Notes under the pieces: generated by a model
Database searches by the model: none
The model's input: only the letters and a program-made list of their open reading frames with translations
Told to the model about the DNA's origin: nothing
Made by a program: the position numbers and the translations under genes
Assembly (NCBI GenBank): GCA_030704615.1
Contig: CM060734.1
Span: forward strand, 7,254,001 to 7,318,000
DNA length: 64,000 nucleotides
Source: Takakia lepidozioides
Taxonomy: Eukaryota > Plantae > Bryophyta
Direction of reading: 5' to 3'
Shown: positions 1 through 64,000 of the stretch, piece after piece
Numbering within the stretch: position 1 is the first letter of the stretch
How the letters are laid out: each line of letters starts with the position of its first letter

Positions 1-265
1 CGCTGAGGGTGTAAGCCATTCCATGCCATTGTACTTGTGGGACATGATGGAGGAGATGTATGGAGCTACCAAGGGGCCATGTAGGTACTCTGGAGCTGTG
101 GGCACCATCGAGCTTGATGACTTCATACAGGAGTTTGACAGTTGGTGTGATTTGCAGCAAATGCGCAATCCACAACTGTTTACGCCCTTTATGGCGTGGA
201 AGGGGCTGTTCCAACACCTTGAGGGGCTGCCCATGGATGATTACCATGAATTTAGGCGGGGACAT

Positions 266-1330
266 GATTTGAAGGGCATACCTTCCAACATCTGTCAACA
301 CCGAATTGAATTGGAAGTTGATACGAAACCAGTTCGTCAGAATCTTCAACCGTTACAGAATGAACCCCAACTATACAGCTAAAGTTTGGGAAGAAATCAA
401 GAAATTACTGGATGGAATATTCATATACCCAGTAGAGACACCACAATGGTTATCACCCATTGTGATAGTACCCAAGAAGAATGGTAAATTACGAGTATGT
501 GTGGACTACCGCAAATTAAGCGCAGGAACCAAGAAAGACCCATTTCCACTACCTTTCACAGAGATAGTGTTGGACACAATAGCAGGACATGAGATGTACT
601 CACTCATGGATGGGTTCAGTTGGTACAATCAGGTACAAATGGCAGAAGAAGACCGAGAAAAGACCGCATTCATTACTAAATGGGGAGCCTACGCTTACAA
701 AGTCATGTCATTTGGACTTTGCAACGCACTAGCCACGTTTCAGCAAGCAGTATCTGAGATATTCGAGAGTTATCTCAATGATTTTATGCAGGTATTCTTG
801 GATGATTTATGTGTCTTTGGACAGATATCCAAACACCTGGCACAGTTAAAACTTTGCCTACAAGCCTGCAGAGACAATGGAGTAAGTCTCAATCCGGAAA
901 AATGTACATTTTGTGTGAATTCAGGATTACGGTTGGGACACATTGTGTGCCAACAGGGAATTCTGGTAGATTTGAAGAAGGTGGATGTTATCCAGAAAAT
1001 ACCACCACCAGAAAATCCCAAGAAACTCAAGAGATTTCTGGGGTAGACAAGCTATTACAGAAGGTACATGGCCAAATATGCTCACAGAGCGGCACCAGTC
1101 TATAGACTGCTGAAGAAAGATGCCGAATACCGATGGTCTCCAGCTTGCCAGGAATCATTTGATTCACTAAAAAGGGCACTCACAGCAGCACCAATTCTAA
1201 TAAATCCAAGATTGGATTTACCATTTCATGTACATAGTGATGCATCAGGCATTGCTTTGGGGGCAGTTTTGGCCCAGAATATGATATGCACAATAGATTC
1301 ACCAATCTATTATGCAAGCAGATTGCTGAC
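266..1330 (+). pseudogene. RT/RNase H fragment of a second Ty3/gypsy family replacing part of copy 1 gag
   Basis: WLSPIVIVPKKNGKLRVCVDYR, VFLDD, FHVHSDAS, PIYYASR motifs with a stop and frameshift. Positions ~266-640 closely match the reverse complement of ~43775-44120. Confidence 0.85.
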
Positions 1331-1924
1331 TATTATGAGATTATGCACATTCCCACTATCTCACGTTCTCTCATAATGCACATTCTCTCCATCTCACAAT
1401 CACTTTACACAGAGATGCTTGGAATAGCATGGCTTTACTTCAGAGTCATCACATCATAGCATAAATACACAGTGAATCACTCTGATTCCACTGGATACAC
1501 ACTGATCACTGACACCTTCTAAGTTGCGTGCATCCCTTTTATACTATGCTCAAAAGAGCCGTTACAGCCTGCAGTCGTTAATGACCGTTGCCTAACTGCC
1601 TACGCAACCTAAAGGGTTTGCCCATGGTCGTGGTCGTGAGTCGTGGTTGTGTGCCATAGTGGTACACGGTCCACGGCCCTTCACTACTTCTTCTATTAGT
1701 AAAGCCTATGCTACCGTGGCCGTGTGATATCGTGGTTCACGGCCCACGGCTGCTACCCTACCCGCTGCTGTTCCTCGTGGTAGTGTGTTCCGCTGCTGCT
1801 AAGTGCCGAGCACTTAGCCTTTTCTGCTTTGTGGCCGGGTAGTGTGAAGTAAATCATTACCCGCCATATACCGTCGTGGCTTCAGCTGTCTTGCCCTCGT
1901 GGTACTGACACTTAGCCGTTATCA
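1331..1924. repeat. Possible solo LTR or non-coding TE fragment
   Basis: ORF-free block between two coding fragments, ending TTATCA. No TSD or partner copy seen. Confidence 0.3.
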
Positions 1925-1932
1925 GGGCTCAG

Positions 1933-3741
1933 ATGAAGCCTAGGGAAGGCCAGAGAGGATTTCAGATCCAGAGGTCTCTCCCTTCATTCTCAAGTCAACA
2001 ACAGACGAGTGTGTCATGTTGGGATTGTGGAGGACCCCATGTCAAGAAGGATTGCCCGAAGAGAGGCAAAGGACCAACACAGGCACAGCCTACACAATTA
2101 CAGTGTGGGCATTGTGGCAAGTATGGGCATGAGGAGGCCCATTGTTATGACTTGCACCCTGAGCTACGGCCACGCCAGTTCCAAGGGAACAATGGTGGCC
2201 GAGGACGAGGCAATGTAGTTCAGAGAGGTAGATGAGGCAGAGGTCGTGGTGGAGGTCGTAACCAAAACCAAGGAGCACAGGGTCAGGATCAAGGTCATGA
2301 CCAAGGCATGGTGGATAGACTTGCCCAGCTAGAGCAACGTCTTGCTGCCATGGCCACTACTCATGTTGCGCCAGCTCCAAGGCCTGAGGTTCAAGCTCCA
2401 TCTGCACAACCTCCTATGCCTAGGGAAGACCAGATTGATATGGGCTTCATGTGTGGAGCCGCACTTGCAGGGCCATTGCAAGTGGACTCTACAGCTGTTG
2501 TTACTCGAGCAGCAACTCGAGCTCATGAGCCAAAGGGAATGGATGTGGATTTTGATCCACAAAGGGGGGAAGCAAGTCGACAAACAAGGCTTCCACAGTC
2601 TTTTACATTGGCTAAGACAGTGCCAACTACGCCATCGATGGCACCTGCTCGCTCTACGTCAGAGGTGGAGCCACGAGTGTCATTGAGGAGAGTTGGTGTG
2701 GCTCGGGAAATGCTAGTGGGTGATGCTGCAAAGCAAGGTGCAGCCAGTACGTTGTTGGGGGCGGCTACAGCAATTTGTCAAACTCCATTATTTTCTGCAA
2801 TGCCGGAGATTCGGCCAGCTGCTGTGTTCAGACTAGCAGCTAGACTTTGTGAGAGTGGTGATGCATCGGCACTATCTGCGGAGATAATAGATAAGGTGCA
2901 GTCTATGGATGCCCTAGATTCGAGGGTGAAGACAGCCACAACTGCGCCATGGCAAGCGGCAGCTGCAAGGTTGCAAGAGCTGCAAGCTAGGTCAGCCATT
3001 GAGCGCAACATGGTGACTCCTGGAGTAGTCCTGGTGGACAATCAGGATGGAGTGTTTCAATTGAGTGGTCCAGCCGGGAGGAGGTATAGGCCACTGCAAG
3101 TCTTGTTGGATTCGGGTGCACAGCCATTGATGTTGGGGAGAGCAGTAATTGCAGGCTTGGGCCTTACAGAGGCGGATTTGGAGCCTTGCCCTTTCCAAAT
3201 TCAAACATTTTTGCGTGGTTCAGAGAAGGCGCGAGGGATCACACGCCATGAGCTCTTCATCCGATTGCAGCCAGATCATCATACGGACGGCTCAGTCATG
3301 AGAGCCAAAGCCATTGTTACAGACGCGATGTCATACGATGTGCTTGTTGGTGGGGCGGTGTTGTACCCCATGGGATTTACTCTGGACTTTTGGGAGGAAA
3401 CGGCATCCTACAGGCCGGAGTGGCAATCAGGGGATGGCCGACGTGCACTACTCCTAGTGCGGTTTGTTGGGAATATAGTGGTGGATCATAGGAACATGAT
3501 GCCCACATTGGCTGCATTCTCAGGGGTGGTGGCTCGGGGTGGTGAGCTCTTGGAGGCCAATAGCCATGCAGATGATAGGCCACCATCTGATGAGGAGTAC
3601 AAACAACTGGCATACAAGGTTGAGTTGCTTCCTCATGTGCCTGTTCATATTCCACTGTGGGGTACGGTTGGGAATTTGCAGCAAGTAGCAGGGCGAGTGT
3701 GTGCACCAAGCATGGCAGGAGGCCTTTCCATTGATGAGTGA
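1933..3741 (+). pseudogene. Copy 1 Gag C-terminus (two Zn knuckles) and aspartic protease
   Basis: CWDCGGPHVKKDC, CGHCGKYGHEEAHC and VLLDSGAQPL. ORFs 1933 and 2308 share a frame, separated by one TGA. Confidence 0.85.
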
Positions 3742-3819
3742 GGGGAGTTCAGTGATATCACCTGGACCTCCTCAGTTAGCTCATTTGGACACAGTGCCCA
3801 TTACCTGGCAGCCACCTGA

Positions 3820-4720
3820 CTCAGGGATTTGTTTGCTAGACCTGTTTGGAGGCACGAGCTCTGGGCTTACAAGAGTGTTGCAAGCTGGGATTAAAGTACG
3901 AAAGTACTTGTATGTGGAGAAGGATGAGATAGCTCAGCGTATTTCTATGCGCCACGTTGCCTTGCTCACACACCAGTATCCTGAGTTGCTGCCTCTCTCA
4001 GCAATTCAAGGGTACCAAAAGGCCTTGCCAGCAGACATTACCTTGTTGGGGGCAGATGATTTGGGCCGGCATGGTGCAATTGACTTGGTGATGGCTGGAT
4101 GGCCTTGCTAAGGACACTCTCCCGCAGATCATGGGAATGACTTGCATGATGTAAGGTCGCATTTGTTTTGGGAGATGTTACGAGTGTTGCGTGACTTGCA
4201 GGTGAGGCAAGTGCAACCTCGGGCCAAGGTTATGGCTAGTGTGCATCAGGTGCGGTCTTGGATTGGACCAGCTATATTATTGGATGCAGCTGCAGTGGGT
4301 TCACGGGCACATAGGCCTAGGTTGTGGTGGACCAATCTTGCACCACCAGAGTTGCTTAAGAGAGCCTATGATTCCATTCAACGGCCACCCAACCTCACGG
4401 TTGAGGGCATTTTGGACCAAGGGAGGCAACCACAGAGAGTGCGATATGATGACCATCCACCTTTGGCGGTGGTCAATCGAGTGGGGCAACCACGTGCGGC
4501 CTTGCCTACACTCATGAGTTTTCCCTCGTCTCATGCTTTTCGAGACAATGGTCCAGGGTTGATTTGGGACAATGCGCTACAACAATTGGTGGAGCCTAGT
4601 GCGGATGAGCGAGAGCGGGCAATGGGGTTTGCCACGGGCACTACAGCTATGCCAGCTTTGTCAGAGGCATCACTACGTCAGGTGTTGGGTCAGGCAATGG
4701 ATCTCAATTGCTTGACTGGC
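3820..4720 (+). pseudogene. C5 cytosine DNA methyltransferase domain within pol, copy 1
   Basis: Motif I LLDLFGGTSSG, motif II YLYVEKD, motif IV IDLVMAGWPC followed by TAA, motif VIII AHRPRLWWTNL, motif IX ERERAMGF, motif X LGQAMD. The ENV segment is deleted in this copy. Confidence 0.9.
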
Positions 4721-5761
4721 TTGTGCATGGCTGAGCAACGGAGATTGCAAGCATTGGTGGCTATTTCTGCACTTCCATTGGATATTACACCCTCTCTGCC
4801 AACCGGGACGGTGGAGGCAGTGAGTGGGGGCGAGCACAAGATCATGGAGTGCAAACACCCATGACAGATGTGGGATGAGATGCAGAAAGAGAGAGTCATT
4901 GGATCTCTCAAGGAATATGAGGAGTGGAGAGAGCCGTACATGGAGGATCAGTTGGAGGCCAAGGTGGCTAAGGCTCTTGAAGAGGTTGATGATGTTTCTT
5001 TGCGGAGGATGTTCTCAAGGTGGCTATGGTGGAGCAAGTGGAGGCTACGCCACAGTCAGGGTGGGCAGACAAGGCCCAAGAGGTTGCTATCTAGCAATCA
5101 AAGTATACGTCTCCTACCTCCAAGCCTGGTGTACCCAAGGTTGCAGTCACTGAGGACAATTGGGAACCAGATGTTGGACCTACAGTCACCGGAGGAGAGA
5201 GACGGAGGATCCGGCGATTTCTAAAGGCTTACAGAAATTGCTTTGCCTTCGGTTTGAAGGATTTGGGCGGTTTGAAGGGCCAGGAGATTCGTATTGATTT
5301 GCCAATTTTAGTGACATGCCAATTTTTCGAAGGCCCTACAGGTATAGTGACATGGAGAGGTCATTGATCCAGTCACGGACTATGGAGTTGTTCGAAGCTG
5401 GATTGGTGGAGTTGTCAAGCGGTGAGTATGCCTCAGCAACGGTGATGCTAGCTCATAAGGATATCTATGGCAATTGGACAGAAAGAAGGATGTGTGGGGG
5501 CTATCGTCCTGTGAACCGTCAGACTAACGATAGATATGCCATGCCAACTCCAGAGGAAATCTTTGATGCCACTGGGCATGCGAAGGTGTTTAGCACATTG
5601 GACTTACGATTGGGTTATCACCAGTTGCCAATCAAAGAGACTGACAAGCAAAAGACGTCATTATGTGGGAATGATTGTTTGTACTAATGGCGCTTCCTAC
5701 CATTTGGGTTGAAGAATGCTCCTGCAGAGTTTCAGAGGGTCATGGATAAGATTCTTGCAGG

Positions 5762-6113
5762 TGTCAAGTTAAATAAACACAGTGTGAAACTAACTAGAAT
5801 AAAGCTAGTTATTTGTATTTAACACTTGGATTTAGTCCAAGTGTTAAGTCAGGTGTCAAATTTAGTTTGACACCTGAACCGTCTTATCTTCACGAGAGCG
5901 TCAGTCGTGCGGCTCATCTCTCTCGAGTTGAGTCTGCACGACCGAGCTCCTTCATCGTTCAGAATCTGAGTGTGCTTATGAAGGGATGATAGGTTGTTGT
6001 GGGGTGGAGTCCCCATAGCTTGGGGTGCCCCTGGCTTGACTACTATTTTTAAAGAGTGATGGTGTTGGATTTCATGTTTCTTGTGTGAATAGTGTGTTCT
6101 TAGTTTTCTATCA
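5762..6113 (+). repeat. Terminal segment B of copy 2 (5' end)
   Basis: TGTCAAG...TATCA. Near-identical to 24609-24947 (which has a 13-bp deletion). Diverged relatives at 17298-17615 and 29532-29819. Confidence 0.9.
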
Positions 6114-6131
6114 CTCGAGAGAGATGAGCCG
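6114..6131 (+). promoter_or_regulatory. Putative self-complementary primer-binding site
   Basis: CTCGAGAGAGATGAGCCG directly after B is the exact reverse complement of 5910-5927. It does not begin with TGG. Confidence 0.7.
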
Positions 6132-6389
6132 ATCTAGTTTTCTAGTGCTAAGCTAGATATGATGTTTTTGTTTTTAAGCACTATTAGAATATAGCTTGGT
6201 CACGGGGAGCCTGCGGTTAGACTGGCTATGTGTGCCGAGTGGAGCAGAATAGGAAGGCGGAAACCATTTGAAGTGTTGCTGGGGATGCCCGTTTGTTTGA
6301 GGCTGGTGGAAGCATTCGCAGGGGTTGCCTACACATTCTCATTTTGGAGTATGCGCTATAGGTAATCCTGTTGCGGTGGGGGAATGCTT

Positions 6390-7850
6390 GTGCGTGAGCC
6401 TGTGAGCCCAGTCAGGCTCACGCCACGTCAGCAAGGTTTCCCACGTGCAAGACCTAATTCCGCGGATGCCACCTATTTCCACGGAACTGTAGGCGACTAC
6501 CACGCCCCAGATTTGCCAACATTAATTTCCAAGAAGTCTCATCCCTCATCCAAATCTTAGTCGGATGAGAAATCACGGGTGGTTTGTGGATGATTTTTGT
6601 CCACGGGCACAGGATATTTCAGAGAGTACAATGTCATGTTGCGTAATGAACACGAAGGAGAATGAGTTTGTTCTGACGAAGTTCCATCCCCCTAATTCAC
6701 ATCCACTTTTCATTGATAGACGTTCTCCAAACAAACACCAGGAAATCCCTAAAGCGTCTTTGCGGTTTATGAAAAAATATGGTGCAGAACAGGTTGGCAA
6801 GACTTACAATGCAAGACACGAAACGAAGAACAACAAGGCCAACAACCATACAAAATACAAAAAACAGTCCTAAAAAAAGAATGCTTTCATTTCTTAAATC
6901 AAGGTTGCGTCAACGCAAGGTTGATTTGCATCACCCCCCAGGGAGGAAAAAAAAAAAATCAAAAAATCAAAAAATGATGCTTTCATTTCTCAAATCAAGG
7001 TTGCGTCAACGCAAGGTTGAATTGCGTCACTCCCCAAGGAGAATATATATATATATATATTCAAAAAATGATGCTTTCATTCTCAAATCAAGGTTGTGTC
7101 AACGCGAAGGTTGATTTGCATCACTCCCCCCAAGGAGAAAGAAAAAGAAAAAATCAAAAAATCAAAAAATGATGCTTTCATTTCTCAAATCAAGGTTGCG
7201 TCAACGCAAGGTTGATTTGCATCACCCCCAGGGAGAAATAAAATATAAAAAATAAAATGAAATCGTATGTCTGTCGGTGTATGTCACGTCATCAATCGTG
7301 TTGTGCGTGCGTCTACCATTTGTTGCATTCGTTCCTCAAACTCATTTGTTCATTTGCGAACACATCAAGTCACATTCAAATGAACATTCTCGGAAATCAA
7401 CCTTGTGTTAATACAAAGTTGATTTCGAGAACTTCAAATCAACCTCATGTTAACACAAGGTTGATATCAGTTCTAGGAAATCAACCTCGTGTTAATACAA
7501 GGTTCATTTTAAGTTCTTTGAAATCAACCTCGTGTTAATATAAGGTTGATTTCAGTTCTAGGAAATCAACCTCGTGTTAATACAAAGTTCATTTCAAGTT
7601 CTCTGAAATCAACCTCGTGTTGACACAAGGTTGATCTCTGCGGACGCCCTAAACCCTTAACCCATCTCACCTTCAGATGGTGAAATCCCACGGTTATAGG
7701 CCCACCATCTTTGTGGTGACGTGGCACAACCTTGGGTGGGTTCATGCCACATCAGCACCAGCACCACGTCAACGTTGTGAGCGTAGGCTCACGCCACATC
7801 ACCATTGTGTGAGCGTACGCTCACACGCTCACACGCCAGGCTCACACGGT
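6390..7850. mobile_element. MITE-like non-autonomous insertion with internal palindromic repeats
   Basis: GTGAGCCTG / CAGGCTCAC inverted ends. Four AAATCAAGGTTGCGTCAACGCAAGGTTGA-type units (6895-7230) and about six AAATCAACCTCGTGTTAATACAAGGTTGATTTC-type units (7393-7635). No TSD resolved. Confidence 0.5.
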
Positions 7851-7899
7851 AGCGTCGTTGCTTGCGGTGGGGTCCTTGGTGTCAAAAGCAGGCTGCTGC

Positions 7900-9280
7900 G
7901 GTGGTGGGAGGATCAGCGTGGCCGCGGCGGATGGTTTTGCTGCAGAGCTCGTGATTCCCAAACGAGGGGATCAGCGTGATGGAATTCCAGCAAGGCAAGT
8001 GGGTTGTATCCACCCGTCGTTGCTTCCGGTATCATGCTTGCATCTCCCAGCACTAAGGGATGAGTGGCCGAGCTGTTGGGAGGGGGAAGCTTAGCGAGAA
8101 CCACATTGGCGTGATTGTAGAAGTTGGCGAGGTGGAGCAGGTCCGTTCAGACTGTGGATGTGCGGGCCGAACTTGACCAATCGATCAATGACAAGGGATG
8201 GAGGCTTATTGCACCATTGGAGACTCGCTTGTCATGTACAGGGAGAGGTAGTCGGTAGTGGCGAGGAGGTCGTATGCTTTCTTTACTTCTCCTTGCACCG
8301 CGGTCCCGGAGGCCATCTCCATGACGAACGCCATGTTGCCTTTCAAGAGCGCGATGCCATCGGTCGCAGGGTGTAGTAGTTCGATTTTGAGGATCCCATA
8401 CCACATCTTGTTTCTATGTTTTGTGAATGGCGTGATTGGATTGTACAAGACAGTTCCCAGGGGGCGGCTATGTCTTCATACCTGACTGCATGAGCTTCTG
8501 CTGGTGTGAATGTGGCTGCTAGGTGCTTTTACTGTAGGAATCCGAAGCATTTGAGCCTGATTCCAGGCCTAATCGCTGGTCTCGCATGTGCGTGGGCGGC
8601 TATGTCTTCATACCTGATTGCATGAGACCACATGAGACCCCCTGCTTGATACTCTGCATAGAAAAGGGTCTTGAATGCAAAGGTGCCCGACCAAGGAAGC
8701 CAGCCAGTTGGGTTAACAACTGCTCTCAAATGTACCGTGCGAGAATCTAATTTCCAGGGTCGCTCCATATACGTTGGGAACTGGTATGAATTCTTTTGTG
8801 AGATGGGTTGTTCCACCGAAGGTAAAGCGCTGGCAGGAAAAACCCCTATTTGATTTGGATGTATTCTACCCTGGGCCGCATATGTGTTTTGTTGGCGGAT
8901 CAAACCAGTCTCGGCCAAGATGGTGCATGTTTCAAACATTGCGGCTGCATGAATTGACGGTGCCATAGATTGTACAATCTTGGTAAAACCAACGGAAGAA
9001 GCAGCATACGTGGTCTTGGGAAATGATCAATGCACTGGTCTGATCCAGAAATTTCCCTTCCTGCATTATCGACATCAGTTCTGCCCAATAACCAAGCGAG
9101 TGTAGCTGTGGCACTTTGAACGTCAATTGAAAGGCTTGTAAGCTGGAATCTGATGCGGCTTGAAGAATCTGACCGTGGAGGGGTCAGATAAAAGGGAGCA
9201 GGGAAGGATGACAATTTAGGCATTAATGTGGTGTCATCTGAAACTGCCGGTCCCTTGAAGACAGAAGGGGCCCAGCTCAC
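7900..9280 (-). pseudogene. Degenerate antisense ORF of unknown function in the copy 2 leader
   Basis: Successive minus-strand protein-like ORFs (8900-9280, 8529-8966, 8206-8448, e.g. WYGILKIELLHPATDGIALLKG). A ~32-bp duplication at ~8463 and ~8595. Confidence 0.4.
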
Positions 9281-10135
9281 TACACGATCTGCTCGGCCTA
9301 TGTTAACAATCTAGAACTTGAGGGCAGCCTATGTCAATTCCATGTAAAGGCTTACACAATTAGTGATAGCGGATCTGTTGCTGCCACCTTGAAAAATCAG
9401 CACGCATGAAGGGCTGTAAGCGTTCTTGATCAAGTTATTAAGCTCTGGTGCTTTCCGGGGTTGCATTGTAAGTGCTCCTGCTTTTGTTGGGAATATTGGT
9501 GCAAAGGATTAAGGCTCGACATAGCCATAGGTCTCGGCTGGAGATGACAGCATCTGCGGATAGCAGTTCGGTGGGAGCTAGGAGGTAAGAAGCTGCAAGA
9601 TGGAGTGGAGGCGAAGGATCGAAGCTCGGGAGTCGGCATAGCTACGGATCTCGACTGGAGGAGAGCAGGTCACTGTGAACCAAGAGCTGTTGTGGTGCAT
9701 TTGTAAACACAATTGAAATCCTGGGAAATATAGGTCACGCTACCAGGGAGTCTGTGGTGAGAACTACATGAACACGTTTGGAACCTATTAAGATAACGTG
9801 GGAACAATGTTTAATGGCGAGAACGTTTTGGTGTTAAAAAATTTATTTAAAAAAAAAATAAAAAATAAAAATAAAAAACCTTTTTGATCTAATTTCAATT
9901 ATTTAGAGCCTAATTGGTCATATCTTTGTCAAATGGACTCTGTTTGACTCAGTTTTTGGGGGGATAGCTGCAGAAAGGGGAAATCTACCTATCTAGACCC
10001 GGTTTTAATTTTTTGGACTCTGCTAAAAATCTATGGAATTTTTTGAGTGTGAGTGTGCTATGAAAGATCCACAATTCTGTTTCTAGAACCTATTGTGGTC
10101 TACATGAGAGACAAATATGGGGATGTCCTCCTTGT

Positions 10136-10871
10136 ATGGCTGGGGGAAATGAGGACGTAATTGAAAGACAGGTCTCTTCTCTTAGCCTGTGCACACAAGG
10201 GGACAAGATTTATGTTTCTCAAGGAACTCAGACTGATTTGAGTGGAGACCAGTTGGACGAGTTGATTGCATACTGGGAGTCAGGCATTAGCAGTAGACAA
10301 CAAACTGCTGTAGTTGGCGTTGATGGCCTCAATATTGCTTTGGACAGTCAGAACTCTGTTGGAGCCAGCAGTTTTGCAGCTGTAGGTGAAATACCAAAGT
10401 GGGTGAAAGCTAGGCTTGGAACACAGCCAAAGACAGCCCCGGGGACCAAGGTGTTCAGCCACAAGGCCGTGGTGTACTGGAGCAGAGGAGCAGGAGCTAC
10501 ACAAGTTTGTGCAATCAGACATGGTTGTAGCCGGACACGCTCTGCACAAGGCAACCACCAGCGATGACAAGTTTGTTCTGCTTGAAGAAGATGCAATCAT
10601 TCGCAATGAGGACACCCGCAACCATCTCAAAGCTTTCGAGTTGAGAGACTGTCAGACCCTACCTTTATTTTCTTTAGTGTTCAGTGAGCGGGAGATAGGG
10701 GAGTATTGCTTTGTCTCTACCTGGCAGAAAGAGGAGGAGGGTTGGTTAGAGCGAGCTACTGTAGCTTGGGACAAGGTTAGTGGCAGGTTTCTGGACATAG
10801 ATATACCTCCTACACCTTACCATCATGCAGAGCGAGGCACTTTGAGAGAAGTCTGGCAGTTGATAGCATAG
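10136..10871 (+). pseudogene. Extra sense ORF upstream of gag (frameshifted, unknown function)
   Basis: Overlapping ORFs 10136-10567 and 10416-10871 with globular-protein composition, downstream of an AT-rich promoter-like tract (9830-9910). Confidence 0.4.
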
Positions 10872-11391
10872 ATCAGGATTAGATCTTGCTTGGTCGGGCT
10901 TCTATTCTTCCCCTCCCTCTCTTTACCATTTTCATTACTTTGTACTTGTAGTTGCCAAAGCCTCTCTTGGTGGAGGCCAGTCAGTCTGGGGTTTTGGGCT
11001 GGGATATTCTGCAGGATCAGCATTGCAGATGGATTTTGGTGTGGGGGTGTTGATGTTTTGATTTCTTGTGTTTGGATCCCCCCCAACACCTGCATGCTTG
11101 ACTGTGCGCCATGTTGGTTTTGTGTGGGCGCTTGCTTTCATAGGGATTAGGCCGGATTTGATCACCGATCAATCCTAGAGTATGCTGTCGGTGGTGAGGC
11201 TGGAGTGATGACCAGCAAGACCACCAGTGTTTCTTCTATGGTGAGACTGGGTTGATGACCAGCCAACCATAGGAGTTCTTGCGGTGGATGCAGGTGCAGG
11301 TGCCCTGAGCCACTGGGATATGACCCTTAAACTGCAACAGGTGCCCACCCGTGTCACTATTAGAATTAGTAATAGAGCCTTATAGTGTCAC

Positions 11392-11768
11392 GTGGGGGAG
11401 GTGCACATTGTGAGTGTCATCACGGAGTTACCCAAGGGTTTTGAGGGGAGTACGGCTACAGGCAGTAACAGTGAGAGTGGGTTCACAAGACGAGGTATTC
11501 GGTTCAGACCACCTTCACCTCCACCCTCAACTAGTGCAGAGTCAGACATAGACTCGAAGGCTTCATCAACAGGTGTGCAGTTTCATTCGCCATTGTTGTG
11601 GGACGACATGGAGGACATATATGGAGCTACCAAGGGGCCTCGTAGGTACTCTGGAGCTGTGGGCACAATTGAGCTGGATGACTTTATCCAGGAGTTCGAC
11701 AGCTGGTGTGATTTGCAGCAGATGCGCAATCCATAGCTGTTCACCCCATTCATGGCGTGGAAGGGACT
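11392..11768 (+). pseudogene. Copy 2 gag N-terminus (continues at 17782)
   Basis: YGATKGPRRYSGAVGTIELDDFIQEFDSWCDLQQMRNP matches 23-265. It rejoins as AWKGLFQHLEG across the copy 3 insertion. Confidence 0.88.
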
Positions 11769-12204
11769 TGTCGTGCGCATACATATTGCTACACAACTAC
11801 ATCGCTGTCCAAAACCACACAACACATGTGCACACCACACACTAGTATACCACTAGTCCACCACTAGTCCAACCACTAGGCTACAACTAGTCAGTCACTA
11901 GGCTGCCACTATGCTGCCCACTATGGTAGTCACTAGTCCACACAATCGCCCCCCTAGCTGGTGCTTAGGTCCCTCTAAGTCTAGGAAGCCACAAGATGTG
12001 ATAGTGACCATAGCCTCACTAAGTCCTCCACCACTATCCCTACTACACTCAAACTCGATAGATCAAGAGGCCGGGTGCAAGAGTTGCCCCATCATTAGTC
12101 GCCATCTTGCAACCTGTGAACTTGAGCTTGGGATCTCATGTATTGACTCCTATGAGCTTGGCCTCCCATGTCTTGTTAGCTGCCTCCAGTCATGTCCACT
12201 GCCA

Positions 12205-15181
12205 CTATCCCAAGCAGTGTGGACACAACCAATCTCCGTCAGGAACCTTCTCAAGAGGTGGTGTCAAGCATCCCATATGCCAACCCCTTGAGCATCGATC
12301 ACACACCAGCATGGTGGCTGCCCCTTTGGCAGACCCACAGAGCATGCACCTCAAACCTGCAGGTACCACTGCCAAGTTTGGGTCAACTCTGCCATCGACA
12401 TTGGGAAGGTGACATGGCGCACAATTACGCACATGGTCCTTCCAAGTCATGCCATCCCGACCCTCCAAGATCAGGACCCCTGAGAGCAACACCTCTCGAA
12501 CCCTCAGAATAACACGCCCTGCAGTAATATCCAAGGTCGTATGAGCAGTCTGCTGCAGATAGACGTAGTCACCAGGGTTGAATCTCCGAACCCCAGGACG
12601 ATAGCCCCCACCACGTATGGTAGCATACCTCAACGTATCACGATGTTGTGCAATGGCAAGGTTCTCGAAAGCCATGGGCATGACTTTCTTGAACAACTCT
12701 GCACGCTGCTCACATGCACGTGCCCACACGTCCGGATCGTCAAGATTAAGAACTGTAGCAGCTTCTCTGCGAATGGATGTAGGCAAATCCGGCTCTCGAC
12801 CAAAGAGAAGAAAGTATGGTGAGAAGGAGGCAAGTGATGCTTGCTTGCTGAACCTGTAGCCCATGGCTAACCAGGGTAACTGAAGGTCCCAATCTCCTAG
12901 GTGTCCCTTCTGCAAGCCATACTTGCGCAAACCCCTCTTTACTATCTGAACAACTCTCTCTGCCAAGCCATCGGCCTCAGGATGATCCCGAGAAGTGGTG
13001 CGGTGGTCTATCAAGGCCTTGTCACACAAAGCCTGAAACTCCCCCAAGAACTCTCTCCCTTGGTCCGTGAGTACCTCAGCTGGAGCACCGAATCGGCTAA
13101 GCACACAATCCAAGAATGCATACGCAGCTCCCTCACTAGCCTTATCAGGCAATGGAACCAACTCAATCCACTTGGAGAGAGTGCTCCACCATCACCAACA
13201 CGTACTTGTTGTGGCGCATGGTCAGTGGCAACGGCCCTGCGAAGTCAAGACTCCACCTGTAGCCCAATCCCATGATCGGAAGAGGGTGCAATTGTGGAGT
13301 AGGGGCGTTGAATGAAGCACGCACCCTGTCACACACCATGCACCTAGCCACAAATTGTTGCACCTCTGTGTGCATACCACGCCACCAATACTGCCCCTGC
13401 AGTAGACTATGAGTGCGTCGCACCCCAAAATGCCCTAACTCCTCATGGGCATGCCGCACTAACCGTGCCCGCTATGTTGGGTGAGGCACAATCCTCACTC
13501 GACCATCCTCCCACACTCGGAGCAGGTGTGTCCCCTCCCACTTGAACCTCTTGGCTCGTTGTAGGATCCGATCCCTCTCCTTGGCAGTCATAGTGGCTGC
13601 AGTGTCTCCAGTGCGAAGATAGTCCAACACAGCTGAATCCTCATGTATATCTTTGGCGCCACCTTGCTCATTGCTGGCCTCAGGGTCCTCAGACACTTGA
13701 TCTACGGTCATCCCTATTGCAGGTCCAACCTGGCCTTCCGCTGCCAAGATACACAGAAATGCAGATGCATGCCATCCGGGCACCATCTCCTCGTCCGTCT
13801 CACCATGCCACCGAGCTCCAGTGTCATCCTGTTGGCTCGTGCATGGATTGCGACTCAACCCATCTGCATTGCGATTGACCAAACCCGGTCGATGCACAAC
13901 CTGAAAGTCATATTCTTGAAGGATGAGTGCCCACCATGCAAGCTTCCCCGTAAGCTTGTCTGACTCCATCAACCACTTGAGTGGTTGGTGATCTGTGACA
14001 AGGGTGAAGAGATTACCGTATAGATAGGACCTGAAGTGTGCCACGGCCCACACTGCAGCTAAGCATTCTCCCTCATATGAGCTATACTTAGACTCTGCAA
14101 CGTTGTTCGAGCGGCTAACATAAGCCACTACAAACTCTCTTCCCTCATCATCCACCCGTGTGAGCACCGCTCCAAGCCCCAGCATGCTCCAATCTGTATG
14201 CAACTGAAAAGGACGCCCCCTAATAGGCCGTCTCAAGATGGGCGCCGAGGTCAACCTCGCCTTGAGCTCTTGAAAAGCTTGTTCTTGCTCATCTTCCCAC
14301 TGCCACTCCTGGTCCACCTTGGTCAGCTTGGTTAGAGCCTTTGTAATGGCACTAAATTCCTTAACAAACCGTCTATAATAGTTTGCTAACCCCATGAAAG
14401 CTCGAACTCGGCTCACATCCGTGGGGCGTGGAACCTGTGCAATGGACTCTACCTTAGTCTGCTGTACCCCCAATCCTCCAGGATATATCATGTGACCCAG
14501 ATACTCAATCTGGTTGTGGAAAAACTTGCACTTTCCCGGATGTAACTTTAATCGGTGCGCCCTCAAGCGCTCAAATACCCCCTGAAGGTGTCTCTCATGC
14601 TCTTCCACCGTAGCACTAAAGATAATGATGTCATCTATGTAGCACCGAGCAAACTCCACCCCTGCTAGAATCTTGTCCATGACTCTCTGAAACTCAGCAG
14701 GAGCGTTTTTAAGCCCAAATGGTAAGAACCGCCACTGGTATAGGCAATCCTTCCCGTGCTTATTGATCCCCCAGAATTCCATCTTTTGCTTATCCGCCTC
14801 CTTGATCGGCAACTGGTGATATCCGGATCGTAAATCCAACGTGCTAAAGACCTTGGCATGCCCAATGGCATCAAAGATCTCCTCTGGTGTCGGCATGGCA
14901 TACCTATTGGACTTGGTCTGACGATTTACAGGCCGGTAATCACCGCACATACGTCTCTCCGTCCAATTGCCATAGACATCCTTCTTGGCTGGCATCACTG
15001 TGGCTGAAGCATACTCTCCCCCAGATAGCTCCACCAAACCAGCCTCCCAAAGGTCCTGAGTTCTCATCTGAATCAAGGACCTCTCCATGTCACTGTATCT
15101 ATAGGGTCTCCGAAAGATTGACGTGTCAGTAGCCAATTCAATGCGAATCTCTTGACCCTTCAGTGCTCCTAAGTCCTTCAA
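12205..15181 (-). pseudogene. Copy 3 pol: RT, RNase H, integrase, PHD finger
   Basis: YIDDII; FQLHTDWS, TDHQPL, NADGLSR; HEELGH...CMVC, SLDFAG, LTDQGREF, GLAERVV; C-terminal CMLC..CDRC..WHMGC..WLCPHC. One stop (13472) and one frameshift (~13175). Confidence 0.92.
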
Positions 15182-15601
15182 ACTGAAGGCAAAGCAATTC
15201 CTGTAAGCCCTCAGGAACCACCGTATACGTCGTCTATCTCCGCTGGTGACAATGGGTCCAATGTCAGGCTCCCAATTGTCCTCCGTAACTGCAACCTTAA
15301 GTCCAGTGGGCTTAGAGGTAGAGGACGCGTCCCATGGTTGCTATGCCGCAACCTCTTGAGCAGTACTCCCTGCCTGCTTAGTCAATGACAAAGCCTCATC
15401 CTGCCCTATCATCTCATCCTTGAGGACCTCATCAACCCGAGAAGAATCCCCAACCTCATCCATCACAGCTGCCTTGGCTGCCAACTCCCTCTGAACCTCG
15501 AGCGCCTCCCACGTGTGCCATGGATGTCTACACCCCGTGGTCCTCACCGGCTCACCCCCACTCGCTGCCTGTACCGTCTCGGTAGGCAGAGAGACCGTCG
15601 A

Positions 15602-17218
15602 CGGGCATGGCAATGGATTGCGAGACTCGAGGTCGGGTCTGTTTTGGGAGATGGGGCGGTTTTGTGCCACTTGCAGCTTCATCAAGCTGTATCTCCAGCA
15701 TACATCTTGGAGAATGTGCCACTGATGGGCGATTCTCGGGCCAGGGTGATGGCCAGTGTGCATCAAGTCCGGTCGTGGCTTGGGTCAGCAGTGTTGCTGG
15801 ATGCAGCTGCAGTGGGATCACGGGCTCATCGTCCACAGCTATGGTGGACTAACTTGATGCCACCCGCACTGCTCAAGCGTGCATTTGATGGGGTGCAGCG
15901 GCCAGTACACCTCACAGTGGATAGCATTTTGGACATAGGGAGACAGTCTCAACGTGTGAGACACGATGACCGTTCACCTTTGGCAGTGGTCAACAGGGTG
16001 GGTCAACCACGAGCAACATTACCTACACTGCTCAGCTTCCCAGGATCCCATGCTTTTCGGGATGGTGGACCTGGCCTCCTGTGGGATGCTCAGTTGCAGC
16101 AGTTAGTGAAGCGTAATGCCGACGAGCGAGAGCGAGCTATGGGGTTTTCCACTGGGACCACGACGGTGCCTTCTCTTCCTGAGGTGATGAATGCCCTTGG
16201 CAGGGCCAACCTGCCACTACCAGATCAATGGAACCAACCCGCTCCAAATCCTGCGCCCCCAGTAACGAAATGTCTGCTGGCAAGCCCTGTTGATATCCAC
16301 GAATTGCAAACACCGACAACAACTCAGGGTACCGCTGCACCAACTGAGCAACATGGCGAAGTGAAACGCGTTGTGCAGTCTCATCCCTCTCCACATACAG
16401 GTAACGCCGAACTCGTACACCTGCCTGTAATACAGCAGCCAATCCAGTGCTGATCCCACCAAACAAGTCCAGAAGACAAATGCCTTCATCCGGATACTGC
16501 CACACAATAGGTGTGGTGTCCAATGGAGACAACTGAGGTGGTCCTGGTGCAATCCCCGCACTCTCCTCCTCTCCTGACGGTACAAAAGCCTCCACCTAGG
16601 CTTGTTGCACCCGTCGATCAGCATCTCGCTGCAAATCCTTGCTCGTGCCCCACAATGGAGTCTGAGCAACCATGGTAGGCAACTCCGCCATACCATACAT
16701 GTTATCCTGCTTCCCGGAGGTGGTACATCCTCTGAGTGAGCGTTGCCCTCAAGCAACTCTCTAGGCCAACTCACTGCCGTTGTGAATGCTGCTAGTATCG
16801 GCATCTTGCCTTGCTGGGCAACCGCAACTCCTCCTATGAACGTCACAGGGAGCTGCACACGCCGGCCCTCCCCTGACTGCCATGCAGGCCTATAGGAAGC
16901 TGACTCCTCCCAAAAATCCAGGGTGAAGCCCATGGGGTACAACACTGCCCCACCAACCAGGACATCGTATGAGACCGGGTCTGTCACAATGGCCTTGGCT
17001 CGCATCACTGAGCCATCTGTAGGGTGATCCGGCCGTAGTCTGATAGCCAACTCACGCCGTGTCATGCCCCGAGCTTGCTCCGATCCTCCCAGAGACGTCT
17101 GTATCTGGAAAGGACAAGGCTCCATATCCGCCTCCGTGAGGCCCAAGCCTGCAATAGCAGCTTTGCCCAGCATCAGTGGCTGAGCTCCCGAGTCCAACAA
17201 GACCCGCAGTGGCCGGTA
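15602..17218 (-). pseudogene. Copy 3 protease and DNMT, with DNMT motifs V-IX inverted onto the plus strand (15602-16183)
   Basis: Minus strand: LDSGAQPL, LLDLFGGISTG, IDLVVAGWPCQGHSS. Plus strand: GLRDSRSGLFWEM, YILENV, AHRPQLWWTNL, ERERAMGF. Confidence 0.88.
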
Positions 17219-17777
17219 CTAGTGTGTGGTGTGCACATGTGTTGTGTGGTTTTGGATAGCGATGTAGTTGTGTAGTGATATGTATGCGCACAACAGCTGT
17301 CAAGTTATTTTACCACTAGTGTGAAACTAGCTAGGAAAATAGCTAGCTTTTATATATTGACATTTGGGATTGGCCCAAGTGTCAATCCAGGGGTCAAGGC
17401 AGATTTAGGCCCTGGAGTGGTTATCTTCATGGCAAGCGCGGAAGGCTCATCTTTCTCGAGTTGAGCCTCACCGCACCTAGCTATGGCGCCGTAGTGTGGA
17501 TTCCCCATGGCGTGGGGTGCACTTGGCTTGACTTGTATTTGAGTGATGAGGTTATATATGCATGAGTTTATGCTTCAGATTTGTGAGCTCGTGCTTGTAT
17601 TCTTCTTCTTTATCACTCGAGAAAGATGAGCCTTCCGCGCTTGCTGGGAAGATAACCACTCTAGGGCCTAAATCTGCCTTGACCCCTGGATTGACACTTG
17701 GGCCAATCCCAAATGTCAATATGTAAAAGCTAGCTATTTCCTAGCTAGTTTCACACTAGTGGTAAAATAACTTGACA
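17217..17777. repeat. Partial A + GC + B followed by an inverted copy of the first ~163 bp of B
   Basis: A ends 17295, GC 17296-17297, B 17298-17615. Positions 17616-17777 are the near-perfect reverse complement of 17298-17460. Confidence 0.92.
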
Positions 17778-17781
17778 GACT

Positions 17782-20700
17782 GTTCCAGCATTTGGAAGGC
17801 CCGCCTATGGACGATTACCACGAGTTCAGGCGAGGACATGAAGCAGAGATTGAGGAGTGGAGGATGTATTGGTCACCTGACTACGTCTCCATTACTCGAG
17901 GCACGACGCGACCAGTAGCTGCATCAGCACCAATATCTCCCACTGCCAGCACTAGTAGTGGAACAAGTAGTGCCGGTACTTCTGCAGGTGGTACCAGTTC
18001 AAAAGGTGCTACTACTCCTCCTGCCACGACTACAACACATGTGCCTAGATTCAACCCGATGGTGGAGTTCTTCCAGGAGTTGCGGAGGAACTACCAAGGT
18101 GTACAGACAGAGAAGCTGCGAAGTTTGCAAGACTTCCAGCGCAAACCCAGTGAGAGCCTGCGAGAGGCGTACACTTGTATGAGGCGCTTGATAAGTGTGA
18201 CCCAAGGGGTTACTGAAGCTCAGGCAATCCAATTTTGGTATGGAATTTTGGACAAGGAGCTCAGGAGAAGGGTGCGGGATGCAACCCTGTTACAAGCAGC
18301 CCAACCCACATTAGCAGATGTGTTTATGCTGGCTGAGCGGATTGAGCTCAACATGGTGGAGGAGCGAGTTGTTACCATTGGATTTGGCAAAGACATGCCT
18401 ACACGAGGCGCAGCTACCAGCCCACAGGCACAAGGGACTGCCCAACAGCGTGGTCAGGGGGGCAAGGTTTCCCAACCCAAATTTCATGGAGCTTACAGGG
18501 GACCTCAGGTGCAGAGGCCAGTAGCATCTTTTGCAAGCCAACAGCAACCAGGGGTGATATGTTGGACATGTGGAGGACCCCATGTCAAGAGAGATTGCCC
18601 AGAGAGTGGCAAAAGGCCGGCACAAGCATAGCCTGCACAGTTGCAGTGTGGGCATTGTGGCAAGTATGGGCATGGAGATGCCCAGTGTTATGACTTGCAT
18701 CCTGAGGTGCGCCCAGGCCAGTTCCAAGGGAACAATGGTGGCCGGGGGTGAGCTGGACCAGCCCAGAGAGGACGAGGTGGCCGGGCATGAGGTGCAGGCC
18801 AAGGGCAAGCTCAACATGGCCAAGGACGCGGAGGTCAGGGTGTTGACCAAGGCATGGCCAACCGGCTTCAGCAGCTAGAGCAGAGGCTCGCTGCCATGGC
18901 TACAGCTCAGGTAGTACCGGCTCCCAGGCGAGATGGTCCACCTCCTGCTCTTAAGGGAGGAGATATGGGAGGCATGGGATTCATGTGCGGAGCAACACTA
19001 CCACTAGAGCAGGTGGAGTCTACTGCAGCCATGACTCAAGGAGCACAAGTTCCTGAGCCACGAGGTGCAAAAGTGGAGTTGGATCCACAATGTGGGGAGG
19101 TAAGCCGTTAGGCGAGGCTTCCTCAGTCATTCACATTGGTGGAGATAGTGTCGACGCCATCCATGGCACCTAGTTCTCGCCCGACTGTTATCGAGGCGGA
19201 GGTTACTATGCCATTGGGGAGAGCTATCCGTGCATCACTGACACCTGCTGCCAAGGCTAGTGCAGCCGGTGTGTTATTGGGGGCAGCCACCTCTGTGTGT
19301 CAAGCCCCACTGTTCTCGGCAACCATGATTGCGACGCCGGGGGTAAGACCAACTGCAGTGTTCAGACTAGCAGCAACACTCTGTGAGAATAGGGAGGTCA
19401 CTTCATCTTCTGCGGAGTTACTGGAAGGTGTAGTGGCAGAGCGATCCTCGGATTTGAGGGTTAAGACTGCCACGGCTGCGCCATGGCAAGCTGCAGCTGC
19501 CAAGTTAACGGAGCTGTCAGCTAGGCCAGCCTTTGAGCGCGCCATGGTGACACCTGGAGTTGTCTTGTTGGACAACCAGGATGACATTTTCTCTTTGAGT
19601 GGACCGGCAGGCAAGAAGTACCGGTTACTGCGGGTCTTGTTGGACTCGGGAGCTCAGCCACTGATGTTGGGCAGAGCTGCTATTACAGGTTTGGGCCTTA
19701 TGGAGGCGGATATGGAGCCTTGTCCTTTCCAGACAGACATCTCTGGGAGGATCAGAGCAGGCTCGGGGCATGACACGGCGTGAGTTGGCCATTAGACTGC
19801 AGCCGGATCATCCTATAGATGGCTCAGTGATGCAAGCCAAGGCCATTGTGACAGACGCGGTCTCTTACGATGTCCTCGTTGGTGGGGCAGTGTTATATCC
19901 CATGGGCTTCACCCTGGACTTTTGGGAGGAGTCAGCATCCTACAGGCCTGGATGGCAGTCAGGGGATGGTCGTCGTGCACAGCTCCCTGTGACATTCATT
20001 GGGGGTATTGCGGCTGCCCAGCGGGGCAAGATGCCAACACTAGCCGCCTTTACAGCTGCAGTTAGTTGGCCTGGAAAGTTGCTGGAAGGCAATGCCCATG
20101 CAGAGGATGTGTCACCTTCAGCAGAGCAGGATGACATGCATAGTACGGCGGAGTTGCCTGCCATGGTTGCTCATACTCCAATTGTGGGGTACGAGCAAGG
20201 ATTTGCAGCAGGCTGCTGATGGACGGGTGCAACAAGCCTGGGTAGAGGCCTTCGTACCGTCAGGAGAAGAGGAGAGTGCGGTGATTGCACCAGGACCACC
20301 TCAGTTGTCGCCATTGGATACCACACCTCTTGTGTGGCAGTGCCTGGATGAAGGCATATGCCTTCTGGACTTGTTTGGCGGGATCAGCACTGGATTGGCT
20401 GCAGTGCTGCACGCAGGTGTACAAGTTCAACGTTACCTGTATGTAGAGAGGGATGAGACTGCACGACGCATCTCACTACGCCATGTTGCTCAGTTGGTAC
20501 AGCAGTACCCTGATTTGTTGCCAGTGTCTGCAGTTCGTGGATACCAACAAGCCTTGCTAGCAGACATTTCGTTGCTGGGGGCGCAGGATTTGGAGCAGGA
20601 TGGCTCCATTGATCTGGTAGTGGCAGGTTGGCCCTACCAAGGGCATTCATCAGCCGGGCATGGCAATGGATTGCGAGACTCGAGGACGGGTCTGTTTTGG

Positions 20701-23700
20701 GAGATGGTGCGGGTTTTGCGCCACTTGCAGCTTCATCAAGCTGTATCTCCAGCATACATCTTGGAGAATGTGCCACTGATGGGTGATTCTTGGGCCAGGG
20801 TGATGGCCAGTGTGCATCAAGTCCGGTCGTGGCTTGGGTCAGCAGTGTTGCTGGATGCAGCTGCAATGGGGTCACAGGCTCATCATCCACGGCTATGGTG
20901 GACTAACTTGATGTCACCCGCACTGCTCAAGCGTGCATTTGATGGGGTGCAGCGGCCAGTACACCTCACAGTGGATAGCATTTTGGACATAGGGAGACAG
21001 TCTCAACGTGTGAGACACGATGACCGTTCACCTTTGGCAGTGGTCAACAGGGTGGGTCAACCACGAGCAACATTACCTACACTGCTCAGCTTCCCAGGAT
21101 CCCATGCTCAAGAGGTTGCAGCATAGCAACCACGAGACGCGTCTTCTATCTCTAAGCCTGCTGGACTCAAGGTTGCAGTCACGGAGGACAACTGGGAGCC
21201 TGATGTTGGACCTATAGTCACCGGAGGAGAGAGATGACGTATACGGCGGTTCTTGAGGGCTTACAGGAACTGCTTTGCCTTCAGTTTGAAGGACTTAGGA
21301 GCACTGAAGGGTCAAGAGATTCGCATTGAATTGGCTACTGACATGCCAATCTTTCGGAGACCCTATAGATACAGTGACATGGAGAGGTCCTTGATTCAGA
21401 TGAAAACTCAGGACCTTTGGGAGGCTGGTTTGGTGGAGCTATCTGGGGGAGAGTATGCTTCAGCCACAGTGATGCTAGCCAAGAAGGATGTCTATGGCAA
21501 TTGGACGGAGAGACGTATGTGCGGTGATTACCGGCCTGTAAATCGTCAGACCAAGTCCGATAGGTATGCTATGCCGACACCAGAGGAGATCATTGATGCC
21601 ATTGGGCATGCCAAGGTCTTTAGCACTTTGGATTTACGATCCGGATATCACCAGTTGCCGATCAAGGAGGCGGATAAGCAGAAGACGGCATTCAGGGGGA
21701 TCAATGAGCACGGGAAGGATTGCCTTTACCAGTGGCGGTTCTTACCATTTGGGCTTAAGAACGCTCCGGCAGAGTTTCAGAGAGTCATGGACAGGATTCT
21801 AGCAGGGGTGGAGTTTGCTTGGTGCTACATAGATGACATCATCATCTTTAGGGCTACGGTGGAGGAGCATGAGAGACACCTTCAGGGGGTATTTGAGCGC
21901 TTGAGGGCGCACGGATTGAAGTTACATCCGGGAAAGTGCAAGTTTTTCCACAACCAGATTGAGTATCTGGGTCACATGATATATCCTGGAGGATTGGGGG
22001 TACAATAGACTAAGGTAGAGTCCATTGCACAGATTCCACGCCCCACGGATGTGAGCTGAGTTCGAGCTTTCATGGGGTTAGCAAACTATTATAGACGGTT
22101 TGTTAAGGGATTTAGTGCCATTACAAAGGCTCTAACCAAACTGACCAAGGTGGACCAGGAGTGGCAGTGGGAAGATGAGCAAGAACAAGCTTTTCAAGAG
22201 CTCAAGGCAAGGTTGACCTCGGCGCCCATCTTGAGATGACCTATCAGGGGGCAGCCTTTTCAGCTGCATACGGATTGGAGCATGCTAAGGCTTGGAGCGG
22301 TGCTCACACAGGTGGATGATAAGGGAAGAGAGTTCGTAGTGGCTTATGCTAGCCGCTCGAACAACGTTGCAGAGTCTAAGTATAGCTCATATGAGGGAGA
22401 ATGCTTAGCTGCAGTGTGGGCCGTGGCACACTTCAGGTCCTATCTATACGACAATCTCTTCACCCTTGTCACGGATCACCAACCACTCAAGTGGTTGATG
22501 GAGTCAGACAAGCTTATGAGGAAGCTTGCACGGTGGGCACTCATCCTTTAAGAATATGACTTTCAGGTTGTGCATCGACCGGGTTTGGTCAATTGCAATG
22601 CAGATGGGTTGAGTCGCAATCCATGCACGAGCCAGCAGGATGACACTCGAGCTCGGTGGCATGGTGAGATGGACGAGGAGATGGTGCCCGGATGGCATGC
22701 ATCTGCATTTCTATGTATCTTGGTGGCGGAAGGCCAGGTTGGACCTGCAACAGGGATGGCTATAGATCAAGTGTCTGAGGACCCTGAGGCCAGCAATGAG
22801 CAAGGTGGCACCAAAGATATACATGAGGATTCAGTTGTGTTGGACTACCTCCGCACTGGAGACACTGTAGCCACTATGACTGCCAAGGAGAGGGATCGGA
22901 TCTTACAACGAGCCAAGAGGTTCAAGTGGGAGGGGACACACCTGCTCCGAGTGTGGGAGGATGGTTGAGTGAGGATTGTGCCTCACCCAACACAGCAGGC
23001 ACGGTTAGTGCGGCATGCCCATGAGGAGTTGGGACATTTTGGGGTGCGACGCACTCATAGTCTACTGCAGGGGCAGTATTGGTGGCGTGGTATGCACACA
23101 GAGGTGCAACAATTTGTGGCTAGGTGCATGGTGTGTGACAGGGTGCGTGCTTCATTCAACGCCCCTACTCCACAATTGCACCCTCTTCCGATCATGGGAT
23201 TGGGCTACAGGTGGAGTCTTGACTTCGCAGGGCCGTTGCCACTGACCATGCGCCACAACAAGTACGTGTTGGTGATGGTGGAGCACTCTCTCCAAGTGGA
23301 TTGAGTTGGTTCCATTGCCTGATAAGGCTAGTGAGGGAGCCGCGTATGCATTCTTGGATTGTGTACTTAGCCGATTCGGTGCTCCAGCTGAGGTACTCAC
23401 GGACCAAGGGAGAGAGTTCTTGGGGGAGTTTCAGGCTTTGTGTGACAAGGCCTTGATAGACCACCGCACCACTTCTCGGGATCATCCTGAGGCCGATGGC
23501 TTGGCAGAGAGAGTTGTTCAGACAGTAAAGATGGGTTTGCGCAAGTATGGCTTGCAGAAGGGACACCTAGGAGATTGGGACCTTCAGTTACCATGGTTAG
23601 CCATGGGCTACAGGTTCAGCAAGCAAGCATCACTTGCCTCCTTCTCACCATACTTTCTTCTCTTTGGCCGAGAGCCGGATTTGCCTACATCCATTCATAG

Positions 23701-24262
23701 AGAAGCTGCTACAATTCTTAACCTTGACGATCCGGACGTGTGGGCATGTGCATGTGAGCAGCGTGCAGAGTTGTTCAAGAAAGTCATGCCCATGGCTTTC
23801 GAGAACCTTGCCATTGCACAACATCGTGATACGTTGAGGTATGCTACCATACGTGGTGGGGGTTATCGTCCTGGGGTTCGGAGATTCAACCTTGGTGACT
23901 ATGTCTATCTGCAGCAGACTGCTCCTACGACCTTGGATGTGACTGCAGGACGTGTTATTTTGAGGGTTCGAGAGGTCTTGCCCTCAGGCGTCTTGATCTT
24001 GGAAGGTCGGGATGACATAACTTGGAAGGACCATGTACGTAATTGTGCGCCATGTCACCTTCCGAATGTCGATGGCAGGATTGACCCAAACCTGGCAGTG
24101 ATATCTGCAAGTTTGAGGTGCATGTTGTGTGGGTCTGCTAAAGGGGCAGCCACCATGCTGGTGTGTGATCGATGCTATAGAGGTTGGCATATGGGATGCT
24201 TGACTCCACCTCTCGAGATGGTTCCTGATGGGGATTGGTTATGTCCGCATTGCATTGGATAG
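17782..24262 (+). pseudogene. Copy 2 polyprotein: Gag, Zn knuckles, protease, DNMT (~20350-21105), RT, RNase H, integrase, PHD (~24119-24253)
   Basis: ORFs 17792, 18854 and 19136 share one frame across point stops. LLDSGAQ; LLDLFGGISTG, GWPYQGHS, YILENV, HHPRLWWTNL; YIDDII; integrase DDE core; C4HC3 PHD. Confidence 0.92.
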
Positions 24263-24510
24263 TGGGAGTGGATACAACTATGGAAGGCCAACAAGAAATG
24301 CAAGGCCAAGCTACTAGGAGACCTTGAACACATGAGATCTTGGCTCAAGTTCACAGATTGCAAGACGGCAACTAATGATGGGGTTACTCTTGTACCCGGC
24401 CTCTTGGTCTATAGAGTTTGAGTACAATAGGGACAGTGATAGAGGACTTAGTACGGCTGTGGCTATTACATCTTGTAGCAACTGGAGTTAGAGGGACCTA
24501 TCCACCAGCT

Positions 24511-25033
24511 AGGGGGGCGATTGTGGTAGACTACTTTATTGTGTATATATGTGTGGTGTAGTTTGGACAGCGATGTAGTTGTGTAGCGATATGTACGCGT
24601 ACGATAGCTGTCACAGTGTGAAACTAACTAGAATAAAACTAGTTATTTGTATTTAACACTTGGATTTAGTTCAAGTATTAAGTCAGGTGTCAAGTTTAGT
24701 TTGACACCTGAACCGTCTTATCTTCACGAGAGCGTCAGTCGTGCGGCTCATCTCTCTCGAGTTGAGCCTGCACGACCGAGCTCTTTCATCGTTTAGAATG
24801 TGAGTGTGCTTATGAAGAGATGATAGGTTGTTGTGGGGTGGAGTCCCCATAGCTTAGGGTGCCCCTGGCTTGACTACTATTTTTAAAGAGTGATGGTGTT
24901 GGATTTCATGTTTCTTGTGTGAACAGTGTGTTCTTAGTTTTCTATCATTGTGGCAGACTACTTTATTGTGCATATATGTGTGGTGTAGTTTGGACAGCGA
25001 TGTAGTTGTGTAGCGATATGTATGCGCACGACA
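24511..25033 (+). repeat. Copy 2 3' end: PPT - A (24522-24606) - GC - B (24609-24947) - T - A (24949-25033)
   Basis: Two 85-bp A copies flank a B copy. PPT AGGGGGGCGA at 24511-24520. Confidence 0.9.
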
Positions 25034-27395
25034 CAAGGCTAGACTTTGTCTGGTGCTACATTGATGACATCATCATCTTTAGTGCCACGGTTGAGGAGCA
25101 TGAGAGACACCTTCAGGTGATGTTTGAGCGCTCAAGGGCACATGGATTGAAACTGCACCCTGGAAAGTGCAAGTTCTTCCATGATCAGATTGAGTATCTG
25201 GGCCCCATGATATACCTTGGAGAATTGGGTGTTCAATAGACAAAGATGGAGGCCATTGCACGTATTCCATGCCCCATAGATGTAAGCAGAGTTCGTGCTT
25301 TCATGGGGTTGGCAAACTACTATCGTCGGTTTGTCAAGGGATTTAGCAGCATTGCGAAGGCTCTTACCAAGTTGACCAAGGTGGGTCAGGAGTGGCAGTG
25401 GGAGGAGGAGCAGGAGGAAGCCTTTGAGGAACTCAATGCTCGATTGACTTCTGCACCTATTCTGACCTGCGGCCTATTCGGGGGCGGCCTTTCCAGCTAC
25501 ATACGGATTGGAGTATGCTGGGGATTGGAGCAGTGCTCACATAGGTGGATGATGAGGGAAGAGAGTTCGTAGTGGCATATGCTAGCCGCTCAAACAATGA
25601 TGCTGAGGCGAAGTATAGCTCATATGAAGGGGAATTTCTAGTTGCAGTATGGGCAGTGACACATTTCAGATGCTACCTCTATGACAATCTCTTCACCCTT
25701 GTCACGGATCACCAACCATTGAAGTGGTTGATGGAGTCAGACAAGCTTACAGGGAAGCTTGCATGGTGGCACTTATGCTTCAAGAGTACGCTTCCAGGTG
25801 GTGCGTTGAGCTGGAATAGTCAACCGGGATGCGGATGGATTGAGTCGCAATCCATGCACAAGTGAGCTTGATGATACAGGAGTTGACATGGTGAGACGGA
25901 TGAGGAGATGGTGCCAGGATGGCACGCATCTGTCTTTTTGTGCATTCTAGCAATGGGAGCTCAAGCTGGTCCATCCCATAGGATTGGTCATGTAGATGGT
26001 GTGCATGACGATCCGGAGATAAGTGAGGAGCTTGGTAGTGCTAAGGATGTGCATGAAGATGCAGCAGTGTTGGCTTATCTTCGTGCCGGAGAGACAGCAG
26101 TCAGTGTGACTGCGAAGGAGAGCGATCGGATCCTACAACGAGCCAAGAGGTTCAAGTGGGAGGGGACTCACCTACTCCATGTATGGGAGGATGGACGAGT
26201 GAGGATTGTGCCTCATCCAACACAACGAACGCGATTGGTACACCATGCCCATGAGGAGTTGGGACATTTTGGGGTGCGACGCACTCATAGTTTGCTGCAA
26301 GGGCAGTACTAGTGGCGGGGCATGCACACAGATGTGCAGCAGTTAGTGGCAAGATGCATGGTATGTGATAGAGTGCGGGCTTCTTTCAACGCCCTTACTC
26401 CACAATTGCATCTTTTACCCATTATGGGTTTGGGCTATCGTTGGAGCCTTGACTTCGCAGGCTCATTGCCACTAACGATTCGCCATAACAAGTATGTGCT
26501 GGTGATGGTGGAACACTTCTCCAAATGGATTGAACTAGTGGCATTGCCTGACAAGGCAAGTGAGGGGGCCGTGTATGCATCTTAGATTGAGTTCTTAGCC
26601 GATTCGGTGCTCTAGCCGAGGTACTCACGGTCTAGGGGAGAGAGTTCTTGGAGGAGTTTCAGGCTTTGTGTCAGCAAACCTTGATAGACCACCGCACTAC
26701 TTCTCGGGATCATCCTGAGGCTGATGGCTTGGCGGAAAGAGTTGTTCAGACAGTCAAGAGAGGCTTCCGCAAGTATGGCTTGCAAAAGGGACACTTAGGG
26801 GATTGGGACCTTCAGCTACCTTGGTTGGCCATGGGCTATAGGTTTAGCAAGCAAGCATCACTTGCCTCGTTCTCACCTTACTTTCTTCTCTTCGGTCGAG
26901 AGCCAGATTTGCCTGCATCTATTCGCAGTGAGGCTGCAGTAGTCCTTGACCTTGATGATCCAGATGTGTGGACACGCGCATGTGATCAGCGGGCAAAGTT
27001 GTTCAAGAGAGTCTTGCCTATGGCTTTTGAGAACCTTGCTATTGCCCAACACTGAGACACATTGAGGTATGCCACCATACGTGGAGGCGGATATCAACCG
27101 GGTGTTCGGAGATTCAACCCTGGGGACTATGTGTATCTGCAGCAGATAGCGCGTACGACCTTGGATGTCATAGCAGTGCAATTGTGCGCCATGTCACCTC
27201 CCACATGTGGATAGGAAGATAGATCCTAATCTTGCAGTGGTACCTGCAGGGTTGCGTTGCATGCTGGTGGTGCCACAACCATGTTGGTGTGTGACAAATG
27301 CTTAAGGGGGTGGCACATGGGATGTTTAACACCGCCACTTGAGGAGGTTCCTAGCAGAGAGTGGTTGTGTCCACGATGCCTTGGACAGAGGTAGT
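25034..27395 (+). pseudogene. Copy 1 pol 3' half: RT, RNase H, integrase, PHD
   Basis: WCYIDDII, TDHQPL, HEELGHFG, EHFSKWIE, GLAERVV and a partly deleted PHD. Many stops and frameshifts. Confidence 0.9.
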
Positions 27396-28304
27396 GGGCA
27401 TGGCAATGGTGAGGCTGATAAGTGATCCAAGGTCTAGCTAGTGGGGCTTCAATGCCATGGATACTCAACTGAAGATCATGGACCAACTTTTGCACCCAGC
27501 CTCTTGATCTATTGACTTTAGATGTTGGGACTTGTGCAATTGAAGACCAAGCGATGATCTTATTGAGATGGATACTTGTCGGCTATCCGGTGTTAGAGGG
27601 ACCTAATCACCAGCTAGGGGGCGGTTGTGGCATAGCTTTCTAGGATTGTATGCTTAGAATGTGTGATGGACAACGATGAATATTGTGGCATGATGCTTAG
27701 GTGCACGACAGAGATTACAGAAGGGATTTGGGGGTATTACCTCATGAGAGACATTATGAGTGATGAAAGAGGAAAAATAAGAGAGAAATATTCAACAAAA
27801 ACATAAAGCTATTTAAAAGCTAACTATCCACGGTTCTGGGAAAGGGGAATAGACGTAGGAGAATCATTTGAACCTCTTAGTCCACCTAAACTAGGGGAAA
27901 CACCACCTTTGTATGAAGATCCTTTATCTGGAACCACACCTTCTTACTCTTTACAGGAAAGACTGCGATATTTAGAAAAAGAAGAAGAAAGACCACAGGA
28001 AAATAGACCAGAAATAAACCCATGGGCAAGGGATTTGACAGAATTATATGAGCAGAGCTGGCATGACCTACACCAAAAGGGGGAACACCAAGTTCTCAAA
28101 CACCTATCAATGAAAAGGATGAGGAGGAGGATGCTGGTGGGAGTACTGACTCTCAGCTTGCAACACATTTAAGCATAGTTAGTGAGAATGAAGAACCTCA
28201 AGATGTCAAAATCTTGAGAGAACCAGAAGTGGAGATAGAGCCAGTAGAGACTGAAGGATCAGGCACTGGAGGACCCTTACTTCCTGCAGCAGAGAGAGAG
28301 ATGG

Positions 28305-28780
28305 ATATATATTAAATATGAGAGACTTTCTATATGATCAATAAAATACGTAATTGTTGTTATAAAGGATCTAGGTTCTCAATGTGTACAATTTGCTACA
28401 TGGTATCAGAGCTAGGATGACAAGGTTGTCACATTGAGTCACATGACAATCGACTAAGAATGAATAAAAATTTAGAGAAAGAGTCGACATAATGTCAACA
28501 ACTAGCACAAGTACTGGTGGACCAAGTGGCCCTGCTGGTACATGTAGTGTTTCTAGTGCTACTAATGGTGGTTTGAAAGTCCAAGCCATTACATATAGTC
28601 ACTATACTCCTGACTTGAGAGAAAATGATAGGTTCTAACTATGAAGACTGGAGCATTAGGGCAAACATATTTTAGAAGAAAGGGAGTTATGGGGCATAGT
28701 GGATGGAAGCATACCCAAACCTACTTTAAATGCACCACCAGCAGATATAGAAGGATGGAATGTGGGAGATAGAAAAGCGG
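28305..28780 (+). mobile_element. Ty1/copia 5' fragment (LTR end, tRNA-iMet PBS, gag start)
   Basis: ...TTGCTACA followed by TGGTATCAGAGC (28401-28412). Degenerate gag ELWGIVDGSIPKP...WNVGDRKA. Left boundary approximate. Confidence 0.7.
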
Positions 28781-29530
28781 CGGTCACCTCGGAGCCAGTG
28801 AGCTGGCGTCGGTCGCCCCGGAGCCGGGTGAGGTGGCGAGGCAAGCACCCGTCTTAGTGGTGGTCGCCACTCTGCCGGACGTGGTGGCGATCTCGGCAAC
28901 CGCCACCATGGCGGTCGCCTTCAAGGCGCCTGAGGTGGCCATGCAGACGACCGCCATAGTGGCAGTCGCCTCCTGTGAGGTCGCGACAGGGCATCCTCAA
29001 GCGCCGGTCGCCTCTGGTGAGGTGGCGGTCAGGCGGCAAGGGGGTGCCCGGAGGGGCGGGCGGGACGACCGCCACGTGCAGGTCGCAGGCGGGAGAAGTG
29101 GGCGACCGCCACATGCGGTCGCCTGGCGGGCCGTGGCTGCAATACAAGCACGTGGCAGGGCGGGTGGCTGGGCGACCGCCACGCGCGGTCGCCGGAGGGA
29201 CCACCACGTGGCCCCGCGTGCGGGATGGGCGACCGCTGTGTGGCGGGATGCGGGTGGGGGGTTGGGTGTGGGGGTATGGGCGGGGGGAGGGTGGAGGGGG
29301 TATAAGAGGGCAAGCCTCCCCCCCATTTTTTCACCTTTGCCTCCCCGTTCTCGAGCTTGAGGGTACTTTGGATGCTTCGCGTTCTGAGTCCGAGAGTTCG
29401 AACTGGAAGAGGCAAGGGTGCTTGGTATTTGAGGGGGGAGGTTTTTGATTTTTTTTCCCCTGAACTGACGAGAGAATTGGTTTAGGCAAGGGTGCTTGGC
29501 ATTTGAGGGGGGAGATTTTCGAGTTCTCAT
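28781..29530. repeat. GC-rich block of GGCGACC/GGTCGCC motifs followed by a TATA-like site
   Basis: Recurrent inverted heptamers 28781-29235; TATAAGA at 29301; duplicated GGCAAGGGTGCTTGGYATTTGAGGGGG (~29411, ~29485). Likely TE subterminal or promoter DNA. Confidence 0.4.
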
Positions 29531-29531
29531 G

Positions 29532-29868
29532 CGAGCTCACAAAGCTGAAGCTTAAACTCATGCATATATAAACTCATCACTCAAATACAAGTCAAGCCAA
29601 GTGCACCCCACGCCATGCCCACACTATGGCGCCATAGCTAGGCGCGGTGAGGCTCAACTCGAGAAAGATGAGCCTCCCGCACTTGCCGTGAAGATAACCA
29701 CTCCATGGCCTAAATCTGCCTTGACCCCTAGATTGACACTTGGGCCAATCCCAAATGTCAATATGTAAAAGCTAGCTATTTCCTAACTAGTTTCACACTA
29801 GTGGTAAAAAAACTTGACAGCTGTCGTGCGCATACATATCGCTACACAACTACATCGCTGTCCAAAAC
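29532..29868 (-). repeat. Orphan A-GC-B junction fragment of the DNMT/PHD family
   Basis: Reverse complement of ~17248-17591. Junction TTGACA-GC-TGTCGTG at 29814-29828. Confidence 0.88.
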
Positions 29869-29869
29869 T

Positions 29870-32200
29870 AGTCCGAACTGTCGATACCGGAAATGCCACC
29901 ACCCCAACCAGCTGTGCAAGGCTCCCAGATTGGTTGTCTCTACTGCACCTGACGTGTTCCACCAAGCCTCGATGATAGCAAACTTAACCTCCGCGTCATC
30001 AAATGTGGGTGCATCCTTCCACGCCGTACAAAGGACACGGTGTTCAGCCTGGAATGAGCTAGCAACAAATTTGGTAGTGTAGTGAGATAGATTCTGCATC
30101 CAATGGAATCCACAGGATCTCTCTTTCCCCTCCATTGGAACATTGGGGTCCTCACCGTACACACGCCGCACCGCTGCCCAGTTGGCCTGAGCGTTGTCTG
30201 CCATGAATCCCCTGAAATTGGGCTCTGGAAATCCCGCCCTTGCCATCTGCTCGTTTATGCCCTCCCACAGATGCATCTCCAACTGTGTGTCCTCCCCTTT
30301 CATCTCGCAGATTGCAATCGTCATGAGCCTCTTGGAGTGATAGTCATAAATATGCACATCCATAGTCACCCACTGATGGTTTGTAATTCGCTTGATGTGA
30401 TCAAACATCACCCAAGCATTCGACAAGTTTCCAGTTGTCATGCGAGTGACCAAGTCGACTCCACTCCCAGGCCCACACGTCGACATTTTAAAAATGTAAC
30501 AACGATCGGATTCGCTGCCTTGCCCTGGAAACCTGCTACCTTGGATGTAGTCATATCCAATCATTCGTTCCACCTCCATGATTGAGTGCATGTCCGACCC
30601 CCGGCCGAACTCCTGCTTGCAAGATACTATGTGATTCCGCACATTCGGACTACAAACATGCGAGACGGACTCCAACATGTCAAGCATCTCCTCTTCGTTC
30701 AAGGGCACTCGGTCTAAACCATCTTCAGAGATGATTTTTCCAAGAGCAATCTTGTGGGCTGCCTTCAACTGAATCTGCTTTGGTCTGGCTCCGGGGCTCA
30801 ATTTCACCTCCTCTTTTATGATGTCGTGTGCTTCCTGCACAGCCTCACGCATGTTGCCTCTCGCCAAGGGATGGCAGTGGACCCCAACGTGTATGCAAAC
30901 TCTAGTCAAGTCCGGGAGCAAATGGATTACGTAATATTGCTTGGCTCTGCACATGGACATGCACGTCGGTGGTTCTTTGCAATGTGCGCACTTGAAAGTA
31001 CCCACAGAAGCTTGGCTGGAGACAATGAATGGATGATGGGTTGTGCCAGTCCAATCCGTCTCGTTTCTCCGCCCTCCTTTGGAGAGAAAGTGGAAGCAGG
31101 CGGGATTGAGGCACCTCAGCTTCCCCGCATAGAGGACGTATCGTACACGAACACCATCAGCAATTTTCGTGCTACTGGTCTTCGTCACACACCAGGGGTG
31201 TCCGTCATGCTTTCGATCCATGTCTGTTAATATCCCTGAGGCTTTGTTTGACGAAGTAACAGGTGGAAACTCGAAGATGACATTGCCATCGACTTCGGGA
31301 GGCAGATACGTTACCTTCCTGATTGGAAATTTGGCATAGTCGAGAGCAGCCAGCTCAGAGCGAGAACCATCGAGGTGATGTTGCCGTAGGAGCTGCACAA
31401 TGGACCGGGTTGGAGTTATGCTCGAGGGTACATGCGTAGCACCTGCAGAGACGTCCATGTTGGATTTGAACGACCGTGTGGAGGACATGGGGACCTCATG
31501 CACTCATCTTCCTCGTCGGAAATGTCGAATACGTCGACACGAGAAGCTATGGAGGGTCTTGACGGTCCAGGTCGGGAATGATTATCGTTGCATACCTCTC
31601 TGTTGGCAGTGGCCGCCAGTCGGTTTCCCGACTCCTTTGTGGATGGTGTGGGCAGCGACTGATTCGGAAAGGGAATGGGCATTCCCACAGCTCGGTACAG
31701 GATGGTGTCTGATGGGGGTACGTGCCATTCGATTCCGCAACCTCCGTCGTTACCTAGCACGACAATGGTCTCGTCAACCTGTCCAGGAACATCCTTCCTT
31801 TCTTCTTCCAAATAAACTGTGCCCGGTTTCAGCTTGAATTTGGAACAAAGGTAAGTTTCAGTCACTCTGCAAAGTCCTCCCTCGTTTGGGATCCAGGCTC
31901 TCCCAAGTTGCGGAGGACAGCAAACTATAGCGTAGGAATTTGGAGCCATCGAAGACCGCACGAAGTTGGCAAGTGCGAGGTTCAGTATAGCGACAGACCA
32001 AGGCTCACAGGCACCATGTAAGGGATCTGCGGAGTCCATCGGCGATTGGAAGTCGCACAATGAAGTGGAAAGTATTGTTTCAAGCTACATGCATGAAGGT
32101 GGGAGGTGTGATTCCATATCCAATAAGTATGACAATGATGGCCGATTCGGCTACGAAATAACATCTCCTGACAGTTTCTCCTGAGGGTGGATCCAGCAGT
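29870..32200 (-). pseudogene. Mutator-like (MULE) DDE transposase, 3'-truncated
   Basis: ORF 29842-31503 has a Cys/His-rich domain (CLNPAC, CAHC, CIHVGVHCHP), then WVMFDH, GFMADNAQA and CGFHW (CxxH after the second Asp). Upstream ORF 31416-32060 is frameshifted. Confidence 0.65.
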
Positions 32201-32329
32201 ATTCTCGGTGCAGACATGAACGTTCGCACTGACAAGTGCCAGGACTGTTAGTTAAAACGGTTAGACAACCAAGTTGTGCTCATTAAGACAAGCCGCAATT
32301 GTGTTGTTTCGGAACAATGCAACCCATTG

Positions 32330-33506
32330 AGGTTCCACATGCGGAAATGAGGTTCCACATTTCAGTCCCGAGTGATACTTTCGATTGCTGTTGGACGGGA
32401 ATACGACGCCGCATTTCTGTTTTGCATCTTAGTCATGCACCAGTGCGACGGAAATGCGGCACCGAGTTTCCATCCGGAGGAAACCTTTATACTCTCCAGA
32501 ACGGAAATGCGGTGCCGCATTTCCATCCAACAAGTACGGTACGTGAAGGTGGAACGCAAATGCGGTACCACATTTCCGTTCTGATTGAGAATCAGGAACC
32601 ACGAGAACTGAAATGCGGCACCGCATTTCCGTCCGAGTCGCACCTTCCGACATACCAAAACGGAAATGCGGCGCCGCATTTCCGTTTTGTATCTGAGGCA
32701 TGGAGTTGAGGGACAGAAATGTTGCACCGCACTTCCGTCCGTTTGAGACCTTCATACTCTCCAGAACGGAAATGCGGTACCGCATTTCTGTTATGACTGA
32801 AAATCGTGAACCATCGGAACTGAAATGCGGCACCGCATTTCTGTCCGAGTCGCACCTTCCGACATTCCAGAACGGAAATGCGGCGCCGCATTTCCGTTTT
32901 GTATCTGAGGCATGGAGTTGAGGAACGGAAATGCAGCACCGCATTTCCATCCGTTTGAGACCTTCATACTCTCCAGAATGGAAATGCGGTACCGCATTTC
33001 CGTTCAGACTGAAAATCGTGAACCATCGGAACTGAAATGCGGCACCGCATTTCCGAGTCGCACCTACCGACATTCCAGAACGGAAATGCGGCGCCGCATT
33101 TCCATTTTGTATCTGAGGCATGGAGCTGAGGGACGGAAATGTTGCACCGCATTTCCGACCGGTTGAGACCTTCATACTCTCCAGAACGGAAATGCGGTAC
33201 CGCATTTCCGTTCTGACTGAAAATCGTAAACCATCGGAACTGAAATGCGGCACCGCATTTCCGAGTCGCACCTACCGACATTCTAGAACGGAAATGCGGC
33301 GCCGCATTTCCGTTTTGTATCTGAGGCATGGAGCTGAGGGACGGAAATGCTGCACCGCATTTCCGACCGGTTGAGAATTTCATACTCTCCAGAACGGAAA
33401 TGCGGTACCACATTTCCGTTCTGACTGAAAATCGTGAACCATCGGAACTGAAATCCGGCACCGCATTCCCGTCCTAGTCGCACCTTCTGACATTCCAGAA
33501 CGGAAA
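32330..33506. repeat. Tandem ~208-212 bp array of palindromes, left part
   Basis: About four GAAATGCGGnnCCGCATTTC palindromes per monomer. ATCGGAACTGAAAT recurs at ~32813, 33025, 33233 and 33441. Confidence 0.92.
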
Positions 33507-36500
33507 TGTCGCACACCTCACTTCGGTAAACTCCCCTTCAAGTCATAGTTACTCGCTTTGATGCGCGCGCCTGACTCCCAACCTGGCCGCCGGGCCAACT
33601 TGGAGCTTCGGCTGCTCACCGGGACATAACGGTCCCCCTTCGCTCCCCCACTAAACCCTCCACCTATTTGGGCCTAGTGGAATTCCCTTTGGTAGATGGC
33701 AGTCCGGAACAGCTCCCCAGTCTTTGGTCGCTTTCCGGCTCGCTCGCTCACTCACTAGTTTTTGGTCACCAACGGGCTTGCACCATTCTCGGGGTTACTA
33801 CTCCCTATATATACTTCTATAGCTGTGCGCGGGGGTTTCACAACCAGCCATGTCATTTTATGGCGAACCACCACGAAAACCCTCGACTCCCGGTGATGAG
33901 TCGCGGTGAGTCTTGGCCCACTCATCGCGGCCCCTATGGACCGTGATGAGTCCCAAGACTCCCCACGACTCCCACCACGAGGTCTCCGCCCCCATGGTGA
34001 GTCCTATGCCACCCCCACTAAGTCCCGCTAAGCTTCCACCACCCCTTGTGGAGCCACCCCCACCGCAACCCGGTGTGCGGGGCTCCACCTAGTGAGCGCC
34101 TCCGCCTCCTTGAGTGCCTTGGGCACTCAAGGGTGCTTCAGCCCCCCCATCCTATCGCTGTCGCTGCCCCCACCACAGGGGCAGCCCCTCACGTGTCCCG
34201 ACCCCCCCTGCCCTCAAGGCAAAGGGCCGTGACACACACCCCTACCAACAGGGAGTCGATGTCCTGATCGACTTGTCCGTTTTGTAGAAACGAACATCCA
34301 AGTTGTGGCGTCCCACATCAAGGAGTTTGTTTCCGTACCATGGCGTCCCATGGCAAAGAACCAAACCCCACACTTGATTCTACTCTCCACTAGCTAGTTC
34401 GGCCGACTTCCTCCTAGTCCCGGCCAAGGGTGGAGCCCCTCAAGCTCCTTCCAGTGCACTCTTCTTGGCCTACTTCAAGGCCAAGGAACGATCCTCCCCG
34501 AGGATCGAATCGCCTTACTGCAACAACATTGCTTGCGACCGCTCATGATGCCGCTTTTGGCATCACCTTGAGCAAGGGTTCACCTGGAACCCTCTTTGAC
34601 TAGGAAGATAACCTTGAACCAACCGTGCGCCCCAATCACTACAATTGGGTCCGCCTTGGAATGCTGGCCTGAGGTACGGGAACACGCCGAAGCCGCACTA
34701 CAACTTCGTCCCGAGGCTACACGATTATAGTACGTGAACGGAAGCACGTAGCTTCCGCGTTAGCCCGCACTACAAGGCAACCCTCTCGGTAGCGCAGTTA
34801 TAGTACGCGCATGCGCTAGGTGCGCACTAGCACGTGAACTCCCAAAGAAGGCACAAGTTTCCTTGCCCCTTGGATGGGGGTTACCCGATTTCGGCACTAC
34901 GCAAACACACGGTTAACCCAATTTACCTCTCCCACTTTTATAAGCTAGCATGCATTCTACACACTAGCCAACCATACCATGCATCACCATTCCAAACAAA
35001 ATAGGACGCACAACATTTGGAAACCATTTCATTTATAGCACGTTTTGTACAATACAAGTTTTTGCAATCGGATTCCTAAGCTAGCTAAGCCGGGCTAAGC
35101 ATGCATTTCCTCCCCCACGCTCCAAGGTTGATGTCTCCATCAACGCTTCTTCCGCTTTTGAGGTCGCCCTTCGAAAACTGCAACCGCCTCGGATGCGTTT
35201 CCCATTTCTGAGGCACGCACCCAAGATGCCTCCACATGATGATAGCCCTTCCATTTGACGAGATACTCCGTTTTCGGTTCTTGAACCTCCTCGACTTAAG
35301 TATTGCCTCCACCTCGTACTCAGGTTCATTTTCATGATCCAACAGCATAGGTGGCGGACGCAACACTTGATGCCGATTCGGACGCGCTTCATCTTTGAAG
35401 TAAGGCTTCAAAAGGGAGACATGGAATACTGGGTGCACCTTGCTGTTTGCCGGCAGCTCCAATTCATACACATCCTCATTCATGACCTTCCGAATGCGAC
35501 CGCATACGGAGGTACGAACTTCGGACTGACTTCCGGAGGTAGTCGGAAATTCTTGATATTCAACCAGACCTCTGTGCCTGCCTCAAACTTCACTTCCCTC
35601 CGCTTCCGATTCGCCTGCCTTTCATACCGTTTCCTAGCTTTGGCAATGTTGTACTTTGCGAGCTTCAACAAACGCTCGCGTTCTTCCAGTACTGCCGCTA
35701 CTGCCGGTTCCTCAACGTCCTGGGCGGCCCAACTTGTCGGCACCAGAGGTGCTTTTCCATAGACCAATACGAAAGGGGAAACTCCCGTTGCGGAGTGTTC
35801 TGTGTTATTATAACAGAACTCTGCCGCGTCTAAGTGTTCCACCCAGTCTGTTTGGTCTGCCGACACGTAATTCCGCAAGATTTGCTTCACTACGGAATTC
35901 ACTCTTTCTGTTTGGCCGTCGGTCGTAGGTCGGAAGGCGGTGCTCATCTTCAGCCTCGTCCCCATCTTCTTCCAAAGTGCCCTCCAAAATTTACTCGTAA
36001 ACTTTGGATCGCGGTCCGAGACAATATCCTTCGGGACTCCATGATGCTTTAAGACGTGGGTGAAGTAAAGTCGCCGTGTCTCCTGCGCCGTTGCCGTCTC
36101 CTTGGTGGGGATGAAATGGCCCATTTTACTGAACCTATCCACCACCACCATGATTGCATCGAATCCTTTTGACAGCGGCATAGCAGTCATGAAATCCATC
36201 GAGACGCTTTCCCAAGTCCCCTCTGGAATCGGCAAAGGTTGTAACAGCCCCGCTTGCTTTTTGTACTCGCTCCGGTTTTGTTGGCATGTGGTGCATGTCT
36301 TGACATACTCCTCTGCCTCCTCCCTCAGTTTGGGCCAGAAATACTCTTTCTTCAAGAGTGCCGCAGTGCGCTTGGCTCCACCGTGGCCCGCAAGCGGGCT
36401 ATCATGGCATTCTCTCAAGAGGCTATCTCTGATCCCTCCCTTCGGCACATAGAGACGCTTTTGCTTATACCGGAGCAATCCATTTTGCAAGTGGAACTGC

Positions 36501-39500
36501 GATTTAACCCCCATCCTCAAGTCCTGCATCACGGACTTCGCCAGCTCATCCTTCCGACAAGCCTTTCGGATCTTCCTTTGGAGCGTCGTCTCGCTCTTAT
36601 ACACCAACAAGAGCTGCTGCTTTCTACTTAAAGCATCGGCCACCACGTTGTCTCGCCCCGGTTTGTACTGGATATCCACATCGAACACCGCCAAAGTATC
36701 TTGCCACCTAAGTTGTTTTGGGGACAACTTGGGCTGCGTGGTAAAATACTTCACCGTGACATTATCCGTGAACACCTTCACTGGGTTGGAACCAACATAG
36801 TGGCGCCAAAGCTCAAGACAGTGCACCACCGCCTTCATCTCTTTCTCGTGCGTCGGCCACCGTCGCTCCACTTCATTCAGTTTCTTACTTTCGTAAGCCA
36901 CTGGACGTCCATTTTTGCATCAGTACACCCCCAATCGCGAAGTCCGACGCATCTGTATGTATCTCGAACGGACGATCGAACTCCGAGATTTTCAAGACTG
37001 GAGCTTCCGCCATCCGCTGCTTCAATTCAGCAAAAGCTTGGCCACAAAAGGTGTTCCATGCCCAGACTTTAGATTTACACAGAAGGTCTGACAACGGCCC
37101 CGCGATCTTGGCGAAATTTCTCACATACTTCCGGTAATAGGAGGCGAGTCCAAGGAAGGATCGCACTCCCGGGACCGAAGTCGGAGGCTCCCAGTCCAAG
37201 ATCGCCCTCACCATTTCTGTCATCCATTTTGATCCCATCTTGTGTAATCACATGCCCCAGGAACTCCACTTTTGTGACCCCGAATTCGCACTTTGAAGCT
37301 TTGGCATACAGCTTCCATTCCCGCAATTTCTGGAACACCCTTTTGAGGTGCTCCATGTGCTCCTCCTTTGTTTTCGAATACACCAAGATGTCGTCGATGT
37401 ACACGATCACAAAGTCATCCAACCACTCCTGGAAAAGGCTGTTCATCAGCGTGCTAAATGTCGCTGGTGCATTGGTGAGCCCAAAAGGCATCACCAAGAA
37501 CTCATATGAACCATACCTTGTCCTGCACGCGGTCTTCTCCTCATCTCCTTCCGCCACTCGAATTTGATGATAGCCGGAGCGCAGATCGATCCGGCTGAAA
37601 TACTTCGCTCCTGCCAACCGATCGAAAAGGTCGTCGATCCTTGGCAAAGGGTACCGGTTTTTGATAGTCACCTTATTCAGAGCCCTGTAATCGACACACA
37701 TCCGCAGCGTCCCATCCTTTTTATCTGCAAATAGCACCGGGGCTCAGAGGTGACTTACTCGGCCGGATGTACCCCTTTGACATTAGATCTTTGAGCTGAG
37801 TCTTCAGCTCGACCAACTCTCTGTGGCTCAACCGGTAGGGCGCCTTGGCAGGCGGTTCCGATCCCGGTATCACCTCAATCTTGTGGTCAACTCCTCTTCG
37901 CGGTGGCAAGCCGCTTGGCAAATCCTCCGGCATCACATCATGGTATTTCTCCAAAATCCCCTTGATCCAATCTGGGCTCGGCTCTCCATCGCCTTCTCCC
38001 TTCACTTCTCTAATGTAGAGCAAAAATTGGGGCTCGTGTGCCTCCTCCACGGCCCACTCCCTTGCTGACAGAAGGTTTATTCGCCCTCCCACGGGTTTGG
38101 GCGTTTCCGAAACTCGTAAGACCTCGCCACCATTCCAACATGGCAGCGTGACTACCCTCTTGCGGCCATCTATGACCGCTCCGGATTTGCTCAAAAAGGT
38201 CATCCCCAAAATGAGATCCACTCCATCGATCTCGCAGACGGTGAAGTTCTCACGTCCCTCCCAACTCCCCAGTTGAAGAGGAACATCGAACGCCAACCTC
38301 GTCGCCAATTGCGGTTCTCCTTTGGCAGAACGCACCTCAATAAAGGCCCCTACGTCAGTTGTCGGGAGTCCCAGCTTTTGTGCCGTTGCCGGTGTCATGA
38401 AGGAGTGCGACGCTCCTGTGTCCACCAACAATGACACGTTAGTTCCGGATATTATCCCATCCACGAACAATAAGTGACTCCCTTTACGCAATGCGCCAGT
38501 TTCCTGATACAACTCAAAAGAATATTTGCCTACCTTGCAAGTCCTGGCGACCACCGCTTCCACCAAGCGACTGATGGTATCTTCCGACAGTTCTATGGTC
38601 GCCCGAGTCATGTTCAATTGCCGGGGCTTCGTGCACTTCTTGGCCATGTGCCCGGGCTCCCCACAATTGAAACACACTCCATCAAAGGTTGCCTTCTGTC
38701 CGCCATAGGCCGCTCCACCCGCTTTTTCTTTCAAAGCACCGGGTGCCGCCTTGACTTGTGATGGCCCTCCCTTCGATTTCCACATGCTGTTGTCGCCGCG
38801 TGGCCTATCCCACTTCTTTTCCGGTCGGAAGGAGTCACCTTCCCGCCGGGTCTTCTTGTGGTTCAGCTCCGTACGGCCTTGTCTTTCACCCCTAGGGACA
38901 TCTGAGAAACATTCAGCCCTCTCAATTGCCTCGTTCAAAGTCTTAGGTGGCTTCTCCTCCAACTTCCGCCTGGCCCATGGGGCCAACCCCGCCACAAAGT
39001 TGAAGACCATTTCTGGTTCCGCCATATCCGCGACTTCGAGCAATAGCACATTGAAAGCCTGGACATATCCCCGAATGTCATCTGTTTGCTTCAAATTCCT
39101 CATCTTGTCCCGGGCAAGCCAAGACGCATTGAGGGGCACAAACTGTCTCTTCATCAATTCCTTGAACCCACTCCAGTTCAAGGTTTCCGGACTTGGACCT
39201 CGGTCGTGAAGGCGTTTCTGCCACCATTGTTGAGCATAGCCCCTCAAATAGGTGGGAGCCACTTCCACCCGATCCTCGTCACTCAACTTGGCCGCCCGGA
39301 AGTACTGCTCTAGCTCCAGGAGCCAGGTGTTGAGTGCCTTCCGATTTCGGACGCCCTCGAAGGTGCCGGGTTCCTTAGGCTTCACCTTAAACTTTGCCTT
39401 AGTGGAAGTGGCATTAGCCGCCTTCAACACGTCTTTCAACGTCCCGCCAAACTGCGCCAACAACCCTTCCCAAAAGGCTGCCGGCATGGGAGGCATCACT

Positions 39501-40476
39501 TGGTTTGTCGGAGCTCTCAAGGATTCCTCGGGCTCCGACTCCTCAGATTCCTCCCGCTCTTGAGCGGCCTCGTTTTCGAAAACATGCATCGCTTCCTCAA
39601 ACGGCCGCCTTGCTGACACGTCGCCCCCAACGGGCTCACCAGGATCATCATCTTTTGGGCCGTTCCGCTTTCGCTTTGGCTTGCCCGACCCCATGATGAG
39701 GCCAATCCCAAGGACGATCGCGTACTGAACTCTAAGCTCTGATACCAAGTGTCGCACACCTCACTTCGGTAACTCCCCTTCAAGTCATAGTTACTCGCTT
39801 TGATGCGCGCGCCTGACTCCCAACCTAGCCGCCGGGCCAACTTGGAGCTTCGGCTGCTCACCGGGACATAACGGTCCCCCTTCGCTCCCCCACTAAACCC
39901 TCCACCTATTTGGGCCTAGTGGAATTCCCTTTGGTAGATGGCAGTCCGGAACAGCTCCCCACTCTTTGGTCGCTTTCCGGCTCGCTCGCTCACTCACTAG
40001 TTTTTGGTCATCAACGGGCTTGCGCTGTTCTCGGGGTTACTACTCCCTATATATACTTCTGTAGCTGTCCACGGGGGTTTCACAACCAGCCATGCCATTT
40101 TATGGCGAACCACCACGAAAACCCTCGACTCCCGGTGATGAGTCGCGGTGAGTCTTGGCCCACTCATCACGGCCCCTATGGACCGTGATGAGTCCCAAGA
40201 CTCCCCACGACTCCCACCACGAGGTCTCCGCCCCCATGGTGAGTCCTATGCCACCCCCACTAAGTCCCACTAAGCTTCCACCACCCCTTGTGGAGCCACC
40301 CCCACCGCAACCCGGTGTGCGGGGCTCCACCTAGTGAGCGCCTCCGCCTCCTTGAGTGCCTTGGGCACTCAAGGGTGCTTCAGCCCCCCCATCCTATCGC
40401 TGTCGCTGCCCCCACCACAGGGGCAGCCCCTCACGTATCTCGACCCCCCCTGCCCTCAAGGCAAAGGGCCGCGACA
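33507..40476 (-). mobile_element. Full-length chromovirus (Ty3/gypsy) LTR retrotransposon
   Basis: LTRs 33507-34234 and 39750-40476 (TGT...ACA, highly similar). 5-bp TSD GGAAA (33502-33506 / 40477-40481). tRNA-iMet PBS 39736-39747. PPT-like tract ~34235-34246. Confidence 0.96.
35100..39694 (-). pseudogene. Chromovirus gag-pol (Gag, Zn knuckle, protease, RT, RNase H, integrase, chromodomain), several frameshifts
   Basis: [46 protein letters not shown]...CTTC, VSDRD, DGQTERVN, EYEVEAILKSR. Confidence 0.93.
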
Positions 40477-41500
40477 GGAAATGCAGCGCCGCATTTCCGT
40501 TTTGTATGTGAGGCATGGAGCTGAGGGACGGAAATGCTGCACCGCATTTCCGACCGGTTGAGACCTTCATACTCTCTAGAACGGAAATGCGGTACCGCAT
40601 TTCCGTTCTGACTGAAAATCGTGAACCATCGGAACTGAAATGCGGCACCGCATTCCCGTCCGAGTCGCACCTTCCGACATTCCAGAACGGAAATGCGGCG
40701 CTGCATTTCCGTTTTGTATCTGAGGCATGGAGCTGAGGGACGGAAATGTTGCACCGCATTTCCGTCCGTTTGAGACCTTCATACTCTCCAGAACGGAAAT
40801 GTGGTACCGCATTTCCGTTCTGACTGAAAATCGTGAACCATCGGAACTAAAATGCGGCACCGCATTCCCGTCCGAGTCGCACCTTCCGACATTCCAGAAC
40901 GGAAATGCGGCGCCGCATTTCCGTTTTGTATCTGAGGCATGGAGCTGTGGGACGGAAATGCGGCACCGTATTTCCGTCCAGGTGAGACCTTCATACTTTC
41001 CCGAACGGAAATGCGGCACGACATTTCCGTTCAACAACTAAGGTATGTGAAGGTGGAACGGAAATGCGGTACCGCATTTCCGTTCTGATTGAAAATCATG
41101 AACCACGGGAACTGAAAATGCAATGCCGCAGTTCCGTCCGAGTCGCACCTTCCGACATTCCAGAACGCAAATGCGGCGCCGCATTTCCCTTTTGTATCTC
41201 AGGCATGGAGCTGTGGGACGGAAATGCGGTGCCGCATTTCCATCCGTGTGAGACCTTCATACTCTCCAGACCGGAAATGCGGCACCGCATTCCGTTCAAC
41301 AACTAAGGTTTGTGAAGGTGGAACGGAAATGCGGTGCCGCATTTTTGTCCAACAAGTACGGTATGTGTAGCTTCGGGATGGTACTTAATGGAAATGCGGC
41401 GCCGCATTTGCATTTTCACTCAAACTCATCAGACGCTGGGACGGAAATGCCATGATATGTGAACACGTGGAGCAACGGAATTGCGGCACATGTCTGCACT
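40477..41500. repeat. Palindromic tandem array, right part
   Basis: Same monomer resumes after the TSD and decays towards 41500. Confidence 0.92.
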
Positions 41501-42002
41501 CTATCTGACTGAAGTGGCAGGAGGCGGCGCGGCCTGACCGTTGGATAATGATGTTTGTTTTTCGGACGGCAGGCGTACCCTTGACGATTCGAATTTTGTA
41601 ATGACGCAAAGTCCTCGAGGAGACACTTTCGTCCAAGCGGTGCATCACCGCCGTTTCATCTTCTTTTGTCATGTCTACTCAGTCACCCCTCTTGCGCCCT
41701 TTCCATATGCACTCTTCGCCCCTTTTCCCTGTCTCTGTTCTTCTTATGCTTGAACCTGAGAGGGAGGGAGTGCATGCACCAGAGAAGAGACATCGTCGCA
41801 AGCTCCAAAAATTGTACTTCGGACGGAGGCCAATGCCAAAGGGGAGGAAGCAGATGCGTCTACAGGAGGAGATTGTCATCTTGCAGCATCAGGCCACGCA
41901 GGCAACCCAGCCACCAGTGAGAGCTCCGTGCTATCGGGATTCGCGCAGCTAATCAAGCACCGAAACCCCCCTCATTTTTCTTCTACAATTCTTAGGCTGT
42001 AT

Positions 42003-43772
42003 GCTAGGAGACTTGAATGCAGAAGATGTTTGCATGCCTAACCGGAAAGGTGGACGTGCTGGAGGGATCGCAGGAATCCGAAGAGCCGCAGGAAGAGTCC
42101 ATGGAGCTAGCTGCAGCACGCACACCCAGCCGATCCACAAGCACGGGTCTTCCTGCCGGGCCTAGCCCTGTGCGTTTCAAGGACGCGGCTTCGAAGGGCA
42201 AGTCTTTGCAGTTCAAAGCCCAAGAGAGCAACTCACGTTCGAAGGTCATGGAGAATCGCCAGCAGGGGTCGAGCCCTTCTCCAGCAAAGACGAAGAAGAA
42301 GCAGCCCGTCCTTCAACTTGTTTCTGAACCGGACCAGGCCGTTTCCCCCCCACCAGGCGAATGAAGCAGATTCAATTGCAGCAGACACCTTCACCTGCAA
42401 GAATGAGGAAGCACAAGGCAATCAGGGGGAGGGCGGAGCAGTCTCCCGTAAAACCGATTCCACGAGCTGAAGCCCAGTTCCTGCTTGATTTCCAGCATGG
42501 TGATGTTGGGGGCGTCTCTGCTGCAGCGAAGGCAATGGGATCGACCGATTTCGTCGATCTGGTACCGGAGGAGGGTGCTGCCGCTCAACGTTCGCAGCAA
42601 GACCTGACCACCGTTGAGGAAGATCTTCAGAATACTGCAGGCCCGGAGGAGGCCTCTGCAATTGCAGAATCGCCCGCAAAGATTCCCCAGAGTGCAGCTC
42701 CAGTTGGGGACGCTCTAGCTGTTCAGCCCCTACCGCCATCTGCAGAAATGTCTCCGGAGGAATTCCAAAGTGCAGCAGATACAATGTTGGAGGAGACACA
42801 CAGTAGCATTGGCAGAGTTCTGAGCAGCAGGGTATTCTAGCGGACTCTTCGAATCCCACTCTGTCGCATGGTCTCCCTTCCCATCGTCAGGCAGGCACTT
42901 CCCTGAGATGTGGATAAGCTCAAGTTTGCATTTCGAGAAGGGTACCGTCTAGGTTCGCCAGCCTTCTACGTTTCCATTGAGAATGAGGACGGCGAATCTC
43001 GTGGACCCACTGCGGATGAATTGTCAACATGGGATACCCACTGGCACACTCGCAACGACAAATTCGAGGCAACGCTGAAGGGTGATCCAGACTTCGGCCA
43101 TATGACGGGTAAAATGTTCTTTGTGTGGGACGGGAACCACAGACTTCTTGCCTGGTGGGAGTACATCAAGCAGAACCATGCCAAGCACATTGGCTGGCAT
43201 TACATGGTGGAGTGTGTCATCCTCAAGGTGAAGGCGGCAGACTCCTCCCTACTCAAGAATGCCATGGCCGACCTCAACTCGTAAGATACTCATACCCTCC
43301 CAAGCACATTCGAAATGCGGTGCCGCATTTCGGTTTCCAATCTGTTTTGTTTCCGTGCTTCCGTGGACTGAACTGGAGAGTGTGCCTTGCAGGGTCACTG
43401 AAAATGCGTACGTGCATACCCACATGGCACATATGTTGTACAGGGTGAGGAAAACTGGTCTCACTGATCTGCACATGTTTGCGGAAATGCTGGAGCCCGA
43501 GCTCATTAAGAAAGCCGTGGCAAAAACTGACCGGACATGGTATCGTCTCACTATGGATGGAATGGTGGAGGTGATATACAAAGCAAGTCGTCCTCCCATT
43601 TCCCTCTGCTCATCCTTCCCCAATTTTCAGTAATCTTTCCACATGAATCGAATGTAACGCTTCTGCATGTTTTTGTTGGCAGTCAAACATCAAGCTGGAT
43701 TTGGCCCATGCCAAACGCTTCTTCATGGAAAGTGAGGGGCAGGTCAAAACGTTGCAGTCATTGACTGAGCAC
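42003..43772 (+). pseudogene. Intron-containing TE-associated gene with a ParB/Srx-like DGNHR motif, 3'-truncated
   Basis: Disordered N-terminus (42017-42840 with stops), then FFVWDGNHRLLAW in ORF 42910-43284. GT-AG intron 43281-43392 and further exons follow. Confidence 0.5.
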
Positions 43773-46700
43773 TGCTATCTGCACCTGGTTGTACCCACTA
43801 AACCCGTCCATGAATGAGTACATCTCATGTCCGGCCACTGTGTCCAACACTATTTCGGTGTTCTTGGTTCCTGCGTTTAACTTGCGGTAGTCTACACATA
43901 CTCATAATTTTCCATTTTTCTTGGGTACTATCACAATGGGCGATAACCATTGTGGTGTCTCTACTGGGTACATGAATCCTGCATCCAGTAATTTCTTGAT
44001 TTCTTCCCAAACTTTAGCTGCATAGTTGGGGTTCATTATGTAACGGTTCTGACGAATGGTTTTGTGTCAACTTCCAAATCAATTCGGTGTTGACAGATGT
44101 TGGAAGGTATACCCTTCAAATCTTTGTAGTTCCAGGCAAATACATCCATGTATTCAGTGAATAATGCAGTGGCTTCTTATAGAAATGATTCTTCAAGACC
44201 TGCACTTACTCGTATTATCTGTGGTTCTTCCACTGTTCCCAGATTCACTTGAATTAATTGAGTTTCTTCCGTTACTGTCCATCCTGCAATTTCTTGTCCG
44301 ATGGTTGCAATCGTGGCAGGTATCTCACTGATTATAAGGTCTTCTTCATTTTCTTGATAAAAACGGGCAGGGTGTTAAGGTGTGTCCATAGCTTCTTCCT
44401 CCGGATCTTCCGTTCTTGCAGTATTCGATTCTCCTTGGGGTTTTCACCATGTGACATCCTACTGTTGTGGTATGCTTGACCACTAATTGCCCAATAGGTT
44501 CCAACTGTGGATGTGCTGCATATACTGTGGTTTCTTCTTCATCCGACAGTCCACTGGACCAATCATACTCTTCCACTATGCAAGGTCGTTTCTCTCGTGG
44601 AATGGTACCTCGTTGCTTCGTAGTGCTGGTGACTTGTTCTGATCGCTTTTTGATCGTGAGAGACTGACTTCCCCAATCGTGGTGTGATTGGGCTTGTGTT
44701 AACCATGGTCGGCCAAGTAGTAGCGAATATCCTTCTGCCACATCCTCCATTCTGAGAATGGTTACTGATACTTCGTATACCAGTCCTACTACTTCCATTG
44801 CAAGTCGTCTGATGATACCCAGTGGCTGCACTTTTCATTGATCGGCCATTCGTACCGTGAATGGAGCAGGTTCCATGTGCCCCAACCCTAGTGACTTCTT
44901 CATCTTCTCTGTCATGATATTCACTCCAGATCCTCCATCGATTAGTACATCCGTTACCATCTTCCGTCCAATACGTACTTGATTACGGGTATTGCTTCGT
45001 CGTAGTCTGGAGTTTGTCGTATAGTTGTGGGTTTAATCGTGTAAACCTCTGGTGTTGGTTTTTGTTTTGGTGTGGGGGTCAATGCCTCGATTGCCCGAAA
45101 TAAAGTTTTCTTGTTGTGTGGAGCAATTTTTAATAATTGTCCAATGGTAATTTGGGTCTTGGTCTGGCAGATTACTTCAGCCAATTCTGTTTCCATGGTT
45201 GCATTCGTGGTCTTCATCATTGGTCTGATTTGATTATCTGGAGTTGGCTCTCCAGAAGGTATATGGGTTCCTTCTTGCATTTGGGCTATGGCTTTACTTA
45301 CCTCCCGGTGTAAGCTATTTTCTTCCTGCCATGCTGCACTTTCTGGATATTGTTTCCGTTCTTCTTCAATCTCCTTATCTGGAGGTTTCTGTTTCTTGGC
45401 CTGAGTTCGGGTTAGCGCAAGGGTATCCACTACAGGGGTTACCACACTCACAGCTACACTCGGTCCGGCTTCCATATTTCCCACTTCCACCTCATGCTTG
45501 ATTCGTAACTGGCATTCATGTTTCCAGTGTCCCTCTTTCTTGCAGTAGTGACATCTCATGATTTCTTTGTTTCTGGGTTGATGTTCTCTATCCCGTGGTG
45601 GATAGTCATCTCGTGGCCTCTGATAATGATTACCCATATTGTATCGTCTTGGTCCATCCGATCCTCCCCGTCGGATTTGGACTTGGTGTACCCCTACCTC
45701 TCGTGTGTACCAACTCTTCTTGGCCCGTTGATTGTAAATACAATGGCTGGTATTATGATTGTTCATATGACAAATATCACAGTATTTGTCTTTCATGTGA
45801 CATTCCATTGCCAAGTGTCCTTCAGTCCCGCATTTGTGACACCATGTTGCCTTCCGTGGTCTTTTATCTTTAAAATTCTCGATAGCCTCTACTATCTTCT
45901 GATCCAAAGTGGTTTTGTCAATCACTTCTTTCTTCTTTTGCTTGGGCTTTTCTTCATCATCAGAGTCTTCTTCTTCCAAGGGATCCTTGGAATCTTTACT
46001 TCTGCTCTGATGGAATCCCAATTCCAATTTCTTTGCAGTTCCTACTGCTTCAGCCAAAGTGTTGTTAGGCATGACTATAACCATGGTTACATATTCAGGA
46101 CGAAGTCCGTTGATGAACCATGATTTTTGTAAGTCATCACCTGATGCTTGAGGTAGCTTCCTGACCAGAGTCTTCATTCTCTCCAGGTAGTCGACTACCA
46201 ATTCTTTCTTTTTTCTGTCTCAGGTTCTGTAATCCTGTGAAGATTTTAGACGTGGATTTGTTGGATCTATATCTTTCTTGAAACGCGGCTCTCATATCCG
46301 CCCAATTTGCAAAGTGATTGGCTGGAAAGGTTGCCAACCATTCAATGCCTTTTCAGGCCATTGAACAAGGAAATAATCGGATCTTTTCCTGGTCTGTTGC
46401 TTCATTGTAAATGGTGCACATGTTCTCAAATTGATTAAGATGGATATCCGGATCAGATTTCCCATCATATAAAGGGAACAGCGGTCTGGTTTTGTTTGCT
46501 GCTAAAGCCATTGGTGCTGCTGGTGCAACTGGTTGTCCAAACTGGGATGGTCCCGCTGCTGCTGGCTGTGGTGGTGTTGGGATTGTCAAGGCTAGTGGTG
46601 TTGTTGGTGTTTGTCTTCCAAACAATGATTCAAAGCTAGGAGGTCCTTGTCCCAATGATAGCCGTCTTCCAGCTGCTGTCCCTACTAAGCTTAATGAATC

Positions 46701-47400
46701 TTTAAAAGCTTTGAGTGCAGTCCTGGTTTGTCGAGCGGCTTTTACTCACCCATCCCTTCGCTATCCGAGGTGGAAACTCCAAGATAGAAGAGTTGGATAT
46801 CTCTAAGCAATCAGCCCGCTCAGAACAATCAGTCATGACCTACAGCTAGTGTATCATGGTTGTGCTTCCTATTTGTATTTCTTCTTGCCTTCATGTTAGC
46901 AAATTACCTTACTGTGTATACTGAAGCATCAGATTACTTCAGTAACTACTAGATTCCATTTACTCATCCATTCATTCCACAGCTTCACTCATGTCTCTCT
47001 ACACAATGTGTTTGTATCGAATAAGTATCAGATTAAGATTTATCAGGTATCAGGCCAATGCCATGGTGTCCCTAATCTGCTCTACTGTATGATTCTGCAG
47101 CTTGCATGAATTAAGCATCGACCAAGCCATCTTCCCATCTTCGCTGTTTCCCGCTCTCCGCTTCATCTCCTCCCCCTCTGACCAAGTCGCTCTCCCAAGA
47201 AGTGATCCCCCCTTCGTTGCTGCTCTGCCTCATCTACATGCAAGCTGTTCTAACCACCTAACTAACTAACTGTCACCCCAAGAAGTATCACGTTTCCCCT
47301 GCAGATGTCGTTCCCACACAGTCGTTCCCTGCCAATGATAAACGTTCCCTATGTACGCTGTGACTGGCTGTGCCATCATTTCGAGAGGTTCTCTCGGGCC
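43773..47400 (-). mobile_element. 5' half of a second Ty3/gypsy family (gag with three Zn knuckles, protease, start of RT)
   Basis: FPLYDGKSDPDIHL, WFINGL, CHKCGTEGHLAMEC, CDICHMNNHNTSHC, CHYCKKEGHWKHEC, VLIDGGSGVN, LLGRPWL. RT matches 266-640. The LTR boundary (~47064-47400) is uncertain. Confidence 0.85.
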
Positions 47401-47424
47401 CCCTCCTCCCTGTTGATATTTTTT

Positions 47425-50400
47425 TAACGTTAGGTCTTGGAACATTCAGGGCATTGGGTCTGATGCTACTGCCCCCAAAAGATCCAAGTTAAAATGTGGG
47501 GCGGCTTCCTTGTTATCGGATAACTCCATTTCTATTCTTGCAGGAGCATAAGTTGAACGACTCCAAGATCGCTTTTCTTGGGCAGATGCTATGGCCTGCT
47601 AATCTGGCTTGGTGGAATAGAACTGTGGCGGACTCGAGAGGGGGTACAACAGTCCTTGTCTCCCCGAACCTGGCAAGCCATATTTTGCAACATTTTGGCA
47701 CTCTGTTGACCAAAGGAAAGCTAAACGCCTGGATGGTTGGTAGGGCGCAATTCGGTCTCCTCTCCATGCCTGGCTCAGGATGCAAAAATGGCTTTATCAA
47801 TATTTATGCTTCGAATTCTATTGTTGAGAGAATCTCTTTTTGGCAGTTTCTGCATTCCAAGATCGTGCAAAGCCCTGAAATTGACCAATGGATTTTGGCC
47901 GGGGACTTCAATATGATAGATAGGCTGCTGATAGATTGGATCCTGGTTCTTCCAGCCTCACCCCGGATGAGCTTAATGCTTGGGAAGCCCTCTGTTTGTC
48001 TGTTGGTTTCATTGAACATCTCCATTCATGACCTGGGTCCAGATCAAAAGGAAGGGGTTACTTTAAACTTAACCCCTTTCTTAAGTCTCAGACTATGGTC
48101 AATATTCTAGCTCAGGTGTGGTCCTCATCTGGTAATAGTTTTGAGTCCCTCACTCTTATATTCCTCACTTAGTTGGAGGCTACATGTATATTAAGGCTCA
48201 GGAGCTGTCTTGGGCCTTCGCGCTTGCTTACTCCTTGGGCCCAACCTAATCCTTTAATAGGCCCTGTGCTTCCTGATTTTGATCATGCTGAGATCAGAAC
48301 CCCAAAAAAAAAGGTCTTTGCTCAAATGCCTCCATCTTTGTCAACAGAGCTTCTGGAAAACAAAGATGAAGGCCTTTGCACTCTGATGAATTATAATACA
48401 GCCAAGTCCAACCTCTGGAATTTTAGGTAGGAAAAAGAAAGCGCCTCAAAGTTGGAGTCAATTGGTCCCTGAAAGGGGAGAAGATGTCCAAATTTTTTTT
48501 TTCGTTCAGGCCAAACAAAAAAAGGATGGCCTCTTCCATTGCCACTCTTAAATTTTCTGATGGGACCTCCTCTTCCTCCCCTAAAGACATGGCTAGCATT
48601 GCTGAGCAACATTTCGCCTCTCTCTTTTCCAAAAGGCCCCACTCAATTGAGGCAGACCAAGCCTCGGAGGCCATTCTTCATCACGTCCCTTCGCTCCTCT
48701 CTGAAAAATATAAGGATGATTTATCTGCTCCGCTCACGGATGATGAGCTTGCTCAGGCCCTGCAGTCTCTCCAGTTAGGTAAGATGCTAGGCCTTGATGG
48801 CATGCCTATTGAGCTTTTCAGAGTCCTCTGGCTAACAATATTTGTTGACGATTTTGTGGCCTTGACTAAGGATATCCTCTTGAAAGGCATTATGCCATCT
48901 CAAATATATGTAGGTCTCATCAGGTTAAGGTGACAGAAGCCTGATATCCAATTATCGCCCTATCACGCTTCTAAACATCACCTACAAAATTATTGCCAAA
49001 GCTTTGGCCATGAGATTGCAGCCTATTCTTTCCCGTGTTATTAGGCCGGAGCAAACAAGATTCCTTAAGGGTAGGATGATTCTAGATAATTTACTCCTAA
49101 TCAACGAGGTTATGCATGAGGCCAAATGCTCAGAGCAGCCCCTGACAATTCTTATGCTAGACTTCAAAAAAGCGTTTGATAATATTGATTGGGTCTTCCT
49201 ACATAAAGTCCTGGTCAAAATGGGTATGCCGGAAACATTCTCTAGATGGGTTCATATGCTTCTCAGTTCCGCGTCTAGCTAAGTGACCGTTAATGGTGCA
49301 ATTTCCAAATCCTTTGCTCTTCACAGGTCTGTAAGGCAAGGATGCCCCTTGGCCCCTTACCTCTTTCTCATAGCAGCTCTCTTGGCCACTACCTTAGCTC
49401 TAGGCATGATATTGTGGGTTTAATCCATGTACGCTGACGATACCACGCTTTTATTGAGCAATGAGGACTCCTTGAACATAACCAGAGCTCGAGAGGCCCT
49501 GCAGCTCTTATGTTCTGCCTCTGGTCTGAAGGTCAATTGGAGCAAATTTGTGGGGCTCCTCACGGAGTTGCCTTCCAACAACCTCTAGGCATCATGGGCC
49601 GCCCTGGGGGCAGGATTTAGGCCTCCGGTGGCTTACGCCAGGTTCGGCGCACACTCTCCTTGGATTCCAAATCGGTATCGGGCTCTCTGACGAGCAAAGA
49701 TTTGAGCCAATTCTTCGGAAACTCCGCAACAAGCTGGCCTTCTGGAGCTCGGCCATGCTGTCCTTAGCAGGTAGAGTGCTGGTTCTCAACCAAGTCTTGC
49801 TTGCTTCGGTTTGGTTTTTGGCATCTGTATGGTCCCTGGGCTCTAAGCTGATCATGGGTAAAATCAAAACCATGATGCGCAATTTTCTGTGGGGTGCTTC
49901 CCCTCAGGCCCTCTCTGAAAGAGCGCTGGTCTCCTGGGCGCAACTCTGTAGGCCCAGAAAAGTGGGTGGTCTTGGCCTTCTTGATCCATCCTTGCAAGTT
50001 ACTGCTCTGCTGACTAAATGGGTTCCTAGGTCTCTTCGTCATGGTAACAGCCCCTGGTGCAGTTTGGTTCGATCGCATTTGGTGAAGTCTGTCCCTCTCA
50101 ACTCTGACTCTTGGGCTCCATCCATGAGGTGGCTGGTCCCATGGCTCTAACAAATCGAAATGCGCCGGTAGTGCCGCATGGAAATCCATCTGGGCGGCTT
50201 GGAGATCTATTAGGCCACACCTGACTCAACGGCGGGCATCGTGCTTCGAGGAGGCTATCTGCTAGCCCCTGTTCAGAAATCTCAATCTGAACTACGCTCC
50301 ATTCGCCACTCTCCACAAAAAGTGGGCTACGCGGGAGTCCAAAGGACTCTCACACATAGCCAACATCTGGGAGAATGGTGAGTTCCTTCACCCCCCTCTC

Positions 50401-51990
50401 CTCTCTCTCGCTCAATTTGGCCTCTTGCATAAGAAATGGATGGGATCATATTAAGCAAGGTGCCTCCTACGTGCCTTTGTTGCTTGGCGGTGGCTGCTCT
50501 CCGGGCAACCTCCCATGCTGGTTTGGCAGCTCTGAAGGAAACAGGCACTTAGCTTTGTTGGCTATTTCATCCTCGGGCTCGCATTGGCAAGGACTGATCT
50601 TTGCAGCAGACTCTGAAGGGCTGCTCTCGCACAATGGGCAAGGGGGGATGCATCATGATGTTGCTTATAGAATTAGAGTCTTTGAAGCTCTCTCTGGTAT
50701 CCCTGACCCCAGGCCTCCTCCCGGAGCTAAGTATTATTGGGCTCAAAGAACCCCCTTGATCTGGTTCTTACGCTTTCCTCTCAGCAGATTACAATTCGAC
50801 CCGGGGGAATGGTCGTGGATGGATGATAAGAAAACCCCCCTTCTTGGTTATACTGTGAAGATGGGTTACAAGCTGCTTCTTGGAAATGCCAACTTCACAG
50901 CCAAATGGAATAGTAAATGGAACGTTGATCTGCAATTCCAAGGCTGGAATGGAGTTTGGAGGGATATTTGGGCCAAGCATCGTTCAGCGAAAATTAGTGC
51001 TTCTCGGGAAGCTGGCCAACCGGATTCTTCCTAGATGGCGGTCACTTTCCCTGACCAGGACCCCTCCTGCATAGTCTGCAATTGCGATATAAGTGAGACC
51101 ATTGAGCATTTTCTGATTGACAGTCATCTCTCCACAAGAGCATGGCATCTTGTGGCAAACTTCTATTATAATTGGAAGTCGCTGCCACCCTTGCTTGTCC
51201 CCTTCTGCTGCTCAATCTGCATAATGGGGTCACTTGAATCAACTGTCTGGTCTGGGCTTGCCTTAGAGCTCACACTCTCTGGTCAATCTGGAAGGCTAGA
51301 TGTAGTTTGATTTTTGAGGGGAAGCGCCCCAGCATCAGATTAATCCTTTACAAATTGTTTTCGGATCTGATGACTGAGGGGCGTAAGGCGTGGGGAGTGT
51401 CTCTGCAAGCAGCTTCCAGCAAGGTGCAGCGAAAGAAGGCGCCAACGGCTTTTCTCGGATTTCGACCTCACCTGGGCTAAGGGCGGCCTCCTCTGCTCCA
51501 GGCTCTCTGACTCTCGAGTCACTTGGAATGACGTCCTCCCCTCGGATTGGCAAGTTGCCAGCTGAGTCCGACGCACCTGACATCAATTGGAAGCACAACA
51601 AGATGCACACATCCAAGTCAAATGTGCAACTTGATTTTGGTCGTTCTAAGTCTGTGTTGCTTAGAGCACCCTTTTTCCTTCTCCTTGCCTCTGTAGCTTG
51701 GCAGCATGTTCTTGCTGTCTCCTGTCCCGGATCTCTCCTTGTTTTTTAGTATTGTTCATCTGTTTCTTATTATCCCCCCTTCCTATTTCTCATTGCCCTC
51801 TACCTTGCCTCTGGTTGGCTCATTCCCGCTTACCCCCCCTTTTTCTCCTGGTGCTGGGTGTTCCCCATGTGTTACGCTTTTACGGCCTTCTCGGAGGTTG
51901 TTTTCTCCTCCCCCTCTGTACTGTTTTGATCTTTTTTTAATAAAATTTTGCAGGGCCGCTGTTCCATGTTCCTTAAAAAAAAACAAAAAA
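47425..51990 (+). mobile_element. Decayed L1-like LINE (endonuclease, RT, Zn finger, poly-A)
   Basis: SWNIQG, FLQEHKL, ILAGDFN; YRPITLLN, LDFKKAFD, VRQGCPLAPYLF, YADD; CIVC..ETIEHF. AATAAA ~51938 and A-rich tail 51974-51991. Confidence 0.9.
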
Positions 51991-54101
51991 AGTCCACCAA
52001 AAGAAAATTGCTTGAGGGGAAATGCCCCCGCCCCAGGGCATTCACGGGCGGGAGCCCGAGGGAAGTACCGACTGCCTGTGAATGCCCGTGGGCGGGAGCA
52101 TTCCCCCGACGTGGCGCCCGATTGGTCCACGTGTCGATCAGCCTGCCTTGGCACCGGAAGGTTGTAGCGGAAGGTGATACTGCAAGCGGAAGGTCCCACA
52201 CGTGGCGCTCCCAGGCACTCCCGGAAGGTTTTTAGCGGAAGGGCTGACTGTCATGATGCCCTGATATTCACAGTTTGGAGATGTGGTCGAAATACAAAGA
52301 GCGAAATAGCAAAGAGGGTTACGGTGTATACTAAGAGAGCCATGGTGAGTTTGACCGGAAATTTCACATAATGTCCCCTAGGAGGCCATTATCCGGTTTA
52401 AAGGCCCAGTGACCCACCCACACGTGTTTTATCGCATTTGACGAGGATTAAAGAACAGAACCGTTTGCCCCACTTCCCACTCTTTCTATTGGCTGATGGC
52501 ATAATGGGCGAGCAGACTTTTCGAAAGCCTGTCTAAGTGTACATCCAATAAGAACTCACAAGCGCATTATGTGTAGGGTAAAGGCTCGACACGAGGCCAT
52601 TACGTGGTTCGAGGCCAGGTCGATGGCACAGCCCGAGACCTACGGCCGAGCACCACGTACTGGCCGAGGGGCGAGGCTTTACCCTCCGTAAAGAAGCGAA
52701 TACGTCCTGCGTTGTATCTCACGCAATCTGATTGGCCAGGAATTATCCCATATCGATTGCCCGTATTCAGCACCCTGTATAGTATATAAACGGGATGAGA
52801 TGTAAGGGAGTGGAGGGTCGGTTTATGGGTGATTATGTTATCCCAATACGAAGTACGTTATATTTCGGGGAGTATGTTTTACAAGGTGTATAACGTACTT
52901 CCCGAAATATAAGGTACTTACCCTAAAATTTGTCCAAATAAGCGTACTCTAACTACGAAGGAAAAAAGTGACGAGGTTCTTTACGTTCAATTTTGAGCGT
53001 TGCTTTATGGTGGTCCAGGCTCGCCTCTTACGCAAGCTGCTCCAAGCTAAACAGAGCTCGGGGATGTCGAATCTCGACAACAAGGTTGGCGCAATGAACC
53101 CAAGTAGGCACTTGTGAGGCATGCGCCGAGAATGCAGGAAGAGAATCCTGTCAAAGAACAAGGGAACTCATGTATGGGCTGATCAAGACTGGGGAGCATA
53201 ATGAACATAATATGATGGGGAACAGAAAGATTATTTTGCTGAACATAAAAGTCTCACTTCGGCTTTTTGGACCTAGCTGGCCAGAGGGGGCTGAATCATT
53301 AGGAGCACAAAGAGAATGAGCCTTTACTTGTATACAGGTTTGATTTCCTGGTCTGCTTTCCTGGTCCTACTGTTATAATGCACTTCTAGTCATGATAATC
53401 GCTTCACAAACAGAGGAGGCAGGTCGACAGCCTCTGGAGAACTGAAGAGATCCTCGGTCTAATTCCTGTGCGTCACCCTGCCAGTTGGAGAGTCGTGGTT
53501 ACCAATCTTGACAATTGAGGGCTTGGTGGCAGCAGTCTGTTAAATCCGGATTGCTACAGATGATCAACATGTTGAACAAACGCTCCATTTAATGCCAAAT
53601 ACAATTAAAACTGCAAAACCAACCAGCAAGAGTTTTCCATTCGGGCATGGAAATTTCATGATTGATACCAGAGCGAGCATCCAAAGATTGAAGCTGACAT
53701 GATCACAGAGGAATGTAACCCTAAGGTAACCAGCATGATCACAGCACAAAATGCAGTGGCTGAGAGATGCCAGCATCCGGAAGTAGACAATTTCTCCTAC
53801 AAAGCGGAGGTCACCTTTTCTCTGACAACTGACAAGTATTCGTGGGATGACACCTGCTAATATACAGCAACCATCCAACATCCCACCGATTGTCAGGCAG
53901 GATGGGAAATAAGCATTCACCTAAAATGTACAAGACACTTCTTCGGTGGTACTCTAGTGCGAGTTCCCAGCAATCAGTCACTGGAAGATTTGTGACTTGG
54001 GTTCTTCCTCCACAAACTACTCAAAACCTTGAAATTGTACTTCCAAATTTTCATGGAGTATCCAGATGCACAAACTAGCTTGAAACCCTTCATTGGGCTT
54101 G

Positions 54102-55198
54102 CTATTTCCCGCCTACGTTTAGCTGCTCGTCGTCAACAGATCTGACAGGCTCGCCAGAATCAGGATTTTGATTGGAAGGAGGTGAAGGTGGCGGCGGGTT
54201 GAAAACAATGGGAAATTTGGTGACTCGAGGCTTGTCAGCCAGGATATTTCGCTGCACGCGATTGATGAGAACTTTGGCAGGAGGTTCTTCACGCAACTGC
54301 TCATCCCAATACTCGTTGCTAACATAGTAACCCACTCTGATAAACTCCTGCCCCATGTAAGAACAAGTCAACAACAGCACTGTCACCCCAATGATGTCCT
54401 CGTCGGGAATCTTCTCCGGCACTGGAGGTTCCGCCTGTAGCCAATGACATCAAATTCCACGCGAAGGTTAGGTCTCTGACTATCATTCTCTGATCGTGGC
54501 TGTATTCTGTGGGGGTAAATCCCTGCAAGGCTATTCCACTAGTTGCAATCGCGAAACACTCATGCGATGCATGTCCCATCCTCTGCATTTGTGTCTAAGT
54601 TCCTAAAATGACTAGTTCTTCCATGAGACTATCTCTGCGGTGAACAAACCTTCCTATCATTGTCACTTTTCCTTCTCGAGCAGTTGTGCAAATGGAAGGA
54701 GGCTCTGACGGTACCTGGAACACAAATCGGTAATTTCCCACATTTACAGGTCCCACAAGCACACTCTCCAAAACTTGGTCATATTTCTCATCCTCGGCGG
54801 ATCCCACGTAGATCAGCTTCCATTCCAGGTCTGCACAAATCCTTCCCATCACCCCCAATATCACATGCCAATCCGAATGGTGCTATGTACAGGATGGTCC
54901 ATCGGATCTCGCTTAGTCCAAAATTAGCTTATTCACATGGAGTATACACAAAGAATCTCGAAGGTGTAAGGAAATCAAACTTCAAATCATGCTTTGGATT
55001 TCGACCCTTCATGTACACCGATGATCCATCAGAAGAGCTGTCCAGTCATCGCTTTCAGCGCAAGGAGCTGGAAAAGGTGTAATTCTCACCATATTTCAAA
55101 GGTACAAGACACTCGTAGGATATCTCGAACTGAAAGGGGTTGACAAACATAGACGGATTGTCGAGCACCGTCACGTTGGTTACATTCACAGCACTCAT
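54102..55198 (-). CDS. ASF1: Histone H3-H4 chaperone ASF1, 185 aa; exons 55198-55090, 54830-54715, 54434-54102
   Basis: MSAVNVTNVTVLDNP..FQFEISYECL / DLEWKLIYVGSAEDEKYDQVLESVLVGPV / GVTVLLLTCSYMGQEFIRVGYYV...KPRVTKFPI. GT-AG introns give a continuous frame (109+116+333 bp). Confidence 0.97.
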
Positions 55199-57988
55199 TG
55201 CTCGGCCTCCCAGCTTCTCCTGGTTGATGAAAACCAACCCTCCTGCGTTTATTCCACTAAAAACCCTATCATGCGGGATGCCTCGTCTCTCATCAGCAGG
55301 TCGGGGTCATCCTCTGAATGATTACATTCCGGCTGAGTCAGTGCTGACAAGCTCTCGATGAAATGCAAAAATTCTGGCGGGGGCGAAGAAAATCACGATC
55401 CTCTACGGTTCCCGACCTTCACACCAAGGCAGGTGGTCTTAATGTTGGGGCCAAAGGCACAAGCACAGTTTGTAACTTGATCCTGGAAAACCCTCGTACT
55501 AATAGAAACGGTGCTTCCTCTTAAGCTCCGGCGGTTGAGAAGGGGCGACTTTCCTCTACAGCACTGTCTTGTGAGGGAACGGATGCTCAATTTGACACCT
55601 TATCTCCGGTGCCTTCAACAACACGTAATCACAGCGAGAATCTTCCGCAAACCCCTGTTCTCGCATAAGTGCGGTGGCCGGCTCCGGGGAGGTGTATGGC
55701 AAAGGTGAGGTCGATCTTCTCGACGACAATCACGGATTTCCGAAAGAATCTTGCACCCACTAACCAATTTGTTCTCCAAAGAAGCCACTGTTGCATCGGG
55801 ACAAGAAACCCAACTAGAATTCCGCCCCTAAGTCACAAAACAGCATATGGGTTCTCACAACAGCAGGAATCCCCAGTCTCCAGAGCGCAAATAGCTCCTA
55901 ACCCCTGTCTCTGAGAAAATAATGCACTCGCTCTCTCTCCTCTGTCTCTCCCCTGGAATGAAAGGTTACATAGTGATACAGTGTCTAGGGCTTGATTTGT
56001 ATACTCCAGGCAAAGGTCTAGTCTGCTTTCCAAGATTTCGCGCCTCCTCACCAGTTTCGCCGCGGGTTGCATGTTTTGCCACTATTCCATCTTTGCAAAG
56101 CAAATGTTCAGATACACTCTACGAACCACCCACCAAAATGCAAATGCTTCCATCGATCACACACATCGGGGCCCAACTTTTGAGCTGGACATTCAAACCG
56201 AGAGTTTGTTGTGAAATTCTTGGTGCGTGCAATCAAAGCTTGCAACAAACAATCAGACGAACAATCAAAGATTGTTTGATCCAAGCCCATACTTACAAAT
56301 TTGTTCAGGGATTTGAAAAAACACAGCGGGAGATTTGGCGAAACCCCAACATTCAAATGAGCGCGGGTTGGCGCCCCCTTTCTCCCGCGCTCCCCTCATC
56401 GAAGTCTACGTATCCATATATACATAACTAGATACATACCGACATACACACATATGTATGTAGTGTGTACTAGGTATTCCATAGTTCATATACGTATACG
56501 TATATGGGAAGGTGTCGCAGTTCCCTAATTTTCCGACATAGGGTTGCCTGATTTACTTCTCAATTGCTTGCTTATTTGATTTGATTCGGAAAAAAAAAAA
56601 TCTATGAACGTTGGAAGGATGCACACTCAGATCGTCGGATGAGCATACCTGTTGGTCGTGTTGCACCCTTCTGTGATGGGCTTTTGGGTTTTGTGGAGGA
56701 CTGCACTGCACCTGTTGTTGTGATTTGTATGATTTGCAGTAAAACAATGTTGTGATTCGAAGGCAGAAAGACTTCAGGGATAATCCAAGGTATGCGTCTT
56801 TTGATTCGAGCTAGAGACAAATTTCGTGCTCTTACATGCGACGGACACATGGTTGAACAATAGAATCCAGCTGATGTAAGGGAGTTCATGGAGGCTGCAA
56901 GCTGCAGCCACAATTGTTTGCACCATCAGCAAGAATAAGAATACGTTACTTTCATGCTCCACACCACTCCTCTCATCACAACTGTTGTCTCTTTTCTGTC
57001 ACTTGTTCACAAAGGGGCCTGTGTCACTTGCTACAAGAGGACCATACAGGTTTGTCTATACACGCTTGACAGTAGCCGTCAGCAGAACACTCCATATCAA
57101 CAGATTATTTTTTCAATCCCATTCCATCACAGTAAATCATGTATTGCACTGATAAAAATGTTAGAACAGCATGTTGAGTCGCACGGGCCAGCTATCCCTC
57201 AGGAATTTAGGGCACCACGACGGCTAGACCACCGTTCATCTGGAGGACATCATTACCGCCCTGTATACCGTATGGTGAACTGTGGCCAGCACAGATGCCC
57301 TATAGAACCGTGAACGAATACGAAGTAGCCAACGAGTCACTGCTTGTGTTAAACTCCGAGATGTACGCTCCAGATCACCCCACCGACCGTGGTAATCATA
57401 CACCACTAACCATCGATCATAACATGGAGGCAGAACGACAGCGCAATCCAACAGATTGCCAAAAGACGGCGGATGATAAGGACAAAGCCATTAAACCAAA
57501 CTGCAAGTACTACGCACACGCCGCCCATCTAAAAACAGACCACGTACCAAAGTGGATGAACACATCCAAGATGGATGAACATAAACTAACCGAAATCGGA
57601 CAATCATCAACGACCATCAGTTCGATCCAAAACAAATCATGAAGAAAACACCAACGGAAGAAAATCAGGCACAAAAGGGATGAAGTTTTCTCAAAACCGT
57701 TACCAGAAGCTAAATGCTTCTTGGTAAGCCTAGGCCCAACAATTAAAGCTAACTGCGCTTTAAACCTAGGGAAACAGCAGGACAAAATTACCTCCACGAG
57801 AACCTTGAGAGAAGTTAGAGGAGAAGCCTACAGAGGAGAACCCCTACTTAAACCCAGAAACGAACTCCTCACCTTCTCTTCCGCAAACTGGAAATTGCTG
57901 TCTACACAACTTCCAGTGTGCTTCATACTGCTTATGATACAGGAATTGGTGCTTCAATTCCTTACAGCAACCGCAAGACTAAGAGAAA

Positions 57989-58530
57989 TGGCAGGCACCA
58001 AGCGGAAGGCACCAAGTTTTTATGCGCAAGTGAATTTCAAAATCAGCTCGGCGTTGCGGAAGATTGAGTAGGACACAGAGACATAGGAGACGTTGGACAG
58101 TCTTGGCCTGCGATACTTCATCACCACGCTGGACTGGAACCTTAAGCACAACGAGCTGTGCAGGGAGTTCTTGGAGAATTACAACAACAGCACTCGGAGC
58201 ACAAATGTCCGCGACACACATATTCTGCTGACGGAGAAGTACTTAGCAGAAGTGTTTCACCTTTCCAGTCTGGACGTACCGGCGCACAACGGCAAACCTC
58301 CAAGGTTTGTACTTGCAGATTTGTTTGAGAATCTCAACCAAGCAGATCAGGGCTACACATGCAGTCACAGCAAAAGCCTCGGCTTTAGGAAGATAGCCTC
58401 GGTACTTAACACGTTGCTTTGCCTCAGGCAAAACCACAACTACTGTACCAAGGAGCTAATCCATCAAGTGTTGATTTGCCTCAATGGGCAAATCGTGAAT
58501 TGGGCAAGCTTCTTATTGAAGACATTATAG
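57989..58530 (+). pseudogene. Plant transposon accessory-protein-like ORF remnant
   Basis: LGLRYF..LCREFLENY..LTEKYLAEVFHL..GQIVNWASFL resembles extra ORFs of plant LTR elements. In-frame stops near the start. Confidence 0.5.
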
Positions 58531-58864
58531 ACTTCCTTTGCCCACCACAGGTGATGGAAAGAAAAAAGTAATGGACGTGGGGAGGGTATATTCTAGAAAA
58601 AAGGTAGAAAACAGCCACGTGAGATTCTAAAATGGTAAAGCAATGAAGAAGGACGAAATAGGTGGGAGTGACCAAATGGAGAGCGGACAAAAACTCTCCC
58701 CTCCCCCCCCAAGCAAACATCTTTGCGCCTTGCGTTGGCAAAAGTCCGAAAACTACAAAAAACCAAGGAACCACTCTTACGGAGGAGCAAAAATGAACAT
58801 GGGGGGGGGGGGGGTAGGGGTTATATAATCCCCCAAGAGGCATGTGCATGAGGAGGCAATCGTG

Positions 58865-59655
58865 CCTCGGCACGTGTCCACGCGACTGGCCAGTTGCGCG
58901 AATCCATGCTTTTTTCTGGGTGTTTCTTTAAAATAAAACTATAGGCGATCGCCGAAATTGGGCGGTCGCATACACTTTGATAAATGAAAAACAAGCGACT
59001 ATCTATATTCGGCGGTCGCTTTAGTTTAAAAAAAAAAAAACCTACGACTGCCCTCATTCGGCGGTCGCTCCTAACCAGTAATAAAAAATACTTGCGATCG
59101 TCAATATACGGCGGTTGCTTCTATTAAAAAAAACTAAATATTTGCGACCGCCGATATTCGGCGGTAGTTTTAATTTAAAGAAAATCATAAATACCTGCGA
59201 CCGCCGAATTTCGGTGGTAGCAGATATTTAATTTAATAATTAAATATAAGCGACCGCTGCACTTAATTAAATATCTGCGACCACCAAAATTCAGCGGTCG
59301 CTCAGATAAATTAAATATTAGCAAAACTGCCAAAATGCAAAAATTCTATCAAAATTCATATACAAATAAATATATGCGACCGCCGAATTACGACGGTTGC
59401 TTGTGTTTACAAAAACATAAATTGAAGCGATTGCCGAAATTTGGCGGTTGCTTGAATCATATATCTGAAATTCGGAGGTCGCTAATATTTAAATACATAA
59501 ATATATACATGCGACCGCCAAATTACGACGGTCGCTTGTGTTTTACAAAAACATAAATTGAAACGATCGCCGAAATTCGGCGGTCGCTTGAATCTTATAT
59601 ATCTGAAATAATAATGTTTATAAAATAGAATAAACACATGTCCACGTGTGCTATA
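58865..59655. mobile_element. AT-rich MITE-like element with GCGACCGCCGAAnTTCGGCGGTCGC palindromes
   Basis: A dozen or more full or half palindromes, a duplicated ~135-bp unit (~59370 and ~59505), and CACGTG-containing ends. Confidence 0.55.
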
Positions 59656-59689
59656 CACCATGGCTACCATGTCATTCATACCATGTTAT

Positions 59690-60475
59690 ACAATCTCTTC
59701 TTTGTAAGCAAAGCTACTAGTCATGGACTCGGTAATATCGAATTTTTCGGTGATCATTGTTTAATCAAGTCACTTGATGAGACTGGTCAATCTTTAAAGA
59801 CACTGCGATGTAAGTAGGAGGGCATCTTTATCCAGTTGGAGTAGGCCTTGTTCATTGTGTTCCTAAACACTACACGCAATCTTCTGATATGTGTGACAAC
59901 CCAACCCCTAATTTGCAGATTGTCTTATGGCATCATAGGTTAGGGCATTTGCATCTGAATGCAATAAAACAGATGCAACATTCAGAGATGGTTGTGGGTC
60001 TAGATGGAAAACTTACAACTCTACCTCTTTGTGAAGGGGTGTATAATCGGTAAACATCATTTGACCAATTTTTCTACCGAGTCAAGTTCCAAAACCACAA
60101 TGTTATCAGAGCTAGTTCATACAGACATATGTAGCCCAATGCAAACACAATCCCTTGGAGGTGCAAGATACTTTGCACTCTTCATCGATGACTATTCTCG
60201 ATATGCAATTTTTATTTCCTTTGAAATAAATCTGATGTGTTTGATAGATTTAAAGCCTACAAGCTGGCTTTAGTCGAATATCAGACTGGACGGACAATAT
60301 TCAGAACCCGTAGGTCTGATAATGGCGGGGAAGTTATTTCTAGCGAGTTCAATACCTTCTGTGAGGTGCATGGCATTGCCAGGCTATTTACCAACTCTTA
60401 CACACCCCAACAAAATGGAGTCTATGACCGAAAAAATAGAACCTTGATGGAATCTGCCCGAAGAATGCTCGAGTT
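59690..60475 (+). pseudogene. Ty1/copia pre-integrase and integrase fragment
   Basis: LWHHRLGHL, LVHTDICSPM, FIDDYSRY, RSDNGGE, YTPQQNGV. Confidence 0.9.
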
Positions 60476-60639
60476 AGCATGGGGGGCTCTCTTATTCAAG
60501 AGAGTCTCTAAGTCCAATGGCTTGGCAACAAATAATAAGCTTTGGCTTTGGAAGTGCCTTTGTGAGCAAATCAGCCCACATGTCTTCTGTCGCACAATAA
60601 CGTAATATATCTCTCACTCTAAACACTAATGTTTGAGTG

Positions 60640-62000
60640 TTAGTATTTTTGAGCAGAAATCAGCAGGGAGAGACAATGCTTGGAGAGAGATCGGGCTGTG
60701 ACCCGCATTGTATTGGTAGGACTGAGTAGCCAGGCACCCCTGTTGGGGGATCGCCTTGTTAGTATAGCATACGAAGGGAGAATTCCGGATGAGCAGTGTG
60801 TCGTTGTGTCCTTGTGATTGGTGGTTTTATTGCTTTTTGTGTGGTTCAACAATAGGTCCTGCCCCAACGTGCTACGCTGTGGTTCCATAGCGCAACCATC
60901 GGAGGGCAAGAGTGGGATTTCAGGAGGGGCAGAGCAGGTGACAATGACACTTTTGGTCATTTCTTTCATTGAAATTGTGAGTATGATCTCGGCTTTGATC
61001 CAGGCTTTGTCAGGGGATTGCGCGAGGTTTGCTTCGGAGAGTATGTCGGAGAGTTTTAGCATAAGGTGTGAGGATGTTGGTTGGAAGTGCTTTAGGAAGG
61101 TGACTATGTTATTGTGGGGGAATGGGTGATAAATTCTAGATTGCGGCGATGGAACATGTATGGGTGGAATAGGTCTTAAGGGGATGAGGGATGGTGGGAT
61201 GGTTACTGAAACGGGATAATGGGCTGAGTTGCATAAATTATTAATGTGCACATGACTGTTAAGGTACGTTGGGATGTCATTTTGTGTCTTGAGGTAGAAG
61301 CCGTCAAGAAGGCTTAAGGATGAGTAATTGAGTCCACCTTGTCTGGAATAATGGTGATTGGTGGGTACGGAGGTGATGTGATTGAGTAAATTTGGCCCAT
61401 TCCTGGTCTGCGGGGGATGTTTTGTGTATACCGTGACCCATGAGGGCAATGTCCCTGGTGAAATCGCCTGCTAGAATGTAGTGCTGGGAGTGGATGGAGG
61501 AGTGGGTTAGTATGTTGGAGATAGTGACTAGGATATCACGGATCAGGGGGAGATCTTCGACGTGTGAGGGCATGTACAAGTGTATAAGGATAATGGGGGG
61601 GAGCGCGGGGAGGTGTAGTTTGATGATTTGAAGGTGTGATCGGAGGGGGAGAGTGATAGGTATTTTGACCGTGGTGCAAGGGGAGTGATGGGTGCGGAGG
61701 ATATCAAAAGCCACCCCGCCCCGGGTAGGATGGTATGGCGTGGAGCGTCTAGTTAGGCACTGTGCGGCTGTGAATGAGTTACCATACAACATATAGTAGG
61801 TTGGAAGCAGTTTGTCGATATAGGAATTATTGGGGTTGTGTGTGTTGAGTTTAGTTTCTTGTAATAGGATGATATGTGGGGGTGTAGAATCCGTGAGATA
61901 GGAAGGTAGACAGGCTTCGTAGGAAGAATGAGCGAGGACCAGCTTGACCAAGCTATCCTTGCTCTTGTACACTACACGAGGGGAGAGCGTGAATTTTACA
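60640..62000 (-). pseudogene. LINE apurinic-type endonuclease fragment
   Basis: HIILLQETKL, GGVAF, IHLYMPSH, YILAGDF motifs; frameshifted. Confidence 0.75.
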
Positions 62001-63059
62001 CATTGCCCTTGCGTAACTAGTCTATTAGAGCTGATCGGGAGGGCTTTGACGCGGTTCTAGCGAGAGGGTAATGAAGAAGAGCTACCAAGTGGACGTTAGC
62101 CTTCGTAGTACGATAAGAAGTCGTAGCTTCTGGTGGTAGTTCGTTTGAGGGAAAGGAGGAGGCAGGTAGTAATTAAACAACAACAACTGCCCTAGACAGA
62201 TTGACAAAGGATAAGGCGGCCTCCATCCGCTTTCAAGCCAAATGCAAACAAATACATCTGCGCCAAACCCCCAACCAAAAAGTGGCTAATTGACAGCATT
62301 GTTACCCCGGCTGCCACTTATGGTTGTGAATTATAGGCACATGGTGTCCCAGTTTCCTAGTGGGAAAAGAATGTGGAATGAGTCATCTTTCTCCAAACAA
62401 TGCTTGGCGCCAGAGGCACAACTCCATCTCACATCCTAGGTGCAGAGTTCGCATGTTGTTGAAAAAAAACGTAGATAGAACAACAAAGAGGATTGTATAG
62501 AAGCTCTCCACCCAACCATAGAAGCATACAACATGAACAACTGATATGTGGCTTCACCCCCGAGCTTCTTATATAGTTCTAGCTAGGCTAAAAGCAATCG
62601 CCATTTAGAATTACTTTTACTATATGTGTTAAGTAGTCCCATAATGGACTAAAGTACGACGCCTCCCCAAGGAAGCGTAACTTATGGAATCACTTCACTC
62701 CCCAAGGGCTACAGCCTTCCGCTAGGAAGGTGGACACCTTCATGACACACCAGACCGTGGTGTGAACCCACAAAGAACAATTCTCGGAACATTAGGGGTG
62801 TCAATTTCTGCTACGATTGTCGAATCTCTGCCACTTCAACTTTGACGACAATTTCAGTATCCCATGTACAGCCATTTTAGTTGGCATGTTATTGCTACCA
62901 CACTAAAGTGCTGAAATTTCTATCACGCTTTGAATTTGCTCTCATTGCAAAGGCCAGTGAATTGATTAGTCAGCTAGTGTGAACAGGTTTGTGATCTGAA
63001 ATAGTCTAGCCAAGGACATGATCCCTCAGTCAAGTTCTTTAGCTTCATGTTATGTATTA

Positions 63060-64000
63060 GTACCTTCCAGCAGTCCAACTAGTCTTCTCACAATATCAGT
63101 CTCAAACTCTGATGCATAGAGAGACTTCATTAATATTCCTTGGGGAAAATTTCAGGAACTAGTAGAGAGACCTACTTAGCTTGCATTTCCTGATCCCTGG
63201 ACTCTGTGAGGGATGATTTGACATGAAATCTCAGATATTGAGTTCCAGCTAATCTGTTGCTGTCTAACTGAAGCCACCATGGACACTTATCAAATGTTTT
63301 CACCCCAATTCGAGCCTCTTGTTTGTCTCTATATTTGATACAACGCTTACAAGTTACTTGGCTTTCCAAAATAAGCTGTAGGGTGAATACACGAAGTGGC
63401 ACAATAATTTGTTGTTGTTTACCTGCAGTTCCAGGTGACCACACCAGTCCAATTGACGGATGGCCACTTGCCATCGACACTCCATTTGCAAGTGCGAGAA
63501 GTGCAAGTTCAGTCGTGGAGAGATGTCAAACTGCACTGACGGGCAGTAAGACGTGCAGCGCACGTGAATGCGATTATTCCCAGATACTCATCTACACAAC
63601 AGGATGCCCTGTCTACATAACTTTGGTAATGCATTTTGATATGGCTGACATGGACTTAGTGTAAGGTGCAGACGTTGGAAGTCAATTTTACATTCAACAT
63701 ATCATATGGTGAATCCTGAAGGGACACAACTCTTACACATTAAGTTGTGATCTGTGTGACTTAGACCTATTGGTTGTATGAATAGTCAATGCTCAATTAC
63801 TCTCTCTCTCTAATTTCTACAAGACTGAAGACTGCAGGCGCCAATATGCCAACGTCCAAGTCCAAGCCATGCTTACCAGAGTTCTCTGCAAATATGTGCG
63901 GTATGCTAGATGCCGGTGGTTCTGAGCGTGTTCGCAACTGATTCTTCACTATTGTAGGTGGGCAAGTCCACCTTCCCGCCGGAAGGCAGTAGTCCTCCTT
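63060..64000 (-). other. Possible exons of an unidentified spliced gene or pseudogene running off the window
   Basis: Short protein-like segments ending at GT donors (e.g. HIFAENS|GTAAG ~63885, GLVWSPGTA|GT ~63422, IVRRLVGLLE|GT ~63063). The frame cannot be fully reconstructed. Confidence 0.3.

Follow-up and report, generated by a model that had tools for sequence, protein, structure and literature searches.

The question raised by a large insertion in the genome of Takakia lepidozioides is how reverse transcription is primed in an element whose primer-binding site (PBS) does not start with TGG and is complementary to a segment of the element's own repeat B. Here, the window denotes the whole 64-kb stretch of DNA that was analyzed, and its main features are listed in Table 1. 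In the original prediction, the 18 nt directly following B were stated to pair perfectly with a segment inside B (19 bp with the terminal A), and this pairing proved exact on recomputation: 5910-5927 and 6114-6131 are exact reverse complements, and perfect pairing continues over 5910-5928 and 6113-6131. Based on base composition, the chance of encountering the complement of an 18-mer within the 352-nt repeat B is about 1.6e-9. The TGG-type PBSs at 28401 (plus strand) and 39747-39736 (minus strand) served as controls, and in the preceding 600 nt their complements reach only 4 and 5 nt; at the 3' copy of B, where A takes the place of the PBS, the complement amounts to 4 nt. It also holds true that the site, starting with CTC, lacks the TGG start present in the PBSs at 28401 and 39736. 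A 17-nt block of the PBS/primer occurs six times in the window compared with 0.3 expected occurrences, and of these just that at 6114-6130 stands alone as a PBS; 17616-17632 was considered as a second PBS and rejected because it lies within an inverted copy, 163 nt long, of the beginning of B. In agreement with the earlier statement that this block is among the best-kept parts of both B types, 16 of its 17 positions are identical between them, compared with 70.8% identity over 178 columns. With its length and its position directly after the repeat, the duplex falls within the definition of a self-primer given in PMC6317226 (at least 10 bp, 0-5 bp after the LTR).

Table 1. Features of the self-complementary element and of its nested relative in the window.
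Feature	Position	Strand	Remarks
Left target-site duplication CAGG	5758..5761	+	Within RT gene of older related element; partner CAAG at 25034-25037, one mismatch
5' repeat B (TGTCA...TATCA)	5762..6113	+	Probably distal U3 plus R-U5; first base is left insertion end
TTATCTTCA at TATA position	5884..5892	+	26 nt before primer; common to both B types; putative promoter element
Predicted self-primer	5910..5927	+	Conserved core 5912-5927; 5928 pairs with last base of B
GGCTTGACT	6033..6041	+	Predicted partner of bases just 3' of primer (second helix); motif in three of four families
Primer-binding site	6114..6131	+	Directly after B; no TGG start
Nested, rearranged sister-subfamily copy	11769..17777	-	Exact 4-bp duplication GACT; strand change exactly at primer 3' end / B end
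C5 cytosine methyltransferase frame	20044..21126	+	PF00145, E 1.8e-9; 3' side rearranged
Reverse transcriptase frame	21238..22008	+	PF00078, E 1.6e-33
Integrase C-terminal part ending in PHD finger	23276..24262	+	Without chromodomain
Polypurine tract	24508..24519	+	
Repeat A, first copy	24520..24606	+	Probably proximal U3
A/B junction	24603..24612	+	Decayed GACA-GC-TGTC palindrome, intact at 29816-29825; proposed integrase cut site
Repeat B, 3' copy	24609..24947	+	Short deletion near start; followed by A, not PBS
Repeat A, terminal copy	24947..25033	+	Ends CGACA; right insertion end; one A common to end of B

The element is a Ty3/gypsy retrotransposon with split repeats in the order B-internal-A-B-A. 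Its domain order, gag-protease-C5 methyltransferase-RT-RNase H-integrase-PHD, contains the Ty3/gypsy succession gag-PR-RT-RH-INT with a DDE integrase (rve). Pfam matches in the window copies cover the C5 cytosine methyltransferase, RT, RNase H, the integrase core and the PHD finger, while gag was recognized solely by its position and CCHC-like motifs and is without a Pfam match; the closest solved structures are those of Ty3 RT/Pol (E 4e-69). A chromodomain after the integrase was not detected at E up to 1 in the window C-terminus or in P0004, P0006 and P0141, its place being taken by a PHD finger. Tyrosine recombinases were found neither in the 22 window frames scanned nor in four frames of the near-intact metagenome locus L021. 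The insertion (5762-25033) interrupts the RT gene of an older relative, with CAGG and CAAG at its two sides, and reads B, PBS, internal part, polypurine tract, A, B and A; identity amounts to 96.7% between its copies of B and to 94.2% between those of A. PBS and gag are separated by 5.4 kb of other material without a match to the relatives fetched, and the link between B and the coding region therefore rests on the target duplication and the identity of the repeats.

The interrupted older element (1954-5761 plus 25034-27712) is a member of the same lineage that has just a polypurine tract and a diverged A at its end, and elements of this lineage are nested in one another twice in the window. 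At 29532-29868, the minus strand contains a truncated A-GC-B piece that belongs to the second B type and in which the GACAGCTGTC junction is intact. Between the PBS and gag of the large insertion, the minus strand carries a pectinesterase-like fragment (8529-9026; PF01095, E 9.5e-22), which is either a captured gene piece or a separate insertion. In L021, the gag-PR-methyltransferase frame (1369 aa) and the RT-RH-INT-PHD frame (1047 aa) are divided by just one in-frame TAG. Such TAG codons are located at L021:5083-5091, at about 5091, 21124 and 15340 (minus strand) in the window and near 9983 in L009. The context TAG-CAR-YYA, a read-through signal, is present in three window copies but in only two of 25 loci scanned.

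Variation within the window's own B family was assessed by mapping public contigs from five runs to 5880-6170 and counting substitutions present at 3% or more; contigs of this kind give frequencies without linkage. Among 39 such substitutions, 36 fall within 5933-6113, none within 5912-5927 and one (6126, about 7%) within 6114-6129. Position 5911 shows G>A at 54% with no matching change listed at 6130, and compensation at the outer two pairs was not seen in the public contigs. As these outer pairs vary without a visible change of the partner, the conserved duplex amounts to about 16 bp. The stretches 5995-6036 and 6132-6170 are likewise without listed substitutions, so that conservation alone is weak evidence, and at the sequence level the conservation within the family lends modest support to self-priming.

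The comparison across families is the decisive one. From 545 stretches confirmed in an RT alignment search, 80 metagenome loci were fetched, and these contain three further families, represented by L014, L021 and L068, the RTs of which are 41-75% identical to the window RT. Methyltransferase and integrase matches were obtained in the ten loci tested, the integrase being missing only from the truncated L068. The B repeats are largely unalignable between families beyond short motifs (best blastn match E 0.018). Every family nevertheless keeps a duplex of 13-19 bp, formed by a segment that lies 150-200 nt into B and the bases immediately following B, with lengths of 17 bp in L014, 16 bp in L021 and 15 bp in L068. 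Each of the four representatives pairs with its own PBS at 15 of 15 positions, compared with six to nine of 15 for pairing across families, and 13 of the 15 duplex columns feature two or more different types of Watson-Crick pairs. The covariation between the two sites that had been proposed as a check of the original prediction is thus present across four families.

Among individual copies the picture is less uniform. Copies of B on the PBS side were present in 22 metagenome loci, which represent 17 distinct insertions after merging of five duplicate pairs. The pairing exceeds all 100 shuffles in ten of them, in a test that is lenient insofar as the best of ten offsets is compared with a single-offset, single-base shuffle, and an eleventh copy, L062, attains 12 perfect pairs once a later end of B is taken. 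Six copies fail, including L029, L015/16, L078/83 and L087/88, which have a short duplex in the same register, while L022 and L019 keep no duplex. Departures from perfect pairing include G.U wobbles (L011, L063). The pairs of B copies in L014 are 92% identical and hence old, which makes decay the likely reason for the failing copies, although the failures stand. Family 3 is represented by one contig (L021) that is probably a collapsed assembly, its A-B-PBS end probably being a collapsed repeat. In L057/L058 (3710-4000), the PBS-side copy of B is inverted relative to RT, indicating a further rearrangement near the 5' end.

In each of the four families, the inner arm of the duplex is preceded by a TATA-like box at a distance of 23-32 nt. 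The distance is 26 nt in L021 and in the 3' B copies of L014, L030 and L011 and 31-32 nt in L055 and L068, while the window features TTATCTT instead of TATA, 26 or 23 nt before the inner arm in the two B types. The 5' copies of L014 and L085 are exceptions without an exact TATA match. In self-priming elements of fission yeast, the 5' end of the self-primer is the transcription start, located below a TATA box (bioRxiv 2022.12.06.519325; PMC4600332). With a TATA-like box one spacing upstream, the inner arm is likely the 5' end of the transcript, by analogy with Tf1. The earlier notion of tRNA-independent priming from a site about 150 nt inside B is thus supported with respect to self-priming, which is backed by covariation in four families, and needs one refinement: the primer is probably not internal but the transcript's 5' end, given the box 23-32 nt upstream and a B repeat that probably holds part of U3 plus R-U5.

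When the predicted 5' ends were folded, the core primer/PBS helix was obtained at a probability near 1.0 in all four families. Besides the central duplex, which all four families have in common, the folds comprise a helix at the end of B in the window and a local hairpin in the bases following the PBS, and the 5' region is strongly structured overall (z -8.97). A second helix between the bases following the primer and the GCTTGACT motif is predicted in three families. In two families it competes with the last three to four pairs of the duplex (pair probability 0.02-0.23), so that the cut site is not fixed by folding. Upstream of the promoter position, B (5762-5877) folds into three strong hairpins, and the other B type has hairpins at similar places as judged by eye.

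On these grounds, the element likely primes reverse transcription with the first 16-18 nt of its own transcript, i.e., by self-priming of the Tf1 type. Transcription would start at about 5910-5912, and the 5' end of the RNA would fold back onto 6114-6129. As in Tf1, the element's RT/RNase H, the RNase H domain of which is present, would cut near 5927/5928 and free a 3'-OH. Minus-strand DNA would then start at the last base of B and transfer to the second B, and plus-strand priming at the polypurine tract together with ordinary strand transfers would result in a cDNA with an LTR composed of A plus B.

The nested copy at 11769-17777 bears on two other explanations. Read on the minus strand from 17777, it consists of the first 163 nt of B up to the last base of the primer, followed by the complement of B from its last base and the complement of A, and its break falls exactly at the predicted primer-cDNA joint. 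The arms of this inversion differ at six of 164 columns, and a sequencing fold-back is thereby excluded. The copy may record priming by a longer read-through RNA or a DNA template switch through 17-18 nt of identity; it is a single case, and no strand-changing joint is listed in the public contigs of the window's B family. Taken as a long primer joined to minus-strand DNA, the copy would fit a model in which transcription begins at the first base of B or further upstream and the RNA is cleaved after about 165 nt, the primer being the 3' end of this longer 5' fragment as in models for split-repeat tyrosine-recombinase elements. We regard this as unlikely because the primer is preceded by TATA-like boxes at promoter spacing and complementarity does not extend beyond 13-21 nt. 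The template switch or a rare read-through transcript also explains the copy, and no further case was noticed among the 80 metagenome loci, 29 of which were scanned for inverted repeats. The same 163-nt inversion with its break at the same site could also indicate that the PBS position is a DNA relic, left by a template switch that copied an inverted piece of B beside the end of B, and the partial self-complementarity of the primer regions in L014 and L021 would favor such hairpin-driven errors. One accident, however, would not recur in the same register, with other letters and at similar length, across four families whose RTs are 41-75% identical to the window RT, and no family contains an alternative PBS of the tRNA type, which renders a relic very improbable.

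Half-tRNA priming exists in plant copia lineages (PMC6317226), and the PBS might accordingly bind a host tRNA fragment or small RNA, the match to B being inherited, e.g., from a primer copy captured by B. Four unrelated PBSs would then need four different host RNAs, each of them copied into B at the same place. The PBSs of the four families start with CTC, CTC, CTT and TCT and not with the TGG that would correspond to a tRNA 3' end. ARAGORN detected no tRNA genes in the window or in 42 metagenome loci, and an Rfam search of 5700-6400 yielded neither a tRNA nor another RNA but three chance-level matches (best E 3.5), so that we consider a host RNA as primer highly doubtful. The strong structure of the 5' region (z -8.97) and the second conserved helix would also be compatible with a role of the duplex in packaging, dimerization or translation control, with priming taking place elsewhere. 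Such a role leaves unexplained that the downstream arm starts exactly where the second B joins A in other copies, a point marking the start of minus-strand DNA, and we attach next to no credence to it as an alternative to self-priming.

If A and B together form one LTR as defined by the self-primer and the polypurine tract, the integrated ends lie inside the LTR. The insertions are not bordered by two identical LTRs but run from B to A, with target duplications outside B and A, and they have TG...CA termini and target duplications of 4 bp, within the 4-6 bp of Ty3/gypsy elements. The 4-bp duplications flanking B and A are exact in six of seven complete metagenome copies and contain one mismatch in L055; in the window, they are GACT/GACT (exact) and CAGG/CAAG. 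Five of the complete relatives are arranged B-int-A-B-A and two B-int-A. Split repeats of the X-coding-Y-X-Y type are found in the window and in L014, L055, L083, L085 and L088. The A/B junction is an ACA-NN-TGT palindrome in all four families, while the start of A as defined by the polypurine tract is not conserved (ATTGTGG, AGTTGTGG, ATACATG). At the joint of B to A, one base is common in families 1 and 2, the joint varies by one base in family 4, and L082/L085 contain about 136 extra nt from upstream of the polypurine tract. In family 4 (L045-L088), about three tandem ACGACAC-like motifs precede the terminal CA at the end of A, and these are possibly repeated integrase-binding sites.

This arrangement suggests, with the balance about even, that the cDNA ends are joined and that integrase then cuts inside the LTR. 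The end of B would be joined to the start of A, and integrase would cut the ACA-NN-TGT palindrome between A and B; the internal cut would produce the integrated order B-internal-A-B-A, a step drawn less firmly than those of priming. Random cutting of a symmetric two-LTR circle was rejected because the mirror form B-A-B-int-A is unseen: it occurs in none of seven complete copies, and among 17 PBS-side copies of B only L021 is preceded by A. A tyrosine-recombinase element was likewise rejected in view of the DDE integrase and the target duplications. AT-rich hairpins in L029 (minus strand) and L074 from a first junction scan were dropped as chance findings. In its widest form, the proposal concerns self-priming gypsy elements of a streptophyte lineage in which the DDE integrase ignores the RT-made ends, so that end-joined cDNA (a circle, a dimer or the product of an end-to-end jump of RT) is the obligatory substrate and is opened at the LTR-internal palindrome, self-priming having arisen or been acquired outside the chromoviruses; we give this proposal an even chance. 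If true, an obligatory end-joined substrate would explain the presence of DIRS-like repeats in a gypsy element.

A similar arrangement is known from Tf1 of Schizosaccharomyces pombe and from Tf1/sushi chromoviruses such as plant Tcn1, in which the PBS directly follows the LTR and is complementary to an LTR segment that starts where transcription is predicted to begin, downstream of a TATA box (PMC4600332; bioRxiv 2022.12.06.519325; PMC6317226). In contrast to Tf1/sushi elements, the element described here contains a PHD finger without a chromodomain, a C5 methyltransferase within the polyprotein and split repeats. The self-primer of Tf1 is 11 nt long, whereas the duplexes described here comprise 13-19 bp. 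The second helix joins the bases beside the primer to a motif in U5, about 70 nt ahead of the PBS, unlike the three-duplex 'pretzel' described for Tf1 with its two PBS-adjacent helices. In its mode of priming, the element probably resembles Tf1, but it is not classed with the chromoviruses of the Tf1/sushi group, because the test for a chromodomain was negative. A survey that demanded two equal terminal LTRs predicted self-priming in 12% of plant LTR elements, namely in Tcn1 chromoviruses and the copia lineage TAR; among gypsy elements, it ties self-priming to Tf1/sushi-related chromoviruses, and its available text leaves Marchantia and Klebsormidium unmentioned (PMC6317226). The TAR lineage (Houba, Osr-1) shares predicted self-priming (PMC6317226) but belongs to another superfamily with a different domain order and has ordinary LTRs.

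With regard to the repeats, KnitGypsy-Dnmt3 of Klebsormidium nitens is most similar, combining gypsy domains and a C5 methyltransferase in the polyprotein with DIRS-like split repeats (PMC5890265). Both features, the methyltransferase within a gypsy polyprotein and the split repeats, are present in the Takakia element. As far as the available text of PMC5890265 goes, the arrangement B-internal-A-B-A has been reported once in gypsy elements, namely for KnitGypsy-Dnmt3, for which neither a primer or PBS nor a target duplication or integration mechanism is given there. K. nitens RTs fall into the element's RT clade (support 100/100), while K. nitens proteins are absent from the matches of the methyltransferase search; those found are partial and show no methyltransferase domain, so that the likeness is one of description and RT clade. 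The repeat order also resembles that of split-direct-repeat tyrosine-recombinase retroelements (A-coding-B-A-B, e.g., SymbioDIRS-Dnmt3; PMC5890265). The element described here, on the other hand, has a DDE integrase (rve) and 4-bp target duplications. PAT and Ngaro belong to the same split-direct-repeat tyrosine-recombinase group. In foamy virus, integrase cleaves a palindrome in circular DNA at two-LTR circle junctions (PMC1180852); there, the palindrome is the LTR-LTR junction and its cutting restores normal linear DNA, whereas the site proposed here would lie inside the LTR and its product would be permuted. Gypsy-7a_cRei of Chlamydomonas, a gypsy element with a PHD finger and LTR 'subparts', is similar by description (bioRxiv 2022.06.16.496473).

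Protein relatives stem from Calypogeia, Marchantia, Riccia, Sphagnum, Closterium and Klebsormidium. In the RT tree, from which rows of fewer than 150 residues were left out and which contains unnamed outgroups and no named member of Tf1, sushi or Tcn1, the four families and sequences from liverworts, Closterium and K. nitens form a single clade (100/100). Eight distant RT loci from viral contigs (31-38%) served as outgroups only. Many gene models from Marchantia and Calypogeia (P0122-P0137) carry the annotation of a hypothetical protein or a methyltransferase; they share 51-63% identity with the element's methyltransferase and, based on this similarity, may be retrotransposon copies.

Self-priming itself is established; here, compensatory evidence from four families indicates its likely use by a gypsy lineage that lacks a chromodomain and whose relatives occur in liverworts and a peat moss as well as in Closterium and Klebsormidium. 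In the literature searched (subscription journals, theses and Repbase lay outside), we found neither self-priming in a chromodomain-less methyltransferase gypsy lineage nor an integration route via end-joined cDNA and an LTR-internal cut, and within the same scope the primer provides a first handle on the copying of gypsy elements with split repeats. Together with the polypurine tract it defines an ordinary LTR, inside which the integrated ends fall, and this opens the specific question of end-joined or circular cDNA as the normal substrate of an LTR-type integrase. Tools that demand two equal terminal LTRs would mis-delimit gypsy elements of this kind.

The window also contains several tandem arrays. 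Arrays of 53/106-nt units at 32393-33508 and 40367-41450 are present as two copies flanking a tRNA-primed gypsy element at about 35480-39760 and are probably located within its LTRs. Shorter arrays are found at 6852-7264 (about 96 nt), 7387-7638 (about 85 nt) and 58924-59602 (about 50 nt), the last of which consists of A+T-rich DNA with an internal inverted repeat.

Follow-up and report, generated by a model that had tools for sequence, protein, structure and literature searches.

Ty3/gypsy retrotransposons with a DNMT3-type methyltransferase ahead of a conserved stop codon in the land plant Takakia lepidozioides

Nested copies in the window

The window (the whole stretch of 64,000 nucleotides of Takakia lepidozioides DNA analysed here) holds three decayed copies, A, B and C, of one Ty3/gypsy family, none of which is intact (0/3). 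Copy C (5762–25033) is inserted in the reverse transcriptase (RT) of copy A, the right half of which is referred to as copy D; its flanks, CAGG and CAAG, match at three of four positions and lie within the RT of copy A/D. Copy B is in turn nested in the gag of copy C. The first-pass annotation had delimited the element at 17782–24262, a span that turned out to be merely a part of copy C. A total of 76,095 contigs of one run fall on copy C, and the family is abundant in its host. The features are as follows.

25–5761, plus strand: left half of copy A, with interrupted gag, protease (PR), methyltransferase (DNMT, 3812–4717), the stop TAG-CAA-TCA at 5092 and the start of RT
5762–6113, plus strand: left repeat A1 of copy C, beginning with TG and ending with CA, the left insertion end (96.7% identity to 24612–24947)
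6114–6131, plus strand: predicted self-priming primer binding site of copy C, 18 nt that pair perfectly with repeat A at position 148
11590–11768, plus strand: N-terminal part of copy C gag, split by the copy B insertion and resuming at 17778; its translation matches the start of Marchantia ORF1
11769–17777, minus strand: copy B, nested and rearranged, with PR, DNMT with inverted C-terminal half, stop at 15343, RT, RNase H (RH), integrase (INT), PHD finger and a single 3' B repeat; GACT target duplication on both sides
17778–19546, plus strand: remaining copy C gag, with zinc knuckles (knuckle at 18647) and several stops; tblastn matches to Marchantia P0004 and to the related locus L002
19547–20000, plus strand: aspartic protease of copy C, LDSGA at 19640, frameshifted
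20338–21108, plus strand: DNMT3-type C5-methyltransferase of copy C, motifs I to VIII, catalytic Cys replaced, IX and X deleted (PF00145, E 1.3e-9, and alignment)
21124–21132, plus strand: conserved in-frame stop TAG-CAA-CCA of copy C, in a readthrough-type context, between DNMT and RT
21217–22581, plus strand: RT and RH of copy C (RVT_1, E 1.6e-33)
22990–23875, plus strand: DDE integrase of copy C, HHCC at 23014, core from 23276
24101–24262, plus strand: PHD finger of copy C, at the integrase C-terminus (PF00628, E 1.7e-10)
24500–24520, plus strand: polypurine tract (PPT) of copy C, immediately 5' of repeat B1
24521–25033, plus strand: right end of copy C, with B1 (24521–24607), the B/A junction, A2 to 24947 and B2 (24948–25033, ending in GACA)
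25034–27709, plus strand: copy D, the right half of copy A, with the remaining RT, RH, INT, PHD finger, PPT and a single B repeat; the RT reading of copy A resumes here across the copy C insertion

Two further candidates were rejected: the stretch 24522–24948, considered as an ordinary LTR, consists of the B and A repeats, and 17292–17784, considered as a MITE, is the rearranged left end of copy B. The matching PHD finger of copy B was searched against the PDB.

C5-methyltransferase motifs had been reported at the same polyprotein position, between protease and RT, in all three copies, and they are present there and not due to chance. The accompanying claim of a motif set from I to X in linear order stands for the family and for the copies pooled, but not for single copies, none of which is complete. 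In copy A (plus strand, about 3812–4717), motifs I (3839), II (3911) and IV (4097, with a stop after it) are present, VI is deleted, and VIII, IX (4616) and X (4685) can be located. Copy B (minus strand) has I at 16469, II at 16397 and IV (GWPCQ) at 16211 and has lost X, with the C-terminal half of its DNMT inverted onto the plus strand (about 15560–16183), where VI (15710), VIII (as HRPQLWW) and IX (16130) are found. Copy C carries I (20368), II (20440), IV as GWPYQ, VI (20764) and VIII as HHPRLWW. The PF00145 model matches copy C with 38.4 bits against a cut-off of 22; taken alone, the scanned stop-free pieces of copies A and B gave no match.

A DNMT3-type domain in the Gag-protease frame

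The domain is a non-permuted, DNMT3-type methyltransferase under purifying selection in a Ty3/gypsy family. In line with the first-pass annotation, a profile of 55 family members aligns linearly to DNMT3A from motif I to X, and it finds DNMT3A (E 6e-27) ahead of DRM (7e-17), HhaI (8e-10) and DNMT2 (8e-5). The model of the L002 DNMT domain (pLDDT 96.3) has DNMT3A as its top Foldseek match (E 1.6e-20, TM 0.73), and the Foldseek matches listed for it are all DNMT3A, DNMT3B or DNMT3C. Motifs I, IV, VI, VIII, IX and X are conserved across the 55 relatives; the 80 related loci were the best 80 of 245, chosen by DNMT patterns including the catalytic motif, and the motif counts are thus biased and cannot show a rate of domain loss. 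Between diverged copies, the dN/dS of the DNMT is 0.09–0.17, similar to that of RT (0.11), which is the outcome expected of purifying selection, with the reservation that between lineages dS is near or at saturation and these ratios are rough. Copies C and B differ with a dN/dS of 0.375 for DNMT and 0.381 for RT. CpG depletion was considered as a sign of self-methylation and rejected: the ratio is 0.44–0.54 in the family versus 0.89 in another Ty3 element, but an unrelated LINE-like stretch is equally low (0.43).

The enzyme had been taken to be simply part of Pol. This does not hold, since an in-frame stop parts DNMT from RT in all three window copies (at 5092, 21124 and, on the minus strand, 15343). 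The stop, which splits Gag-PR-DNMT from RT-RH-INT-PHD, was found in 55/55 related loci covering the site, and no alternative letter reaches at least 2% at its nine bases among 720 contigs of run X1, in which adjoining bases vary. In L002, Gag-PR-DNMT-stop-RT-RH-INT can be followed through 6.5 kb in a single frame that just one further stop interrupts, and four Marchantia proteins of 1278–1281 aa (P0004, P0488, P0495 and P0496) are Gag-PR-DNMT proteins that carry all tested motifs and have the same endpoint before RT. Given this conserved stop, the enzyme is to be assigned to the Gag-PR frame, and its position ahead of the stop predicts DNMT at Gag level, in excess over RT. Among the algal-type relatives the placement varies: the Klebsormidium-type P0129, P0026 and P0027 end 27 residues past motif X, some Closterium proteins run through from DNMT into RT, in several algal-type relatives a single ORF encodes both DNMT and RT, and in 20 relatives the DNMT lies after RNase H. 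Thus, Gag-level dosage is not universal.

In the mechanism that we propose, a DNMT3-type methyltransferase would close the Gag-protease frame, be made at the level of the capsid protein and be packaged in excess over RT, and the packaged enzyme would likely methylate the new cDNA before insertion. Judged from the sequences, the chances are even that the enzyme is active, with the cDNA of its own element or the insertion site as substrate. It is also conceivable, if rather improbable, that the domain is kept for another role: it might work in trans against rival elements or on the chromatin of the host, hold the element's copies in check for the host's sake, target RNA, or serve the particle as a structural component. 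Yeast DNA was not methylated by the Klebsormidium enzyme, an outcome described as inconclusive by its authors (PMC5890265), and the same authors raise both RNA methylation, for their LINE enzyme, and a benefit to the host (PMC5890265). In addition, Gag-level amounts would exceed the need of one cDNA, and the CpG signature is not family-specific. However, such roles have to be weighed against the motif conservation across the 55 relatives, a fold that matches DNMT3A/B/C throughout, with DNMT2 far weaker in the profile search, and the fusion to Gag, which ties the enzyme to the particle, the site of cDNA synthesis.

Permuted ends and probable passage through the stop

The family has the Gag-PR-RT-RH-INT order, DDE integrase, PPT and target duplication of Ty3/gypsy elements, but two full identical LTRs at the ends were not found, the ends being A...B-A-B or A...B; in its workings the element resembles gypsy, but it falls outside the canonical LTR type. 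The layout of inserted copies is A-internal-B(-A-B), flanked by 4-bp target duplications, the longer form being found in copy C and six loci, while ten loci end in a single B. Beside the perfect 18-nt site of copy C, 12–16 of 16 positions are complementary at one site in 16/22 moss-type loci, compared with a control mean of about 9 and control maxima of 11–14. The combination of such ends with a self-complementary primer site suggests that the element primes itself and integrates from a circle with joined ends. We consider the self-priming quite likely. With somewhat less confidence, the cDNA ends would then be joined into a circle, and the integrase would probably cut at the internal B/A junction.

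The same ends could have arisen with no circle involved, if elements inserted in tandem or recombined once inserted, or if reverse transcription switched templates, which we hold to be unlikely. That ten loci end in a single B and six in B-A-B would fit this, as would the mirror form A-B-A-internal-B, which is expected of a symmetric two-repeat circle and was found at none of 23 left ends, and circles are dead ends for retroviruses (PMC3148978). Yet a single 4-bp target duplication surrounds the whole A...B unit in both forms (8/8 complete elements in the loci, seven of them perfect), and the repeat pairs are equally diverged (identity of 88.7–94.5% for A1/A2 and 90.3–92.2% for B1/B2). The A/B join, moreover, is blunt in 6/7 cases and holds filler and a PPT remnant in the seventh, as end-joining would leave.

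The stop itself stands in the strict context TAG-CAR-YYA, the readthrough signal of TMV, in 3/3 window copies, L002 and L030, and in plants a UAG is read through when CAR-YYA comes after it (PMC2754532). The moss-type family has stop-CAA-CCC in 53/55 loci, followed by an in-frame ATG, and thus not the strict form. No conserved RNA structure 3' of the stop was seen in the five sequences folded (z +1.0 to −2.1). We regard the stop after the enzyme as probably leaky, so that RT-RNase H-integrase-PHD would be made by readthrough. If instead a spliced or separate RNA or re-initiation supplied RT and integrase, the TAG would serve as a plain stop codon or as an acceptor for splicing, and the DNMT would still be in the Gag-PR product. 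This route has a T-rich run ahead of the TAG and the ATG of the moss-type loci in its favour, TAG itself being a possible splice acceptor, and Gag-PR and the remainder do occur as two ORFs in some plant lineages (PMC6317226). It is nevertheless the poorer account, as the two sides of the stop stay in register whether the spacer measures 315, 357 or 441 nt, and the CAA after the stop is retained between lineages with non-alignable linkers. An in-frame ATG after the stop is absent in copy C, copy A and L002, and the ATG of copy B is out of frame and a minority state. Finally, no joint at the stop site was found in four runs, none of which is on record as RNA.

Lineage and relation to known systems

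Relatives were found in Klebsormidium, Coleochaete, Closterium, Marchantia, Calypogeia and Sphagnum. The link to charophytes drawn in the first-pass annotation is borne out, with Klebsormidium, Closterium and Coleochaete among the RT and DNMT relatives. In the RT tree (a quick tree with midpoint root, for which 6/121 proteins were dropped for short RT matches), the window copies, Marchantia, Coleochaete, Closterium and Klebsormidium fall in a 93-row clade (SH-aLRT 99) apart from standard plant and animal gypsy elements. Klebsormidium P0165, P0201 and P0221 match RT and fall in the same clade; P0129, which we infer to be a KnitGypsy-Dnmt3 product, matches the DNMT (35%, E 2.8e-22). The DNMT tree has a backbone without resolution and contains no host DNMT3 rows. 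RT and DNMT distances agree across the 34 proteins that have both (Spearman 0.615, 0/2000 shuffles), and the DNMT occupies the same position in liverwort, moss and algal elements. The viral contigs yielded 16 distant phage methyltransferases (26–50% identity over parts), and no phage source of the DNMT is indicated.

The window copies are very probably decayed land-plant members of the KnitGypsy-Dnmt3 lineage, the same lineage as the algal element, and are best placed as a branch of this published lineage and not as a new capture. That the domain rides along neutrally, or was captured separately in this host, would fit the broken state of all window copies and is formally conceivable for a DNMT tree without host DNMT3 rows, but this reading is largely refuted by the RT tree, a dN/dS of about 0.1, the shared position and the agreement of distances.

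As a whole, we lean slightly towards a land-plant KnitGypsy-Dnmt3 with its DNMT in the Gag frame, likely readthrough, excess packaging and likely methylation of the cDNA. Its purpose can be proposed only tentatively: the new copy might come to resemble resident methylated chromatin, and the PHD finger of the integrase would likely bind the tails of histone H3 at the target site. We doubt the most extended version, in which a streptophyte lineage, with DNMT frames intact in Marchantia, would combine DNMT at capsid stoichiometry, self-priming, a circle and an internal att cut by the DDE integrase, and so deliver pre-methylated DNA to PHD-selected chromatin; its circle route for a DDE integrase is the one disproven for retroviruses.

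What benefit a retrotransposon draws from encoding the enzyme that silences it was left open in the 2018 paper (PMC5890265). Several complete Gag-PR-DNMT frames in Marchantia, annotated as hypothetical proteins, make this question testable in a model land plant, and the stop after the enzyme shifts its expected dose from Pol level to Gag level. Retrotransposon DNMT genes also inflate DNMT counts in bryophyte annotations, while the permuted ends, which paired-LTR tools miss, point to a DDE integrase that takes its route by way of a circle. What is new here is the conserved stop that places the DNMT outside Pol; the lineage itself was already published.

KnitGypsy-Dnmt3 of Klebsormidium nitens (de Mendoza et al. 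2018, PMC5890265) shares the gypsy domain set, a non-permuted intronless DNMT3, purifying selection and a DIRS-like repeat layout, to which A-internal-B-A-B corresponds as described in the text of that paper. There, the DNMT is in the Pol ORF, whereas here a stop lies between DNMT and RT in all land-plant-type copies, and for this departure the land-plant element is filed as a variant of KnitGypsy-Dnmt3. Here, the relatives are land plants, and the text of PMC5890265 contains neither "Marchantia" nor "PHD"; its parts covered here hold no readthrough, self-priming or circle model, although details could be shown in its Fig. 4c. Other retrotransposons with DNA methyltransferases, SymbioDIRS-Dnmt3, SymbioLINE-Dnmt and EpiLTR/DAM-LTR, belong to other element classes or carry other DNMT clades, as far as described in the sections consulted (PMC5890265; bioRxiv 10.64898/2026.05.21.726589); in yeast, de novo methylation of CG is established for the DIRS enzyme (PMC5890265). 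The 2026 preprint treats the streptophyte Gypsy-DNMT3 as a separate acquisition, and its text does not contain "bryophyte" or "land plant" (bioRxiv 10.64898/2026.05.21.726589). In a literature search that covered few subscription papers, with the figure-only supplements of PMC5890265 and the preprint supplements outside it, no paper was found that describes this element from bryophytes, the readthrough site or the way in which it integrates.

With Tf1, Tj1 and Tcn1 the element shares a sequence right after the left repeat that complements a stretch inside that repeat, and it differs from them in the 16–18 nt of pairing, the integrase PHD finger and ends displaced to mid-repeat (PMC4600332, PMC6317226). 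The same UAG with CAR-YYA as in TMV-type readthrough is present in all three window copies and L002, but in the retrotransposon cases consulted the leaky stop lies between gag and pol (PMC2754532, PMC3441728), and here the stop follows protease and methyltransferase. The moss-type family departs from the TMV-type signal with its CAA-CCC. The A-internal-B-A-B layout is that of the split-direct-repeat tyrosine-recombinase elements Ngaro, PAT and VIPER, in which it points to a circular intermediate. Unlike those, the family described here has no recombinase, and combines the layout with a DDE integrase, a 4-bp target duplication and TG...CA ends.

Nested copies and their methyltransferase

One Ty3/gypsy retrotransposon family, with copies nested within each other, occupies part of the window:

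~25 to 5761: copy A, left half, interrupted within the reverse transcriptase (RT) at 5761
25034 to 27709: copy D, the continuation of copy A, which picks up from 25034
5762-25033: copy C, filling the gap in copy A and bordered by CAGG and CAAG
11769-17777, minus strand: copy B, inside the gag of copy C, with GACT at either side

C5-methyltransferase (DNMT) motifs lie between the protease (LDSGA) and the RT in each window copy, at the shared polyprotein position described in the first-pass annotation. The PF00145 profile, proposed there as a check, matches copy C at E 1.3e-9, and RT, RNase H, integrase and a C-terminal PHD finger were matched by Pfam as well. None of the three window copies has the full motif set: in copy A a stop follows motif IV and motif VI is missing, in copy B the C-half is inverted and motif X is absent, and in copy C Tyr replaces the catalytic Cys and motifs IX-X are missing. 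The homologues recovered, 28 longer proteins and 108 of near length, come from Marchantia, Calypogeia, Sphagnum and Klebsormidium, and a profile search gave 427 matches at E <= 1e-30 in a representative library. A 55-member family profile aligned to DNMT3A from motif I through X in linear order (E 6e-27), with weaker matches to DRM (7e-17), HhaI (8e-10) and DNMT2 (8e-5), which agrees with the non-permuted, DNMT3-like enzyme first noticed. The structure model of the stop-free DNMT domain of L002, a related metagenome locus, reached a pLDDT of 96.3, and only DNMT3A, B or C are among the Foldseek matches listed (best E 1.6e-20, TM 0.73).

Purifying selection on the enzyme, a further check suggested at that stage, is comparable to that on the RT: dN/dS of the DNMT was 0.109 for copies A and C, 0.093 for A and B, 0.104 for C and L001, and 0.165 for L001 and L002, against 0.112 for the RT (C vs D). 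With dS close to saturation, these values for diverged pairs are approximate, and four more DNMT pairs were saturated. In close pairs, DNMT and RT rise in parallel: C vs B gave 0.375 for the DNMT and 0.381 for the RT, and L001 vs L004 gave 0.347 and 0.516, the pattern that post-insertion decay would produce. The closest solved relatives of the PHD finger are CHD4, PHF12, KDM5A/B, ATXR5, DPF, PHF21A, BAZ2, UHRF1 and AIRE. Such fingers mostly bind the unmodified H3 tail, like the ADD domain of animal DNMT3. The integrase PHD finger may have a targeting role.

Within 15560-17777, copy B is inverted internally through its own methyltransferase, and its left end folds back from the predicted self-primer stretch onward, which may reflect an error of reverse transcription. 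The left repeat and gag of copy C are separated by 5.5 kb, versus only ~1.2 kb in moss-type copies (the family of most metagenome loci); this stretch holds tandem repeats (6873-7638) and a pectinesterase gene fragment (8529-9026, minus strand; PF01095, E 9.5e-22), probably a nested element with a host gene piece. Copy A's gag is interrupted (266-1950) by a distant, long-branch gypsy RT, the flank of which matches 43772-44122. Elsewhere, the window contains an ordinary Ty3 without DNMT (32342-41450, minus strand), which joins angiosperm elements in the RT tree and has long tandem-repeat ends (53/106/208-bp units) and slight CpG depletion (0.89), LINE-like endonuclease/RT remnants (47493-51034 and 60640-62056) and a gag-like zinc-knuckle ORF (44954-46219). 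A 553-aa open frame with Cys/His clusters (29842-31503, minus strand), adjoined by a B+A fragment of the family's end repeats (29532-29868), gave no match in the Pfam search; its resemblance to a DNA-transposon transposase is an impression only.

The stop between methyltransferase and RT

An in-frame TAG separates the methyltransferase from the RT in all three window copies, followed by CAA-CCA in copies B and C and by CAA-TCA in copy A. Among the best 80 of 245 metagenome loci, a protease lies upstream of the DNMT in 63 and an RT close downstream in 53, and DNMT and RT share a frame in 40 of 54 pairs, with a spacer in the in-frame pairs of mostly 315 nt (L002, 357; L071, 441). Every one of the 55 loci aligning over the site (46 distinct sequences) has a stop, TAG in 38 and TAA in 17, and the bases after it are CAACCC in 53, CAACTC in one and CAACCA in one. 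L002 reads TAG-CAA-CCA in a single frame across 6.5 kb with one further stop. Four Marchantia Gag-PR-DNMT proteins (P0004, P0488, P0495 and P0496; 1278-1281 aa, all tested motifs present) have C-terminal ends that fall at the matching place, the stop site. The near full-length Marchantia Gag-PR-DNMT ORFs P0488 and P0489 bear Mp_Vg names, which we take to denote the male V chromosome. At the copy B junction, 720 contigs of sequencing run X1 showed no alternative letter at >=2% across nine bases, and six places nearby do vary; on copy C, 76,095 X1 contigs covered all 30 bins, the DNMT among them.

The TMV readthrough signal is given as CAR-YYA after UAG, with 32% in a plant reporter (PMC2754532). 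Several observations count against readthrough: the moss-type context deviates from the CAR-YYA consensus in its final position and includes an ATG in frame, the TAG is a possible splice acceptor, no conserved RNA structure was found downstream of the stop, and some algal-type proteins are without the stop or have the DNMT after RNase H. Conservation of the stop, together with its TMV-type context in the window copies, argues that the methyltransferase closes the Gag-PR frame, rather than being part of Pol as the first-pass annotation had it, and that RT-RH-INT-PHD is likely a readthrough extension of Gag-PR-DNMT.

Lineage among streptophytes

A quick RT tree was built from 115 of the 121 proteins and nine window and locus rows (124 rows in all), rooted at midpoint only and without a clade test. 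In it, copies B and C join Marchantia and moss-type loci (8 rows, branch value 93) and Coleochaete P0138 is next to join (11 rows, 90). A 93-row clade (SH-aLRT 99) encloses this group with Closterium and Klebsormidium, in line with the link to charophyte retrotransposon DNMTs raised at the outset; outside this clade lie the window's other Ty3 and the gypsy elements of angiosperms and animals. The DNMT tree (62 rows, without host DNMT3; backbone unresolved) puts the window copies together with sequences of Marchantia, Calypogeia and Sphagnum (16 rows, branch value 99). RT and DNMT distances correlate (Spearman 0.615; 0 of 2000 shuffles) over 34 proteins that contain the two domains. From these trees and distances, we read the element lineage as having probably descended along with its streptophyte hosts.

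Twenty proteins within P0208-P0253 form a sister group in which this DNMT sits after RNase H and ahead of the integrase instead of before the RT. The PHD finger is retained in most of them; P0214 among them has a weak D12 adenine-methyltransferase match (E 0.004). Two gypsy polyproteins outside the element's clade (P0246, P0247) have PHD and PF05869, a Dam-type adenine methyltransferase family. One clade member (cluster of P0140), labelled 'uncultured Synechococcales cyanobacterium' at NCBI, is probably plant sequence that ended up in a metagenome bin.

This kind of element is already published for a charophyte, as KnitGypsy-Dnmt3 in Klebsormidium (de Mendoza et al. 2018, PMC5890265); the element is reported to have DIRS-like repeats and to be under purifying selection, and its enzyme to have shown no activity in yeast. 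Later papers, in their accessible parts, place such elements no finer than 'streptophytes' (PMC12344493; bioRxiv 10.64898/2026.05.21.726589). The words 'methyltransferase', 'homeodomain' and 'Marchantia' are absent from the accessible text of a plant LTR survey (PMC6317226), and that of a hornwort chromatin paper mentions DNMT3 as host DNMT3 only (PMC10952607). A literature search, with most subscription papers outside its reach, found no bryophyte description of the element.

Element ends and the proposed cycle

Inserted copies start with repeat A (~340 nt, TGTC start) and finish with repeat B (~90-115 nt, GACA end), these end repeats being distinct from copies A and B. The layout A-internal-B-A-B was found in copy C and six loci, and a single terminal B in copies B and D and ten loci; all eight complete locus elements have a 4-bp target duplication, perfect in seven. 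A PPT stands immediately upstream of the first B. Ordinary reverse transcription from the PPT and primer signals would yield B-A...B-A, and to reach the inserted form the left B must be relocated to the right end. A circle formed by end-joining and then cut at the internal B/A junction would account for the moved B. This junction reads GACA-nn-TGTC, the A/B join is blunt in six of seven cases (filler and a PPT remnant in L013), and A pairs and B pairs are equally diverged. Retroviral circles are described as dead ends (PMC3148978), and the mirror product A-B-A-internal-B was absent from all 23 left ends (20 distinct), which the circle reading leaves unexplained.

The element's architecture, the fold of the enzyme, the selection on it, the conserved stop and the ends are shown by the analysis; from translation and packaging to insertion, we infer the following cycle. 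Most ribosomes would produce Gag-PR-DNMT and a minority would reach RT-RH-INT-PHD through readthrough; the protease would release the enzyme within the particle, and the released enzyme would methylate the self-primed cDNA, which would be circularised and cut at B/A before insertion. CpG is depleted in the family (0.44-0.54; L002, 0.27), which fits self-methylation without being specific to it, since a LINE-like stretch gives 0.43. What the element gains would most likely be camouflage, or pre-set chromatin where it inserts, a benefit that the 2018 paper suggests for its DIRS elements (PMC5890265).

The bases directly after the left repeat A complement a stretch within it. Copy C shows 18 nt of perfect pairing, and of 22 moss-type loci, 16 pair at one site over 12-16 of 16 positions (control mean ~9). 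The pairing stretches differ in sequence between window and moss-type copies, yet each complements its own site. A primer site complementary to a stretch in the left repeat is given as a hallmark of Tf1-type self-priming (PMC4600332), and copy C and the moss-type loci share this complementarity with Tf1-type elements.
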